Source: Vulcanimicrobiota bacterium
GTDB lineage: Bacteria > Vulcanimicrobiota > Vulcanimicrobiia > Vulcanimicrobiales > Vulcanimicrobiaceae
DNA: 64,000 bases
NCBI GenBank assembly: GCA_963833095.1
Contig: CAWHWQ010000005.1
Coordinates: 1 to 64,000, forward strand
Direction of reading: 5' to 3'
Made by a program: the position numbers and the translations under genes. The number at the start of each line of letters is the position of its first letter. Within the stretch, counting starts at the first letter, position 1. The notes under the pieces are model-generated. The model searched no databases and was not told the DNA's origin. It saw nothing but the letters and a program-made list of their open reading frames with translations. Of the stretch, positions 1 to 64,000 are shown one piece after another.

Positions 1-223
1 CATCGAGGTCGAGCGTCTCGTCGACGCAGCCGCGCGCAACCGGTGTCTCACGGCGCGCAAAGTGCTCGGTGTAGGTGCGTTCGCGCCCTTTGGCGGTGAT
101 GACCAAATTGCGCAGACCCTGCGCGCGCGCACCATACGCCACGTCGAGCGCAGAATGGCTGCCGATCGAGCACAGCGTCAATCCCGAACGGTCGTACGTC
201 TTTAGGACGTTCCGGAGGTTCAC
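1..223 (-). CDS. PurP-family ATP-grasp protein (second paralogue), N-terminal part only; runs off the window
   Basis: Not in the ORF track. Manual translation from GTG at 223: MNLRNVLKTYDRSGLTLCSIGSHSALDVAYGARAQGLRNLVITAKGRERTYTEHF, carrying the PurP GSHSAL motif also seen at 10874-11896. Confidence 0.8.
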   Translation of the reverse strand, partial: MNLRNVLKTYDRSGLTLCSIGSHSALDVAYGARAQGLRNLVITAKGRERTYTEHFARRETPVARGCVDETLDLD

Positions 224-266
224 GAAGCGAATCTCGGGGTCCGAGCGTTTAGATCGGAGGAACTAG

Positions 267-1569
267 TCACCGAACGCGTGGGGTTCGCAGAAGGACAGGC
301 GTATGGCATAGTCGTGAGTATAATCGAAGCAATGATACGCCGCCAGGGCTACCGCTTTCGTCTGAAGCCGAGCGTAGCCGACGCCGCAGCACTGCGCCGC
401 TTTCTCGGTTGTTCGCGGTTCGTCTGGAACGAATTTCTGGCAATGAATGAGCTGCGTTATGAACGCGGTGAGAAACGGCTGGGCTACTCCGTTATGAGCC
501 GCTATCTTACATTCTTGAAGGAGGAGTACACGTTCTTGCGCGAGGTCCATTCGCAACCACTGCAGCGTACACTCCGTGACCTGGACACCGCTTACCGTCG
601 CGCACTCAATCCGAAACTCACCGCGCGCTTTCCGCGCTTCAAGAAGCGCGGGCGTCCGATCGGTATCCACTTTCCGCAAGGCTTTCGCATCAACGGGAAC
701 AGCATCTATTTGCCGAAGATCGGCTGGGTTGGCTTTCGCAAGAGCCGCGAGATCGCCGGAACCCCGAAAAACCTCACGGTATCCTGCGTGGGTGACCAAT
801 GGTTTATCGGCATACAAACTGAACTCGCTATCGCAGAGCCCGCGCATACATCGATCTCGGCGGTCGGAATCGACCTTGGCGTGGCACGATTTGCGGCGCT
901 CTCGGACGGCAGCTTCATTGACGGCGCGAACGCACTCAAAACACACGAGAAGAGGCTGGCGTTCTATCAGCGCCACATGGCGCGCAAAGTCAAATTCTGC
1001 TCGAATTGGCGCAAGGCGAAGGCGAAAGTATCCCGTCTGCTGCGCAAAATTGCGAGTCTTCGCAACGATATGCTCCACAAATCCACCACGACGATCAGCA
1101 AGAGCCACGCGTTTGTCGGGATGGAGGATCTGCGCATCACAAGCATGACAGCTTCGGCGAAAGGAACCGCCAAGAACCCCGGCACGAACGTGCGACCCAA
1201 GAGTATGCTCAACCGCCGCATCCTCGATCAGGGCTGGGGCGAGTTTCGACGTCAGCTCGACTATAAACTCAAATGGAGAGGTGGAACCTTAGTACTTGTC
1301 GACCCGCGTAACACGAGCCGCACCTGTGCCCGCTGCGGTCATGTGAGCTGTGATAACCGTCAATCGCAAGCCGTGTTTTGCTGCGCAGCCTGTGGCTACG
1401 CAGCGAATGCGGACACGAACGCAGCGATTAATATTCTTCGAAGGGCCGGGCAGGCCCGGATCGCCTGTGGAGATTTGCCGCTGGGCAAATCCGCGAAGCA
1501 GGAAGCTCTACATGTCGCATGATGCGACACGTAGAAAAATCCACGGCCTTCGGGTCGGGAGCATGTCAA
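267..1569 (+). mobile_element. IS200/IS605-family element, TnpB only (IS1341-like, no TnpA)
   Basis: Left hairpin CGAAC..GTTCG (271-287); tnpB; right end AAATCCACGGCCTTCGGGTCGGGAGCATGTCAA with subterminal hairpin and terminal TCAA (1566-1569); removing 267-1569 restores a clean cydB end. Confidence 0.8.
332..1522 (+). CDS. tnpB: RNA-guided endonuclease TnpB
   Basis: HTH start (YRFRLKP..GCSRFVWN); RuvC residues in GIDLG, MEDL and NADTNAA; Zn finger CARC/CAAC; ATG at 332 lies 7 nt after TATAAT (319-324). Confidence 0.93.
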   Translation: MIRRQGYRFRLKPSVADAAALRRFLGCSRFVWNEFLAMNELRYERGEKRLGYSVMSRYLTFLKEEYTFLREVHSQPLQRTLRDLDTAYRRALNPKLTARFPRFKKRGRPIGIHFPQGFRINGNSIYLPKIGWVGFRKSREIAGTPKNLTVSCVGDQWFIGIQTELAIAEPAHTSISAVGIDLGVARFAALSDGSFIDGANALKTHEKRLAFYQRHMARKVKFCSNWRKAKAKVSRLLRKIASLRNDMLHKSTTTISKSHAFVGMEDLRITSMTASAKGTAKNPGTNVRPKSMLNRRILDQGWGEFRRQLDYKLKWRGGTLVLVDPRNTSRTCARCGHVSCDNRQSQAVFCCAACGYAANADTNAAINILRRAGQARIACGDLPLGKSAKQEALHVA

Positions 1570-1585
1570 TCCTCGATGACGAGCT
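1440..1585 (+). ncRNA. putative TnpB omega/reRNA (scaffold plus flanking guide)
   Basis: Hairpin CTACATGTCGCA/TGCGACACGTAG (1508-1534) and the right-end hairpin, at the position expected for reRNA; 5' boundary is approximate. Confidence 0.55.
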
Positions 1586-2552
1586 TTCCCTCCATCTGCC
1601 GCATGACGAGCGTGCCGTAGATGACTACGGCGATGAGAGCGACGATCGTGACCGTGAGCCCACTTGCAAGCGCGATCGGTCCGGGTGACGCATCAAAGAT
1701 CGAGATGCCGCCTTGGCTCGGCGGAAGGCTCGGTAAGAGATACGGGTACATCGTGACCGCCGCTTGCACCAAGAGTGAAGCCAGGAACACCGATGACGCC
1801 GCAAATGCGCCCGTCTCGCGTTTGTTCAGTGAAAGGAACAGCACCGCGACGAGCGACGCGAGGGTCAGCAGCGGAATGAGGTCGATCCACGAGAACCCGA
1901 TGCCGCGCTCGGCAATCGTTGCCGCGGTGACCGCGACATAGAGCACGAGCACCACGGGCCACAGACGCGGGACCAGTCTCCGTGCGCGCTCCGTGGACGG
2001 TCCTTCCGTGCGCATGACTAAAAACGTCGCGCCATGAAGCGCCAGCGCCGCGACGGCGAAGACGCCCGCGAGCACGGCGTACGGATTGAGCAGCTCGTCG
2101 AACGTCCCCTGAAAATAGCCTTGTGGCCCCAGCGGAACGCCATGCAGCAAGTTACCCAGCGCGACGCCGAAGAGCAGGATCAACAGCGCGCTGGATGCGG
2201 CGAAGCAGAAATCCCAGAACTGATGCCAGATTGCACTCGGGAGGTGCGAACGAAGCTCCATCGCGATACCACGAAACATCAAAAGCCAGAGCACGATGAT
2301 GAAGGGGAGATAGAATCCCGAGAACGACGACGCGTACGCTTTGGGAAAGAGCGCGAAGAGCGCTGCGCCGCCGGCGATGAGCCACACTTCGTTTCCATTC
2401 CAGAAGGGGCCAATGCTGCGCATCGAACCTTCGCGCTGTCGATCGCTGCGCGCAACGAGCGGGGTGATCGCCGCAACGCCGAGATCGTAGCCGTCGAGCA
2501 ACACGTAGACCGTCACCATGAACGCAATAAGGACGAATGCTGCGATGCTCAT
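1566..2552 (-). CDS. cydB: cytochrome bd ubiquinol oxidase subunit II
   Basis: LLDGYDLGV and IGPFWNGNEVWL motifs; multiple TM helices; follows cydA. Confidence 0.95.
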   Translation of the reverse strand: MSIAAFVLIAFMVTVYVLLDGYDLGVAAITPLVARSDRQREGSMRSIGPFWNGNEVWLIAGGAALFALFPKAYASSFSGFYLPFIIVLWLLMFRGIAMELRSHLPSAIWHQFWDFCFAASSALLILLFGVALGNLLHGVPLGPQGYFQGTFDELLNPYAVLAGVFAVAALALHGATFLVMRTEGPSTERARRLVPRLWPVVLVLYVAVTAATIAERGIGFSWIDLIPLLTLASLVAVLFLSLNKRETGAFAASSVFLASLLVQAAVTMYPYLLPSLPPSQGGISIFDASPGPIALASGLTVTIVALIAVVIYGTLVMRQMEGKLVIED

Positions 2553-3856
2553 GCCGGGCCGTGACCGATCTCACGCAGCGTGAGAAATAAGAAGAGAAAG
2601 CCGAGCAAGAAATACATCCCGACGAAACCGATCAGCGTGAAGATGATTTCGCCGCCGGCAACGGTGGGTGAGGCGGCGCTTGCCGTTCGCATCAAGCCGT
2701 AGATGATCCACGGTTGACGTCCAACCTCGGTCGTGACCCATCCGGCTTCGTTGGCGATGTACGGAAAGGGCATCACGAGCAGCAACAGCCAGAGCAGCAG
2801 CGGCATCTCAAAGAGCCGTTTTCGCCACAGGAATAGCGCGCAGAGCGCGGCGATCCCGGCGAAGATCGTGCCCAAGCCGACCATCACGTGGTATGCGTAG
2901 TAGGTCAAATCCACCGGCGGCCACAGCTCGGTTGCGTACGCGCTCAATCCCTTGACGTTTGCGGTGAAATTGCCGTAGGCGAGAAAGCTCAACATGTCGG
3001 GCACGAAGATCGGGTCGATCAAGGCCTGCGTCTTCGAATTGGGCATGCCGATGATCGCCAGCGGGGCATCTTGCGTCGAGCGGAAGAGCCCTTCCATCGC
3101 CGCGAGTTTGATCGGCTGGTACTTCGTCACTTCGTCGCCGTTGCGATCGCCTGTCGGAAAGACCGCGAGCAGCGAGAAGACCAAGGCCGCGATCACACCG
3201 GCATCGACGAACCGTCGCGCCAAGACCGTCTCGCGCTTCGAGAGCAGATAGTATGCACCGACACCGGCCACGACGAAACTTCCGGCAACCATCGCACCGC
3301 AAAGCACGTGTACGTATTGCCACCAGGCGAAGGGCGAGAGCAGCACCGCCGGCAAGCTGGTGAGTTCGATTTTGCCGCCCGGTGCCATCGCGTAACCGAC
3401 CGGGTGCTGCATCCACGCGTCGGTCACGACGATGAAAAACCCCGAGAGCCACGAGCCTGCCCAGACTGCGACCGCGGAGGTCGAGTAGAGCCATGGCGCG
3501 ACGCGACCTTTGCCCCACAGCAGTACGCCAAGGAAGATCGACTCGAGAAAGAACGCGTACGTGCCTTCCATCGCGAGCGGCTGACCGACGACCGAACCTG
3601 CCTCCGCCGAGAACGCCGCCCAATTCGTGCCGAACTGAAACTCCATCGGAATGCCGGTCACGACGCCGATGGCAAAGTTCACCGCGAAGATCCGCGTCCA
3701 AAAGGTCGCCGCCCGCGCGGCATCGGCATCCCCTCGCGCCGCTTCGATAGTATAGAGCGCGACAAACGGCGCCAGCCCGATCGTCGTGATCGGGAACAAG
3801 TAATGGAACATGATGGTAAACGCGAACTGCAGCCGGTCGGCCGTCACGACATCCAT
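2549..3856 (-). CDS. cydA: cytochrome bd ubiquinol oxidase subunit I (short Q-loop)
   Basis: RLQFAFT..FHYLF, EFQFGTNW, QPIKLAAMEG, TEVGRQPW; start set to ATG at 3856. Confidence 0.96.
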   Translation of the reverse strand: MDVVTADRLQFAFTIMFHYLFPITTIGLAPFVALYTIEAARGDADAARAATFWTRIFAVNFAIGVVTGIPMEFQFGTNWAAFSAEAGSVVGQPLAMEGTYAFFLESIFLGVLLWGKGRVAPWLYSTSAVAVWAGSWLSGFFIVVTDAWMQHPVGYAMAPGGKIELTSLPAVLLSPFAWWQYVHVLCGAMVAGSFVVAGVGAYYLLSKRETVLARRFVDAGVIAALVFSLLAVFPTGDRNGDEVTKYQPIKLAAMEGLFRSTQDAPLAIIGMPNSKTQALIDPIFVPDMLSFLAYGNFTANVKGLSAYATELWPPVDLTYYAYHVMVGLGTIFAGIAALCALFLWRKRLFEMPLLLWLLLLVMPFPYIANEAGWVTTEVGRQPWIIYGLMRTASAASPTVAGGEIIFTLIGFVGMYFLLGFLFLFLTLREIGHGPA

Positions 3857-3982
3857 ACCCGACCATTCTATGACAACGCGGCGCAAGAAGCGACCGCCTT
3901 TCGTCGATCTATGTGCTTGCTTGGTTGAGCCGCCCGTGGGGTCGTGACAGCGTCTACTCGGCGCATTATGATAGCTCGTACC

Positions 3983-5239
3983 ATGAAGCTTCGCTCGCTA
4001 TTTGCCCTAGCGGCGCTCTCGCTAGCAGCCACGACGGGGTGCTCCAAACCGCAGGAGCAGCCGTCACCCGCGCTCGTCCCGACGTCGATTGCGAAAGAGG
4101 CGACGCTCGCGCCAACCGAGCTGTTGCCCGGCACGATCGCGCCGTTCCAGAATGTCGCAATAACGTCGTCGCTCGCCGAACCGACGCTCACGGTCAGCGT
4201 GAACGAAGGCGACATCGTCCATCGCGGCGAGGTTCTCGCGCGGCTGAACACCGACGATCTTCAAGCGGATTACCGGCAGTACATTGCCTCTGCGCAAGGC
4301 AGCGGCGCAACCACCACCCAAGACATCTACACCGCGACGCAGACGATCACGACGAGCGCCCAGAGTTTGCTCTCCGCGCGCGCTATGCTTCGCCAAGCGC
4401 AGCAGACGCTGGCAAACGACTCCTCGAACCTCAAGATCGACGAGTCACTGTTGCAAAACGGATACGTTTCGCAGCAATCGGTCACCGCGCAGCGCACGCT
4501 CGTCGCTAACGATCAGCAGGCGGTTCGTTCCGACCAAGCGTCGCTTACCAGCGCAGTGGCCGCGCGCACGGCGGCCGGCACCATGAGAAAAGGCGTGCCG
4601 GCTTCGATGATCGAGGCCCAAGAAGCAACGCAACAGGAAGCCTACGCGCAGGCAGATCAATATCGCGCGCAAATCGCGCGCGGAACGATCGTTTCGCCGA
4701 TCGACGGAATCGTCGTCAATCGCTACCTCAACCCGGGCGAATACCCCGGCACGCGGCAGCTCTTTACCATTCAGCAGCTCAATCCGGCATATGCCGTCTT
4801 CGACGCATCCGACGCGCAACTGGTCGGCGTCAAAAAAGGCGCAACGGTGAGTTTCACGACCACCGATGCACCCAATCACAAGTATCAAGCTCGAGTTGTA
4901 GCCATACTCGGCCAAGTCGAGCCCGGCTCGACGAGTTTTGTCGTCAAGGCGGTCTTACCGAATCCGAACTACACCCTCACCTCCGGAATGACCATCGCGG
5001 GAACGGTCGCGTTAGCGCCGGTGCGCGGGATTAGCGTTCCGGTAACTGCGTTTCTCGATGATTCGCATTCGTCGGTCATGGTGGTTGCTCCCGACGGCAC
5101 GGTCCACACGACGGCAGTCCGTCAAATCGGGGCCGCGACGCAAACCGCCGCCGTCGTCATCGGCCTTGCGGCCGGGACGCCGATCATCGCGAATGGCCAG
5201 CTGGGGCTTACGGACGGCCAGAAAGTCGCCGTCCACTAG
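3983..5239 (+). CDS. RND efflux periplasmic adaptor (lipoprotein)
   Basis: Lipobox-like LAATTGC; lipoyl-like V.EGDIV and IVSPIDGIV around a coiled hairpin; adjacent to RND permease. Confidence 0.9.
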   Translation: MKLRSLFALAALSLAATTGCSKPQEQPSPALVPTSIAKEATLAPTELLPGTIAPFQNVAITSSLAEPTLTVSVNEGDIVHRGEVLARLNTDDLQADYRQYIASAQGSGATTTQDIYTATQTITTSAQSLLSARAMLRQAQQTLANDSSNLKIDESLLQNGYVSQQSVTAQRTLVANDQQAVRSDQASLTSAVAARTAAGTMRKGVPASMIEAQEATQQEAYAQADQYRAQIARGTIVSPIDGIVVNRYLNPGEYPGTRQLFTIQQLNPAYAVFDASDAQLVGVKKGATVSFTTTDAPNHKYQARVVAILGQVEPGSTSFVVKAVLPNPNYTLTSGMTIAGTVALAPVRGISVPVTAFLDDSHSSVMVVAPDGTVHTTAVRQIGAATQTAAVVIGLAAGTPIIANGQLGLTDGQKVAVH

Positions 5240-8200
5240 ATGGGCCTAACCAAAGTCTTTCTCGAGCGCCCCACGTTAGCTTTCGTTCTGATCGCGCTGA
5301 TTTTTCTCGCCGGGTTCATGGCTCTTCGGTCACTCGTGCAGCAGCAGTTCCCCAACGTCGTGCAGCCGACGATCACCGTTACGGCGAACTATTCGGGTGC
5401 TCCGGCAACCGTGATGCGCGACGACGTCGTCATACCGATCGAGAACCAGCTCGCCGGCGCGCTCGACCTCTACCGGATCAATTCCGTCGTGCAAAGCGGC
5501 ACGGCGCGAATCAGCGCCGTCTTCACGATCACCTCCGACACGTCGACGGACCTCGCAAATACGCTCAAAGCCGTGCAAGCTGCATCGTCGCAGTTGCCCA
5601 AAGAAATGCTCGCGCCGACCGTTCAGATCAACGATCCGAGCGAGTCCACGGTCGTCACGCTCGAGGCGTCCTCAGCAACACTGCCGCTCTCACAGCTCTC
5701 GATGCTGGTGATCAACCGCATCGGGCCGGCCATTCAGCAGGTTCCCGGTATTTCGCTCGTTAGTGAAAACGGCACCGTTACACCGGCTTATGAGGTGTTG
5801 GTCAACCCCTATCGTTTGGCGGCAGCGAATCTCACGCTCAACGACATCTACAACGTCGTCAGCGCGGATAACCAGCGCTTGCCCGGCGGCTACGTCTATA
5901 GTGCCAATCGTCAAACACAGGTCGACATCCGCGGCGACGTTCAAACGCCGGCATCGATTGCCTACCTGCTGATCGCCCCGCCCAGCGGTGCGGCAGCGCT
6001 GCCCGGAATCACGCCGCCCGTCGGCCCGGTGAATCCGTGGACAGTCGGAAACACCGCGCACCGCATCGGTGACGTCGCATCCGTCGTCAACGGAAACGAG
6101 CCACGCCTTCAAATTGCCGAGATCAACGGGCAATCCGCCGTTCTCCTTTCGGTGCAAAAAACCGACCAGGCCAGTGAAGTCAACGCCTCAAATGCCGTGA
6201 TCGCCGCGTTGCCCAGACTCGAGCGAGAATTTCCCGCCGTCTCGTTCCGCGTCATCAACGTGGAATCGCGCTTTACCGAGCAGCAGATCTCCGGTGTCGA
6301 ACGGACGCTCATGGAGGGGATCGTCCTCACCGGCATCGTGATGCTCTTCTTCCTAGGCAATTATCGCGCGGCCATCGTCGTGTTGATCGCCATCCCGACG
6401 TCGCTCTCCGTGGCGCTGTTCGTGATGAAGCTGCTGAACCTGACGTTAGACATCGTTTCGCTGCTGGCCATGACGCTGGTCATCGGTATCCTCGTCGACG
6501 ACTCCACGGTCACGCTCGAAAATATCGTGCGCCACTACAAGCTCGGGGAAGATCCGTTTGATGCCGCGCTACGTGGTCGCAGCGAGATCGGTATGGCCGC
6601 GATCGTCATCACGCTGGTCGACGTGGTGGTCTTCTTCCCGATCGCATTCATGCCGGGACAAGTCGGCCGGTTTCTCCAAGAATTCGGCATCGTTGTCACC
6701 ATCGCAACGCTCACCTCGCTCTTCGTCTCCTTTACGATCACGCCGACGCTCGCCGGGCTCTGGGCGCTCGAGTCGAAGTGGAAGCCCTGGCGTATCATTC
6801 GCGCCTTTCAAGCTGGGGTTGAGCGAATAACGGACTGGTACGCTACCCACGTCTTGCGGTGGGGCCTAGCGCATCCGTTTCTCGTGCTCGGCGTTTGCAT
6901 TGTATCGTTCGTAGGGTCCGTCGCCCTGGTTCCGCTGGGCTTTATCGGCGAAGAGTTCATTCCACCCGAAGACCGCGGCGAAATCTTCTTGCAGCTCGTG
7001 TATCCTACCGGCACGCCGCTGTCCACCGTTCAAGTCGGGGCGCTTGCGGCCGAGCACGTCGTCGATCAGAGTTCGGATCTCTCTGCCGACGCGACCGTCG
7101 CCGGAGCGTACGCGGCTCCATTCGGAGGCTTCGTCTCACAAATTAATGTGGCGCAAGTCCACGCATTCCTCAAGGATAACCGCAAACACCCAACGTCGTA
7201 CTGGGTAAACTACTGGCGCGCGACGATTCCGCGATTGCTGCCCGGAGCAACGGTAACGGTGGTCCCGGTCACCAACATTAATGGTGGCAACTCTCAGCCG
7301 TTTGACATGGTGGTTAGCGACATCACCGGCGGCGACCCGACCCCGTATGCAATAAAACTCTACCAGGTGTTGCTCGCTACACCGGGCGCGACCAACGTCA
7401 ATAGCACCGCTTCCGCGCTCGCCCCGGAGATCGAACTCGAGTTCAATCGCGCGCGCGCGCGACTGCTTGACGTTGATATCGGCCAAGCCTCGATTGCGGC
7501 CGAAGCCGCTTTCGGAGGCGCGATCGCAACCTCATTCGAGCTGCCAACCGGCGAAGAGCAAGTGCAGATCATCTATCCGATCAGCGCTCAGCATCAAGTG
7601 TCGCAGCTCCTGAACATCCCCGTTCGCACCACCGACGGCAACATCGTGCACATGGGAGACTTCGCGCACATTACGGAGGATCCGCAGCCCCCGCTGATCA
7701 TCCGCATCGACCTCAACAACGCCGTCCACCTGCTGGCGAATCCGAGCTCGAGTACGTCGCTGGGGCAGCTCACCAACGCGTTCCTCGCGCGCGCAAAGTC
7801 CGTGCATCTTCCGAGCAATATCACGCTGACCTCGGCGCCGCTGGGTCAGGGTGACTTCATGAACCAACTGCTGGCAGGAATAGGCGCCGGGCTGATTCTC
7901 TCGGTCGTGCTCGTTTTCTTACTGATGGTCGCGCTCTACAACAGTTACATGTCGCCCTTTATCATCATGTTCTCCGTTCCCGTAGCGGCGGTCGGCGGGA
8001 TCCTCGCGCTCTTTTTCACTCACGAGACGTTGAACATGTTTTCGTTGATCGGCACGATATTGCTGGTCGGCATCGCGACCAAGAACGGTATTCTGCTGGT
8101 GGACTATGCCAATACGCTACGCAAACGAGGCGAATCAAAACTCGTGGCGATTCAGGAAAGCGCGCGCACGCGCTTTCGTCCGATCGTGATGACCAGTCTG

Positions 8201-8437
8201 TCGGTCATTGCCGGCAACATTCCATTGGCACTCGCGCTCGAGCCCGGATCGAGCGTGCGCAGCAGCCTCGGCGTCGTTGTCTGCGGCGGCGCGTTTAGCT
8301 CGCTCGTGCTCACGCTTGTGTTGGTCCCCGTCATGTACATGTGGCTCGCGCCCGAAAACTTGCCGGTACCGCACCACGGCGAGGATAACGGCGTCACGCA
8401 ACCTCCGTCAAAAGTTCCCGCGCCCGCGAATCAGTAA
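5240..8437 (+). CDS. AcrB/AcrD/AcrF-family RND permease
   Basis: 1065 aa; proton-relay motifs GILVDD, TKNGILL, RFRPIVMTS. Confidence 0.95.
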   Translation: MGLTKVFLERPTLAFVLIALIFLAGFMALRSLVQQQFPNVVQPTITVTANYSGAPATVMRDDVVIPIENQLAGALDLYRINSVVQSGTARISAVFTITSDTSTDLANTLKAVQAASSQLPKEMLAPTVQINDPSESTVVTLEASSATLPLSQLSMLVINRIGPAIQQVPGISLVSENGTVTPAYEVLVNPYRLAAANLTLNDIYNVVSADNQRLPGGYVYSANRQTQVDIRGDVQTPASIAYLLIAPPSGAAALPGITPPVGPVNPWTVGNTAHRIGDVASVVNGNEPRLQIAEINGQSAVLLSVQKTDQASEVNASNAVIAALPRLEREFPAVSFRVINVESRFTEQQISGVERTLMEGIVLTGIVMLFFLGNYRAAIVVLIAIPTSLSVALFVMKLLNLTLDIVSLLAMTLVIGILVDDSTVTLENIVRHYKLGEDPFDAALRGRSEIGMAAIVITLVDVVVFFPIAFMPGQVGRFLQEFGIVVTIATLTSLFVSFTITPTLAGLWALESKWKPWRIIRAFQAGVERITDWYATHVLRWGLAHPFLVLGVCIVSFVGSVALVPLGFIGEEFIPPEDRGEIFLQLVYPTGTPLSTVQVGALAAEHVVDQSSDLSADATVAGAYAAPFGGFVSQINVAQVHAFLKDNRKHPTSYWVNYWRATIPRLLPGATVTVVPVTNINGGNSQPFDMVVSDITGGDPTPYAIKLYQVLLATPGATNVNSTASALAPEIELEFNRARARLLDVDIGQASIAAEAAFGGAIATSFELPTGEEQVQIIYPISAQHQVSQLLNIPVRTTDGNIVHMGDFAHITEDPQPPLIIRIDLNNAVHLLANPSSSTSLGQLTNAFLARAKSVHLPSNITLTSAPLGQGDFMNQLLAGIGAGLILSVVLVFLLMVALYNSYMSPFIIMFSVPVAAVGGILALFFTHETLNMFSLIGTILLVGIATKNGILLVDYANTLRKRGESKLVAIQESARTRFRPIVMTSLSVIAGNIPLALALEPGSSVRSSLGVVVCGGAFSSLVLTLVLVPVMYMWLAPENLPVPHHGEDNGVTQPPSKVPAPANQ

Positions 8438-8446
8438 GGAATTGCT

Positions 8447-8725
8447 ATGTTCCGCTTCCCATTAACAAAGCAACCGGACATTTCGCGGGAACCGTTTAGC
8501 CCGCAGCCTTTGGAGAAAGCATCGCGCCTGCGTGGCGCCGACGTCACCGAGAGCGTCTGTCCATATTGCGCCGTCGGCTGCGGGCAACTCATCTTCAGCA
8601 AGGGCGGCCAGCTCATCGACATTGAGGGCGATCCTGAAAGTCCGATCAGCGGCGGCCATCTCTGTCCCAAGGGCGCGAACGCCTACCAGCTCGCCGTCAA
8701 TTCACATCGCGCACACCGCGCCTAG
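8447..8725 (+). pseudogene. truncated formate dehydrogenase alpha subunit (N-terminal 4Fe-4S domain only)
   Basis: CPYCAVGCG...GHLCPKGA, then TAG after 92 aa against a convergent gene. Confidence 0.7.
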
Positions 8726-9750
8726 GTCTTTGTCGACGGAAAGAGCTGATCGAGCGCCGGCACCATAGCTTCTTTGGAAGCGTCGACAATGGCGGCGCTA
8801 AAGTCGTGCTTCGGAGCCTTCTTAATCTGACCTTGGCCGGAACTGTAGCCCGCGCTTGCCCCGTTGCACGCGAAGAGGTTTAGTCGAAGTAATGCTCCCG
8901 ACCCGCCACTAAAGGGTATCTGCACAAGGCGCAGTCTCGGAACGATGATGCCCTGCACACCGTTCGAAGCGCATAACTGCTCTGCTGACGCAAACGCCAT
9001 GAGGTGATCGATTGGGGTTCCCAAGGTCACATCCAAATTGCGCTGCTTCATTTGGGCAAGAAGCGCATTCGTTACGGCAGGGGCGTTCGGATCGCCCAAG
9101 CCCGGTTGCTCAACCGGAATCAAGAGAAATTTCGACGTTAGAGCAGGCGTCGGCGCTGTACCTGGATTCGACGGCACGTTTTCGGCAGCGAGATCCGTTG
9201 GCGAAGCGACAACTTCTTGAACGGCGTTTTGCACGGCGCTTTGGAACGCTGCTTCCGGCGCGCTCAATTGCGGGCTCGCGGCGCCCGGACTCACCGGCGT
9301 CAACACGCCGGTCGAACTCTTGTCGCCGGTCGTCAGCGCGCTGTGGCGTACCGTACCCCGGCAATCGACGAGATCGAGCCGAAACTCGACATGCCAATCA
9401 TACGTGACGGTGCTGGCGACAACAAAATAAGATAACCTGCCTGTCGCGTCGACTCGACCCTCCGGGATCAGGATTCCCTGCGCGTTATTCTCAGCGCAAA
9501 TCCGTCCGGCGTTCGCGACTTCATCGAGATGATCGATTGGGGCTACGCTAATCGGCTTAATGCCGGCCGCCGTAAGGTCGGTGACCAGCATCGCCGTCAC
9601 CTTGGGGCCGAATTCGCCGGTGTCAGTCGGCTCCTGATACGGAACGAGCACGAGCTTTCCGGTGGGCGCCGAGGTCTGCGCCGGGGCCACAATAGGCACA
9701 ATGGCCCACGCAACAATGAACAACCCGACAATGAATCGTTGAAGCTGCAT
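8722..9750 (-). CDS. secreted protein with two tandem homologous domains
   Basis: Signal peptide; repeated PIDHL..A...C..N..QGI..P segment. Confidence 0.75.
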   Translation of the reverse strand: MQLQRFIVGLFIVAWAIVPIVAPAQTSAPTGKLVLVPYQEPTDTGEFGPKVTAMLVTDLTAAGIKPISVAPIDHLDEVANAGRICAENNAQGILIPEGRVDATGRLSYFVVASTVTYDWHVEFRLDLVDCRGTVRHSALTTGDKSSTGVLTPVSPGAASPQLSAPEAAFQSAVQNAVQEVVASPTDLAAENVPSNPGTAPTPALTSKFLLIPVEQPGLGDPNAPAVTNALLAQMKQRNLDVTLGTPIDHLMAFASAEQLCASNGVQGIIVPRLRLVQIPFSGGSGALLRLNLFACNGASAGYSSGQGQIKKAPKHDFSAAIVDASKEAMVPALDQLFPSTKT

Positions 9751-9759
9751 GGAGCCGCA

Positions 9760-10893
9760 TTAGGCTCCGGCGGGGGCAAGCACCTTCCGCGCTTCGGGCG
9801 AGTCCTGGTATTCGACGGTGAGAATCGAGCGTAGGTGCGCGGCGGCGGCCTTCGCGTCGTCGGAATCCATGCGCTGCAGCGTCGTGAGGCAGCTCAAAAG
9901 CAGCATCGGCATGTCGCGATCGCGTGGATACACCTTGTGCATGTCGTCGATGGACTGCGCTACGAGCACGGTTTGCGCGGCCTCGCGGTTCCCGTAGTTG
10001 TAGTCGAGCATGTAGTTGATGTGCTTGAGCTCGTTCTCGATGCCGAGAATCGAGTAGCCCATCTGCCCGAAGTACTCATCCGCCGGCGCCAGCGTGGTCA
10101 GGTACTTATCATGCGGTATCGCGGTCACGCTGGCGATGATCAGCGGCGACGTCAGGTTCTTGAGGCGCTCCACGATGATGTTTGCATTGGTACGATCGCC
10201 CTGGGTAAAGTCGCCGGTCGTGCCGGCTTGCGCAAGTTCTACCGCGTGCACGAACTCGGGACCATAGGTCGTGGGCAGATGCGCCAGCGGAAAGTCCACT
10301 TGTGCGGCCTTTTGAAAGGCCAGCGAACGCCAGGAGCGATCGCCGGTGAGCACCCATGCGCGCCAGTTCGCCTCGACCGTTTGCAGCCGCGTATCGACGT
10401 CGGCCGGATATGCCGCCGCGTTGGCTTGCGCGTCCTCGTCGGCGAGTCGCGCCAGGTTCTGCGGGTTGTCTTCGGAGTTGACGCGATCGAGCAACCCGTT
10501 CGCGTCGGTGACCAGCGCCGGATCGCTGCTGTTGCGGCTCACCCACACCGCAGCCTGGCGAACGTACCACACGGCCGCGTCGTGATTGATCAGCGGATTG
10601 TAGTGCAGGCCCGCGCCGATTTGTACGGTCAAGGTCTCGAGTTCGCGGAACGCCGGATCGTCGGGGCGTTGCAGCGAGTAGGCGCGTCCCGCGTTGAAGA
10701 TCGTCGACAAATAGAATTCCTGATCGACGAAATCCCACTGCGCGGCCGACGCCTTGTCGTAGGCGGCCTTCATCTGCGCATAGAGGACGCCGGGATCGGC
10801 CTCCAGTGTCGCGCGCGCCGGAAGGGCCAGCGCCGCGACGGCCCCGACCGTTGCGCACCCCGAAAGAATCGTCTTAAAGAACCGAACCATCAT
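9760..10893 (-). CDS. secreted helical hypothetical protein
   Basis: Signal peptide; 377-aa ORF with host-like codon usage; overlaps the purP stop. Confidence 0.75.
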   Translation of the reverse strand: MMVRFFKTILSGCATVGAVAALALPARATLEADPGVLYAQMKAAYDKASAAQWDFVDQEFYLSTIFNAGRAYSLQRPDDPAFRELETLTVQIGAGLHYNPLINHDAAVWYVRQAAVWVSRNSSDPALVTDANGLLDRVNSEDNPQNLARLADEDAQANAAAYPADVDTRLQTVEANWRAWVLTGDRSWRSLAFQKAAQVDFPLAHLPTTYGPEFVHAVELAQAGTTGDFTQGDRTNANIIVERLKNLTSPLIIASVTAIPHDKYLTTLAPADEYFGQMGYSILGIENELKHINYMLDYNYGNREAAQTVLVAQSIDDMHKVYPRDRDMPMLLLSCLTTLQRMDSDDAKAAAAHLRSILTVEYQDSPEARKVLAPAGA

Positions 10894-11896
10894 CTAAGAC
10901 CAAACGCAAATTGTTGGTCAAAAGTGCGTTCTTGATTTCCCGAGCGATCCGCCGGCCGGTCGACATGGGTTCAGAGTAGTTGAGATACGAATACGGCGAT
11001 CCGTCGATGAAGAGGTTGGTTCCGGCGACAATTCGCGCCGAGATTTCCATGCAGTAAAAGTGCATATCCGGTGTAATGATCGACTCGATGCAGAACGCGC
11101 CGAAGAGGCCCTTGGGCCCGGCAATCTCCTTGCTCACCCGTACCACGTTTTCGCCCATGCGTAACGCTTCGGCCAGCATCGATTCCCGAAGGCTCACCGG
11201 CTGGTTACCGACGACCACGTAGGACGGGCTCACGTCCATGCCTTCCTGTGCTGCAGCCGGAATGCGGCCCAGCGAATCAACGTTGGTCTCGTAACGGCGG
11301 TCCATCGACATGATTTCGAGCCGGTCTTCGAGCGGCGAATAGAAATAGTGGATGTAGAGCGGGACGCCGATGATGTACTCCTGGATCGTGTATGCTTTCT
11401 TGAGTTCCTTCGAACGCTTCTCGAAGTCGCTCGCGTCGCGGATAAACATATAGCCCTTGCCGCCGCCGGCGCCGTAGAGCTTCACGATCACCGGACGATC
11501 GATTTCGGCTCCGGTCTTGAACTGGCGCGGCATCGTGATGTCGGCCCGGGTGAGCCACTCGCGCTGCAACTCACGGCTGGCTTCCCAATCCAGCACGGCC
11601 TTGTTGCCGAAATACGGAATCGTCATCTGCTTGTGCTCGTCCAGCGACAGATACGCGACGAACGATCCGTGCGGCACGATGATGACTTTCCGGCTCTCCA
11701 GCTCGCCGACTAATTTGGGAAACTCTGAGTAGCTCGCGACCGTCATCACCTCGTCGATGAACGCGAACGACCGATACAGCCGCTCGGTATCACGACTGGC
11801 GACCGCGAGCGTGCGAAAGCCTTCGTCGTGCGCGCCTTTGAGAATTTGCAGCGCCGAATGGGAGCCGAGCGTCGCGATCGTGTACGGTCGATTCAT
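10874..11896 (-). CDS. purP: formate-dependent FAICAR synthetase PurP (archaeal type, ATP-grasp)
   Basis: IATLGSHSALQILKGAHDEGF, VPHGSFVAY, DRRYETNVD, SYVVVGN, EISARIVAGTN; inside purine operon. Confidence 0.9.
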   Translation of the reverse strand: MNRPYTIATLGSHSALQILKGAHDEGFRTLAVASRDTERLYRSFAFIDEVMTVASYSEFPKLVGELESRKVIIVPHGSFVAYLSLDEHKQMTIPYFGNKAVLDWEASRELQREWLTRADITMPRQFKTGAEIDRPVIVKLYGAGGGKGYMFIRDASDFEKRSKELKKAYTIQEYIIGVPLYIHYFYSPLEDRLEIMSMDRRYETNVDSLGRIPAAAQEGMDVSPSYVVVGNQPVSLRESMLAEALRMGENVVRVSKEIAGPKGLFGAFCIESIITPDMHFYCMEISARIVAGTNLFIDGSPYSYLNYSEPMSTGRRIAREIKNALLTNNLRLVLDDGSVL

Positions 11897-12285
11897 TTCG
11901 AGAAAATAGCCCTTTCGATGGCGGGATTTAAGAGGAGGCGCTCTGCGGCCTGCGCGACCACGCCGGCGCTCACGGGTTCACCGGAAGCTTTGAAGAGACG
12001 CCAGCCGACGGGCCGGTCGGCATCGTCCTGCACGATCCACACCTCGCCGGCCCGCGGCTCGTCGTCATCGAGTACGGTGACGCGATGCTTGTTGGGGTTG
12101 TAGAGTGATTCGTCGCCTTCGACCTCCGCGATCATTTCCCGGGGTTCAGGCGCGATGAGGAAGCGCACGATGTCCGAGCGCTCGACGCGGGCGACGTCAA
12201 CGCCAAGTCGCCGCAACGTCACCAGCGCGGTGTACGCCGCGTTGTCGGGGATCTTGAGGTTGATAGCGATAGCGCGGCGGCTCAT
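11893..12285 (-). CDS. purS: PurS-like FGAM synthase subunit (long, apparently duplicated)
   Basis: LKIPD..A...L..LG, and two NP motifs (LYNPNKH, LLLNPAIE); next to purQ. Confidence 0.65.
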   Translation of the reverse strand: MSRRAIAINLKIPDNAAYTALVTLRRLGVDVARVERSDIVRFLIAPEPREMIAEVEGDESLYNPNKHRVTVLDDDEPRAGEVWIVQDDADRPVGWRLFKASGEPVSAGVVAQAAERLLLNPAIERAIFSK

Positions 12286-13052
12286 GCGCGTCGAACCGCC
12301 TCGACAAAACTGCGAAAGAACACCGCACCGCCCGACGGCGCAAGGATCGCGTCACCGCGACGACGGTCGGGATGATTGAAGGTCCACGCATCGCGCTCGG
12401 GGTGCGGCATCAGCGCGAGCACGTTGCCGTCTCGATTCACCAATCCGGCAACACCCAGCGCGGATTGGTTGGGGCTGGCCGAATCGTCAACGCTGCCGTC
12501 TTCGTGCGCGTAGACGAACGCGACATGGTCGCCTTCTTCCAGCTCGCGCAAATGCGCCATACTTGCCGCGAGGCGACCCTCGCCGTTTGCCGTCCACGAC
12601 GGAATCACCGCTTCGCGCGGCAGCACCGCCGTGATCGGCGAGCGCGCCGGATCGATGCAGAGCTTCACGTGCACGTGCGTACACACGAAGTGGGGCACGG
12701 GTCCGTTGCGCGTGAACGCCGCCGTTGGACGGCGAATCTCGCCGGTCCCCGGAACGAGACCCGCTTCGAGCAAGATTTGCGCGCCGTTGCAGATCCCAAG
12801 CACGAGTTTTCCCTTTTGCGCTCCGGCGATGACGTGATCCATCGCCACGTCGTGCGCGGCGATCGCGCCCGCGCGAATGCGATCCTCGTAGGCAAAGCCC
12901 CCGGGCAATACGTATGCATCGAAATTCGGGAGTTGCTGGGCGCGGCTCCAATGCACGAGATGCGCATCGCCGCCGCAATCGCGCAGCAATCGTGCCGTCT
13001 CCTCTTCTGAGTTCGTGCCGGGAAAGACCAGCACCGCGATCCGTTTGTTCAC
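12282..13052 (-). CDS. purQ: FGAM synthase glutaminase subunit
   Basis: VFPGTN, PGGFAYED, GICNGAQ, MPHPER. Confidence 0.95.
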   Translation of the reverse strand: MNKRIAVLVFPGTNSEEETARLLRDCGGDAHLVHWSRAQQLPNFDAYVLPGGFAYEDRIRAGAIAAHDVAMDHVIAGAQKGKLVLGICNGAQILLEAGLVPGTGEIRRPTAAFTRNGPVPHFVCTHVHVKLCIDPARSPITAVLPREAVIPSWTANGEGRLAASMAHLRELEEGDHVAFVYAHEDGSVDDSASPNQSALGVAGLVNRDGNVLALMPHPERDAWTFNHPDRRRGDAILAPSGGAVFFRSFVEAVRRA

Positions 13053-15295
13053 GGATACACCTCGTGTAGCGGGGCATACCAGCTGTCGCGCAACCGCTGC
13101 AGATCGAAGGCCTGATCGTCCACGACGAGGATCGGCCGATCGATCGTCACCCCGATCTCGTAAACGCCGCTCACGTCGTCGGCCAAGCCCTCGAACGTTT
13201 CCACGTCATCGGCGGCAACTTCGACGACGAACCCGCCGGATTCCCCAAAGTAGGCCTCGAGATCACCGGCGGCGCCATGGGTCCACTGCCACGCATCATC
13301 GATCTGCATACCCACGTGCGCGCGCCCTTTGCGCATCGTTGCGAACGCCATTTCACAAAGTGCCACGATCAAGCCGCCGCTGCCGATGGCGTGCGCCGAG
13401 CGAAGCAGTCGCGCTTGCGCCGCCTCATACATCAGATCGTGTTGCGCCAAAATGATATCGTATTCGATGCGCGGCAAATGCGCATCGCTTCGGCCCAACA
13501 CGTCGAGCAGCACGGAACCACCCAGCGCTCCTTGCGGTGCGCCAATGAGATACAAGACCGAACCCGCCTGCTTGAGCGGCATCGTCACGACCGTGTCGAT
13601 ATCGCTAAAAGCGCCAACGCACGCGACGATCGGTGAGGCTGGAATCGCCCGGCCATTTGCGGATTCGTTATATAAGCTGACGTTGCCCGAAACAAACGGC
13701 GTGCCGAAGCGCTCGGACGCGCGGGCCAGGCCGTCAATCGCCGCAACCAGCTCGTTGTAGTGATCGATCTTGCGCGGATTGCCGAAATTCAAGCAATCCG
13801 TGAGCCCGATTGCGCGCGCACCGGTCGCCACCACCTTGCGCACCGCCTCGTACACCGCGTGCTCGGCGGCGAGGCGCGCGCCGATGTGGCTGTAGCGAGG
13901 ATTGCCCGCGACGGCGAGCGCGACGCCGAGCGGACTGCCGGGTACCGGCGCGAGCACGCCCGCGCCCGCGGCGCCGCGTGGAATCACCGTACACCCACGG
14001 ACCACGGCATCGTAGCGGCGGTAGAGCGGCTCGCGCGAGCACACGTCCGGGTGCGCGAGCACGCGCTCGAGCAATTCGTCGAGTTGCACGCCGGTCACCA
14101 GGGGCCGCTCGCTGGTTAGCTCGGGCGCCGGAATCTCCGCAAACGGCAAGTCGTCGCGAATCGATCCGGTGAGAAACTCGATCTCGACGTCCATGACGGT
14201 CTGGCCACGATAGTCAAGGACGTAACGCTTCTCGGCCGTCACCGTCCCGATTTTGGTGGCGCGCGCGTTGTACGCGATCTCGGGCAGCGTGAATTCTTCG
14301 TTGTAGATGCGCAGCAACTCAGGTGTTACCGCCGGCGGCACAACCCAAAGAAGTCGCTCTTGCGTTTCGCCGACGGCAATGACTTCGGGTCGCATACCTT
14401 CAACCGCGACGTTCACCGCGTCGAGATCGATCCGCGCCCCGTAACCGCCGGCGGAAACGATCTCCGCCGAACAGCCCATAATGCCGCCCGCGCCGAGATC
14501 CTTGAATCCGACGGTCAAACCTTGGTCGTGCACGAACCGGAACACGCCATAACTCGCGCGCATGATCACGCTCTTGAGGAACGGATCGGGAACTTGCACC
14601 GCGCCCTTGTTTGAATCTTCGTCTTGCGCATCGAGCGTGAGCGACGAAAACGAGGCTCCGCCGAAGCCGCTCGGATCGGTCGCCTTGCCCACGAGCACGA
14701 TGTCCCACCCGTCGGCGCCGGGCGGCGCATACGAATGGATGACCTGCGATTCCTTGACGATGCCCATCGCAACGACGTTGACCAGACAATTGTCATCGAA
14801 GCGCTCGTCGAAGTACAGATCGCCCGCGATATTTGGGACGCCGATCGCATTGCCGTAGGCGCTGATACCGTCGACGACGCCTTGCGCCACGTAGCGCTGG
14901 TGCGAATGCGGATCGTCGATTCGCCCGAAGCGCAACGGATCGGCGACGGCGATCACCTGCGCGCCCATGCAGAGCACGTCGCGCACGATTCCGCCGATGC
15001 CGGTTGCGGCGCCCTCGAAGGGCACGACCTGCGAGGGGTGGTTGTGCGACTCGTGCGCGATGACGATACCGTAGCGCTCGCCGTTCCACTCACCCAAGTG
15101 TAAAATGCCGGAATCCTCGGCCGGCCCAAGCACGACAGACGTGCCCGACGTCGGCAGACGCTTGAGCAGATGGCGGCTCGACTTATAGCTGCAATGCTCG
15201 CTCCACTGCGCATCGAATGCGTGCAACTCCACGGCCGACGGCTCTCGTCCGAGCCGTTCGCGAATGCGCGCGAGCTCGTCAGGGCGCAGTTGCAT
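13049..15295 (-). CDS. purL: FGAM synthase synthetase subunit
   Basis: WSEHCSYKSS, ESHNHPS, GAATGIGGIVRD, ETQER, DCLNFGNP, SGNVSLYN. Confidence 0.96.
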   Translation of the reverse strand: MQLRPDELARIRERLGREPSAVELHAFDAQWSEHCSYKSSRHLLKRLPTSGTSVVLGPAEDSGILHLGEWNGERYGIVIAHESHNHPSQVVPFEGAATGIGGIVRDVLCMGAQVIAVADPLRFGRIDDPHSHQRYVAQGVVDGISAYGNAIGVPNIAGDLYFDERFDDNCLVNVVAMGIVKESQVIHSYAPPGADGWDIVLVGKATDPSGFGGASFSSLTLDAQDEDSNKGAVQVPDPFLKSVIMRASYGVFRFVHDQGLTVGFKDLGAGGIMGCSAEIVSAGGYGARIDLDAVNVAVEGMRPEVIAVGETQERLLWVVPPAVTPELLRIYNEEFTLPEIAYNARATKIGTVTAEKRYVLDYRGQTVMDVEIEFLTGSIRDDLPFAEIPAPELTSERPLVTGVQLDELLERVLAHPDVCSREPLYRRYDAVVRGCTVIPRGAAGAGVLAPVPGSPLGVALAVAGNPRYSHIGARLAAEHAVYEAVRKVVATGARAIGLTDCLNFGNPRKIDHYNELVAAIDGLARASERFGTPFVSGNVSLYNESANGRAIPASPIVACVGAFSDIDTVVTMPLKQAGSVLYLIGAPQGALGGSVLLDVLGRSDAHLPRIEYDIILAQHDLMYEAAQARLLRSAHAIGSGGLIVALCEMAFATMRKGRAHVGMQIDDAWQWTHGAAGDLEAYFGESGGFVVEVAADDVETFEGLADDVSGVYEIGVTIDRPILVVDDQAFDLQRLRDSWYAPLHEVYP

Positions 15296-16463
15296 TGGAT
15301 TGCTGCTGCAGCCCGGCATCCGCGTGCAGCACGGCGGATCGCGCGTTGGCCTGCATCAACAGCGTGCGGCCATAGAGCACCGTGTCGTCGAGCGCGAGGA
15401 GCTTGGAGCATTGCAGCGCAAGCGCCGCGGTGTCGCCTGTCCAGCCGATGACCGGCGACGACGACGCTGCATCCAGCATTGCGCGCAGCGTGTCGTCGCC
15501 AACCGCGACGAAGAACAACCGCGCAAAGGTCGCTTCGAGCTGTTGCACAACCTGGAGCACGAAACCCGGCGTCCGCGCGGGGCTGGCGATATGACGAATC
15601 GTGGGCAGGCCGAGCGATTGCAGCGCCGCCACCACGGTGTTGAGCGCTTCGGTGCGTTCGGGTGCATCGGCGACGATGGCCGCCATTCCCGGTCGCATGA
15701 CCGGAAACGTTCCGACCAGATCGGCAACTTCTTCATACGCCGCTTTGACGGTAGCAAGTGCCGCGTCATCGACGGCTTCCAGGTTGCGATAGAGCTGCTT
15801 GTCGAGCATACGGTCTTCGCGGCCTTGCGGCCAAATGCGCCACGAGTCGTTGTCGATCACGTCGGCAATAACGAGTTGTCCCTTTTCGTTTCCCGCCGTC
15901 AAGCGCCCGAACTCAACCTTGAGGTCGACCAGCAGCACATCCCGCCGGCGCCAAGCATGCGAGAGAATATCGAAGGTAAGGCGTGCCAGCTCGCTCATAG
16001 CGCCCACTTCCGCCGGCGTGGCGATGCCGCGCGCGACGATCTCGTCCGGCGCGATCTGCGGGTCGTGATTCGCGTCGTCCTTGACGAAGAACTCGATCAC
16101 GCGTGGCACCAGCAACATGCCGCGCGTCACGCCCGGATTGCGCCGCACGAACGATCCGGCCGCGACGCCGCGCACCACGACTTCGAGCGGCAACATGTTG
16201 CAACGCCGCACGAGCATCTCGTTGTTGTCGTCATCTTCGCCGCCGCTCAAATAGTGCGTCGGCAGACCGCACAGATTGAGCAGACGGAAAACCCGCGCCG
16301 TCGTCTGCGCCGCGAGACGACCCTTGCCCGCGATCTCGTTGCGCCGCGCACCGTCACCGGCCGAAATATTATCCGTCTGCGCGACGACGAGCTGATCCGG
16401 ATGCCCGGGGTTCTCATAGAGAATCTTTGTCTTGCCCGACGCAATCTCCACACCCTTATTCAT
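15279..16463 (-). CDS. purC: SAICAR synthetase fused to a degenerate PurE-like domain
   Basis: GKTKILY, PLEVVVR, LVDLKVEFG, ADVIDNDSWRIW, DKQLYR, plus about 140 aa C-terminal extension. Confidence 0.9.
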   Translation of the reverse strand: MNKGVEIASGKTKILYENPGHPDQLVVAQTDNISAGDGARRNEIAGKGRLAAQTTARVFRLLNLCGLPTHYLSGGEDDDNNEMLVRRCNMLPLEVVVRGVAAGSFVRRNPGVTRGMLLVPRVIEFFVKDDANHDPQIAPDEIVARGIATPAEVGAMSELARLTFDILSHAWRRRDVLLVDLKVEFGRLTAGNEKGQLVIADVIDNDSWRIWPQGREDRMLDKQLYRNLEAVDDAALATVKAAYEEVADLVGTFPVMRPGMAAIVADAPERTEALNTVVAALQSLGLPTIRHIASPARTPGFVLQVVQQLEATFARLFFVAVGDDTLRAMLDAASSSPVIGWTGDTAALALQCSKLLALDDTVLYGRTLLMQANARSAVLHADAGLQQQSNATAP

Positions 16464-16465
16464 GC

Positions 16466-16622
16466 TTTGTCATCGCGTCGCAGCGCTGTTCTGCAACTGA
16501 GGAAAAGTTCGCGATGCGCCGGAGCCCGGAGGGCGAGAGGCGCGCTCGCGTAACTGCTCGCGCGACACGATGTCGCGCACCCTTTTCCGAGGTGCGGGAC
16601 AGTGCTGCGACGCGATGACAAA
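16466..16622. repeat. 157-bp element with long imperfect terminal inverted repeats
   Basis: TTTGTCATCGCGTCGCAGCGCTGTTCTGCAACTGAGGAAAAG matches the reverse complement of the far end TTTGTCATCGCGTCGCAGCACTGTCCCGCACCTCGGAAAAG. Confidence 0.8.
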
Positions 16623-18038
16623 TCATACTTCTACCTTCTTCTGCTTCGGAAACTCAGCTAAACCATCGATGCGATCGGCCAGCGCGCGCGCGCGTTTTGG
16701 CGCGGTGCCGACGTGTTTGCCCGGATCGAGCAACCGGCGGATCTCGGCCGGATCGAGAAGCGCGGTCAGCGTCGCGTCGCCGGCGAGTGTTTGCGCAAGT
16801 GGATTGTCTTGACCGGCTGCAAGTGCCGCCCACGCTTCCATCGCGGCCTGGCGGATACGCTCGTGCAACACCTGACGATCGCCGCCGGCGCGTGCCGCTT
16901 CCATCATCACGGCTTCAGTCCCGGCAAAGGGCCCATACACGCGGAGGTTGTGCGCGATCCGGCGTTCCTCAACGCGCAACCCGTCGATCACTTTGCGCGC
17001 GAGGGTCACGATCTCGTCCGCGCACAGGATCGCTTCGGGAAGTATCGTACGCCGATTGGCGCTGTCGTCGAGGGTTCGCTCCAGGTAATTCGTCGCCGCG
17101 TTCTGCCACGCGACGTCGCTGTAGCTCACTAACAGCCGCGCGAGCGAATCGATGCGCTCGCACAGAATGGGATTGCGCTTGAACGGCATCGCCGAACTGC
17201 CGACTTGCGAGCGGCCGAAAGGCTCGGCGAGCTCACCGAATTCGGGGCTGCTCAAGATGCGCACGTCGGCGGCAAATTTTGAGAGCGACGCGCCGAGGCC
17301 GGCAAGTCCGGACAGCAGCAAGTAGTCGAGCTTGCGCGGATAGGTCTGCGTGCTCACGTCGCGTGCGTGCAAACCGAATTGCTCGAGGACGTGCTCTTCG
17401 AACATCGCCGACGTGCCTTGATGATCGAGCAGGTGCTCGTACGAGGCTGCGGTTCCGACCGCGCCGCGCAGACCTTTGGTCGTCAGTTGGTCGAAGACGA
17501 AGCGCAGGTTGGTATCGTCGATCAAGCAATCTTGCGCGTAGACGCCGAGGCGATAGCCCAGCGTCGTCGGCTCGGCCGGCTGCAAGTGGGTAAACGCCAT
17601 GCAGACCAAATCGGCGTACTGTCGTATTTTCGCGGCAAAGCTCTGCAATAGGCCGTGTAAATTCGCCCCAACCGCGGCGAGGCCTAAACGCAACCGGTAG
17701 GTCTCAACCGTGTCCTCGATGTCCATCGAGGTCGCTCCGAGGTGCAATTTCCCGCCGCCGATCTTTGCCTGCGAGGCAAAGACGCGGATTTCGGCCATCA
17801 GGTCGTGGTGAATCTCCCGCTCGATAGCCAGCGCTGCCTCGATATCGATTTCGTGCGCGTGCGCCCGCAAATCGGCGACTTCGGCGTCGGTGATCAGCCC
17901 GGCGCGCGCTTGTGCTTGGGCGAGCGCAACCCAAACCGCACGCCAGAGTTTGCGGCGTTCTTCCTCGGAAAAGAGCGTGCGTAGCTCGGCGCTGCCGTAT
18001 CTCCAAGAGAACGGCGAGGCGTAGGTACGGTATTCCAT
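16623..18038 (-). CDS. purB: adenylosuccinate lyase
   Basis: HLGATSMD, THLQPAEPTT, GSSAMPFKRNP, LERTLDDSA. Confidence 0.96.
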   Translation of the reverse strand: MEYRTYASPFSWRYGSAELRTLFSEEERRKLWRAVWVALAQAQARAGLITDAEVADLRAHAHEIDIEAALAIEREIHHDLMAEIRVFASQAKIGGGKLHLGATSMDIEDTVETYRLRLGLAAVGANLHGLLQSFAAKIRQYADLVCMAFTHLQPAEPTTLGYRLGVYAQDCLIDDTNLRFVFDQLTTKGLRGAVGTAASYEHLLDHQGTSAMFEEHVLEQFGLHARDVSTQTYPRKLDYLLLSGLAGLGASLSKFAADVRILSSPEFGELAEPFGRSQVGSSAMPFKRNPILCERIDSLARLLVSYSDVAWQNAATNYLERTLDDSANRRTILPEAILCADEIVTLARKVIDGLRVEERRIAHNLRVYGPFAGTEAVMMEAARAGGDRQVLHERIRQAAMEAWAALAAGQDNPLAQTLAGDATLTALLDPAEIRRLLDPGKHVGTAPKRARALADRIDGLAEFPKQKKVEV

Positions 18039-18065
18039 GGGACAAAGGCTGTCGTTCGCCTCCGC

Positions 18066-20204
18066 CTAGAGCGCTGCCTCGTCGCCTTTGGTCGTAGCGT
18101 CCGAAGGCGCCGCGCGATGCGCGAAATCTGCCAGCGCGACCGTGACGTGATCGGGTGTTCCCGCATCGATCGCGCGGAGCGCCGCCGCACGGCCGGCCTC
18201 ATCCACAAAGTGCCGCAGCTGCTCCTCGGTCATCCCTGCCGTCCGTGCTTCGAGGTCGTCGAGCGCCGCGGAAAGGTCGAAGGCCAGCGGTTTGCCGTCG
18301 AGCAGCGTATGCAGCGCATCGCGGCGCGCCTGCGGCGTCAATTCGGTCAAATCCACGAATTCGGGGAACCGGCTGCGCAGCTCGGGGTCGATCGTCGCCG
18401 CATCGACCGTCTCGCCGACGATAAAGAGCGGCTCCTTGCGCTCGGAAAGCCGATCGATCGTCACCGCGAGGTGCGCGATCGAGCCGGGATCGCCGTAGGC
18501 CGGGATCTCGACAACCACGATGGCGTGGGCACTCGCGCGCGCCCGCTCCAGCGCTTCGTCGAGCGCGTCGATGTTGGCTGGAATCACCGGCAAGCCGGTC
18601 TGATCCGCCAGGTTTTTGATGGCACTCATGCGCGCGTCGGCCGACGGGCCGGCGATGAGCACCGCCCGCGGCACGGTGATGCCCTGCGACTCCATCGTCG
18701 CCACATGGGCGAACATCGCGGCCAGCATACGCGTGCGCTTTTGCACGGGCTCGGGCAAATCGGAGTCGATTGCATCGGCCGGGATGTTCGCCACCGCCTC
18801 GGCGGCCTCGCTGTCGATCGGCACCGTTGCGGCTTCGGCTCCGAATGTGGGCGGCACGAGATCGACCACGGCACCGAAGCGTGCGATGATGCCCTCGTCG
18901 AGGCCCTCCTGCGACATTGCGCCGGCGATCACCCAGACGTCGTTGCGACCTTCGAGCTCCCCCCACTCGGTCCAAAGTGCTTGCACGACTTCCTTACGCA
19001 TTGCTTCGTACGCGGCTGACCCGGTCGTGGTAAAGAACCGTTCGGCCTCGTCAATAAAGATGATGGAGCGCGCGCGTTTTGCGGTTGCGAAGATGCGCGA
19101 GACCGTTGCGGCGCCTTGACCGACGTACCCGATCTTGATCTGCGAGAACGAAAGATGCAGCAACGTCGCGGCCGCCGCGCGCGAAATCGCCTGCATGACG
19201 TCGGTGAGATCGATGCGCTCGCTGCTCTGGATGAAGAGCCCGCGCCGAATCGCCGGGTCACCCAGCCGGAAGAGAATAACTTGACGGGTCAATTGGTTAC
19301 GAACGGTTGCCGGTAGGGCCAAACTTTTGACGATCGCTGCCGTGCCGTCGTATTCACGCAGCTCTTCTTCCATCCGGCGCACGCGTTCGTCGACGTCCTT
19401 GCGGGCTCCCGAGTGCGAGGCGACCTCGCGAAATTCCGTGGCTTGCGCGGCGACCTGCGGCAAATGGCGCTCGAGCGCGCGCTGGAAAAACACACCGTAC
19501 GACCGGATGAACGGATTTTCGAGATCGGCGTGCACGAGCGTTGGCTTCCGATCCGGAAAACGCGTGAGCAACACGTTACTGCGCCGCTCGTCGATCACTT
19601 CAACGAAGGTTTCGTCCAGCGCTTCTTTCTCTCGCACGCCCGGGATCTTCCACGCGCGATCTTCGAGCACGCCGTCGATCGGACCGTCGTACCCGATTAA
19701 CGGATGATTCAGACCGGGTTCGTATCGCGTGAAGGCGACGAAGCGAACGTCTTTGCCGTCACTGCCTAGATACGATGCGCGCGCCTTCCGAATCGGTGCG
19801 AGGCACTGATCGCGCGCGATGAAGTAGCCGATGAACGCGAGTGCAAGGTAGATCGCGATCGCGAGAAGGAGGCCGCTGGCTTGGAGCGCGTACATGAGGC
19901 CCGCCGCAACGACCACAAATCCGCCAAGGGCAAAAATCTGATAGGGTCCCGTCCACCCCAGCAGCAAGGCTTGATAGATCGTGTCGCGCTCGCGCATGCG
20001 TTGCTGCTGGCCGTAAACGTCGCGCCATGCTGCGCTGACCATCGTGTCGAGCGATGCCCGAATGGCAACAAGCCGCTCCCGGTCGGCGGCAATTTGCCGA
20101 TCGAGATCGTCGCGTTCAGCTCGTACGCGCTCGACGTCGTCCTTGAGCCATTGCTTGGGGTCGACATCGGGCGAGTCGGTCGGGGGCGGGTCGACGACGT
20201 CCAT
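18066..20204 (-). CDS. membrane-anchored tandem AAA+-like protein with degenerate Walker A motifs
   Basis: Coiled coil, two TM helices, pore loop GYVGQG, Walker B IIFIDEAE, C-terminal lid TAGMT..QL...VDEA; no GKT. Confidence 0.75.
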   Translation of the reverse strand: MDVVDPPPTDSPDVDPKQWLKDDVERVRAERDDLDRQIAADRERLVAIRASLDTMVSAAWRDVYGQQQRMRERDTIYQALLLGWTGPYQIFALGGFVVVAAGLMYALQASGLLLAIAIYLALAFIGYFIARDQCLAPIRKARASYLGSDGKDVRFVAFTRYEPGLNHPLIGYDGPIDGVLEDRAWKIPGVREKEALDETFVEVIDERRSNVLLTRFPDRKPTLVHADLENPFIRSYGVFFQRALERHLPQVAAQATEFREVASHSGARKDVDERVRRMEEELREYDGTAAIVKSLALPATVRNQLTRQVILFRLGDPAIRRGLFIQSSERIDLTDVMQAISRAAAATLLHLSFSQIKIGYVGQGAATVSRIFATAKRARSIIFIDEAERFFTTTGSAAYEAMRKEVVQALWTEWGELEGRNDVWVIAGAMSQEGLDEGIIARFGAVVDLVPPTFGAEAATVPIDSEAAEAVANIPADAIDSDLPEPVQKRTRMLAAMFAHVATMESQGITVPRAVLIAGPSADARMSAIKNLADQTGLPVIPANIDALDEALERARASAHAIVVVEIPAYGDPGSIAHLAVTIDRLSERKEPLFIVGETVDAATIDPELRSRFPEFVDLTELTPQARRDALHTLLDGKPLAFDLSAALDDLEARTAGMTEEQLRHFVDEAGRAAALRAIDAGTPDHVTVALADFAHRAAPSDATTKGDEAAL

Positions 20205-20222
20205 AACCAAAGTTATCGGCAG

Positions 20223-21209
20223 TTAGCGCCGACTCAAGCCGGAGAGTTCCGCGGTGATGCGCTCAACCAGCGTGCGGTGATCGTCGGGATCGTTCCCGGC
20301 CGCGCCGGTGACGATCGCTTCGACGCCGTGAACCGCCCGCTCGTAGGCGATGCGGGCGCGGCGTTCGCCGACCCTCCCGGCGATTGGCCGCAGGATGCGC
20401 TCGCGCCACTTGGCTCGTGCCGGAAGCTCGCCGCCGGGGCGCGCCAACTCCCAGAGCAGCCCGCATTCCGTCGCCAGCGCCGAGAGCAGCGGAATGGCCG
20501 CACCGCGCGGATCGTTGGCAAAGAACTCGTGGGCGATGCCCAGCGCTTCGCCGACGTGTCCCTCAACCAGGGCACTGGCGTAGCGGTAGGCCTTGGGATC
20601 CTCGATTGAAAGCGACTCGCCCTCGAGGTCCTTGTAGGTAATTTTCTTGCCGGCGAGCGCAAGTTTTTCGAGGTCGTTGCGGACGCTTGCGAGATCGGCT
20701 TGGCTGCGTGCAAGTTCGCTACGCACACGCGGCTCCGCGCTCGCGCCGAGCGCCGTCAACACTTCGTCGACGAAGCGGGCCCGCGTCTCTTCGTTCGCGC
20801 TCGTATCGATGCGCAGCGCGGCGCGACCGGCCTGTGCGCCGAGTGGTTCCGGACGCTGCGAGCGCGGCGAAAGCAGATCGAGCACGACCAGCGTGTTGCC
20901 GTCGGGAACCGCTTCCATGACTTCGAAGAGATCGCGGCGCGGTTGCGCGCGCAGCGTCTGTGCGTCGCTTACCACGACCACGCGCCGATCGGCAAGAAAC
21001 GGCATCGCCGAAACCGCTTCGCGCGCGCGCCCCGCGTCGTTCCACTCCGATGCCGCGATGCGCTCGAGATTGAGCTCCCGCATGTCCGGCGGTAGCACAC
21101 GGTCCAGAAGAACTTCGAGCGCGCGCTCGGCCAGAGCACGCTCCGTGCCTTCGATGACGACCAGGTTTCCGATCTTTGGCGCCTTATCGATGAATTCGTA
21201 GAATTTCAT
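20223..21209 (-). CDS. holA: DNA polymerase III delta subunit
   Basis: VVIEGTE..LA, LNLE, AMPFLADRRVVVV, NDLEKLAL; 328 aa. Confidence 0.85.
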   Translation of the reverse strand: MKFYEFIDKAPKIGNLVVIEGTERALAERALEVLLDRVLPPDMRELNLERIAASEWNDAGRAREAVSAMPFLADRRVVVVSDAQTLRAQPRRDLFEVMEAVPDGNTLVVLDLLSPRSQRPEPLGAQAGRAALRIDTSANEETRARFVDEVLTALGASAEPRVRSELARSQADLASVRNDLEKLALAGKKITYKDLEGESLSIEDPKAYRYASALVEGHVGEALGIAHEFFANDPRGAAIPLLSALATECGLLWELARPGGELPARAKWRERILRPIAGRVGERRARIAYERAVHGVEAIVTGAAGNDPDDHRTLVERITAELSGLSRR

Positions 21210-21211
21210 TT

Positions 21212-21319
21212 GAAAAGGCCTCGCACGTTGCGCTCGGCCCGGTGCTCCGACTCGCTTTCGGCACTTCGCGCCGAAAACTCATCTGCGCACCCCCGTGCGA
21301 CTATGCGCACGGGCCCCCC
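21212..21319. repeat. multi-hairpin intergenic element (REP-like or ncRNA)
   Basis: Stems CCCGTGCG/CGCACGGG, TTTCGGC/GCCGAAA, GGCC/GGCC. Confidence 0.45.
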
Positions 21320-22341
21320 GTTACAAACGCGCTTGCGTTGGGGCGCAATTCCAGTGCGGGAATCGTTTCGTAGTACGGTGCGCGAATCACGCCGTATTCC
21401 GTCACGAAAGCGGTGACGAGATGTCCGGGCGTGACGTCGAAGGCGGGATTGAAAACCTGCGCGCCGGCCGGCGCGACCACGGTACCGCCAAACGCGGTCA
21501 CTTCGCTTGCGGCACGCTCTTCGATGTAGATCGACGCACCCGATTCGATGCTGAAATCGAACGTCGAGCGCGGCGCGGCGACGTAAAATGGAATTCCATG
21601 GTGCGCCGCTAGAATCGCAAGGCCATACGTGCCGATCTTGTTGGCCGTATCGCCGTTGCGCGCGATGCGATCCGCGCCGACGATCACGAGATCGATGTTC
21701 TTGCGCGCCATCGCGAGCGCGGCCGCACCGTCGACTTGCAGCGTCGCGTCGACGCCGGCCTGCGCCAGCTCGAAATAGGTCAATCGCGCGCCCTGCAAGA
21801 GCGGGCGCGTCTCGTCAACAAACACGTGCGGATGCTTGCCGGCGCGCTGCGCTGCGATGATGACGCCGAGCGCCGTGCCGCCGCCGGCGGTCGCGATCGG
21901 TCCGGTGTTGCAATGCGTGAGGATCCGGCCGTCCTTAGGGATCAGGTCGAGACCCGCGTCGGCAATGGCCGCATCCACGGCGAGCTGCTCGCGATGAATG
22001 GCCTGCGCTTCGGCGCGCATGTCGTCGGAGGCGAGCACACGATCGACCGCCCATGCGAGATTGACGGCCGTCGGGCGCGCATCGCGAATGCGCCGCGCGG
22101 CGGCGTGAAATTCTTCGTCGCTCGTCATCGCATCGCGCAACATCGCGACACCGTACGCTCCGAAAACACCGATCGCCGGAGCGCCGCGCACGGCCAGTGT
22201 CTTGATCGCCTCTTCGATGTCGTCGACCGTGCGTGCGCGTTTGCGCTCGAGCGCATGCGGGATCAGCCTTTGATCGACATAAGTCAACGCCTCGCCGTCG
22301 AATGCGACGGCCGAGAGCTCATCGGGAGCAGGGGTGGCCAT
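21301..22341 (-). CDS. mtnA: S-methyl-5-thioribose-1-phosphate isomerase
   Basis: VRGAPAIG, RPTAVNL, THCNTG, ETRPLLQGARLT, GDTANKIGTY, NPAFDVTP. Confidence 0.95.
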   Translation of the reverse strand: MATPAPDELSAVAFDGEALTYVDQRLIPHALERKRARTVDDIEEAIKTLAVRGAPAIGVFGAYGVAMLRDAMTSDEEFHAAARRIRDARPTAVNLAWAVDRVLASDDMRAEAQAIHREQLAVDAAIADAGLDLIPKDGRILTHCNTGPIATAGGGTALGVIIAAQRAGKHPHVFVDETRPLLQGARLTYFELAQAGVDATLQVDGAAALAMARKNIDLVIVGADRIARNGDTANKIGTYGLAILAAHHGIPFYVAAPRSTFDFSIESGASIYIEERAASEVTAFGGTVVAPAGAQVFNPAFDVTPGHLVTAFVTEYGVIRAPYYETIPALELRPNASAFVTGGPCA

Positions 22342-22370
22342 GGTGGGAATCCTTTCGGGATTCCCAGCCT

Positions 22371-22670
22371 TCAAACCCCGGCCGGAACTTGGGCGGTGTA
22401 ACAGGTGCGGCAGTACACCGGCCGATCGCCGCGTGGGCGGAACGGTACGGTCGTATTGACTCCGCACGAGGCACAAACGGCCTCAAAGCTGGGTCGAGCT
22501 CCAGACGGAGCAGGCACGTGTTCGCCGTTTTGCGTCCTGCGCGCCTGACGGCATTCGCGGCAACGCTGGGGTTGATTCTGAAAACCTTTTTCGGCAAAGA
22601 ACTGCTGCTCGCGAGCGGTAAAGACGAACTGATTCCCACAGTCCTTGCACGTGATCATCTTGTCTTCCAC
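22371..22670 (-). CDS. zinc-ribbon / CxxC-x17-CxxC domain protein
   Basis: CKDC..FVFT..EQ.FF..KGF...P.RC..C and CASC....VPFRP...RPVYCRTC. Confidence 0.9.
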   Translation of the reverse strand: MEDKMITCKDCGNQFVFTAREQQFFAEKGFQNQPQRCRECRQARRTQNGEHVPAPSGARPSFEAVCASCGVNTTVPFRPRGDRPVYCRTCYTAQVPAGV

Positions 22671-22794
22671 AGGGTCGGAGCCTCCGGAGCATTCAACCGT
22701 TAAGGCCAGGTAAAGTGCTACTTTTGTAAGGCGGCTCCCTTCCGTCCCAGGCAGCCAACTGAGCGGTAGGCCCTTTGGCCTGCCCCGGGCCCTT

Positions 22795-23295
22795 CTACGA
22801 GCGGAAACCAGCCCGCGGAAGCTTGGTCGGAATGTTGACTAGGGTCGCTGCAGCCATCGCCGCTTCGTAGCCTTTGTCGCCCCGCGCGGGATCGGCGCGT
22901 TCTTGCGCCTGCGCGAGATTCTCGGTAGTCAGCACCCCAAAACCAATCGGGACCGCCGTCGCGAGCTGCACGTCCATGATCCCGCGCGCGCACTCGCCCG
23001 CGACAAAATCGAAGTGCGGCGTCTCGCCGCGAATCACCACGCCGAGCGCAACGATGCCGTCGTAGCGGTCAGCTTCGATCAACTTGCGGCAGGCCAGCGG
23101 TATTTCGAAACAGCCGGGGACTTCGACGAGCGCGATATCAACGCGCTCGACCCCGCAATCGGCCAGCGCGCGCTGCGCGCCGTCGATCATCCAATCGGTC
23201 AGCTCGCGATAAAAGCGTGCGGCAACGATCGCAAAGCGGCGTCCCGCGCACTGCGGCACGGGTTCGCGCTTGCCGTTACCGTCACGCGGTTTCAC
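22795..23295 (-). CDS. ribH: 6,7-dimethyl-8-ribityllumazine synthase
   Basis: VPGCFEIP, LGVVIRGETPHFD, GFGVLT, KGYEAA. Confidence 0.96.
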   Translation of the reverse strand: MKPRDGNGKREPVPQCAGRRFAIVAARFYRELTDWMIDGAQRALADCGVERVDIALVEVPGCFEIPLACRKLIEADRYDGIVALGVVIRGETPHFDFVAGECARGIMDVQLATAVPIGFGVLTTENLAQAQERADPARGDKGYEAAMAAATLVNIPTKLPRAGFRS

Positions 23296-24701
23296 GACGC
23301 GACGGTTTCGTCGAGCATGTGACCCAACTTCGCGCGCTTGGTGGCCATATAACGCTTGTTGTGTGCGGTCGGCGCGGTCTGCATCGCGACCCGGCCGACG
23401 ATCTTGATCCCATAGCCTTCCAGGCCGAAGATCTTGCGCGGATTGTTGGTGATCAGGCGCAACTCTTTGATACCCAGGTCGGCGAGGATCTGCGAACCGA
23501 TGCCGTAGTCGCGCTTGTCAACGGGCAGGCCTAGCGCGAGGTTGGCCTCGACCGTGTCCGCGCCATGATCTTGCAACTCGTAGGCGCGCAACTTGTTGGC
23601 TAGACCAATACCACGGCCTTCTTGACGCAAATACAGGAAGACACCGCGCCCTTCTTTGGCGATCATTTCCATCGCACCGTCGCGCTGCGCGGCGCAATCG
23701 CAGCGAATCGAGTGCAGTGCATCACCGGTCAAACATTCGGAGTGCACGCGAACGAGGACGTCCTTCCCGCTGCTGATATCGCCCATCACCAGGGCGACGT
23801 GCGTATTTCCGTCGATGGTCGTTTCGTACGCGACGCCCTTCCAGTCTCCGGTGGTGGTCGGCAGGTTGAATTCGGCGACGCGTTTGACAAGTTTTTCGGT
23901 ACGCATACGGTACGCAATGAGATCCTTCACGGTGATGAGCCGAAGATTGTGTCGATCGGCATACACCCGTAACCCGTCGAGACGTTCCATCGTTCCGTCC
24001 TCGGCCATGATTTCGCAGATCACTCCTGCGGGATAGAGTCCGGCCATGCGCGCGAGATCGACCGATGCCTCGGTTTGCCCCGCACGCACCAGGACGCCGC
24101 CCGCTCGCGCGCGCAGCGGAAAGGTGTGACCCGGTCGCAAGAAATCCGCTGGCACGGCGTCGGGGTCGAGCAGCTTCTTGACTGTCGCCGCGCGATCGTG
24201 CGCCGAAATTCCCGTCGTCGTGACACCACGCGCTTCGACCGAAACGGTGAACGCCGTTTCGTGCACGGCGGTATTGTCGCGAACCATTTGCGGAATCTGC
24301 AAATCGTCCAAGCGCGATCCCAGCAGCGGAACGCAAATCAATCCGCCGGCTTCTTTGCGCATGAAGTTGATCGCGTCGGGCGTGATCTTCTCCGCGGCCA
24401 TCACCAGATCGCCTTCGTTTTCGCGATCCTCGTCATCGAGTACGACCACCATTTTGCCGGCGCGAATATCCTCGAGCGCATCCGGGATCGTATCGAAGGG
24501 CGAAGCGCGTTCGGCGGGCGCGGGAGCCAACTCGGGCAGCACGGCGGTCAAGCGCTGCAAGGTCCGGTAGGACGGCTCACGGCGTCCGGCCCGCAAAAGG
24601 GACACCGCCGACTCGGTTACTCCCGCCTTGAGCGCAAGCTCGGAGGCCGAGAGACCGGCGGCCTCAAGTGCGGCGTTGAGGTTCGCGGCAAATTCGCTCA
24701 T
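23292..24701 (-). CDS. ribBA: XRE-type HTH fused to bifunctional DHBP synthase / GTP cyclohydrolase II
   Basis: N-terminal LSASELALKAGVTESAVSLLRAGRREPS; RibB DDEDRENEGD, TTGISAHDR, RPGH; RibA RVHSEC, RCDC, QEGRGIG, TNNPRK. Confidence 0.93.
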   Translation of the reverse strand: MSEFAANLNAALEAAGLSASELALKAGVTESAVSLLRAGRREPSYRTLQRLTAVLPELAPAPAERASPFDTIPDALEDIRAGKMVVVLDDEDRENEGDLVMAAEKITPDAINFMRKEAGGLICVPLLGSRLDDLQIPQMVRDNTAVHETAFTVSVEARGVTTTGISAHDRAATVKKLLDPDAVPADFLRPGHTFPLRARAGGVLVRAGQTEASVDLARMAGLYPAGVICEIMAEDGTMERLDGLRVYADRHNLRLITVKDLIAYRMRTEKLVKRVAEFNLPTTTGDWKGVAYETTIDGNTHVALVMGDISSGKDVLVRVHSECLTGDALHSIRCDCAAQRDGAMEMIAKEGRGVFLYLRQEGRGIGLANKLRAYELQDHGADTVEANLALGLPVDKRDYGIGSQILADLGIKELRLITNNPRKIFGLEGYGIKIVGRVAMQTAPTAHNKRYMATKRAKLGHMLDETVAS

Positions 24702-24710
24702 AGGACCTCA

Positions 24711-24740
24711 ACCCTATGCCCGGACTTGACAAATGTCAAG
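24711..24740 (-). promoter_or_regulatory. sigma70 promoter of HTH-ribBA overlapped by a palindromic operator
   Basis: TTGACA (24739-24734), 17 nt, TAGGGT (24716-24711); palindrome CTTGACA-AA-TGTCAAG (24725-24740). Confidence 0.75.
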
Positions 24741-24859
24741 ATGATATATCTGACTCGGCTTTGCACATTAAGGGCGACTTGCCCAATAAATCGGCGACCT
24801 GCCCATAAAGTGACCAAGCGGGTTCAGTATTGGGTCCTTTGCCATGCTAAGCTTCTCGC

Positions 24860-25096
24860 ATGGAAGAATTTCGTTTTGAGGTTGAGGCCAGCGGCGGATC
24901 GTTCTCCGCCCCCACGGGCGGGCCGCACCGCGTTTTCGAAAGCGTGGGCAAATTGGTATTCATCTTTCGGGCCCCGCACAATCATAGGCGCGCAGAATAC
25001 ATAGCAACGACCGGGCAACTATGCGACGACGGGCCCGGTGTCGTTTGGGTGCGCGCTAACCGAAAGAGGCTGGTCCGACTTTTCTCTCCAGAGTAG
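24860..25096 (+). CDS. small hypothetical passenger protein
   Basis: 78 aa; extended -10 TG-C-TAAGCT 6 nt before the ATG (leaderless pattern). Confidence 0.5.
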   Translation: MEEFRFEVEASGGSFSAPTGGPHRVFESVGKLVFIFRAPHNHRRAEYIATTGQLCDDGPGVVWVRANRKRLVRLFSPE

Positions 25097-25124
25097 CTCG
25101 CAACATCAAACGGGCACGCTATCG

Positions 25125-25328
25125 TTAGTTCCGCTTGCGCTTCACTAAAGGCAGATCATCCATGCTGCCAAACACCCCGATGAACGTCAGCCCTTGAAGC
25201 GGCAACGCGATAAGTCCGCCTAGCCACTCATTGTCAGTCCACTGCCATACGAAGAAGCCCAGCACGCCGAAACCCAGCCCCGCGAGGATGAAGCATAATC
25301 GCAAAGCGACGTTAGCTGCAAGCCTCAC
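25125..25328 (-). CDS. small two-TM membrane passenger protein
   Basis: 67 aa with two hydrophobic helices and a basic tail; GAGGA SD before GTG. Confidence 0.55.
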   Translation of the reverse strand: MRLAANVALRLCFILAGLGFGVLGFFVWQWTDNEWLGGLIALPLQGLTFIGVFGSMDDLPLVKRKRN

Positions 25329-25861
25329 TGTTCGTCCTCATTGTCAGGCGGAGACAATGCCAATTCGATCTGCTCGCCCTGTTGCGGAAATGCTGCGCGG
25401 AAAAGGCGCATGAATTCGTCTTTGTCGCGCGCCGCATCCCGACCCCTTCGCGCCGGGAGCTTGGCTGCCTCGGCTGGCTGCCCATAAAAGACCGGGTCTG
25501 CCTATTAAAGAAGCCTCGATCATGAGTTTATGGGCAAAGCCATCTGACTCGGCTTTGCCCACAAAGGCGCGGTGCGCCGTGATTTAGTGGGCAGCACGCC
25601 GGTTTTATGGGCAGCGGCTACCTGGGGCGCTTTCGTGTCCCGCCGCAGTCTGGAGGGCAGATGCAATGTTGAGTAACCAAAAATGCGGCAACCAGGTGAG
25701 AACCGCGGTGAAGCACCTGATTGTTCTTATACGACATCCACCCGCCTTTTTGTCGTCTCAGGCCAGTTCGTAGGTCGCTGCGAAGCTGCCGGGATGTATG
25801 CATCCTCGCCGACTTCGTGTTCGAGGCCTTGAGCTGCCAACTGCTGTGGCCAACCCGACGC

Positions 25862-27703
25862 TCACAGGTAACGGTCGAACCAGTCGAAGGTCTCCTCGTA
25901 GACGTTGCGGCGCTGTTCCCACAACCGTGGAAAGTGCGGCGAGCCCGGATAGGTGACCATGCGCGCCGTTTTGCCCAACTCGCGTAAGTAAATGAAATAT
26001 TCCCGTCCTTGAAAGGTCGGAACGCGCACGTCGGCATCGCCGTGGAGAATCAGCAATGGCGTGGTGACGCGATCGGCGAACATGATCGGAGAGAACTGCA
26101 GAAACACTTGTGGATCTGCGATGTGACTGCGCGCGTCGTAGTCGATCTGCGCGATGTCGCTGGTCGGAATAAAGCTCAGCAAATCGGTGATGCCCGCGCC
26201 TTCGACGGCTGCCCGGTAGCGCTGCGTCTGCGTCAGGGTCCATGCAGTCATGAAACCGCCCGCACTCCAGCCGAACATGCCGAGCCGGTGCGGATCGGCC
26301 CACCCTTGCGCCACCGCATAATCCGTTGCGCTGTCGACGTCGGCGAACGCGCGGTCGCCGAAATGCTGGTAGACGTCGGCGGTAAAGGCGGAGTTGACGC
26401 CGGTGGAACCGCGATATTCCGGCTGCATCACGACGTATCCGCGGGCGGCGAGCATTTGCGCCCGTACACCAAGATCGAGCAGGTCGTTGAACTCGGGGCC
26501 GCCGTGTGGAACGTTAACGAACGGATACTTCTTGCCGGCAACGTATCCCGGCGGAAACGTCACGATGCCGGTCAACGGCGTTTGCGGACCCATCCAGTGG
26601 GCGACCTCGACGCGTCCGAGCGCCGTGTGCGCGAGCAGCGCGTCGCCCTCGTGCGTGATCCGCGCGAGCGACGACGAGCGAAGCACCGCCACATTGTCCG
26701 CGTGCGTCGGATCGGAGACCGTAAACGCGAGCCGCTCAGACGCGCCGGCAAACGGCGAGAACACCGGCAATTCCTCCACGCTGCCGCCCGGCAGCGTAGC
26801 GATCGGTACGAGCGCGCCGTCGACGAAGCGGTCGACCTCGCCTTGCACGCCGCGCAGCACCCACACGAACAAGTCTCCGCGAACATCGGCAGCGGCAGCA
26901 AACGCCGTCGCTTGGAGATCGGGCGTACGATCGACGGGCGTGCCGCCCCCGGCGGCAACGGTGTAGACGTGTTCGGGAGTGAGCGTCGGCGTCGATGTGC
27001 TGGCAAACGCGATGGTCTTTCCACCGTCGATCCACGCAATCGAGGCCGCGCTGGCGATCTCCGCGATGCGTGTCGACCCGCTGCGCGTGCAGCGATCGAT
27101 CGATCCGCGTACGTCGTGATGCCCGACGCGCTGGCCGATCTTTCCAACTTGCGACAGCACCGCGAGCGCGCCTCCGTCGGGCGACCACGCCATCTCTTGT
27201 GCCGAGGTCACATCGCGGCACCACCACGCGCCGCCGCTCCCGTCGACGTTGACGACGTACGGCGTCGAAACATCGTTTTCGACGACGGTCCGCACGCTCT
27301 CGCGCGGGTCCTTGGGTCTGTCCGACGCGAGCGTTGCAATCCGCCTCCCGTCGGGCGAGATTGTTAGGTTGCCGACTCCCTGAGGAAGATCGGTGAGCAC
27401 GACCGGCGCGCTCTTCGACGGCGGTAGCACCGCAATCTGCCGCGCCGTGTCTCCCGCTTCGAGCGTGCCGTAGAGACCATCGTCGTGGGTAAAGCCCGAT
27501 GGCGTGAAACCCTTGGGAATGCGCAAGCGTATCGCTCCCGTGCCGTCGACGGAGACGGTCCACCACTCCTTAGCGCTCGGGCCTTTTTCGACGCCGTGCT
27601 CGACTCGATAGAGAACACGCGTGCCGTCGAAGCTGACGCTCTCCGCCGAAGCCGTGCGCAATCGCGTCCAAACGTCGGGAGTAAATGAAGGTGCGAGGAT
27701 CAC
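25862..27703 (-). CDS. S9 prolyl oligopeptidase family peptidase
   Basis: Beta-propeller repeats, HGGP, YRGSTG, GWSAGG nucleophile, HGDADVRVP, YPGSPH. Confidence 0.92.
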   Translation of the reverse strand: MILAPSFTPDVWTRLRTASAESVSFDGTRVLYRVEHGVEKGPSAKEWWTVSVDGTGAIRLRIPKGFTPSGFTHDDGLYGTLEAGDTARQIAVLPPSKSAPVVLTDLPQGVGNLTISPDGRRIATLASDRPKDPRESVRTVVENDVSTPYVVNVDGSGGAWWCRDVTSAQEMAWSPDGGALAVLSQVGKIGQRVGHHDVRGSIDRCTRSGSTRIAEIASAASIAWIDGGKTIAFASTSTPTLTPEHVYTVAAGGGTPVDRTPDLQATAFAAAADVRGDLFVWVLRGVQGEVDRFVDGALVPIATLPGGSVEELPVFSPFAGASERLAFTVSDPTHADNVAVLRSSSLARITHEGDALLAHTALGRVEVAHWMGPQTPLTGIVTFPPGYVAGKKYPFVNVPHGGPEFNDLLDLGVRAQMLAARGYVVMQPEYRGSTGVNSAFTADVYQHFGDRAFADVDSATDYAVAQGWADPHRLGMFGWSAGGFMTAWTLTQTQRYRAAVEGAGITDLLSFIPTSDIAQIDYDARSHIADPQVFLQFSPIMFADRVTTPLLILHGDADVRVPTFQGREYFIYLRELGKTARMVTYPGSPHFPRLWEQRRNVYEETFDWFDRYL

Positions 27704-28149
27704 TTTAAAATCAGTTCCCGAAACAGTTCAGTGCCCAGAACTTTTCTGTATCCATTCCGGAGCGCTCTGGCCTTGTTCTGACACTCGGTGCTACAGATTA
27801 CTTTGCTTGCAACTGCTTCTAGCGCGACTCCGTTATCTAAGGCCGCAGCCCCGTTTTTAAAGGTGATGAATAAAATGATATTGGGCTGATCTGGTGATCT
27901 TGGAGTGGCTTGGAAGACCTTGTAATCGATGATCAGCCCAGCTTTCTTCAGGGCTTCCATGGTCGGCTTCCATGTCGAATTTAGCCAATCGATGTATTCT
28001 GCAAAATGCCCGTACTCAACGGCGATGTAGTCCTCCTCCGTCACCGGGCCCTCGGTATACTGGCGATCGTCCTGGGCACGTGCATTCAGCGAAAGTGAGG
28101 CGGCTGCGAAACACATGGCTAAAACAATAGTCGTAATCGGTTTCATCAT
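27700..28149 (-). CDS. secreted hypothetical protein
   Basis: Signal peptide MKPITTIVLAMCFAAASLSLNARA; lower GC than flanks. Confidence 0.7.
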   Translation of the reverse strand: MMKPITTIVLAMCFAAASLSLNARAQDDRQYTEGPVTEEDYIAVEYGHFAEYIDWLNSTWKPTMEALKKAGLIIDYKVFQATPRSPDQPNIILFITFKNGAAALDNGVALEAVASKVICSTECQNKARALRNGYRKVLGTELFRELILK

Positions 28150-29066
28150 TTTCTCTTCTCCCGTTGTGATGTTGACGACGGCCCGGTCGTCAGAAGCTTC
28201 GCGAACCAGTGATGCGCGTAGGGTTCCTCGTTGAAGGGGGCCACTTCTTGGTATCCGGCGGCGCGATATAATGCTTGAGCTTCGTTGAGGTTGCGATTGG
28301 TTTCGAGACGTATCGTCCCAACCCCAAACTCCCGTGCGTGCGTTTCCAAGGTCTCGAGGATACGTCTTCCGACGCCGAGGCCGCGCGCGTCGGGGCGAAC
28401 CCACATGCGCTTGACGTCGCCGTCGGTTCCTTTGACTTTGAGGCCTCCGCAACCGATGGGCCGGCCGGCGAGACGCGCGATGACGAACACGCCGGAGGGC
28501 GGCGACATCTCCTGGGGACTTGCGGAGAGGGTCTGTGTGGGCTCGCAACCTGCGTCGAAACGCTCGTTGAGTTCTTGAAAGTACGCTTTGAGACACGCGC
28601 GCGCGTCGATACTGTCCGGCGGCTCCACAGCCAATCGGATGGCGGACGCGCGGATCAGGCGCTCGACCTCGGACATTGCGGATATCAAGCGTTCGCGTTG
28701 TCTGGAACTGAGGCTAGCCAGAACGGATTCCGCAAACTCGTTCGAGCGACGATCCAGCTCCATGACTTCGCGGTGTCCCTTGCGCGTCAACTCGACGCGA
28801 ACGACGCGCGCGTCATTCGCCGACGGCTGCGTCTTCACCAAGCCCTGACCTTCGAGCGATCGCAGCAGACGGCTGGCGTAGCCGGAATCGAGATCCAATC
28901 TCGCTCGCAGCTCACGCACGTCGGCGCCGTCAGGACCAACTTCGTACAAGAATCTAGCTTCGCCAAGCGAGCGTTCGCGATTCAGAAACCGGTCGGAAAG
29001 GGCCCCAATATGCTGGGTAACGGTCCTATTGAAACTTCGGAGCCGGCGCACTTGCTCGGATTCCAT
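28146..29066 (-). CDS. MarR-family HTH / GNAT acetyltransferase fusion
   Basis: LDSGYASRLLRSLE..GLV...DARV...LT.KG; VKRMWV...RGLGVG; LETN...EAQALY. Confidence 0.92.
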   Translation of the reverse strand: MESEQVRRLRSFNRTVTQHIGALSDRFLNRERSLGEARFLYEVGPDGADVRELRARLDLDSGYASRLLRSLEGQGLVKTQPSANDARVVRVELTRKGHREVMELDRRSNEFAESVLASLSSRQRERLISAMSEVERLIRASAIRLAVEPPDSIDARACLKAYFQELNERFDAGCEPTQTLSASPQEMSPPSGVFVIARLAGRPIGCGGLKVKGTDGDVKRMWVRPDARGLGVGRRILETLETHAREFGVGTIRLETNRNLNEAQALYRAAGYQEVAPFNEEPYAHHWFAKLLTTGPSSTSQREKRK

Positions 29067-29101
29067 TATCTGACTATAGTCAGATAATGATTTTCCGTCA
29101 A
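29052..29101. promoter_or_regulatory. divergent leaderless promoters sharing a perfect 26-bp palindrome
   Basis: CATTATCTGACTATAGTCAGATAATG (29064-29089); TTGACG-17-TATAGT on minus, TTGCTC-17-TATAGT on plus. Confidence 0.75.
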
Positions 29102-29404
29102 GGGATGCCGTCCTGCCGATCGCCGAAGTGGACCATGCAGTGCCAAACGATCCCGATGGTTGGGACCAAGGACCAAATCCAACCTTTGATCCACGACGCT
29201 ATGGCAGCCGCGCTTCCCGGCGGTTTCTCGGTCACGACCGGCAAGTATCTGGGCATCGACGACTATCGCTGGGACAACACCAGCACGTCAGTGGCCGCCG
29301 ATATCGATTCGTTCGCCGGGTTTAGCCTACCAAACGGATTGGTCGCATTCGGCGTCGGCATCATTCACTTCTTACCGGCGCCGGCCGCGACGTCGTCGCC
29401 CTAA
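29087..29404 (+). CDS. hypothetical protein (possibly a fragment)
   Basis: 105-aa ORF starting in the palindrome; no recognisable motif. Confidence 0.35.
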   Translation: MIFRQGMPSCRSPKWTMQCQTIPMVGTKDQIQPLIHDAMAAALPGGFSVTTGKYLGIDDYRWDNTSTSVAADIDSFAGFSLPNGLVAFGVGIIHFLPAPAATSSP

Positions 29405-29414
29405 TCGAGCCCCG

Positions 29415-29825
29415 TCAACACGTGATGCAACGCACGTAGCGGGTTGCTTTCGCAAACGCCCGGATCTGCGCGTCGCGCGTCACAAGCGTTGCCCCATACG
29501 CCGCCGCCGTGGCGACCAGAAGCCGATCGGCGGGATCGCTTCCAACGCTATCGGGCAGCATCGTCGAAGCCGCAGCGATCGCCGGCGTGAGAATCGCAGT
29601 GACCACCCCTGGCCGCGAAAACAGCGTGCGCACATAGTCATCGAGCGACATAGTTATCGAGAAGCGCCGCTTCCGAACCAGTATGCCGACTTCCCACGCG
29701 GAGATCGGCGAAAGCAGTAGTTCGCCGTTTTTCGCTGCTTCATCAATAACGGACCCGAGTTTTTTCGGAACGAGCCCTTGAGAGCTCCAGATCGCGACAT
29801 GCGTGTCAAGTAAAATTGGACTCAT
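29415..29825 (-). CDS. vapC: VapC/PIN-domain toxin
   Basis: ILLDTH, SPISAWE, DPADRLLVATA, LVTRD. Confidence 0.92.
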   Translation of the reverse strand: MSPILLDTHVAIWSSQGLVPKKLGSVIDEAAKNGELLLSPISAWEVGILVRKRRFSITMSLDDYVRTLFSRPGVVTAILTPAIAAASTMLPDSVGSDPADRLLVATAAAYGATLVTRDAQIRAFAKATRYVRCITC

Positions 29826-30096
29826 CGGCCTCCCACTTTTCGCCCGTGGGACTAACGATGTCGCCTAGGACTTCGGACATTCCCTTCATCGATCCCACGA
29901 AACCGCCGGATGCCGAATGCGCAGGCACAAGACGCGCTACCGGCCTACGATGCTTGGTGATAACGATCTCAATACCGAGGCGTTCAACTTCGTCCATCAA
30001 CTCGAGACAGCGCGCCTTAAAATCGGTGGCACCAATCTCACGCGATTGGAGCATCAAGAGCGAGATTGACTTTGGCGACTTCTTCTTAGTGGTCAT
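29806..30096 (-). CDS. Phd/YefM-family antitoxin
   Basis: GATDFKARCLELMDEV....EIVITKHRRPVARLVP; true start may be 30054. Confidence 0.9.
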   Translation of the reverse strand: MTTKKKSPKSISLLMLQSREIGATDFKARCLELMDEVERLGIEIVITKHRRPVARLVPAHSASGGFVGSMKGMSEVLGDIVSPTGEKWEADESNFT

Positions 30097-30111
30097 ATCT
30101 TATGACCACTA
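30087..30111. promoter_or_regulatory. putative toxin-antitoxin operator
   Basis: TAGTGGTCATA-TCT-TATGACCACTA inverted repeat at the antitoxin start. Confidence 0.7.
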
Positions 30112-30127
30112 TATCAGTTATCGGAAC

Positions 30128-30574
30128 CTAGGCGCAAGCTTTAAGAAATGCGTCTCGTACGCGAGGCGGCAGCGGCATGCTCTTGCCCGTCCTTCGGCTG
30201 ACACAGGCAACCGTTAACGTCAGCACCGCATTGGCGACGCCGGTCGTTTCGTTGAAGAGCACGCATTTCCAACGGATACTCGACGCGCCGACCTTCTCGA
30301 TGTGCGTGCGCACGCGGAGCCAATCGCCCATGAGCGACGGCGCGTGAAAGGTCGCTTCGGCGCGAACCCGCGGTAACCAGAAGTCCAAATCGTCGAACAC
30401 CGTGTTGTACGGGAACCCGAGTTCACGAAACATTTCCATCTCCGCGTACTCCGCGTAGCGCCAATAGTTTGTAAAATAGATGATCCCGGCGATATCGCAG
30501 TCGCCCCATAGCACCTGTGAGCGCGCCTCAAAGGCGCGCGCACGCGGCGGCAGGTCATCGTGAAACTGCGGCAT
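30128..30574 (-). CDS. acyl-CoA thioesterase (4HBT/YbgC hot-dog family)
   Basis: WGDCDIAGIIYFTNY motif. Confidence 0.88.
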   Translation of the reverse strand: MPQFHDDLPPRARAFEARSQVLWGDCDIAGIIYFTNYWRYAEYAEMEMFRELGFPYNTVFDDLDFWLPRVRAEATFHAPSLMGDWLRVRTHIEKVGASSIRWKCVLFNETTGVANAVLTLTVACVSRRTGKSMPLPPRVRDAFLKACA

Positions 30575-31148
30575 GCACGTAACGCGCCAGTGGATCGACT
30601 TCGATGTTCACGCGCGAGCCGACCGGACGCGCGCCTAGCGACGTGCGCGCCAACGTCTCGGGAATCAACGCGATTTCGAACCAGTCCTCACCAACTGCGG
30701 CAACGGTGAGGCTCACGCCGTCCATGGCGATGAAGGCCTTCTCGACGATCATCGGTGCGAGCGCCGCCGGACGTTCGATGCGCACGCGCTCGCCCTGACC
30801 TTCTGCCGCGCGCGTAAGTACTGCAGCCGTCGCGTCGACATGACCGTAGACGAAGTGGCCGCCCATACGATCGCCGACGCGCAGCGAGTATTCCAGATTT
30901 ACCGCATCGCCGGCACCTAAATCGCCAAGAGTACTGCGCGCGAGCGTTTCGGGAACCACGTCAAACCAAATTCGATCGCCTTCGATACGCGTCGCGGTGA
31001 GACACACGCCGTCAACGGCAATCGAGTCCTTGACCTCCGGTACCTCATGCTCCACGCCTTCTGCGGCAATGGTCAACGTTACGCCGCCATCAGCGCCGGA
31101 TGCGCTGCTTACGACGGTTCCGCGATAGCCGATGAGTCCACTGAACAT
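30555..31148 (-). CDS. ribE: riboflavin synthase
   Basis: MFSGLI start, SIAVDGVCLT, GGHFVYGHVD, DGVSLTV, VNIEVD. Confidence 0.95.
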   Translation of the reverse strand: MFSGLIGYRGTVVSSASGADGGVTLTIAAEGVEHEVPEVKDSIAVDGVCLTATRIEGDRIWFDVVPETLARSTLGDLGAGDAVNLEYSLRVGDRMGGHFVYGHVDATAAVLTRAAEGQGERVRIERPAALAPMIVEKAFIAMDGVSLTVAAVGEDWFEIALIPETLARTSLGARPVGSRVNIEVDPLARYVHAAVSR

Positions 31149-31747
31149 TGCGGTTCGTCGTTCGCGACGGCGACCACCAATGCTTGCGAGACCACGGCGC
31201 CGGCCGCCCGCAGCACCGCGGCACAGTCTTCCAGCGTCGTTCCGGTGGTGCACACGTCGTCAACCAGCGTCACGCTGCGTCCGCGTACGAGGCCCGCGTC
31301 ACACCAAAAGCGGCCGCGCGCTGCGCGACGCTGGTCGCGCGAGCGGCCGCGCTGGGCATCGCCGCGAAGCGGCTCGATCGCGCACAGCACCGTCGCTCCG
31401 GTGCGCCGCGCCGCCACGCGGGCAAGGTATTCCACGCCGTCGATCCCGCGCACGCGTCGCCGCGCGGCCGTCGTGCGCACGGGCACCAGCAGCATCGAGG
31501 CCGAGACCATCGCGGCTAAACGTTCGCCGAGGCTTTGCGCAACGTCACGGCGTCCGTCCTTGAGCGCCAAGACCGCTCGGCGCAACTCACCGCGATACTC
31601 GCCTAGCGCGTAGACCCGCAGCGTCGGCAACGCGCGGAGAAAGGGCGGCTCATCGAGCGGAAGGCATCGCTCGCATAGTCCGATGCCGTGCGCATTGCAC
31701 CCCGCACACTGCGGCGGGAAAATGGCATCCAGAAGCGCGTGAAACAT
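31109..31747 (-). CDS. comF: ComF-family phosphoribosyltransferase-like protein
   Basis: FPPQCAGC..LCERC; LVDDVCTTGTT. Confidence 0.88.
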   Translation of the reverse strand: MFHALLDAIFPPQCAGCNAHGIGLCERCLPLDEPPFLRALPTLRVYALGEYRGELRRAVLALKDGRRDVAQSLGERLAAMVSASMLLVPVRTTAARRRVRGIDGVEYLARVAARRTGATVLCAIEPLRGDAQRGRSRDQRRAARGRFWCDAGLVRGRSVTLVDDVCTTGTTLEDCAAVLRAAGAVVSQALVVAVANDEPQCSVDSSAIAEPS

Positions 31748-31781
31748 TCACGCCTTCCATCCCACCGGAGGTCACGAATGT

Positions 31782-32489
31782 CTACCCTCGTGCGAGTTCT
31801 TCGTCGAGAATCGGTACGCCCATGTTCAGCGCTTGAACACCCAAAGCGACGCATAATTTCAAGACCGTCATGATTTCGTCGATCGTTGCTCCGTGCGCGA
31901 GCGCGGCCTTGATATGACGACGCGTACCCGGGGCATACATGTGCGTAATCGACGCGTCGAAAGCGATGCTCAATAACTCGGCGATCTTCGGTTCGAACAC
32001 ACCCCCGGCATAGATCGCGGGGCCGTAGGCCATCACCGCGTCGGTCCAGGCTGGATCGAGCGTGTAGAACGGGCTCCAGGCGTCGTTCCATTGCCCGGCG
32101 GCGCGCATCCGATCACAATTTGGCGTTGCGACGTGCTTCTCTGTTGCTGTTACGCCGGCGTTCTTCGCCTCTTCGAGAAGAATCGGCGCGCCAAGACTGC
32201 ACGTGTGAATAGATAAGAGCGACGCCATCATTAGCACGGTCAAGAGCTCGTCGCGTGTCGCACCGGCGGCAAGCGCCCTGCGGATATGAAGCCGCGTCCC
32301 ATCCGCGTTGAGGTTCGTGCATGCCACATTGAAGGCAACGCAAATCAGCTCGACGGTTTTGCGGTCGAGCGCTCCGTTCCACGGATCGTCGGTTACCTTT
32401 TCCAGCGCTGCGCTCATCTCGGGCGCCCAACGTGCCAACTGGTCGAAGGCCGCCGCGTCCCACGGCCCAGGTTCGTCCACCGTCTTCAC
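31782..32489 (-). CDS. tandem carboxymuconolactone decarboxylase (CMD/AhpD) family protein
   Basis: Two repeats of K..EL...A......G.R.HI..AL..GAT.DE. Confidence 0.85.
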   Translation of the reverse strand: MKTVDEPGPWDAAAFDQLARWAPEMSAALEKVTDDPWNGALDRKTVELICVAFNVACTNLNADGTRLHIRRALAAGATRDELLTVLMMASLLSIHTCSLGAPILLEEAKNAGVTATEKHVATPNCDRMRAAGQWNDAWSPFYTLDPAWTDAVMAYGPAIYAGGVFEPKIAELLSIAFDASITHMYAPGTRRHIKAALAHGATIDEIMTVLKLCVALGVQALNMGVPILDEELARG

Positions 32490-33604
32490 GCCAGCATGTG
32501 TCCGTCGGAGCCCGCAAAGACGGTCTCGCGCAGTTTGCCGTCCGACTTGTGAACCAAGAAGCCTTGATGTCCCGCCTCGCGATTTGGCGGGAGGCCGAGA
32601 TTTGCGAGCGTCTCTTCGACCGAGTTGTACGTCACGCCGATCTTGAGCATCTGCCGTGCCTGCTCGGGGGTAGCGATGTCGCGGCCGATCAAGCGCGCCA
32701 TTTGCACGTGCTTCTGGATCATTTGAACGGTATTTGCCCGGACGCCCTTTTTGACGTCCCAAAGATTATCCTCGATACCGGCGCGTGTATGCTGTCCAAG
32801 CGCGATCATCATCATCGAGATCGGGTACGTCAAGCGAAACGTGGTTTGATACGTAAAGAACGAGCCGTGCGGCGTTCTGCGCACGAGTTCCATGAGGTCG
32901 AACGGGTTTGCCCCGCAGATTCCGCCGCCCCCGGTGCTGAAGAATCCATTCATCGGCCCCATGTACTCGCCTCGGCGAACCATTCGCTCCACCAGTTCGA
33001 GCCCATGGATGTGTGGTAGCGCGAAGTACGGCTGTATCCCGTGCTCAACGCAGAGCCGGGTCTCTTCGACATAGAAGTCCGGAGTCGCATCGGCGACCAT
33101 GTTCGAAATCCCGTGCATCGCGTCTTCGTTGCAAAGGCGCGTCCCCTCGAACGCATCCATCGGATGCAACGCGGTCAAGTCGTAGAGTGAGGTGCCGCAC
33201 GATACCGTTATCTGATCTGGTTTGGGATCGATAGTCACCAGCTTGTGCCGCTGTTCGTACGTGCCGAAGGCACCGACCTCGCCCGGCTCTGGCGCAAATG
33301 AGATCGACCCGCCGACCTGGAGGATCATCTTCGGCACAGCTTCGCGGACGCGCGCGATCTGCTCGCCGTACTCTTTAAAGTTCTTCGAGATGTGCCCCGT
33401 CTTGGGATCGCGGACATGAATGTGCAAGAGCGTTGCGCCCGCGTTGTAACAGTCCACGGCCGCTTGAACTTGCTCGTCCCAGGTAAGGGGTATGTAACCG
33501 GGCGGCCCGTCTTGTGGCATCCACATCGGCCCATACGGGGCTGCCGTGATCATGAGCGGGGCCATGTTCTCGGGAAGAAGCGAATCGTCAGTAAAATATG
33601 CCAT
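32486..33604 (-). CDS. beta-keto acid cleavage enzyme (BKACE/DUF849)
   Basis: MITAAPYG, AGAT.LHIHVRD, RAGIEDN, IATPEQAR. Confidence 0.9.
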   Translation of the reverse strand: MAYFTDDSLLPENMAPLMITAAPYGPMWMPQDGPPGYIPLTWDEQVQAAVDCYNAGATLLHIHVRDPKTGHISKNFKEYGEQIARVREAVPKMILQVGGSISFAPEPGEVGAFGTYEQRHKLVTIDPKPDQITVSCGTSLYDLTALHPMDAFEGTRLCNEDAMHGISNMVADATPDFYVEETRLCVEHGIQPYFALPHIHGLELVERMVRRGEYMGPMNGFFSTGGGGICGANPFDLMELVRRTPHGSFFTYQTTFRLTYPISMMMIALGQHTRAGIEDNLWDVKKGVRANTVQMIQKHVQMARLIGRDIATPEQARQMLKIGVTYNSVEETLANLGLPPNREAGHQGFLVHKSDGKLRETVFAGSDGHMLA

Positions 33605-33696
33605 GGTTTTCCTCTTTAAGCGGCCTGCGTCGCAACTATGCTAAGCCTAAATAGGGAGAATCTGCTATCCGAGTTTCGCAAGGCGTTCCTGGGACG

Positions 33697-34719
33697 CTAG
33701 ACTGCCGCGACGGCGACGATGTCTCCGTTAACCTCGGTTCCCGCGCTGACATGCGTATCCTTGCCGACGATTGCGCCGCGCAGATGCGCTCCGGCGCCGA
33801 TCGTGCTCTCTTCCCAGACGATGCTCGCTTCGATAATCGCGCCGGCTTCGACGACCGTGCCGTCGCCGATTACCGATGGCCCGATAATGCGCACGCGCTC
33901 GCCGATGCGGGCCTGCGCGCCGATCCACACATTTGCATCAATCGCTGCGCTGGGAGAAATGCGCGCGCTCGGATCAGCGCCGTTCGCGCGCGTGTCCGGA
34001 ATGCGAAACGCGCCGTTGACAACGTCGGCGCTGGCGCGCCGGTATTCACCCGGCGTACCGATATCGCACCAATACGCGCCGCGCGCGTCGTAACCGTAGA
34101 ACGGCAAGCCGTCGCGCAGCAATTCTGGAAAAACTTGCTTGCCGAAATCGTAGAACGTGTCCGCGGGGATGCACTCGAAGATCTGCGGTGAGAAGACGTA
34201 GATGCCGGTATTCACCGCTTTGCTGCGCTCGGTTCCGGGCACGGGCTTTTCTTGAAAGCCCGTGATGCGGCCGTCGGGATCGGTCACCACGACGCCGTAT
34301 TGATCCACCGCATCGCGCGTCACCAAACCAATCGTTGCAACGGCGTGCTTGGCTTCGTGCATCGCGACGATGCGGTCGAGCGGGAGATCGGTCAGATCAT
34401 CGCAGCCGACGACGACGAAGGACTCGTTGCCGAAAAATTGCGCCATCGGTTTGAGGGCGCCGGCGCTGCCCATCAAGGTCGCTTCGTGCAAATACTCCAA
34501 GCGAACGCCGAACGCCGCCCCGTCGCCGAGCGTGCTGGTAATGGCGTCGGCGAGATAGTGCACGTTGATCGCGATCTCGTCGTGTCCAAACGACTTGAGA
34601 TATTTGATAAGGTGGATCGCGTTGGGCACGCCGGCGACCGGAACGAGGGGCTTGGGTACCGTCTTGGTGAGCGGATACAGGCGCGTCGAGAGCCCGCCGG
34701 CCAAGAGCATCGCCTTCAC
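33697..34719 (-). CDS. NDP-sugar pyrophosphorylase (mannose-1-P guanylyltransferase-like)
   Basis: LLAGGLSTRLYPLT..PKPL, FQEKP, WCDIGT, hexapeptide tail. Confidence 0.9.
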   Translation of the reverse strand: MKAMLLAGGLSTRLYPLTKTVPKPLVPVAGVPNAIHLIKYLKSFGHDEIAINVHYLADAITSTLGDGAAFGVRLEYLHEATLMGSAGALKPMAQFFGNESFVVVGCDDLTDLPLDRIVAMHEAKHAVATIGLVTRDAVDQYGVVVTDPDGRITGFQEKPVPGTERSKAVNTGIYVFSPQIFECIPADTFYDFGKQVFPELLRDGLPFYGYDARGAYWCDIGTPGEYRRASADVVNGAFRIPDTRANGADPSARISPSAAIDANVWIGAQARIGERVRIIGPSVIGDGTVVEAGAIIEASIVWEESTIGAGAHLRGAIVGKDTHVSAGTEVNGDIVAVAAV

Positions 34720-35471
34720 GTATCGTTGATACCTTTCTGTCTTCGTACACCCAGCCGGTCGAGCGCAACCAGCCATATAAAATACGGGAGCGCGAGTTGA
34801 CGGCGCACGCGTTGCGGTTCACGGATCAAACGGTAGAGCCATTCGAGGCCGAGTTGGCGCCAAATCATCGGCGCGCGTTTTACGCGACCGCTGACCACGT
34901 CGAGCGAGCCGCCGATTCCCATTCCCACGCCGCATCCGGTCGCGCGCAGATTTCGTGACAACCACATCTCTTGCCGCGGAAAACCTAGACCAACGAAGAC
35001 GATGCGCGCGCCGCTGCTTCGAATCGCATCGACAATCGCCGGTTCCTCCTCGCTCGTGAAAAACCCGTTGCGCGTACCGGCGACGATCAATCCCGGGAAG
35101 CTGCACTCGAGAATTGCCGCGGCATCAGCGGCAACGCCTTCGGCGCCGCCAAAGAGATACACTGGGAGGCCTTCCGCAGCGGCGTGTTGGCAAAGCTTTT
35201 CCAGCAGATCGACGCCGGTGACGCGCTTTTGCAGCTTTGCGCCGCGACTCTGCGCGACAGCAAGCAACCCGACCCCGTCGCAAAGCGAGAGCGCGCTTGC
35301 ATTCACCACCGCGCGAAACGCCGCGTCATGCTGCGCGTAGACCACCATCTCGGTGCCCAGCGTCACGACTTGTGCGGCGGCGCCTTCGCTCGCGTAGTGC
35401 AGGATCGCGTCGGTCGCTTCGTCCTGATCGAGCAGGTCGAGGCGACAGCCCAGAATATCGATCGAATCCAA
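34716..35471 (-). CDS. WecB/TagA/CpsF glycosyltransferase
   Basis: DGVG, RVTGVDL, VGLGFPRQE, GIGGSLD, KRAP, LEWLYRL; start approximate. Confidence 0.9.
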   Translation of the reverse strand: MDSIDILGCRLDLLDQDEATDAILHYASEGAAAQVVTLGTEMVVYAQHDAAFRAVVNASALSLCDGVGLLAVAQSRGAKLQKRVTGVDLLEKLCQHAAAEGLPVYLFGGAEGVAADAAAILECSFPGLIVAGTRNGFFTSEEEPAIVDAIRSSGARIVFVGLGFPRQEMWLSRNLRATGCGVGMGIGGSLDVVSGRVKRAPMIWRQLGLEWLYRLIREPQRVRRQLALPYFIWLVALDRLGVRRQKGINDT

Positions 35472-35482
35472 GGTTAGCGTAC

Positions 35483-36370
35483 TTATGCCGTCGTCAGGTA
35501 CGACGCGATGAGCGGACGCAAACGCTCGACGAGCGCAGGCGGCAGTTGATCCAGCGGCGGACGGCAGCGTCCCACTTTGAAGCCAAGCTCGCCCATCGCC
35601 CACTTGATCGCGATCGGGCTGGTCACCGTAAAGAGCACGTCGGTGAGATCCAGCAGACCGTTGTGAATCGCCGCTGCGGCTTTGACGTCGCCGCGCTCGA
35701 ATGCGTCGGCCATGTCGCCGTACTCGCGCGAACACAGATGCGAGGTCACGCCGACCACGCCGTCGGCGCCCACGGCAAGCGAGGGCAGAAACAGATAATC
35801 GTCGCCCGACCACACGATAAAACCGGGAGACCGGTCGCGCACGATGGTTGCAATCTGCTCGAGGTCGCCGCTGGATTCTTTCACGCCGACGATATTTGCG
35901 TGCCGCCGGTTGAGCTCGAGTAGCGTGGCCGGCAGCATGTTCGCTGCCGTGCGCCCCGGGATATTGTAGACGATCACCGGCAACGTCGTCGCATCGGCAA
36001 CCGCGCCGAAAAATTCGAGCATGCCGCCCTGCGTCGGCTTCACATAGGGCGGAACGACGACGAGCAGCGCGTCCGCACCGGCGTCTTGCGCCTCCTTACC
36101 GGTACGAATCGTCGAACGCACGTCGTTCGTGCCGACATTCGCGATCATCGTCCGATCACGGCCAATCGCCGTTTTGACCGTCGCGAAGAGTTTGCTGCGC
36201 TCGTCGGAATCGAGCGTCGCTCCTTCACCGGTTGTTCCCGCGACCACGAGCCCGTCATTCCCGCGATCGACCAACCAGCGTGCAATGCTCGCGGCCTCTT
36301 TGCTGTCCAGATTGCCATGTTCATCGAACGGCGTGATCATCGCCGTCAGTATGCGTCCAAAACGACTCAT
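35483..36370 (-). CDS. dapA: 4-hydroxy-tetrahydrodipicolinate synthase
   Basis: TAMITPF, GTTGE, YNIPGRT, GVKESSG. Confidence 0.95.
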   Translation of the reverse strand: MSRFGRILTAMITPFDEHGNLDSKEAASIARWLVDRGNDGLVVAGTTGEGATLDSDERSKLFATVKTAIGRDRTMIANVGTNDVRSTIRTGKEAQDAGADALLVVVPPYVKPTQGGMLEFFGAVADATTLPVIVYNIPGRTAANMLPATLLELNRRHANIVGVKESSGDLEQIATIVRDRSPGFIVWSGDDYLFLPSLAVGADGVVGVTSHLCSREYGDMADAFERGDVKAAAAIHNGLLDLTDVLFTVTSPIAIKWAMGELGFKVGRCRPPLDQLPPALVERLRPLIASYLTTA

Positions 36371-37590
36371 GACTCGTCTCCCGTCGCGAGGTGGAATTGA
36401 TCGTGCACGGCGGCTTCGGCCCGCGTCACGTCGGCCTCCGGCACTAAGATGGAAATCGTGATGTTGCTGTCGGTGCAATGAATGATCTCGACGTCGGCGC
36501 GGCTCAGCGCGAGCACACACTGATGCACGACGCCGGGCAGATAGCGCATGCCGGTGCCGACCACCGAGATCTTGGCGCAACCCTCGCGCACGCGCACCGC
36601 GAGATTGAGATCGCCCAGCAGCGCGCGCACTTCGTTGCCGCGATCGCCGTCGACCACAAACGCGACGCCGGCCTGATTGATCGTGACTTGATCGATGGAG
36701 ATCTCGGCTTCGGCCATGCGCCGGAACATCTCGAGTTCGGTCTGCATCCGGTGCGAAGCATTTTCGATGTCGCCGCGGATCACGCGAATCCAGGTGACGC
36801 GCCCCGAGGCGGTCACGCCGGTTACCGGCCGCTCCGAATCGTATCCCGCGTCGACGATCGTGCCCAGATCGGTATGCAAACCTTTGATCGAATAGCGCGT
36901 ACCGGTGTATTCGGCAAAGCCGGCCGCCTTGTGATGCATCACTTTGGCGCCGTGCTGCGAGAGTTCGTGCATCTCTTCGAGCGAGGCGCGACCGATCACG
37001 TGCGCGGTCGGAACGCGGCGCGGATCGGCGGTCATCGCCCCGCTAACGTCGGTGTAGATGTCGACGCGATCGGCGCCTAGCGCGTGCCCGATCGCAATTG
37101 CCGTGAGATCGGTGCCGCCACGTCCGAGCGTCGTGACCGTGCCGTCTTCGGTCGTGCCTTGAAAGCCCGCGATCACCGGCACCGCGCCGCGCTCGAGCAG
37201 CGCGCTTACCGCGTGCGGCTCGACCCGCAGAATCTTCGCGTCGCTGTGCGCGCCGTCGGTCACGATGCCGGCCTGCGCACCGGTCATCGCTTGCGCCTCA
37301 ACGTTCATTGCGCGCAGTTCCTCGGCAAAGACTGCGGCAGCAATCAATTCGCCACAAGCCAAAAGCATATCCGAGTTCGCGCTGCCCGTATTGCCGCCGA
37401 TGAGGCCCAGCAGCGTATCGGTCGCATACGGTGAGGGTGCGCGGCCCATCGCGGAAACAACCGCAACCGGCGCATATCCGGCTTCACGCGCGTCGAGAAT
37501 GCGCGCGAACGCGGCTTCGCGCTGCTCGCGCGTCGCGACCGACGTGCCGCCGAATTTGAGAACCGCGATGCGTGCAACGGCGCTCGTCAT
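36367..37590 (-). CDS. aspartate kinase
   Basis: KFGGTSV, VVSAMG, TLGRGGTD, TDVSG..TADPR, ACT domains. Confidence 0.95.
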   Translation of the reverse strand: MTSAVARIAVLKFGGTSVATREQREAAFARILDAREAGYAPVAVVSAMGRAPSPYATDTLLGLIGGNTGSANSDMLLACGELIAAAVFAEELRAMNVEAQAMTGAQAGIVTDGAHSDAKILRVEPHAVSALLERGAVPVIAGFQGTTEDGTVTTLGRGGTDLTAIAIGHALGADRVDIYTDVSGAMTADPRRVPTAHVIGRASLEEMHELSQHGAKVMHHKAAGFAEYTGTRYSIKGLHTDLGTIVDAGYDSERPVTGVTASGRVTWIRVIRGDIENASHRMQTELEMFRRMAEAEISIDQVTINQAGVAFVVDGDRGNEVRALLGDLNLAVRVREGCAKISVVGTGMRYLPGVVHQCVLALSRADVEIIHCTDSNITISILVPEADVTRAEAAVHDQFHLATGDES

Positions 37591-38558
37591 CCCAGCGACC
37601 CTCGTTCCAAGAGTAGTTCGAGAATTTGTACGGCGTTGGTGGCCGCGCCTTTACGCAGCTGATCGCCGACGCACCACAGAACGAAGTGGCGGTTCGAATG
37701 TTCGTACTCGCGTCGCAACCGCGCGACGTGCACGAGATCCGTGCCCTCAACGTCACGCGGCGTGACGATGCCGTCGGGGTGATACACCACGCCGGGTGCC
37801 TGCGCGAGCCCCGCGCCGAGTGCCTCGACGCTCGTATCGCGATCGGTCTCGATCCACACCGCCTCCGAATGCGCGGTGCGCACCGGCACGCGGACGGTGG
37901 TTGCACTGACGAAGAGGTCGGGAAGGCCGAGCATCTTGCGCGTCTCTTCGACAACCTTGCGCTCTTCGCCGGTATAGCCGGAAGCATCGAACGAGCCGAT
38001 TTGCGGAATGACGTTGCGCGCCAACGGACGTGGAAAGGCCGAGGGCTGCGGTTCGCCCTGGCCGCTCGCGATCGCACGTTCGCCGGCGAGCAGCTCGTCG
38101 AGTCCCGCGCGGCCGGCGCCGCTGGCCGATTGGTACGTCGCCACGCGTACGCTGCGCAGCCCGGCGGCGTCGCGAATCGGCGCGAGCGCCGTGCACAAGA
38201 TGATGGCGGTGCAGTTGGCGACGGGAAAGAGCCGGTGTTCGGGCGCGACATCGCCGGGATTGACCTCGGGAATGACCAGCGGCACACCGGCGCGCATGCG
38301 AAACGTCGAACTGTTGTCGATGACGTAGGTTCCGTGCTCGACCAGCGCAGGTGCATAGGTTTCGCTTGCATCCTCGCCGCCGGCAAAAAAGACGACGTCG
38401 AAATCCCGTAAGCGTTCGGGCGTTGTCGCCTCGATGCCGTCGCGCGCGCGCGAGGCAAACCGTCCGAGCGTATCCACCGGCACGTTGCGCTCTTCCAGGA
38501 CGCGCAGGATCGTCTCGCCGACGACGCCGGTCGCGCCGACGATCGCAACTTTAAGCAT
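37587..38558 (-). CDS. asd: aspartate-semialdehyde dehydrogenase
   Basis: VGATGVVG, IDNSSTFR, NCT, YQSASGAG, RVPV..AHSE, DQLRKGAA. Confidence 0.95.
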   Translation of the reverse strand: MLKVAIVGATGVVGETILRVLEERNVPVDTLGRFASRARDGIEATTPERLRDFDVVFFAGGEDASETYAPALVEHGTYVIDNSSTFRMRAGVPLVIPEVNPGDVAPEHRLFPVANCTAIILCTALAPIRDAAGLRSVRVATYQSASGAGRAGLDELLAGERAIASGQGEPQPSAFPRPLARNVIPQIGSFDASGYTGEERKVVEETRKMLGLPDLFVSATTVRVPVRTAHSEAVWIETDRDTSVEALGAGLAQAPGVVYHPDGIVTPRDVEGTDLVHVARLRREYEHSNRHFVLWCVGDQLRKGAATNAVQILELLLERGSLG

Positions 38559-39240
38559 CGAGTCCCACTTGCACGCCACGCACGCCCATCACCGCGTGCA
38601 CCGCCGCGAGCATCCCCGGAACGAAGGACTCACGCGAGAACGAATCGTGACGAATCGTCAGCAGCTCGCCGTCGGTTCCAAAAAGCACTTCTTGATGGGC
38701 GAGCAGTCCGCGCATACGTACGCTATGAATCGGCGTCTGTTCGGGTCCGCCGCCCTCCGCGATGCGTTCGGCGGTGAGTTTTGCCGTACCCGAGGGCGCA
38801 TCGATCTTACGATCGTGATGAAGTTCGATGATCTCGACACTTGGGAAATGGCGCGCGGCTTCTTGCGCAAAACGCATCATCAAGATCGCACCGATCGAAA
38901 AATTGGGCACGATCATCGCGCCGAGGTTACGTTCGAGCGCCACTGCTTCCAACGCTTGCCGATCTGCGTCGCTCCAACCGCTGACGCCAATCACCGGTCG
39001 AACGCCGTGCGCGAGCGCGTTCATTGAGATTACAACGCTATCGGGCTGCGTCGTGAGATCCAACAGCACATCGGGCTTGCCGACGTGTAGGAGTTCCTCG
39101 AAGTCGGTCACGATCTGCTCGTCGGGTTCGCGCGTGCGCGCCAAGCCGCCGGCGTAGCTAACGTCGGTGGCTAGTTTGAGTGCGGTACACGCGACTCGGC
39201 CCATTCTCCCGAGTGCGCCCGCTACAGCAACGCGCAGCAT
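38551..39240 (-). CDS. dapB: 4-hydroxy-tetrahydrodipicolinate reductase
   Basis: GALGRMG, PNFSIGA, EIIELHHDRKIDAPSGTA. Confidence 0.95.
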   Translation of the reverse strand: MLRVAVAGALGRMGRVACTALKLATDVSYAGGLARTREPDEQIVTDFEELLHVGKPDVLLDLTTQPDSVVISMNALAHGVRPVIGVSGWSDADRQALEAVALERNLGAMIVPNFSIGAILMMRFAQEAARHFPSVEIIELHHDRKIDAPSGTAKLTAERIAEGGGPEQTPIHSVRMRGLLAHQEVLFGTDGELLTIRHDSFSRESFVPGMLAAVHAVMGVRGVQVGLDA

Positions 39241-39257
39241 CGGCGATTCTCGGCGGG

Positions 39258-41421
39258 CTACAGTTTCTCTAGGGGGGCGTACTTTAACATGAGCATCTTC
39301 TGCCCAACGTTGGGGAAGTCAATGGTTATGAAGCCATCGCCGCCCGCGCCGACCAAACCGCGAATCGTTCCCTCGCCCCATTTCGGATGGCGGACCTTAT
39401 CGCCGTCGCAAAGGTTCATCGACATACCGGCACCGGCCGATTCGTGAATCGCGACTTCGCGCCAACGGCCACCCGACGGCCGCGGAAGGACGACGCTGTC
39501 GCTTTCGAGCACGTCCAGACCGGGCATCTCTTCAATGAAGCGCGACTTCGGATAGGCATAGGTGTTGCCGAACAGCGCGCGGCGCTGCGCATAGGAAAGG
39601 AAGAGCCGATCCATGGCGCGGGTCACGCCTACGTAGGCAAGGCGGCGCTCTTCTTCCAGCTCGGTAACGTCGGTGAGCGCGCGGCTGTGCGGGAAGACGC
39701 CCTCTTCGAGTCCGGTGAGGAAGACGTGCGAGAATTCGAGACCCTTGGCTCCATGCATGGTCATCAAGGTGACATAGGACGTATCCGGATCGAGCGCGTC
39801 GAGATCGCTGATCAACGCTACGTTGGTGAGGAAGCCCGAGAGGGTCGCTTCGGCATCGCCGCCTTCGTACTCGCGCGCGACGCCGATGAGCTCTTGCAGA
39901 TTTTCGACACGCGCCCGCGCATCATGCGTTTCTTCGGCTTGCAGTTCGCGCACGTAGCCCGAGTCTTCCATGACGCTGACGAGCAGATCGGCGACGCTCA
40001 TATCCTCGGCCCGGCTCGCGGAAGTTGCGGATCAAATCGGCAAAACGTTCGAGCTCCTTGAGCTTCTTGGGAACAGCCTCGCGCAGCAGTTCGCTATCGA
40101 AGATCGCCTCGCCGACCGAAAGGCCCTTGGCGTTCGCGGCTTGGACGAGTGCAGCTAGCGTCTGTTGTCCGATGCCGCGACGCGGGACGTTGACGATACG
40201 CTTGAATGCCAGCGCGTCGGCCGGATTGACGATGTAGCGCAGGTACGCGATCACGTCTTTGATCTCGGCGCGGGCGTAGAAGCCGACACCGCCGACGACG
40301 CGATACGGAATCCCGTCGGCAATCAGCGCCTCTTCAAAGACGCGCGATTGGGCGTTGGTACGGTAGAGCACCAAGAAATCTTTATAGGCCGCGCCGTCGC
40401 GAACCATCTGTTTGATCTTCTCGGTGGTGTAACGCGCTTCGTCACGCTCGGTCGCTGCGGCATAGACGGTAATTGCCTCGCCCTCAGCGCGGTTCGTGAA
40501 CAGCTTCTTGGGCGCGCGCGTCTTATTGTTGGCCACCAGCGCGTTGGCCGCGTCGAGAATGCGCTGCGTCGAGCGATAATTCTCTTCGAGCTTGAAGACC
40601 TTCGCGCCGGGGAAGTCCTCTTCGAAGCGCAGGATCATGCGATAGTCGCTGCCGCGCCACGAATAGATCGATTGATCGTCGTCGCCGACGACCGTGACGT
40701 TCTTGTGTTTGGCGCCCAGCAGCGCGATCAGGCGGTACTGCGCGATGTTGACGTCCTGGTACTCGTCGACCAGGATGTACTCAAACTTGTTTTGATACTT
40801 TTCGCGCACGTTTTCATCGCGCTCGAGCAGATCGATCGTGCGAACGATGAGGTCGTCGAAATCGAGGCTGTTCGATTCGCGCAGACGGCGCTCGTACTCG
40901 GTGTAGACGTTGGCCATCCGCTCGCCGAGAAACGAGGTCTGCTGCTCGTGAAACTTGTCGGGCCAAACCAGCGAGTTCTTCGCCTTGCTGATTTCGTGCA
41001 GGCAGGCGCCCGGGGCAAGTTGACGCTCATCGTAGTCGAGATCGTCGAGAATATCTTTGACGAGCTGGCGCTGGTCGGCATCGTCGATGATGGCAAAGCT
41101 CGGGGAAATACCGGCCTTGCTGCCGTCGCGGCGCAACATGCGCACGCACATCGCATGGAATGTTCCGACCCATAGATCGCGCGCCGCTGCACCGACCATG
41201 CGCTCGAGGCGCGTCTTCATTTCGCCGGCGGCCTTGTTGGTGAAGGTCACAGCGAAGATGCGATCCGGAGCAATTTTCTTGCGCCCGAGCAGCAATGCAA
41301 TGCGGTGCGTGAGCACGCGCGTCTTGCCGCTTCCGGCACCGGCGAATATCAAAACGGGACCGTCGGTATGTTCGACGGCCTGTGTTTGTATATCGTTGAG
41401 AGCTTCAGTCTCCAGGATCAT
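39258..41421 (-). CDS. pcrA: PcrA/UvrD DNA helicase (one frameshift at about 40013, probably a sequence error)
   Basis: AGAGSGKT, VDEYQD, GDDDQSIY, ENYRS in one frame; TMHGAKGLE, EEERRLAYV and Tudor-like tail in the next; removing one base joins them. Confidence 0.9.
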
Positions 41422-41454
41422 CATCCGGAGTGTATTCGCCGGGAATAGGCAATT

Positions 41455-42468
41455 CTACTCTTGTGCGTGGACCGCCGCAAGGTACGCAAGCGTCGATTCC
41501 GCACCCATATTCCGGTTTGGACCGTCCGCTTCCAGCCCATCATAGCATCCTCCGCCGTGCGCCATAGCGACGGCCAGCAGATTTTTTCCGTAGTACCACG
41601 CCGCCGCCATCGCAGCGGCCGCGCGGTTCGCGGGGTCGCCGAATGCGTCAAAAGCCGCAAGCTCGGCATCGACCATAGCCGCAGCTTCAAGGGGTTGCTG
41701 CGCAAAGCGGGCGCGCGGACCGCCGCGTGGGAACCAGCCGTCGTTGCCGACCGGCACGAAGACCCCGTCCTCGAAGACGGTGCGTTCCAAAAACGCCAGC
41801 GTGACCCGGCCAATCTCGAGTAGCCGGATATCATCGAGCACGTTGCCGGCCCGAAGCATCGCTTCGGACAGCCGGGCGTTGTCGTAGGTCATCACCGGTT
41901 CGAACCATTCCCACGCGTCGCTACGCTCGCGGTCATAGCGGGACGCGACCGACTGCGCGAGTTCGCGCAGCGCACCCGTGCGTTCCGGCGTCGGATCGCT
42001 CTCGCAGGCGTGCGCAAGACCCAACATCGCATACGCCTGCGCGCGCGGGTATTCGAGCCACGCAACGCAATTGAGGGCGCGGTCGAGCATCTGCGCGCAG
42101 ACACGCCGCCACGATGCCCGCGGCGCGTTGCGCACCGCAAACCCGAGCGACCACATCGCTCGCCCGACGCTGTCCTTCGTACCGACGTCGTCCAGCCATG
42201 CGCGCTCGTAACTCATGAAGTTGTGGAAACTGCCGTCGGGAAGTTGCGCGTGATGCAAAAACGCGAGGTACGTCGAGGCCAAACGCGACGCTACGGCGTC
42301 ATGAGGGTCGCGTGCGAGCCGCATGAGCATCACGATGAGCGCGCGCGACACATCATCGGTGCAATAGCCGGTCGATCGATCGGGAATGCTTTCGCGCGCG
42401 TGCTGGATGATCCCGACGTCGTCGGAAAGGGTCAGCACGTGATCGAGCGGAGGGAGCGAGCGAGCCAT
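41455..42468 (-). CDS. glycosyltransferase-associated helical-barrel protein
   Basis: GIIQHA..GYCTDD, FHNFMSY, TYDNARL, QQPLEA, NMGAESTLA; SD GGGAGG. Confidence 0.8.
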   Translation of the reverse strand: MARSLPPLDHVLTLSDDVGIIQHARESIPDRSTGYCTDDVSRALIVMLMRLARDPHDAVASRLASTYLAFLHHAQLPDGSFHNFMSYERAWLDDVGTKDSVGRAMWSLGFAVRNAPRASWRRVCAQMLDRALNCVAWLEYPRAQAYAMLGLAHACESDPTPERTGALRELAQSVASRYDRERSDAWEWFEPVMTYDNARLSEAMLRAGNVLDDIRLLEIGRVTLAFLERTVFEDGVFVPVGNDGWFPRGGPRARFAQQPLEAAAMVDAELAAFDAFGDPANRAAAAMAAAWYYGKNLLAVAMAHGGGCYDGLEADGPNRNMGAESTLAYLAAVHAQE

Positions 42469-42481
42469 CCTCCCCCGGGTT

Positions 42482-43642
42482 CTACGCCGAGGTGACCAAA
42501 GGCATTTCGCCCGGCGGCTGCAGCTCAACGAAGAGCCGGCCGTACTCGCGGGCGACGTGCGGCCAGGTCATCTGCCGCCCAAACCGGTAGGCGCGGCGCT
42601 CGGTCGCGCGGCGCAGGGACGGATCGTCGAGCAGCGCGGTGACGTGCTCGGCGATCGAGCGCGCATCGCGGAACTCGCACAGAAATCCGCGTCCGTAGGC
42701 GAGCACTTCCTGCGCGTAGAGATAGGGCGTCGAGACGATCGCCTTGCCGCAGCCGACCGCGTAGGCCAGCGTTCCGCTGACGATCTGCACCGGATTGAGA
42801 TACGGCGTGAGGTAGATGTCGGTCGCCTGCAGATATGAGACCAGCTCATCGAAGTCGAGGTATTTGTCGATGAGTTGCACGTTGTATTGCAGCCCGTACG
42901 AACGCACGAGTTCTTGCAGCTCTTCGCGATACGACTCGCCTTCGCGGCGGCGCACCACGGGGTGCGTCTCGCCCAGAATCAGATACAGCACTTCGGGATG
43001 ACGTTTGACGACGTCGCGCATCGCTTCGATCGCGAATTCGAGGCCCTTGCCGCGGTTGATCAATCCAAAGGTGGAGACCACCATACGCTGGCCGATGCCG
43101 AAGGAAGCTTTGGCGGCGTCGGTTGTGGTGAACGGAACGTCGGGCACGCCGTGATGGATCACGCGCAAGCATTCCGGGTCGATGCCGTAGACACGCTCGA
43201 GCAGATCGCGTCCGGTAGCCGAGAGCGAAACGACGCGCGAGGCGCGCTCGCAGAGTTCCCGCGTCACGCGAAGCATCACGTCGTCGGGCTCGGGCAGCAC
43301 GGTGTGCATCGTCAGAACGACCGGTTTGCTGACTTCGTCGAGCAGATCGACGAGCCACTCGCCGCGCTCGCCGCCGAAGAGGCCGTACTCGTGCTGAACG
43401 TTGAGCAGATCGGCTGGATGGCGGTCGATGAAGCGGGCGGCTTCTTTATAGGAAAAGCGGTTTTGCTCTTGGAGGCGTGCGACGACTTCGGGCGGATAGC
43501 GGCGCGCCTCGCCCCCGGGCTCGTCGATCGCGATCACGTCGGTCCGTGTGGCGAACGCGCCATCGAACGAACTCTTCACGTCGTGCGTGAACGTGGCGAT
43601 GCCACATTCGCGCGGCGGATACGAACCGAGTAACAAGACCAT
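42482..43642 (-). CDS. GT4-family glycosyltransferase
   Basis: SYPPRECGIATF, QHEYGLFGG, KGLE, SGTLAYA.G.GKAIVSTPY. Confidence 0.92.
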   Translation of the reverse strand: MVLLLGSYPPRECGIATFTHDVKSSFDGAFATRTDVIAIDEPGGEARRYPPEVVARLQEQNRFSYKEAARFIDRHPADLLNVQHEYGLFGGERGEWLVDLLDEVSKPVVLTMHTVLPEPDDVMLRVTRELCERASRVVSLSATGRDLLERVYGIDPECLRVIHHGVPDVPFTTTDAAKASFGIGQRMVVSTFGLINRGKGLEFAIEAMRDVVKRHPEVLYLILGETHPVVRRREGESYREELQELVRSYGLQYNVQLIDKYLDFDELVSYLQATDIYLTPYLNPVQIVSGTLAYAVGCGKAIVSTPYLYAQEVLAYGRGFLCEFRDARSIAEHVTALLDDPSLRRATERRAYRFGRQMTWPHVAREYGRLFVELQPPGEMPLVTSA

Positions 43643-43679
43643 CTAGGAAGCTCCTCCTGCCCTCTATCTTATGAAGGGC

Positions 43680-43706
43680 TTACCCCGTCGGCCGTTGTGC
43701 GTAAAC
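43680..43706 (-). promoter_or_regulatory. SigB/SigF-like promoter
   Basis: GTTT-N17-GGGTAA upstream of the GT4 gene. Confidence 0.6.
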
Positions 43707-43714
43707 CCGCTTGC

Positions 43715-44800
43715 CTAACGGGTGATGGGAGCCGAGGCGCCGACACGACTGTCGCGCCCGAGTCGCTCGCCGGGAGCGACGACGGCATCGTGACCGATCA
43801 CGCTGCCCGGTTCGATCCGGGCCCCGCGACCGATTCGCGCACCGCTGGCAATAATCGCACCCTCGATCATCGCCTCGTCTTCTATTATAACCCCGTCCCA
43901 GAGCACGCTGTCGCTTACAATCGCACCGGCACCGACAAAAGTATCAGCCCCGAGGACCAGGTTGGGACCAATTTGCGCAGTCGGGTCGACTTGCACACCA
44001 GCGTCAGCGTGCACCGGAAGGTGGAGCTTCGCGACGTTCGCAAGGCTCGCGGCCCCCTCGCCGGTCGCGCCGGGTTCGATCGTCAGCAGCGGCATGCGTC
44101 CTGCGAGCACGTCGCGATGCGCGTCGAGATATTGCTCGGGTTTGCCGAGATCGATCCAATAATCGTCGGTCGTGTAGGCGTAGAGGCCTTTGCCGCTTGC
44201 GATGATCAGCGGAAACGTTTCGCGTTCGATCGACACGTTGCGCCCGGCGGGGATCAGGTCGAGCACCTCGCGCTCGAAGAGATACGTGCCGGCGTTGATT
44301 TCGTTGGTCGGCGCGGTTTCGCGCGGCGGCTTCTCGACAAACGCCGAAATGAGGCCGTTTTCATCGTGCATGACGCAGCCGAACGAGGAGGGATCGTCGA
44401 CGTGGATGAGATGCAAAAGACCGATACCGCCTTTGCGCCCGTGTTCCACCATCATTTTACGTAAGTCGAGGCTGGTCAGAATATCCCCATTAAGCACGAC
44501 AAACGGACCGGTAATGTATTGCTCGACGTTTTTGAGCGCGCCGGCGGTGCCCAGCGGCGTTTCCTCGATCACGTAGGTGATCTTCATGTTTAGTGCCGAG
44601 CCGTCGCCGAAATAGTCGACGATCGCTTCGGGCATGTAGCCCGCGGGGAGGATCACGTCGCGAATACCGGCGGACGCCAGTCGCTCCATCGTGCGCGCAA
44701 GAAACGGGACACCGGCGATGGGCACCATCGGTTTTGGCGTTCCGTAGGTGAGTGGACGAAGACGCGTTCCCTCACCGCCGACGAGCACGATAGCCTGCAA
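43715..44800 (-). CDS. NDP-sugar pyrophosphorylase (second copy)
   Basis: LVGGEGTRLRPLT..PKPM, LGTAGA, LNGD, FVEKP, WIDLG; TTG start with AAGGAG SD. Confidence 0.92.
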   Translation of the reverse strand: MQAIVLVGGEGTRLRPLTYGTPKPMVPIAGVPFLARTMERLASAGIRDVILPAGYMPEAIVDYFGDGSALNMKITYVIEETPLGTAGALKNVEQYITGPFVVLNGDILTSLDLRKMMVEHGRKGGIGLLHLIHVDDPSSFGCVMHDENGLISAFVEKPPRETAPTNEINAGTYLFEREVLDLIPAGRNVSIERETFPLIIASGKGLYAYTTDDYWIDLGKPEQYLDAHRDVLAGRMPLLTIEPGATGEGAASLANVAKLHLPVHADAGVQVDPTAQIGPNLVLGADTFVGAGAIVSDSVLWDGVIIEDEAMIEGAIIASGARIGRGARIEPGSVIGHDAVVAPGERLGRDSRVGASAPITR

Positions 44801-44907
44801 CGACAACTCCTTTTCCGAAAATGGTGCGCACAGCATACGTTCGACGCACCACAGGTTTTTCTATTTGCACCATTCTCAGCGTCCCGTAACATTCCGGAAA
44901 CAACACA

Positions 44908-44928
44908 CGAACAGATGTTCGCTATAAT
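44908..44928 (+). promoter_or_regulatory. LexA (SOS) box adjoining a -10 element
   Basis: CGAAC-AGAT-GTTCG (44908-44921), TATAAT (44923-44928), ATG 5 nt later. Confidence 0.8.
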
Positions 44929-44933
44929 AGGGT

Positions 44934-45602
44934 ATGCCGAAATGTAGCTGCCCCTCCTGTCATACTGAGCGAAGCCTTTGTCATCCCGAGCGCAGCGAAG
45001 CGAAGTCGAGGGACCGCCGCCTACTCTACGACTGGGCAGAAATCCAGCTCTATCACGACGAGGGGCATGGCTTCATCGAGTGTTCCCGTCGCTTCGCGGT
45101 CACGCGCACCGCATGGAACAAGGCCATCGCGATGGGCCGGTTAATCACGGCCACGAGCCTCTTCAGGGATCGCCGCCGGCGCTACGACTGGGCGGAGGTC
45201 CAGGCTTATTATGACGCCGGCCACACATACAGCGAGTGTAGGTTTGAGTCCGGCTTCTGCGCTGCAACCTGGCACAAGGCCCGGCTTCGGAGCGAGATCC
45301 GATCTCGGCCGCTTGGGAAACCCATTGAGATCTTGCTTCGGACAAGCCGCTCACGAATAAGCATAAAGCGGAGGCCCCTGAAAGCCTGTCTCCTCAAAAA
45401 TCGATGCGACGTATGCGGCATTTCAGAGTGGTTGGGGACACCGCTTTCGTGCCACGTGGACCATATAAACGGGGTAAAGGACGACCACCGGCTCGTAAAT
45501 CTGCGAATGCTCTGCCCAAACTGCCACAGCCAGACCGAGACCTACGGTGGACGAACCCTGAAACGTGGACGGTCCTTGCAAGACCAGGGCCGGACCATGT
45601 AG
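44934..45602 (+). CDS. HNH endonuclease with two N-terminal repeats
   Basis: YDWAE(I/V)Q repeat twice; CDVC...HVDHING...DHR..NL..LCPNCH. Confidence 0.85.
   Translation: MPKCSCPSCHTERSLCHPERSEAKSRDRRLLYDWAEIQLYHDEGHGFIECSRRFAVTRTAWNKAIAMGRLITATSLFRDRRRRYDWAEVQAYYDAGHTYSECRFESGFCAATWHKARLRSEIRSRPLGKPIEILLRTSRSRISIKRRPLKACLLKNRCDVCGISEWLGTPLSCHVDHINGVKDDHRLVNLRMLCPNCHSQTETYGGRTLKRGRSLQDQGRTM
44958..45013 (+). repeat. REP-like tandem units inside the HNH 5' end
   Basis: TGTCATACTGAGCGAAGC and TGTCATCCCGAGCGCAGCGAAGCGAAGTCGAGGGA. Confidence 0.6.
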
Positions 45603-45620
45603 TATAACGGTCGCTGCCGT

Positions 45621-45694
45621 TCCGGGTTCATCTAACGGTAGGATGACAGTCTCTGAATCTGTTCATGGGTGTTCGAGTCACTCACCCGGAGCCA
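45621..45694 (+). tRNA. tRNA-Gln(CTG)
   Basis: Acceptor TCCGGGT/ACCCGGA, anticodon loop CT-CTG-AA (one T-T pair in the stem), T-loop TTCGAGT, encoded CCA. Confidence 0.9.
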
Positions 45695-45695
45695 C

Positions 45696-45768
45696 GGCCC
45701 CATCGTCTAGAGGCCTAGGACGTTGCCCTCTCACGGCAGTAACACCGGTTCGAATCCGGTTGGGGCTA
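45696..45768 (+). tRNA. tRNA-Glu(CTC)
   Basis: GGCCCCA/TGGGGCT acceptor, TTGCC-CT-CTC-AC-GGCAG anticodon arm, TTCGAAT; CCA not encoded. Confidence 0.95.
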
Positions 45769-45779
45769 AGTATTAGCGG

Positions 45780-45811
45780 AAAAAGATCGCGCAATTGCGC
45801 GATCTTTTTTT
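45780..45811 (+). terminator. intrinsic terminator after the tRNAs
   Basis: AAAAAGATCGCGCAATTGCGCGATCTTTTTTT. Confidence 0.88.
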
Positions 45812-45873
45812 GCGTGACTAATCCGCAACACGTCGTTCCGCGTAATAACGGTATCAGCAAAGGAGATTAGCAC

Positions 45874-46317
45874 ATGAAAATTCCTCACCTCATGCTCGGC
45901 ATCGTAGCGACCGCGCTTACTGTTACCGCGCCCGTTCAAGCGCAATCGATGATGGGACCCGAGGTCGTGAAAGTCAACGGCTGTGCGGCACAACGCGCCG
46001 CCTCCAGCCAAACATTCACCGATTTCTTCGGAACGCACATCACCCAATCAAGCACATCACCGATGCTCATGATCGACTTTCAAAACAATTCAAACAAACC
46101 CATCGAGTCGATCGAATTTGCATATCTTCAAGGAAACAAAGTCAACGCGGTGGTGCGCGACGTTGGAACGTTCGCTCCCGGCGCCGTCATCATGCATGCG
46201 TTTACGTTCGACGGCATAAGCGCCTTCAACATGGATTCAGCCATGTCGTGCGTTCCGCTTCGGGTGCGCTACGCCGATGGAACCATGTGGAATAATCCCG
46301 CCGCTCCCCACCAATAG
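45874..46317 (+). CDS. secreted hypothetical protein
   Basis: SD AAGGAG; signal peptide; two Cys; beta-rich. Confidence 0.75.
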   Translation: MKIPHLMLGIVATALTVTAPVQAQSMMGPEVVKVNGCAAQRAASSQTFTDFFGTHITQSSTSPMLMIDFQNNSNKPIESIEFAYLQGNKVNAVVRDVGTFAPGAVIMHAFTFDGISAFNMDSAMSCVPLRVRYADGTMWNNPAAPHQ

Positions 46318-46322
46318 GCAGG

Positions 46323-46877
46323 TTACCGCGGTGAGAGTTTGGTCAGCTTGAGTTGAATCGTGTCGTTGTTGAACGCCGATCGCTGCGGAACGTGCGTGCG
46401 CACCTCGTCGATGGACGCCGGCACTTTGTGAACCGGATCGTAGGCGACATTCGCTTTTTCAGTCGCGTTTCGATAGGTGCCGCCCTGCTGATCCAACGTC
46501 CCCGTTTGGTGGATGAGAATCAGCGGCGCGGAGCCGGCGAATCCCGACGCACCCGGAATGATCGCGGCTTTGACATGACTCTTGTTCGTCCACGTGGCTG
46601 TCGGGCCGGCGGACAAGCCGGTAAAATACTTGCGCCCTAACAGTGGAAACAAGGTGAGTTGCATGGGTGATATGCCGCTAGCCGGTTGTCCGCAAATCAC
46701 GCTGCCGGTTGCATAAACCTCGCACGTGTTGGTCGCTCTCGGTCGCGCGGTCTTCCACCAAAAGTCGGTCCCGCGAACGGTGAGGCCGCCGTCGGGAGCC
46801 GGCCCCAAGCTATCGACCGTTGTCGTCCCGGTTCCATTTCCTTCGTTCGCAACTTTGGTATTGTAGCCGAACCGAAA
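46323..46877 (-). pseudogene. 5'-truncated hypothetical protein
   Basis: Frame stays open upstream of the TTG at 46808 (FGYNTKVANEGNGTGTTTVD) up to a TAA with no start codon or signal peptide. Confidence 0.5.
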
Positions 46878-46895
46878 TTACCGTATGTTACGGAC

Positions 46896-47681
46896 ATGAA
46901 ACTCGCAAAGAAAGTCGTTTGGATCACCGGCGCATCGAGCGGCATCGGCGAGGCGCTTGCCCACCGCATCGCCGGCGAGGGCGCGCTGCTCGCACTCTCA
47001 GCGCGCCGCCGGAACGAACTCGAGCGCGTCAAAGCCGCACTCCCCGCGGGTACGCGCGCGACGATCATTCCCGGCGACGTCACCGACTTTGCGTCGGTCC
47101 CCAACTGGATTGCGCAGATCGAATCCGAGCTGGGGCCGCTCGACGTGCTGGTCAACAACGCGGGCGTTTCGCAGCGTTCGCTCGCGCGCGACACGACGAT
47201 GGAGACGTACCGGTTCCTTATGGAAGTCGACTTCTTCGCGCCGGTGGCGCTCACGCAAGCCGTCGTACCCGCGATGCTCAAGCGCGGCAGCGGGCAGATC
47301 GTCGTCACCTCGAGCATTGCCGGAAAGCTCGGCACGCCGTTGCGCACGGGATACTCCGCGGCGAAGCATGCGCTGCACGGCTACTACGATTCATTGCGCG
47401 CCGAAGTCGCGAAGGACGGCGTAGTCGTCACCGCGCTCGTCGTCGGCGCCGTTCACACCGACGTCTCGGTCAACGCCGTCACCGGCGACGGTACGACGTA
47501 CGGGATCATGGACGACTTGCAGGCGACCGGCATCGAGCCGCAGCGCGCCGCGGACACGATGGTGGCGGGCATCATCGCTGACGAACCCGAGGTGCTGGTG
47601 GCGGAAGGTTCGAGCCTACAAGCCTATCAGCTCTCGCGAGAGGATCCAAAGGCGCTCTACGCGCTCGTTGCGGCGCGCTAA
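46896..47681 (+). CDS. short-chain dehydrogenase/reductase
   Basis: TGASSGIG, NNAG, YSAAK. Confidence 0.93.
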   Translation: MKLAKKVVWITGASSGIGEALAHRIAGEGALLALSARRRNELERVKAALPAGTRATIIPGDVTDFASVPNWIAQIESELGPLDVLVNNAGVSQRSLARDTTMETYRFLMEVDFFAPVALTQAVVPAMLKRGSGQIVVTSSIAGKLGTPLRTGYSAAKHALHGYYDSLRAEVAKDGVVVTALVVGAVHTDVSVNAVTGDGTTYGIMDDLQATGIEPQRAADTMVAGIIADEPEVLVAEGSSLQAYQLSREDPKALYALVAAR

Positions 47682-47692
47682 TCGACCTCGCG

Positions 47693-48376
47693 TTAGTCTT
47701 TCGATCCGATCGAGCGCACGAATAACACGAGTGCGCCCAAGCCGAAGATCCACGCCACAAAGCCTTCGGCAACGGGTCCGACATTGGCAAGTTGCAGCCC
47801 GCCCGGGTTGTATGACCGTTTCTCGTGCCGCAGATATCCGATGAAGCTCACCAGATCGTCGACATTACTCTGCGTTATCACATCGGGGCCGAACCGCGGC
47901 ATCTCGCCCGGACCGCTGCGAACGGCTTCCGCGATTTGCTCCGGGGGCGCGTGCATGAGCGACGGGGCGATGTTCGCGTAGCCGACCGACGCCCCGTGCG
48001 CGCTGACGCCGTGGCACTGCTCGCAATTCTCGGCGAAGATCGACCGGCCGCGCGCGGCATCTCCCAATACCACGCGCGGCAATTGCGAATCACCGTGTCC
48101 GCGTGACGTGACGTAGCTTACGATGGCAAGAATATCCGCGTGCGAAAGCTGCGGCTTCATCCGTTCGTATTGTTGACCGGGGGCCGCCGCCGGCATGCGT
48201 CCGGTCTCCAGCATGAAATCGACGTCGGCCCCGCTGGTCCCAAGGAGCGGCGGCGCATCCGGACCACCTTGCAGGGCGAGACCGTGACACGATGAGCAGC
48301 GGAGATCGTACAGCGACTCCCCGCGCGTCCGCGCGGGCGCGAGCGCGAGCCCGGCCGCCAACACGACGTGAATCAT
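47693..48376 (-). CDS. qcrC: diheme cytochrome c subunit of the bcc complex
   Basis: CSSCH, CEQCH, TGRMP, GPGEMP, GPVAEG plus C-terminal TM. Confidence 0.88.
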   Translation of the reverse strand: MIHVVLAAGLALAPARTRGESLYDLRCSSCHGLALQGGPDAPPLLGTSGADVDFMLETGRMPAAAPGQQYERMKPQLSHADILAIVSYVTSRGHGDSQLPRVVLGDAARGRSIFAENCEQCHGVSAHGASVGYANIAPSLMHAPPEQIAEAVRSGPGEMPRFGPDVITQSNVDDLVSFIGYLRHEKRSYNPGGLQLANVGPVAEGFVAWIFGLGALVLFVRSIGSKD

Positions 48377-49146
48377 GCAAGCACCTCTGCGCCTTGCTCC
48401 TGCGCGGCCCATATTGCCGCTGTCAGCATGAACGCCGTAAACATCAGCGCGCCGCCGCCGATCCACATGATCGCGCCCGCATTCTGCTGATCCGACAGTG
48501 CAGCGCTCATCGAACGGCCGATCGCGTAGTGCGGATACAGGAGATTTCGCGCCGAGTATATCGCGAGGCCGAGAAATGCGCCCTGCGGGACCGCGAGCAT
48601 CAAATAGAACAGGCGGGCCGGAAACGGAACCGCGTGCGGTGCGTAGCCGACGTGAACGATCGGCATCCAGAAGAGCAAAGCGGCGCCTATCAGTAACGCG
48701 TGTTCGAAAACGTGCGCGGCTTGCGAATGCAGCGCTAGTTCGTAGAGCGGAGAGAAATGAATGCTCCACAGCACCGCGACGAAGACGAGCCAGGCCGACA
48801 CCGGCGACGTCGCCGCGCGCACGATTCGATGACGCATGATCCGCGCGATCGCCTTGCCCACGCGCGGAGGCGGCAGCGCGACGATAAGCGTGAGCGGCGC
48901 CCCGAGCAGAAGTAACGGCGGAACGATCAACGCTAAGGTGAGATGCTGCACCATGTGGGCGGCAAACGAGCTGTCGACGACTGCGTCGATCGGCGGCGAC
49001 ACCACCGCGACCGCAACGACGATGCCCGCGCAAAATGCCACCGCTCGACCGATCGGAAAACGTCGGCTCGGATAGCGGAGCCCGTAGAGGCGCAGGGCCG
49101 CAAGATATCCGCAGACGACGACGATGCCCAACGTCATGGTAATCAC
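48373..49146 (-). CDS. ctaG: cytochrome c oxidase assembly factor (Caa3_CtaG family)
   Basis: HMVQH...PPLLLLGAP, EH, DQQNAGAIMW. Confidence 0.88.
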   Translation of the reverse strand: MITMTLGIVVVCGYLAALRLYGLRYPSRRFPIGRAVAFCAGIVVAVAVVSPPIDAVVDSSFAAHMVQHLTLALIVPPLLLLGAPLTLIVALPPPRVGKAIARIMRHRIVRAATSPVSAWLVFVAVLWSIHFSPLYELALHSQAAHVFEHALLIGAALLFWMPIVHVGYAPHAVPFPARLFYLMLAVPQGAFLGLAIYSARNLLYPHYAIGRSMSAALSDQQNAGAIMWIGGGALMFTAFMLTAAIWAAQEQGAEVLA

Positions 49147-50520
49147 GGCAGCGTTTCCTCGTCGAATCCGCCCCGGGCGTTTCGCCGCAGCCGGACCCGC
49201 TCGGCTTCGTGCACGCCGCCGCTTCGGCGTAACTCGCTTGCAAGTGCGTAGGTGATGATATAGCCCACAATCGGAGCGCAAACGAACCCGAAGCGGTAGA
49301 CGACGTTTATCACGTTCACCGGCACATGGAGATAACGCGCCTGCACGTCACCGCTGCCCGCGAGCGTGAGATCCAAGGCCAGCATAAAGATCGCGACGCC
49401 CGTTGCGGTGCGCCAGGGCACGTCCCTGGGCCGATCCAGGAGTTGATGCGGCTTTCGGTCGCCCGTGATCGCGCGTTCGAGGAACGGCCAGAGAAACAGC
49501 GGCGTGAAAAGCGCCAGCGGCAGCAGCACGCCCGGGAAAAACGGTGACGGGATGGTGTGACCAAAGAGATGGATCGCCCACGGGAAGCTAATGCGTAGTG
49601 CGCCGTCCAGCCAGCCGATATACCAATCGGGTTGCGCGGGCGAAGCCGCCTGGTACGCGTCGTAGGGCCGCACAGCCAGACCGGATTGATCTGCACGAAT
49701 GCGCCGAGCGCGACGAGAACGGCGACGTCGCGCATCCACAGCGCGAGCGATTTCGCCGCGTAGTTGCGGCAACAGGGGTGAGCCGACGACGTTGTGCTCG
49801 GTGCGTCTGCGGGCCGCGAAACTGCGAGTGCTTCTGCCGCCAGACGATCGCCAAGTGCAACGCAATCAGCGGCCGCGATCGTGGCCGGCACGAGAAGACG
49901 TGCGACGACGAACAGCCGCGGACCGACTGGTCGCTGGTACGGAAACGCTCCGCCGAGCAGCAGAAATGATAGCCATGTGCCGACAACCGGAATCGAGAGC
50001 AGCACCGAGATCTGCAATCCGAAGTCCGATCCCGCTCAGCAGATCGTCCGGGAAGCGAATAGCCGGTGAAGCCCTCGAAAAGCGCCAGCAGAAAGAGCAG
50101 CACGCCGATCATCCAGTTGATTTCGCGCGGATTGCGAAAGGCGCCGGTGAAAAAGATGCGCCCCATGTGAACGGTGATTCCGGCGACGAAAACGAGCGCC
50201 GCCCAATGATGGATCTGCCGGATCAGCAGACCCGCATTGACCGCGAAGCTCAAGTGCAACGCCGACGCGTAGGCCGTGCGACATCGTCACGCCGTCGAGC
50301 AGGCGATAGGGTCCATGGTAAACCGTCGTGGTCAGCGCGGGGTCGAAGATGAAAGCCAAAAACGTTCCGGTTGCGAGCGAGCACGACGAAGCAGTACAGA
50401 TTGATCTCGCCGAGCATGAACGACCAATGATCAGGAAACGCTTTGCGCAAGGCGTGCTTCATGAAGTGCGCCGTGCCGAGCCGATCGTCGAGCCAGATCA
50501 GAAGCGCTCGACGTGGTCAC
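49143..50520 (-). CDS. qcrB: cytochrome b subunit of the bcc complex (multiple frameshifts)
   Basis: FPDHWSFMLGEI, RQIHHWAA, GAFRNPRE.NW, FTGYSLP, QPDWY spread over several frames. Confidence 0.85.
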
Positions 50521-51339
50521 GCGCGCTCCCAGAAGCCCGGGCCGATCGGAACCGGGAAGTCGCCGCGTCGCGCGCAGAGACGCCGTCGGGTATCGATCTC
50601 GAGCGGAAGACTGCGGCAGCGCGTGATCGGCGGGCCCGGAGAGCACCTTCCCTGCGTAGCCGACGTCGAAGATCGATTGGTGACAGGGGCACAGTCATTT
50701 GCTTTGTCGCGGCGCCGATAGAGCGCGACCGGACATCCCGCGTGCGTGCAGACTCTCGAATAGGCGACGTAACCGTCAACGCCGTGCCGCCGACGCCTGG
50801 TGGAAGACGAATCAAGACTCGTCTGCGATGCGGGGTCGCCGATCGCGCCTTCCGGAAACACCGTAACGCTCGAATTGACATTGAGCGCGTCTTTCGCTTA
50901 CGATCTCGCCGTTCTCGCGCACCAGACGCGAGCCGGGTCTCCATTTGGTCGTAAAGAGGCTTCTGCCGGGTGCTGGTCCCCACGAACGAAATGGAAAGAG
51001 CGCGGCAATCCCAAAAGCCCCGAGCGCGGCGACGAGCAATTTGGTCAGAGCGCCGTTGCGTGAAACTTCGGTTTGTGCCTGGTCGAGCTCAGCGCTCGCG
51101 GCGGCCCTCTCCGCGCCGGCGGACGGATATTCGTTCGATGTGATCGACCACCTGATCCCGGCCGATGATCCAGGACGACCATGCAAGCGCGGCCGCAACG
51201 AATCCGGCGAGGGCGATCGCGAGCCCGAGGCCCTCGATCTGAATCGACGCGTGCATGACGTACGCGGACATGAAGCCGAAGCTGCCGACGATCGCGACGC
51301 CGAGCATAGCCGCAATCGCGACCTCTCGACGACGTTCAT
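50517..51339 (-). CDS. qcrA: Rieske iron-sulfur subunit (frameshifted)
   Basis: AYSRVCTHAGC and CPCHQS in different frames; N-terminal TMs; C-terminal GPGFWER. Confidence 0.85.
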
Positions 51340-51913
51340 CGGATGATGTAGATCGCGCCGTAGATGCCGACCCAAACGACGAACACAAAGTGCCAATAGT
51401 AGGAAATCGCCTCGGCTCCGGCCCTTCGATCGGCGGTCATCGCCCGACTTCGCATCCCCAAGAACAGGCCGACGAGAAGACAATTCCGGCGGCGACATGC
51501 AGCAAATGGAATCCGGTCATCGCGTAATAGAGCGAACCGTAGGCGTTGCTCGAGATCGAAAACGTAGTTGCTTCGCGTAACCACGCAGCGCGATCCCGAT
51601 GAACGCGATCCGCGGCACGATTCCGGCAACCAAGCCAGCCGTACGCCGCTTGGTAGCGTCGCCGACTCCAGTGCCCGCGTCATCAACACCATGACGATGC
51701 TCGACGCGAACAGAAGGAACGTTCCGACCGTGGGCAACAGCGTATCCAAGTGAACGTTCGGCGGGCGGCCATACCGGCGTCGAATTGCGTAGATCGAAGT
51801 ACGCCGCAAATAGACCGGCGAAAAACATCAGCTCCGACGCAAGGAAAGAGCACCACGCCGAACACCAACGGGTGGGCGCGAATCGGCCAGCGGAGCTTGG
51901 GCTCTCACAACAT
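51336..51913 (-). CDS. ctaE: cytochrome c oxidase subunit III (frameshifted)
   Basis: FLASELMFFAGLFAAYF, SYYWHFV..VW...Y. Confidence 0.85.
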
Positions 51914-51935
51914 GGCACGTTCTCCTCGGGGATTT

Positions 51936-51978
51936 ATACCCGAAAAAAAGCTTTGTAAAACCCCTGCGTATTGGGTAA
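51936..51978. promoter_or_regulatory. divergent SigB/SigF-like promoters
   Basis: Minus: GTTT-N16-GGGTAT (51961-51936). Plus: CTTT-N18-GGGTAA (51951-51978), weaker. Confidence 0.55.
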
Positions 51979-51990
51979 CAATACCGGCAG

Positions 51991-52644
51991 ATGTGGCTCT
52001 TCGATCCCGCGTCAATTCAGGCGCAGACGCTTCGTGGAGACTGGGAGTTTTTTCTGGGCGTCGCGGCGATTGTCGCGGTCGTCATGTTCGCGTTGATTCT
52101 GGTTCCGCTCGCGCTGTGGAGGCGCAAGGGAGAATCGTTACCGCCGCAATTCAACAAGAATCAGCCGATGTCGGTGTTGTACATCCTCGTCCCGTGCGTG
52201 ATCGTGGCCGGCCTCTTCTACGTCACGTTCGTAAGCGAACGAAACGTCGACGCGCTTGCGCCCAAGCCCGACGTCGCCGTCGACGTTACGGGATTTCGGT
52301 GGTCGTGGCGGTTCGACTACCCAAGCGCCGGCATCTCGATCGTCGGCACTCCGCAAGCACCACCGACGCTCGTGCTTCCGGTCGAACAAACGACTCAGAT
52401 CAATTTGACGTCCTCGGACGTCATTCACGGCTTTTGGGTTCCGGCTTTCCTTTTCAAGCGTGACGCAATCCCAGGCATGACCAACCGCTTCGATCTCACG
52501 CCGACCGAAATCGGTGTCTTTCGAGGAGTTTGCTCGCAGTTTTGCGGCCTGGATCATGCGCACATGACGTTTCGAGATCGATGTCGTCTCAGAAGACTGC
52601 ATATCCGGCGCTGGATCGCAGGGAAGGGAACGGGCGTTCCGTGA
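51991..52644 (+). CDS. ctaC: cytochrome c oxidase subunit II
   Basis: WSWRFDY, DVIHGFWVP, CuA motif CSQFCGLDHAHM; C-terminus possibly frameshifted. Confidence 0.92.
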   Translation: MWLFDPASIQAQTLRGDWEFFLGVAAIVAVVMFALILVPLALWRRKGESLPPQFNKNQPMSVLYILVPCVIVAGLFYVTFVSERNVDALAPKPDVAVDVTGFRWSWRFDYPSAGISIVGTPQAPPTLVLPVEQTTQINLTSSDVIHGFWVPAFLFKRDAIPGMTNRFDLTPTEIGVFRGVCSQFCGLDHAHMTFRDRCRLRRLHIRRWIAGKGTGVP

Positions 52645-54232
52645 TAACGTGGCTGACGTCAACCGACCATAAAAAGATCGGCATCATGTACATCGTCGTA
52701 ACGTCGTTTTTCTTCGGCGTGGCAGGCGTGCTCGCGATGCTCATTCGAGCGCAGCTGGCAGCGCCCGGGGATGACGTTGCTCGGTCCGCACGCGTACAAC
52801 CAGGTCTTCACGATTCACGGCACAGCGATGATCTTTCTTTTCGTTGCGCCGTTCGGACTCGGTCTTGCGAACTTTCTGATCCCGTTGCAGATCGGCGCGC
52901 CCGACATGGCTTTTCCGCGGCTCAACGCCACGGCGCTGTGGCTCTTCGTTTTCGGCGGCCTGACGGTGTTCTGCGGCGCGATTAGCTTCCGGAGGCGCGG
53001 CGGCGTCTGGCTGGACCGCGTACGCACCGCTCTCGGAGGTACGCATCGGCGCAGGGAGCGGTCAGGATCTGTGGATCATCGGACTTGCGATGACGTCGAT
53101 CTCCTCGATTCTCACCGCCATCAACATCCTGGCGACGGTCTTCTTTTTCGCGCGCCGGGGATGACGATGTGGCGCATCCCGATCTTCTCCTGGGAAATGG
53201 TGGCGACGTCGCTGCTCATCTTAATGGCGTTTCCGTCGCTCTCGGCCGTCTTCGCGATGCTCTTGATCGACCGGCATTTCGGCGGCCATTTCTTCGACCC
53301 GGCGTACGGCGGAAACCCGATCCTCTACCAGCACTTGTTTTGGTTCTTCGGGCATCCCGAAGTCTACGTGATGATTCTTGCCATACTTTGGGGTCATCAC
53401 CGAGATCATCGCGACGTTTTCGCGCAAGCCGGTCTTCGGGTACGTCGAATTGGTGCTCTCCGCGTTTGCGATCGCGGGTCTTTCGATGGGCGTCTGGGCC
53501 CACCACATGTTTACGACCGGCGCGGTGACCAATCTCTTCTTCTCCGCTATGTCGTTTCTCATCGCCGTTCCGACCGGCGTGAAGTTCTTCAACTGGATCG
53601 GCACGATGTGGAAAGGCTCCATTCAACTCGCGACGCCGATGCTCTTCGCGGTCGGCTTCTTGCTGAATTTTTTGATAGGCGGGATCACCGGTGTGATGCT
53701 CGCGTCGCCGCCGATCGACTATGAAGCGCATAACAGCTATTTCTTGGTCGCCCATTTTCACTACATGCTGGGCGGCGGGAGCCTGTTCGCGATATTCGCC
53801 GCACTCTATTTCTGGTTTCCAAAGATTTTCGGGGTCAAATCGAGCGAGCGAGCTCGGCAGATGGGTCTTCGCCGTGCTTTTCGTCGGCTTCAATCTGACG
53901 TTCTTTCCGATGCATCTAATGGGACTGGAGGGCATGACGCGACGCGTCTACACGTATCCGCGATATCGGGAATCTTCCGCTGCTCAACGCGCTTGCGTCG
54001 TCCGGCGCACTGTTGATGGCTATCGGCGTGCTCGCTGTTCTTCGGCGACATCGCCGTATCGGCGCGCAAGCGCGCGCCCGTCGCCGACGACCCGTGGGGC
54101 GGTTACACGCTGGAATGGGCGACGAGTTCTCCGCCGCCCGAGTTCAATTTCACGTCGCTGCCGCCGATCCACTCGGCACGCCCGGTCTTCGATCTGCATC
54201 ATCCGACCGTTGCCGCAAAGACCTCATCGTGA
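52641..54232 (+). CDS. ctaD: cytochrome c oxidase subunit I (multiple frameshifts)
   Basis: [39 protein letters not shown] over several frames. Confidence 0.9.
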
Positions 54233-54618
54233 AGACGTTCGTTCGTCTGTGGATGTCGTCGGCGACGTTCGGAATCGTGATCGCCGCCGTGTACTATTTC
54301 TGGTCCCATGGGGAATTAGCCGGAACGATTCTCCTCGGAACGATGGCGATCGGGCTTACCTTCGCGGCGGGTTACGCGATCGTTGCCGAGCGCGACGCAA
54401 ACCTTAGCGGCGATCGCGCGGCGGACGATAATCGGGCTGATCGCGGAGAAGACCTCGGCGTGTTCACGACGCGAAGCGCATGGCCGATTCTCTTGGCCTT
54501 CTGCGTGCTCGTCGTGCTTGTCGGTGCGCTCTGGGTACCGTTCCTGCTCTTTGCCGGGATCGCCGCAATGCTGCTGATTCTATGGCGCCTCGGAGGCGAG
54601 AGCAGTCGCACTGGATGA
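54229..54618 (+). CDS. ctaF: cytochrome c oxidase subunit IV (actinobacterial CtaF type)
   Basis: E.AGT.LL, GEDLGVF...SAWP; small TM protein after ctaD. Confidence 0.75.
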
Positions 54619-55713
54619 CCGCGTCGCAATCGGCGCAGCGAACAACGCGAGTTCGCGGTCGATCTCGGTTGCACCGCACAAAACTTCGAACGAGACCTCG
54701 TACAAACGGCGTTCTCCCGGCTCGAGCATCGGGAGCGTTCCACGCTTGGCGGCCTCGAGCCGTCCCTCGATCGTCGGGCAATTTGCCGGCTCGATTCCCA
54801 TGACGTAGGTGTTCACGCCGAGCATGCGCCAGGTAAAGAGCGCCGGCAGTTGCTTTGAATCGTAGCGGATGACGAGGGCCACGCCGCGCCCTTCGTCGAG
54901 CGTTCGATTGATCATCGCGGCTCGGGCAAAACCGTCGTCACATGCGAGCGGCTCGTGGATGAAGACCTGTTCGGCGAAAAGCGCGTCGGGTTCGCCGCCG
55001 CGGTTCCAGCACGTCATCCCGCGATCCGCCTGCTGGTCGCGTGGGCGCAGCGACCGATGGGAAACCTCGAGCATGGAACCGGTATCGAGAAGCGGGAAAC
55101 CCATGTTGCAGTGATAGAGCAGCATGTGCGGCCGGCGCGTGCCGCCGTTGTTGGTGACGATATCGCGCAGAGACAGCTTGTTTGCACCAAGCTCGACACG
55201 CAAAGTGCGTTCAAGCACCAAATTCTCACCGAACATCCGCGCTTCGGAGATGGTTCCGGAAATTTCGAAGGTGCACGAGTCGCCGTCCCAGACCGTCTGC
55301 GCGGCCACTTGCTCGGCGGGGAGGTGATTGATCCGGCCGTGCATTCCGAATTCTCCGTACACATCGACGCCGCCCGGCCCAAAATTTCCCAGTCCGCACG
55401 TCGTGAAGAGGCCGCCGAAAAAATTTTGCGCGAAATGCTCGTTCCCCGGCTGATAGTACGTTGGAGCGGCGATGCCGCCCGGGCCGTGCCAAACGAGCGG
55501 TATTCCGCGAAACTCGAGAGAGCATACGTCAAGCGCGCGATCGGCTAGGCTCGTGAATCGCAATCCGGCACCGCTGCAGACGTCGAATGCCCGAACACCG
55601 AGTGCGCGTCCGTCACCGAAGGTAAACGCCCGAATGCCGCCGAGTTGCTCGGGTCGCCCGATCCGGCGGCCAAGCTCAAGCGCCGAGTACTCGCGCCCGA
55701 ATAGCGTGGGCAA
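54580..55713 (-). CDS. aldose 1-epimerase-like (DUF4432) protein
   Basis: DRALD, F.GGLFTTCG, HGRI, LYHCN.GFP, GIEP. Confidence 0.85.
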   Translation of the reverse strand: MPTLFGREYSALELGRRIGRPEQLGGIRAFTFGDGRALGVRAFDVCSGAGLRFTSLADRALDVCSLEFRGIPLVWHGPGGIAAPTYYQPGNEHFAQNFFGGLFTTCGLGNFGPGGVDVYGEFGMHGRINHLPAEQVAAQTVWDGDSCTFEISGTISEARMFGENLVLERTLRVELGANKLSLRDIVTNNGGTRRPHMLLYHCNMGFPLLDTGSMLEVSHRSLRPRDQQADRGMTCWNRGGEPDALFAEQVFIHEPLACDDGFARAAMINRTLDEGRGVALVIRYDSKQLPALFTWRMLGVNTYVMGIEPANCPTIEGRLEAAKRGTLPMLEPGERRLYEVSFEVLCGATEIDRELALFAAPIATRSSSATALASEAP

Positions 55714-55716
55714 GAT

Positions 55717-56385
55717 CTAGAACTCCCACAGTGCGGCACGCGTCCACGCGCCGCTGCATCCGCGAAGTTTCACCGGTGCCGCCACGAATAATCGCTTACG
55801 ACCGTCCATGACCTCGTCTGGAAAGTAGAGCTCTTCCACGATGAACTTGCCGTTGCCAAGCATCACCTTGTGCGCCGGCGCGGCTTTAGCCGGGTCTTTG
55901 TATCCGCCCATGCTTACCGCGTCGATTCCCACGCCTTTGACCCCGCGGTCGACCAGATATTGCGCCGCCTCGCCGCCGAGATAGACGTACTTCGTGAGAA
56001 ACTCCGCCGTGTTCGCGCGTTTGTGTCCAAAGCCGGTATTGAGCAGAACGATATCTCCTTGCGCGATACGCTCGCCAAAGCGTTCGACGTCAGCGCGCTC
56101 GATCGCGGAACCCGGTGGTTTGTTGCGCAGGTCGAGAATCGTCGCCGGACCGACGTACGTCTCGAGCGGCATCTCATCGATGGTTTTTCCATCCTCGAAG
56201 AAATGATATGGTGCGTCGCAATGCGTGCCGGTATGGGTGCTGATCTCGACGATCTCTTTATTGACGCCCTGGACCGCCAACATATACAACAGACGAATCT
56301 GGGCCGGCCGCGGATTCTCGTCGGGGTACTGTGGGCAATTCGTAAATACCGGCTGACTCAGATCGTAGATGCGCTTTGGAATCAT
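55717..56385 (-). CDS. cyclase-family metal-dependent hydrolase
   Basis: HTGTHCDAPYHF, GVGID, H..L....IVEEL. Confidence 0.9.
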   Translation of the reverse strand: MIPKRIYDLSQPVFTNCPQYPDENPRPAQIRLLYMLAVQGVNKEIVEISTHTGTHCDAPYHFFEDGKTIDEMPLETYVGPATILDLRNKPPGSAIERADVERFGERIAQGDIVLLNTGFGHKRANTAEFLTKYVYLGGEAAQYLVDRGVKGVGIDAVSMGGYKDPAKAAPAHKVMLGNGKFIVEELYFPDEVMDGRKRLFVAAPVKLRGCSGAWTRAALWEF

Positions 56386-57242
56386 GCTGCACTTTCATCC
56401 CAGAGCCGTACGAAGGCGGCGATGTTGCGATCGATCACTTCGTCAAGATCGGCGCGCCAGATCGAGTCCGGCAGCGATTCATCCGAGAATATTTCTAAGA
56501 CGTAGGGGCCCGCATAGCCCGCTTCGCGGGATGCTTTTATAATCGCGGCGTTGGCGATCGTCCCGTCGCCCAGACTTATGCGATCGGCTCTCGATCGGGG
56601 CCGGTGCCAATCGCTCACCTGCACCAGGAAAATGCGCTCGCCGGACGCTTGGATGACCTCGTACAGGTTCGGCGTTTGGAAAATGTTCCACGTGTCCAAG
56701 CAGATGCCGAGCGCAGGATGATCGACGCGCCGCACCAGTTCGAGCGCCTGGTCCAAGCCCCACAGCGCCGTGTCGGTATTGAAAAGCACCGGGTTGAGCG
56801 GCTCGTAGGCCATGCGCACACCCCGTTCGGCAGCAAAGTTCGCCAAGTCGGCAAACGCCGTCAGCGCTTTGTCGTACACCATGCGGGTGTTCCCGCCGGG
56901 CGCCGCGCCGGTTATCACGACGAAGGGGACCTGCGCGGGCACGTGCGGCGCAATACGCTCGATGGCTGACTTCATGTGCCGGATTCGGTCGTCCGGATCG
57001 GACGGAGACGGTGCCAAGCTATCCGGAAAAAGCGAATGCACCGTCGACTGCACCGAACTCACCCCCAGCCCGGATCGCGCGATGCTTCGAAGTTGCGGAC
57101 GGTAATCGTCTCGGTTCAGTTTGAACTCGCAGACTTCGATCGTGTCGACGCCGTGAGCCGCATACCGCTCGACGTCTCGCTCGAAGGACCACGGCCACGT
57201 GGTAAATTCGCTGATTCCGAAGCGATTGAGTTGGTCGTTCAT
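56382..57242 (-). CDS. sugar phosphate isomerase/epimerase (xylose isomerase-like TIM barrel)
   Basis: YEPLN, CLDTWN, VQVSD, GDGTI, GY.G...LEIFS. Confidence 0.85.
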   Translation of the reverse strand: MNDQLNRFGISEFTTWPWSFERDVERYAAHGVDTIEVCEFKLNRDDYRPQLRSIARSGLGVSSVQSTVHSLFPDSLAPSPSDPDDRIRHMKSAIERIAPHVPAQVPFVVITGAAPGGNTRMVYDKALTAFADLANFAAERGVRMAYEPLNPVLFNTDTALWGLDQALELVRRVDHPALGICLDTWNIFQTPNLYEVIQASGERIFLVQVSDWHRPRSRADRISLGDGTIANAAIIKASREAGYAGPYVLEIFSDESLPDSIWRADLDEVIDRNIAAFVRLWDESAA

Positions 57243-57244
57243 AA

Positions 57245-59662
57245 TCAGATCTCTTGACGAAGCTCGATTACGCAGAAGCCTTTTCCGCCGAGTTCGACGG
57301 CTATGCCGCGCCGAAGCGCTGCGCTTTCCAGAACCTTGCCGCTTACCCAAGCTCTTCGCAGGCTATTAAAGGCCTTGACCGAGTACGAGCCGCTCAGCGG
57401 AAGGTCCAGTGTTACCGCCGTCGCGAGCGTGTGTGCACTCGTGTTTCCGACGAACAGCACGATATCGTCGCCCTTTCGCAGCGCAATGCTCGCGACCGCG
57501 TCGCCGATCGTATGCACAAATCTCGACACGTCGGTTTCATATTCGATGCTCGTGGTCGAGCGATCGAACTGAAAATTCCCGTACATTTGAAGTTCGGGAA
57601 GCCGCGCGGCGAACCAGGTGAGGTTTTTGCCGCGAAAAGGTACGTTCGAGACGCCCATCCACTGCCACTCGGGTGCCAGGCTCGGGTTAACCGTTGGCGT
57701 ACCGCTCGAAATATCCAATCCCGCCGCACCTTCGATCGCCGCCCATAAGTAGCGCGGTGGAAACCAGGGCGAGAGCATCATGCCCTGATTGACGAGCGTT
57801 TCACCGTGAAGCCACTCCGAGAACTGACCCGGCACCGTGTTGTTGCGGCGCGGATCGCTCGAGTAATGCTCAAAGCTGGCGCCAAGCGAATGCGCCATGA
57901 GCGCTGGATTGAAGCGTGCTGCGGCAACGGCGTACCAAAAGCTCACTCCCACCCACACGCCGCCGAGTAATCCGTACCCATGCGTCGGCCCGTAGTTGAC
58001 GGCCGTCCGCGGCACCGTGCGAATCCCGGCGGCCGTCCAGAAATCTTCGTTGCTAAGGCGGGCGATGATCCGCGCGGCGACCTCGTCGTCGGCAACACCA
58101 AACATAACAGGGAAGACCATATCGGCCGTGCAGTCGCTGTGCTTGGATCCGTCTAAGGCGATGTTGAGGTAGTAGAGCTTCGTCGCCGGATCCAAGAGAT
58201 GCTCGTTGATCGCCTCGCGCAAGGATTCCGCGGATTTCTTGAACGCGGAAGCGTCGTCGTGTTTCTTGAGAACGCGTGCCATGTGCGAGATCGTTTGCAA
58301 CGCCGCGTAGCACTCAGAGTTGACCTCGGTCGTCGCGCCCGACAAGCGGTAATTCGCGATGACGTTGCGCCAGCCGACGATTCCCCAATCTGAGGTTCCC
58401 GTGGCCGTGCACCACACCAGCCCTTGTTTGTTGCGCTGCGAAAGGATATAGCGAGCCGCCTTGATCGCGCGCGGATACACGTGCTTGAGGAACGCTATGT
58501 CGCCGGAGACGTTGTAATGGTGCCACATGGCTAAGATCAGCAGCGGCGTGTTGTCGTTGATGTTCAGCTTGTAGTCCGCAGTTTTTCCGGTTCGGATATC
58601 GTAATATTCTACGACCATACCGGACCTTTCGAGGTGATCCGTATACCAAAGCAGCGAATCTCGACAGAACTCCGGAGTGATGTAGTCGGCGCCGTACGCG
58701 AACCACGCGGTGTCGCGTCCCACGCTATTATTCGAGCGTGTCGGATCGTTTACAAAGCACCACCCCGTCGGCGCAAGCGATTGCGTTCGCAGTATGTTCG
58801 CTTTCGCCCAGAGCACGCCACGGTTCACGTTCTCGTCCGGGCAGATCACGACGGCCCGGTCCAGGATCTCGTTGTAATAATCACGCGTTCGTTTCAGCGC
58901 CGCATCCGCGGGCGGACACTTGGCGTAGGTGCGCTGGGCTCCGGCTTTTCCATGATTCGAAAAGGACAGAATCAAGTGAAAACGCGCGAACTCGCCGGGC
59001 TTGAGTAGATGCAAGAAGTGCAGCGCGGCCATCGGATCGCCGTCCGATTCAACCGTCGTATCGCTCAACATACCGGGAGACGCAGGCCCGTTCTCGATAC
59101 CGTTCCCGGCCGTTACTTCGTAGCTCGTCGGCTCGACGTCCGAGCCGATTATCCGCGCGAGCGCTTCATTCTCTCGGTTCCAGGCCACGATCGCGCGATG
59201 CTTGCTGCTATACTTGCTGGCAATGCCGCGTGGCGTGTTGCCGCGCAGCTGCGCAAACGCGTACGTACTGATCTCCACCGTATCCTGGGTATCGTTGAAC
59301 AACTCGATATGATAGTAGCCGGCGGGAGGATCGACGTTCTTTCCGATGGGTTTTCCGCTCAAGACGAACAGGTCTTCATGCACGCGAACGCCGTTGGAAA
59401 GATGGAAGAGATGCTCTTGATGTTCAGGATGAATGCGGAACGTACCGGGCATCGCGGATAGCGGCGTTCCGGTGCGATGGTCCCGGTGGTTGAGCAGGAC
59501 GGTTCCGAACATCTCCAGACCAATATCGGTGGAGTAGAACTTTTCGATCGCGCCGGTCGCCTTGATGATCATCGTCGCTTTGGGCGAGCCGAGCGTGCTG
59601 CCGGCGGCCATCTGCGTATCGGAGACGTCGTACCGCGAGATTTTATCGTTGACGCCCGGCAC
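57245..59662 (-). CDS. six-hairpin glycoside hydrolase (amylo-alpha-1,6-glucosidase-like)
   Basis: GRDTAW, ND.TPL, EVN...YAAL, GIRT, GGVW, GQFSEW; 805 aa. Confidence 0.75.
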   Translation of the reverse strand: MPGVNDKISRYDVSDTQMAAGSTLGSPKATMIIKATGAIEKFYSTDIGLEMFGTVLLNHRDHRTGTPLSAMPGTFRIHPEHQEHLFHLSNGVRVHEDLFVLSGKPIGKNVDPPAGYYHIELFNDTQDTVEISTYAFAQLRGNTPRGIASKYSSKHRAIVAWNRENEALARIIGSDVEPTSYEVTAGNGIENGPASPGMLSDTTVESDGDPMAALHFLHLLKPGEFARFHLILSFSNHGKAGAQRTYAKCPPADAALKRTRDYYNEILDRAVVICPDENVNRGVLWAKANILRTQSLAPTGWCFVNDPTRSNNSVGRDTAWFAYGADYITPEFCRDSLLWYTDHLERSGMVVEYYDIRTGKTADYKLNINDNTPLLILAMWHHYNVSGDIAFLKHVYPRAIKAARYILSQRNKQGLVWCTATGTSDWGIVGWRNVIANYRLSGATTEVNSECYAALQTISHMARVLKKHDDASAFKKSAESLREAINEHLLDPATKLYYLNIALDGSKHSDCTADMVFPVMFGVADDEVAARIIARLSNEDFWTAAGIRTVPRTAVNYGPTHGYGLLGGVWVGVSFWYAVAAARFNPALMAHSLGASFEHYSSDPRRNNTVPGQFSEWLHGETLVNQGMMLSPWFPPRYLWAAIEGAAGLDISSGTPTVNPSLAPEWQWMGVSNVPFRGKNLTWFAARLPELQMYGNFQFDRSTTSIEYETDVSRFVHTIGDAVASIALRKGDDIVLFVGNTSAHTLATAVTLDLPLSGSYSVKAFNSLRRAWVSGKVLESAALRRGIAVELGGKGFCVIELRQEI

Positions 59663-59684
59663 GTGAGTGATCGAGCGGCACAGG

Positions 59685-60455
59685 CTAAAGACTTCCGGCT
59701 TGTTTGGTCATCCCGCCGTCGATCACGTACGAGGCGCCCGTAATATACGCGCCCGACGCAGAAGCAAGGAAAACGCACAGCCCGGCAATTTCTTCGGGCT
59801 TCGCCATTCGCCGCAACGGAATCTCCGAGAGCAGATCGGTGTACTCTTGGCGGTCGCTTTTGAGACCCGCGTCCATCGGCGTGTCGACGGCACCCGGGCA
59901 GACGTCGTTTACCGTGATTCCGTATTCGGCGAGTTCGAGCGCGATGGTTCGCATCAACATACGAACCCCGCCCTTCGACGCGCAATACGGCGCGTTCGTC
60001 GGCATCGCGAGCTCCTCGTGGATCGAAGAGATATTGATGATCCGGCCTCCGCGCTTTTGCTTGACCATTTGCTCGAGCGACGGCTTGCGAACAGAGCCAC
60101 GCGCCGGTGAGGTTGATTGCAATGACTTTGTTCCATACGTCGAGCGGAGTCTCGAGGAAAGGCTGTTTTTGCTCGATCCCTGCGTTGTTGATCAAGATGT
60201 CGACCCCGCCGAAGTGCTTTACCGCCTTTACGGTCAGCGCCGCGACCTCGTCTTCCTTGCTGATGTCGGCGGCCACGGCGTATGCCTTTCCGCCGAAATT
60301 TTGAATTTCGTCGACGACTTCTATCGCGGGCTGCTCGTCTCCGAAGTAGTCGACGATCACACTTGCGCCCTCGCGCGCGAGCGCGAGCGAGATCGCCTTA
60401 CCGATGCCGCTGTCGCCGCCGGTCACGATTGCGACCTTACCGGCATAGCTCGCAT
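59685..60455 (-). CDS. glucose 1-dehydrogenase-like SDR (frameshifted)
   Basis: TGGDSGIG and NNAGIE in one frame; ISSIHE, YCASKGG, IPLRR in another. Confidence 0.85.
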
Positions 60456-60470
60456 GCGCGTTCTCCTCCT

Positions 60471-61740
60471 CTACCGCGACTCGGGACTGACGACGGAAAC
60501 GCCAGCCCAAGGGTCCAATCGAGAGCGACACGAGTTTTACTGCGTAGCGCCGGGAAGCCGCCCCAAATAGTAGGTCCGCCAAATCAGCCAAGCGGCAAAG
60601 CCGGTGACCATCGCTCCTCCGGGAAGCTCGACGACGGCCTCGCGGTCGCCGAGCGAGGCCATCTGCCCAAGCTCCTGATAGGAGAAATTGGCGGTCGATC
60701 GCCCCTGCATCCGCGCTACGATATTGCGAGCCAGAACGGGCCTTCGCGCATCGCGATTTGCGCGAGCGGCGCGTAGGTGCCGCCTTTGGGCCTTGGGACG
60801 GCGGCGCAATCGCCCAGCGCCCAAACGTGCGGCGTCCCGGCCACGACGAAATCCGGTCCGGTCTCGATCGCACCGTGCTTGTTCGTCTTCAAACCGAGGA
60901 TTTCGGCGAGCGGCGACGGCTTTTCGCCGGCCGCCCAGATGACCGTGCCGCTCGCGATATGCTCGCCGCTTTTCAGCTCGACGCCGCGACCGTCGATCGC
61001 ACTTACCTCTTCGTTCAGGCGCAGCTCGGCGCCGCGTTTGCTTAAGCGCCGCTGCCGCGTACTTTCCAAATTTGTCGGGCAAGTGTCCGAGCAGACGCGC
61101 GCCGGACTCCAACACGACCAGCTCGACCTTTGCGCGATCGATGCTCGGGTAGTACTGCAAAATCGAGTGTAAGAATGCAAGCAGTTCGCCCGCGAGTTCG
61201 ACCCCGGTAAAGTTCCCTCCGACCACGACAAATCGCAGGAGACGATCCCGCGCGGCAAGTCGCTCGTCGTGGCCGCGGCCTCCAGCGCGCCGACGACCCG
61301 GCTGCGCACGATCTGCGCGTCCGCGATCGTCTTCAGCGGCACCGCAAACTTCTCGACGCCGGGTACGCCCATGGTCGAGTCGGTCGCACCAACTGCGAGC
61401 ACCAGCTCGTCGTATTCGACGAGCTTCGAATCGTGCGTCAACGGATGGCGCACGGTGACGGTGCGACGCGCCAGATCGACCCCGATCGCTTCTCCCAACT
61501 CGAAGCGCACCGATGCCGTCGGCACGTCGATGGCGCGCGGACTCGCGCAGCGGCTGCATGATGTCGTCGCGCGTCGATGGACCCGGCGGCGACCTCAGGA
61601 AGCATCGGCGTAAAGAGCATGAAGTTTTGCCGGCTCACCAGCGTGACGTCAACGGCGCCCTTGCCAATGCGTTCAAGTTCACGGGCCGTCGCAACGCCCG
61701 CAAACCCGCCGCCGAGAATGACGACTCGCTTCCGGGCCAT
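60471..61740 (-). CDS. type II NADH dehydrogenase-family FAD oxidoreductase (frameshifted)
   Basis: ILGGGFAG, FTPMLPEVA, VGGNFTGVELAGE, IWAAG, ALGDCA, GQMASLG; end approximate. Confidence 0.85.
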
Positions 61741-64000
61741 TAGCGGCGCCTTCCGAACAGTAGCGCGACCAGCGCTGCGGCGCCGGCGAGAGCCGCCAAC
61801 GCGAGGGTGCCGTGCACTGCGGCGCGCGCGGATTCCGCGCGGATCTGCGGCATAAAGCGAAGCTCGGGCAGACGGATCGTTGAGCTCCTTGTCCACGGTC
61901 GTCGAGCGCCATCTTCAACACCTGCGCGGGATGCATGCGCTTGCCGGCCCGTCGTCTGCGAAATCTGCTCGCGGCAACTGAATCCATCGGCCACGATGAT
62001 CGTGCGTGGATCGGCGGCGCGCACTTTCGGCAGCAGCGCCCGTTCGCCGATCGTCATCGACACGTCGTAATGCTCGGCATCGAATCCGAACGGCCCCGCC
62101 ATCCCGCAGCAGCCCGTGTCGGGCATTTCGTAGTCGAGTTCGAGCGCGTCGAACAGTTTGCTCTCGCCGGACGCGTCGAGGATCGATTTATGATGGCAAT
62201 GTTCTTGCACTAGCGCTTTGCGATGTAAGCGCGGCGGCGCGTACTCGGGCGCTTTCTTCGCGAGAAATTCGGTCAACAGAATAGGTCTGCTCTTTGAGCC
62301 GCTTCGCATCTTCGTCCGGCCCCAGCAGATTGGTCATTTCGTCGCGAAAGACCGAGACGCAACTGGGCTCGAGTCCGACCACGCAGATTCCGTCGCGAAT
62401 CTGCGGCCGAAGAGATTCCAAGATCTCTTGCAGCATGGTTTTGGCAAGATCGAGCATGCCGTAGTCGTATAGCGGTCGCCCGCAGCACAATTGCGCGGCC
62501 GGCACGATTACCTGGAAGCCGGCGTCTTCCAGAACCTCCACCGCGGCCTGGGCCGTCGTCGTGTGAAAGTGATTGTTCCAGGTGTCGGGCCATAAAATCA
62601 CCTGCGTGCTTGCCGACGTTGACGAAGCGGACGCTGCGCGAACCACGCGCGGAACGTCTGCGGCGCAAAGAGCGGAATCGAGCGCTCGGGCGCCATCGAT
62701 ACCAGCATCTTTGCGATATCGCGTAGTCCCGGGGTTTGCGTCAAGGCATTCACTACGCGAGGCGCAAGCGACGCGAGCCTCGCCCACCAATACATCAGGC
62801 CGAACGCGTATGCGGCGATCGGACGGCGTTTGTGTTCGTAGTAGTGCGAAAGAAACTCCGCCTTGTACGTCGCCATGTCGACGTTGACCGGGCATTCGCC
62901 CTTGCAGCCTTTGCACGATAGGCACAGGTCGAGCGCATCTTTCACGCCTTCATCTTGCCAGCCACGATCGATCGGATTGCCTTCGAGCATCTCGAAGAGC
63001 AAGCGCGCGCGCCCGCGCGTCGAGTAGGCTTCCTCTTTGGTGGCCATGTAGCTCGGGCACATCGTTCCGGCGTCGTGCTTGCGGCACTTTCCGGTTCCGA
63101 CGCATCGGTTTGCGGCAAACGCGAAGCTGCCGTGATCGTCTTCAAACTTGAAATGGGTTTTGGGTTCCCATGGCTCGATACTCGGTTCCCCAGCGCAAGT
63201 TTTGATCGAGCTTGTACGGATGCACGACCTTGCCGGGATTCATCTTGTGCTGCGGGTCCCAGATCGACTTGAACTCCCAGAATGCTTGCACCAGCTCGTC
63301 GCCATACATGATCGGCAACAACTCTCCACGAGCTTGACCGTCTCCGTGCTCACCGGAGAGCGAGCCGCCGTGCTCGACGCAGATGTGCGCCATCTTCGTG
63401 ACGAACTCGCGGTATTTCGCGATCCCGGCTGCCGTGAAAAGATCGAAATTGATGCTCACGTGAACGCAGGCTTGCCCGAAGTGTCCGTAGATCGAACCTT
63501 TGTAGCCGTACTCGTCGAGCATCGCCTGAAACTTGCGAATATAGTCGCCGAGACGCTTGGGATCGACGGCGGAGTCTTCCCAACCCGGATAGTAATCGGC
63601 TTGGTTCGGAATCTTCGAGGTCGCGCCCAACGCGTTATCGCGAAACCGCCAAAACCGCTCCTGCTGTTCGTGATCGTCGAAGAAGTTCACCGAAGGCGGA
63701 TCGGGTTGGCGTTTTGAACGCTTCGATCAGCCCGCGCGCACGATCGGCCGCCTCCTCCTTCGTGTCGCCGCCGAACTCGCAGATGAGCCAGCCCTCGCCC
63801 GGCGGAAACATCGCGCGGCCGCTTTCCGATTCGCCTTTGAGCTCTCATGTAACGGAACATCGAGGCCGCCATGCCTTCGAGCGCGATCGGTCCATGCACG
63901 TCGCAGAACGGCACGTGATCGGCCGCCGTGGCCAGATCGGGAAAGCCGAGGATCACGATAGCGCGGTGCGGCGGACTGTGGACCAATCGAACGGTCGCCT
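61740..64000 (-). CDS. FAD-binding Fe-S oxidoreductase (GlcD/YdiJ-like), partial, frameshifted
   Basis: GWEDSAV, YGHFG, SGEHGDG, MNPGK, CLSCKGCKGECP, CCGRP, HCHH, CCGMAG, GFSCREQ. Confidence 0.88.

Follow-up and report, generated by a model that had tools for sequence, protein, structure and literature searches.

A helix-turn-helix domain fused to the riboflavin enzyme RibBA, and a conserved palindrome at its own promoter, suggest an autorepressing trigger enzyme in Vulcanimicrobiota

Bacterial riboflavin genes are a textbook case of control by the FMN riboswitch. The locus considered here, which lies in a 64,000-nucleotide stretch of Vulcanimicrobiota DNA (hereafter the window), raises the question of whether the first enzyme of the pathway might instead regulate its own synthesis, as it carries an N-terminal DNA-binding domain and is preceded by a palindrome that overlaps its promoter.

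The HTH-ribBA coding sequence (23292..24701, minus strand) is a single open frame of 469 aa, with full-length orthologues in relatives and a predicted leaderless mRNA. Its residues 1-58 (24528..24701, as all following features of the gene on the minus strand) form an XRE/HTH_3 domain, to which PF01381 matches at residues 10-55 with an E-value of 6.8e-8 and 32.9 bits against a cut-off of 23; orthologous N-terminal fragments score between 33 and 40 bits. A Pro/Ala-rich linker at residues 59-70 (24492..24527), variable in length and sequence among orthologues, leads into the DHBP synthase (RibB) domain at residues 74-264 (23910..24482; PF00926, E 2.4e-85; TIGR00506 match), which is complete at profile positions 2-191 of 191. 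C-terminal to this, the GTP cyclohydrolase II (RibA) domain at residues 274-438 (23388..23882; PF00925, E 5.4e-71; TIGR00505 match) is near-complete, at positions 2-164 of 165. The sequence-only reading of this locus had described an XRE-type domain running in frame into an intact RibB-RibA, and the Pfam and NCBIfam domains bear this out. Against the NCBIfam RibBA equivalog NF006803 the protein reaches 622.6 bits (cut-off 569), in a match confined to residues 66-466. Cys323, Cys334 and Cys336, presumably the zinc-binding residues of GTP cyclohydrolase II, are invariant across 22 sequences together with a DRENEGD block. The same reading held that RibBA has no separate start. In-frame GTG and TTG codons are in fact present within the HTH and linker, so that what stands of this claim is the lack of a conserved internal start: none of these codons is kept across orthologues.

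AlphaFold places helices in the HTH region at residues 2-15, 19-26, 30-37 and 45-54, in a block with pLDDT values of 73-91, followed by the linker as a low-confidence coil; the enzyme part, modelled from 22 close sequences, is poorly predicted (mean pLDDT 55.9), and the model carries no information on dimer geometry. The solved sequences nearest to residues 1-69 are those of SinR and the 434 repressor/Cro, with weak E-values of 0.002-0.8. HTH-RibBA is the sole DHBP synthase/GTP cyclohydrolase II detected in the genome, and its enzyme activity is predicted from its being the only RibBA in complete relatives. A bacterial-type flavokinase is encoded elsewhere in the genome.

The fusion is not confined to this contig. 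Searching with HTH residues 1-69 as query (E <= 1e-6) recovered the domain in 274 of the 296 genomes of the window's family (f1) and in all five of a sister family (f2), and in none of the 99 genomes from 19 other families of the phylum; the relatives carry the label Vulcanimicrobiota. Most of the listed matches fall within open frames near 470 aa in length, and some in shorter ones. Twenty of the 22 f1 genomes lacking a match were inspected: the gene runs off a contig end in eight, nine others gave no match to ribBA, and the remaining three are truly unfused. The best 120 database homologues, at 81-100% identity, are all 458-506 aa long, and 119 of them carry PF01381. Two RibBA matches occur in genome G000, both fused, and the single-contig relatives G002, G006, G021 and G023 have a fused locus without an unfused counterpart. 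Across ten coding sequences from the genus, the HTH has a dN/dS of 0.081, RibB 0.052, RibA 0.032 and the linker 0.27. These comparisons indicate that the fusion is real rather than an artefact, that it is fixed within one order, and that the HTH, with a dN/dS of 0.08, is under purifying selection.

Aligning the N-terminal region against genome contigs gave at least three fused loci (L034-L036) among the 80 matches listed, in a listing taken up by RibB-derived patterns; the apparent N-terminal matches in L068, L086, L043, L039 and L094 were rejected as open-frame noise or ribE rather than HTH domains. No further HTH-RibBA appeared in the top 150 of a 50%-representative search, to which fusions with a different HTH are invisible, and the only entries aligned at the N-terminus there were two fragments from the fusion clade itself (P0234 and P0247). 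Other entries that extend about 95-150 aa further at the N-terminus (P0124, P0136, P0142, P0217, P0228 and P0264) were set aside, their extensions having no HTH match, as was P0154, which carries a HAD domain. In a protein atlas, two other RibBA clusters have HTH_3 in 16-17% of their members.

Directly behind the fused gene lies ribH, encoding lumazine synthase (22795..23295, minus strand; PF00885, E 5.7e-52; TIGR00114 match). The two genes overlap by 4 nt where ribBA stops and ribH starts, on which basis we place them in one operon, and ribH holds the same position in 37 of 41 loci, the remaining four being cut by contig ends. A consensus promoter/terminator scan marks one terminator-like site inside ribH.

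Upstream of the ATG at 24701, a perfect 16-bp palindrome, CTTGACA-NN-TGTCAAG (24725..24740), forms a candidate operator. The −35 hexamer TTGACA (24734..24739, minus strand) falls in its left half, and a −10-like hexamer TAGGGT (24711..24716, minus strand) follows 17 nt later, ending 9 nt before the ATG. The overlap of palindrome and promoter is as the sequence-only reading described it, except that its "AA" spacer was read on the plus strand; on the minus strand the site reads CTTGACA-TT-TGTCAAG. A search for the 16-mer that allowed up to two mismatches gave a single occurrence in the window, where shuffled sequence predicts 0.08 (8 of 100 shuffles contained one or more). The consensus scanner calls no promoter here, because TAGGGT matches TATAAT at only three of six positions. 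The closeness of the −10 to the ATG implies that the HTH-ribBA mRNA is probably leaderless, with the transcription start placed from the promoter sequence.

Among the fused loci, each of the 31 examined (27 distinct aligned upstream regions and four more) retains TTGAC(A/G)-NN-(T/C)GTNAA at a set distance from the start codon, while the flanks and the central NN vary. In all 27 aligned regions the TTGAC, the G-T two bases past the variable dinucleotide and the A-A that follows are invariant; the adjoining A, T and G are kept in 26 of the 27, as is the A at the sixth base of the −35, and the central dinucleotide and everything upstream are variable. The TTGACA hexamer starts 35-38 nt (once 42) 5' of the start codon in these regions, and the aligned relatives have a TAnnnT signal whose position is fixed, with 6-9 nt from hexamer to start. 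In one locus (L025) both half-sites have changed symmetrically, to TTGACG..CGTTAA. Since the left half is also the −35 and would be conserved regardless, independent support for an operator comes from the right half (TGTNAAG) alone. The residue in the recognition helix was also compared with operator position 11 (Leu with C in 16 cases, A in four and T in one; Tyr with T in nine and G in one). This apparent covariation was set aside as evidence, since three changes on the tree, with two to three independent pairs, are too few for a test.

The site is also close to unique. Of the 25 f1/f2 genomes with a match to TTGACANNTGTYAA, 21 have a single one, always just upstream of HTH-ribBA; the pattern occurs twice in G000 and G008, at two gene copies each, also at a contig-end repeat in G020, and at one extra site in G018. 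The reversed control pattern gave 0-1 matches. A weight-matrix scan of G000 scored the two ribBA sites at 31.7 and the next best at 20.4, the latter (C5:314613) falling in coding-looking sequence, and no operator site was found at ribE, ribD or ribF. Where the HTH is missing, the palindrome is missing too. Relative G111, without the HTH, keeps TTGACA-17-TAGCCT-6-ATG and has lost the right half-site, G185 and G171 have neither HTH nor palindrome, and TTGACANNTGTNAAG has no match genome-wide in any of the three. The clean case, in which HTH and half-site are lost with the promoter kept, is a single genome, G111.

We propose that HTH-RibBA is an autorepressing trigger enzyme whose HTH acts on the palindrome in its own promoter, a reading to which we give a probability of about 0.65 and in which binding, repression, dimer geometry and transcription start are deduced from sequence comparison. 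The two features of a trigger enzyme that can be recognised at this level are present: an enzyme and a DNA-binding domain in one polypeptide, and a conserved candidate operator at a promoter of the same pathway. The sequence-only reading had already suggested a DNA-binding RibBA on the ribBA-ribH promoter, and that part of it gains comparative support from the fixation of the fusion, the operator in 31 of 31 loci, its near-uniqueness and its loss together with the HTH; its further suggestion, that GTP, ribulose-5-P or flavin is sensed, is pure conjecture. In our model, the XRE-type domain would sit on a flexible linker at the N-terminus of an enzyme part that holds the protein as a dimer. RibB and RibA are homodimeric in solved structures, and for this reason a dimeric enzyme part is expected. 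Each of the dimer's two HTH domains would then occupy one half-site of the 16-bp palindrome, sequence-specific binding being predicted from the conserved palindrome that co-occurs with the domain. The palindrome takes in the −35 hexamer together with the beginning of the spacer, and bound protein would exclude RNA polymerase, resulting in negative autoregulation of a leaderless ribBA-ribH operon. HTH-RibBA would thus probably switch off its own gene.

How such repression might be set is a more tentative matter. Some metabolite dependence of binding is conceivable, at somewhat less than even chances. Two specific forms of regulation are each possible and, in our estimate, rather doubtful: plain concentration-dependent autorepression, and a metabolite-responsive trigger enzyme in which occupancy of the active site by GTP, ribulose-5-phosphate or a pathway product would determine whether the HTH pair binds its operator. 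The flexible linker offers no obvious route from the ligand state of the enzyme to the HTH, and this counts against the model.

It is also conceivable, if improbable, that the palindrome is a real operator belonging to a separate regulator of the XRE, ArsR or a similar family, and that the fused HTH binds other DNA, tethers the enzyme to the nucleoid, or binds RNA. Each genome holds several other weak HTH candidates, and the identical core TTGACA-NN-TGTCAA stands at the promoters of ArsR-type genes in two unfused relatives, so the type of site is not specific to HTH-RibBA and another regulator could bind it. However, a genome holds about one copy of the site, which always lies at the fused gene, and the site is absent genome-wide from the three HTH-less relatives; a separate regulator of a single promoter, lost together with the HTH, would be the less economical explanation. 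Autoregulation is, in addition, common among XRE regulators.

The possibility that there is no operator at all, the conserved block being simply a strong leaderless promoter and the HTH a conserved appendage with a function unrelated to it, appears quite unlikely. It would account for the fact that half of the palindrome is the −35 hexamer and for the fixed spacing to the −10 and the start, as in a leaderless promoter, and the −35, −10 and start kept in unfused G111 show a promoter that is viable without the right half. The spacer next to a −35 is not normally conserved, however, whereas TGT-N-AAG is invariant or nearly so in two families as the rest of the spacer varies. Moreover, the full pattern occurs about once per genome and so is no general promoter feature, it decays exactly where the HTH is missing, and a domain with a dN/dS of 0.08 must have a function, HTH_3 domains being DNA binders. 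Least probable is that the palindrome is an RNA hairpin (a six-pair stem with a four-base loop) affecting termination, stability or translation of a longer transcript started upstream, the "promoter" then not being a start site. Where T replaces C in the right half (TGTTAA for TGTCAA), a G-U pair would be preserved, a compensatory change from A-T to G-C is seen in one locus, and some genomes have a G-rich stretch 5' of the ATG that could be a ribosome-binding site, but A or G at that right-half position breaks the pair in five of 31 loci, the left arm varies only once, the −10-like hexamer is just 6-9 nt from the start, the G-rich stretch is not conserved, Rfam has no match at the locus, and G111 has −35, −10 and ATG without the hairpin.

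For the autorepressing trigger enzyme, the relationship to the FMN riboswitch is less direct than it first seemed. The sequence-only reading had argued that the locus leaves no room for a riboswitch, which is right, the reason being the apparently leaderless mRNA. It had also set the fusion against riboswitch control elsewhere, and here our searches require a correction. In the window, Rfam gave no family at gathering score except two tRNAs, and no FMN riboswitch was found in the 2.8-Mb genome (80.7% complete). RF00050 was likewise not found in 41 relatives or in 151 genomes from 19 families of the phylum, some of them lineages whose RibBA is plain; a control search found it in seven of 14 reference genomes. 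The absence is therefore not specific to the fusion clade, and the fusion is not a simple replacement of a riboswitch within that clade. Common to the riboswitch (RFN element) and HTH-RibBA are the target genes, ribBA and ribH, and the purpose of control; the riboswitch is RNA-based and lies in a 5' leader, which the HTH-ribBA mRNA seemingly lacks.

Several known proteins offer closer parallels. The HTH of NadR is of the Cro/C1 (XRE) type and the DNA-binding domain of RbkR is a winged HTH, a different type, while BirA is switched by dimerisation driven by biotinyl-AMP and PutA by flavin reduction and membrane binding. According to one account (PMC5397151), NadR carries an N-terminal HTH together with two enzymatic domains from a cofactor pathway, whose genes it represses. 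HTH-RibBA resembles it in having an HTH, two enzyme domains and a palindromic box, its binding being a prediction; the enzyme domains of NadR, NMN adenylyltransferase and ribosylnicotinamide kinase, are unrelated to those of RibBA and were not found by Pfam in the fusion protein, where the only domains are HTH_3/HTH_31, DHBP_synthase and GTP_cyclohydro2. NadR also controls several operons and senses NAD, whereas the candidate site of HTH-RibBA is at one operon only. The same account describes RbkR as a riboflavin-pathway enzyme with a DNA-binding domain that controls riboflavin genes, often autoregulated in an rbkR-ribB unit, in hosts without FMN riboswitches (PMC5397151). RbkR is archaeal, and its enzyme, a CTP-dependent riboflavin kinase, acts late in the pathway, where it sees the product; Pfam and NCBIfam found no such domain in HTH-RibBA, in which the first committed enzymes are fused to an XRE HTH, in Bacteria. 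BirA and PutA are likewise single polypeptides, each at once an enzyme and the repressor of the pathway in which it works (PMC5397151), with DNA-binding domains and enzymes that differ from those of HTH-RibBA. Like the candidate operator here, that of the 434 repressor is a short (14-16 bp) palindrome overlapping the regulator's own promoter; 434 repressor/Cro and SinR dimerise via small domains of their own, a role that in HTH-RibBA the 400-aa bifunctional enzyme would serve.

In the literature, the sole protein regulator of the riboflavin pathway found is archaeal RbkR (PMC5397151). The sequence-only reading knew of no description of this fusion, and our full-text search likewise found none; on this search, protein-based control of bacterial riboflavin synthesis by such a fusion has not yet been described. 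HTH-RibBA may thus be a bacterial counterpart to RbkR that is built differently, from RibBA and an XRE HTH, with a candidate regulon of one site and a predicted leaderless promoter of its own. About 280 of the sampled genomes share the arrangement, in a soil phylum that is widespread, little cultured and without a detected FMN riboswitch, and the question arises of how flavin synthesis is controlled in the rest of that phylum. HTH-RibBA would add a member to the short list of trigger enzymes, in a compact system of one protein and one 16-bp site. If the metabolite-responsive form of the model is true, the first riboflavin enzyme would itself be the sensor, and with HTH-RibBA Bacteria would have their first protein-based feedback regulator of the pathway, one that would have arisen in a phylum without a detected FMN riboswitch and become fixed across a whole order of Vulcanimicrobiota.

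The window carries, on the minus strand, a single open frame of 469 aa (23292-24701) in which an XRE-type helix-turn-helix (HTH_3, PF01381; residues 10-55, E 6.8e-8, 32.9 bits against a cut-off of 23) is joined in frame to complete Pfam domains for DHBP synthase (residues 74-264) and GTP cyclohydrolase II (residues 274-438), just as the sequence-only reading had described. The NCBIfam equivalog for bifunctional RibBA scores 622.6 bits (cut-off 569) and covers only residues 66-466, so that some 65 N-terminal residues extend an otherwise normal RibBA. Annotation pipelines name the protein plain "RibBA". Its end overlaps ribH (22795-23295, minus strand) by 4 nt, and ribH lies immediately 3' of ribBA in 37 of 41 loci, the remaining four being cut. 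The earlier claim that the enzyme has no separate start stands in part: in-frame GTG and TTG codons are present within the HTH and linker, though orthologues do not conserve any of them, and the window's protein has no methionine where unfused RibBA starts. Fused proteins from two genera (L128-L131; g45, g18) keep a methionine exactly at that position, the start of the RibB domain, and an internally initiated, HTH-less isoform is conceivable there.

The fusion could have been absent in relatives; instead it is real and fixed in a clade. The best 120 database homologues are 458-506 aa long at 81-100% identity, and 119 of them contain PF01381. Among 41 related genomes (one, G036, unpublished), those of the window's family and its sister family align full-length to HTH-RibBA (query 1-469, or from residue 2-3), while in 11 genomes of one family from another order of the class the alignment begins only at residue ~50-64; at the four such loci read, the RibB domain sits directly at the protein start and the gene lies behind ribE. 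A survey of 401 genomes of the phylum, seven of them flagged unpublished, using residues 1-69 alone as query (E <= 1e-6), matched 274/296 genomes of the window's family and 5/5 of the sister family, and none of 99 genomes from 19 other families. The listed matches fall mostly within open frames of ~470 aa, with some shorter. Twenty of the 22 negative genomes in the window's family were examined: ribBA is cut by a contig end in eight, nine have no ribBA match, and three (G111, G185 and G171) encode an intact unfused RibBA. In the window's own genome both RibBA matches carry the fusion, and each of four single-contig relatives contains a fused locus and no unfused one; HTH-RibBA is therefore predicted to be the working enzyme. 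Named relatives carry the label Vulcanimicrobiota (locus L036; a protein-atlas cluster), and two other MAG labels (Verrucomicrobiia, Ca. Acidiferrales) were probably assigned loosely. N-terminal additions of other kinds occur in RibBA proteins from elsewhere: P0154 carries a HAD hydrolase domain, and P0124, P0136 and P0142 have 105-150-aa extensions that lack a Pfam match.

The added domain is under purifying selection, judging from Nei-Gojobori comparison of 10 coding sequences of the window's genus, with dN/dS values of 0.081 for the HTH (residues 1-58), 0.052 for RibB, 0.032 for RibA and 0.27 for the linker. Across the two families, 18 positions in the helix-turn-helix region are invariant. 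AlphaFold places helices at residues 2-15, 19-26, 30-37 and 45-54 (block pLDDT 73-91) with a coil linker after the last of them, and models the enzyme portion poorly (mean pLDDT 55.9). The closest solved sequences to the HTH are DBP48, SinR and 434 repressor/Cro, at weak E-values of 0.002-0.8.

Upstream of ribBA, the palindrome CTTGACA-TT-TGTCAAG (24725-24740, coding-strand reading) contains the TTGACA -35 element (24734-24739, minus strand), followed after a 17-nt spacer by a -10-like TAGGGT (24711-24716, minus strand) that ends 9 nt from the ATG at 24701. The coding-strand sequence thus bears out the proposed overlap of palindrome and promoter. A consensus promoter scanner made no call at this promoter because TAGGGT fits TATAAT at only 3/6 positions; in aligned relatives a TAnnnT signal stands at a fixed 17 nt from TTGACA, with 6-9 nt from its end to the start codon. 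From this geometry, which is that of a leaderless mRNA, we infer the transcript start, and it explains the lack of room for leader RNA, agreeing with the earlier argument against an FMN riboswitch here. That the palindrome is instead an RNA hairpin within a longer transcript seems very improbable.

Within the window the 16-mer occurs once at up to two mismatches (0.08 expected). In 27 distinct upstream regions aligned on TTGAC, this motif, then G-T, then A-A are invariant, and the adjoining A, T and G of the palindrome are conserved in 26; seven different dinucleotides occur at the centre (TT, TA, AT, TG, AC, GT, CT) and the 25 nt 5' of the palindrome hold almost no information. With four further loci, TTGAC(A/G)-NN-(T/C)GTNAA fits all 31 fused loci, so that the palindrome passed the proposed conservation check. 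At L025 both half-sites are altered together, to TTGACG..CGTTAA. The pattern TTGACANNTGTYAA is single-copy in 21 of the 25 genomes of the two families with a match, always within ~40 nt of the ribBA start; the remaining four are G000 (the window's genome) and G008, each with a second gene copy, G020, with a repeat at a contig end, and G018, with a single additional site. The four genomes of the window's family lacking a match carry the variants TGTAAA, TGTGAA or CGTTAA, and a reversed control pattern gave 0-1 matches. The extra site in G018 (L117, contig C129, 513-526) is a second perfect copy whose flank resembles that of the ribBA promoter; its neighbours are a partial membrane-protein gene and an aldo/keto reductase gene, no gene starts close by, and it may be a promoter relic.

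A different regulator binding the palindrome is an unlikely explanation. TTGACA-NN-TGTCAA does occur at the promoter of an ArsR-like gene in two relatives of an unfused lineage (L114 in G037 and L115 in G033, 3001-3014 in each), so this kind of sequence is not restricted to HTH-RibBA; that gene heads a cluster with glyoxalase-like and aquaporin-like genes that looks like an arsenic-resistance operon. Among fused loci, the recognition-helix residue that follows the A-[IV]-S motif, either Leu or Tyr, shows an apparent covariation with base 11 of the operator: Leu pairs with C (16), A (4) or T (1) and Tyr with T (9) or G (1), over only three changes and 2-3 independent pairs on the enzyme-part tree. 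Slightly less likely still is a reading in which the conserved block serves purely as a promoter and no operator exists. Since the left half-site doubles as the -35 hexamer, it would be conserved in any case; G111, which has lost the HTH, retains TTGACA-17-TAGCCT-6-ATG without the right half-site. In G185 and G171 the start codon follows a ribosome-binding site and no palindrome is present, the G171 gene lying behind ribE, and TTGACANNTGTNAAG has no match genome-wide in any of these three unfused genomes. The palindrome thus behaves like an operator tied to the HTH and is a candidate for that role, the clean case of loss being one genome (G111).

RibB and RibA form dimers in solved structures. 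In the best-supported reading, to which we give a probability of roughly 0.65, HTH-RibBA is an autorepressing trigger enzyme, one polypeptide serving as enzyme and DNA-binding regulator. The enzyme part would supply the dimer, allowing two HTH domains on flexible linkers of ~12 residues to bind the two half-sites of the palindrome, and their occupancy of the -35 element and spacer would block RNA polymerase, placing ribBA-ribH under negative feedback from the amount of HTH-RibBA itself. The flexible linker argues for caution regarding modulation by substrates or flavins.

The surrounding DNA has features of its own. A stretch of ~18 kb at a contig end in the same genome (C4:250001-268404) is syntenic with window 6325-24756 at 84-95% nucleotide identity. 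It contains another copy of HTH-ribBA, 99% identical in amino-acid sequence and carrying exactly the same palindrome, and synteny breaks off 16 nt upstream of that palindrome. The stretch represents either a large duplication or DNA of a related strain or species binned with this genome (contamination 3.1%). Two direct copies of a 26-nt repeat (88%; 24748-24773 and 25542-25567) bracket a 794-bp segment containing a 67-aa membrane-like ORF (25125-25328). Clustered beyond the direct repeat are TGCCCAYAAA/TTTRTGGGCA repeats in both orientations (24771-24809, 25470-25620), and in several genomes of the genus (L007, L010, L011, L013) the same cluster is found immediately 5' of the ribBA operator. 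This arrangement suggests an insertion upstream of the window's ribBA; the cluster may act as a second regulatory element or be a small mobile repeat. A 99-aa zf_Tbcl double treble-clef zinc-finger gene (22371-22670) lies between ribH and a gene resembling IF-2B/MtnA; the longest ORF of this IF-2B/MtnA-like gene (21301-22476) overlaps the zinc-finger gene by ~100 nt, and translation of it probably begins at a more internal codon. Rfam matches in the window are limited to two adjacent tRNA genes (45621-45768, plus strand).

NadR, BirA, PutA and archaeal RbkR are trigger enzymes (PMC5397151), and in proposed function HTH-RibBA resembles them, RbkR most of all. It falls outside their families because their defining enzyme domains are absent from it by Pfam. 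A search of full-text literature, with subscription journals and domain-architecture databases outside its scope, found neither HTH-RibBA nor an XRE regulator of riboflavin genes, in agreement with the earlier view that the fusion is undescribed; a term search of a 2025 review of riboflavin regulation gave no match for XRE, helix-turn-helix, autoregulation or DNA-binding (PMC12542839).

The regulon appears to be ribBA-ribH alone. With a weight matrix from the collected sites, the two ribBA sites in the window's genome score 31.7 and the next, in coding-looking sequence, 20.4; no palindrome site was found there at ribE (window ~30555-31148, behind a comF-like gene), ribD (on another contig) or ribF. 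FMN riboswitches were found neither in the window, its genome (80.7% complete) or the 41 relatives nor, under stricter filters, in 151 genomes from 19 families of the phylum, lineages with plain ribE-ribBA-ribH operons among them; the same search was positive in 7/14 reference genomes. Across the phylum as sampled the riboswitch is therefore missing irrespective of the fusion, which seems to be the answer of a single lineage where the customary RNA control is lacking and not a direct swap of one regulator for the other.
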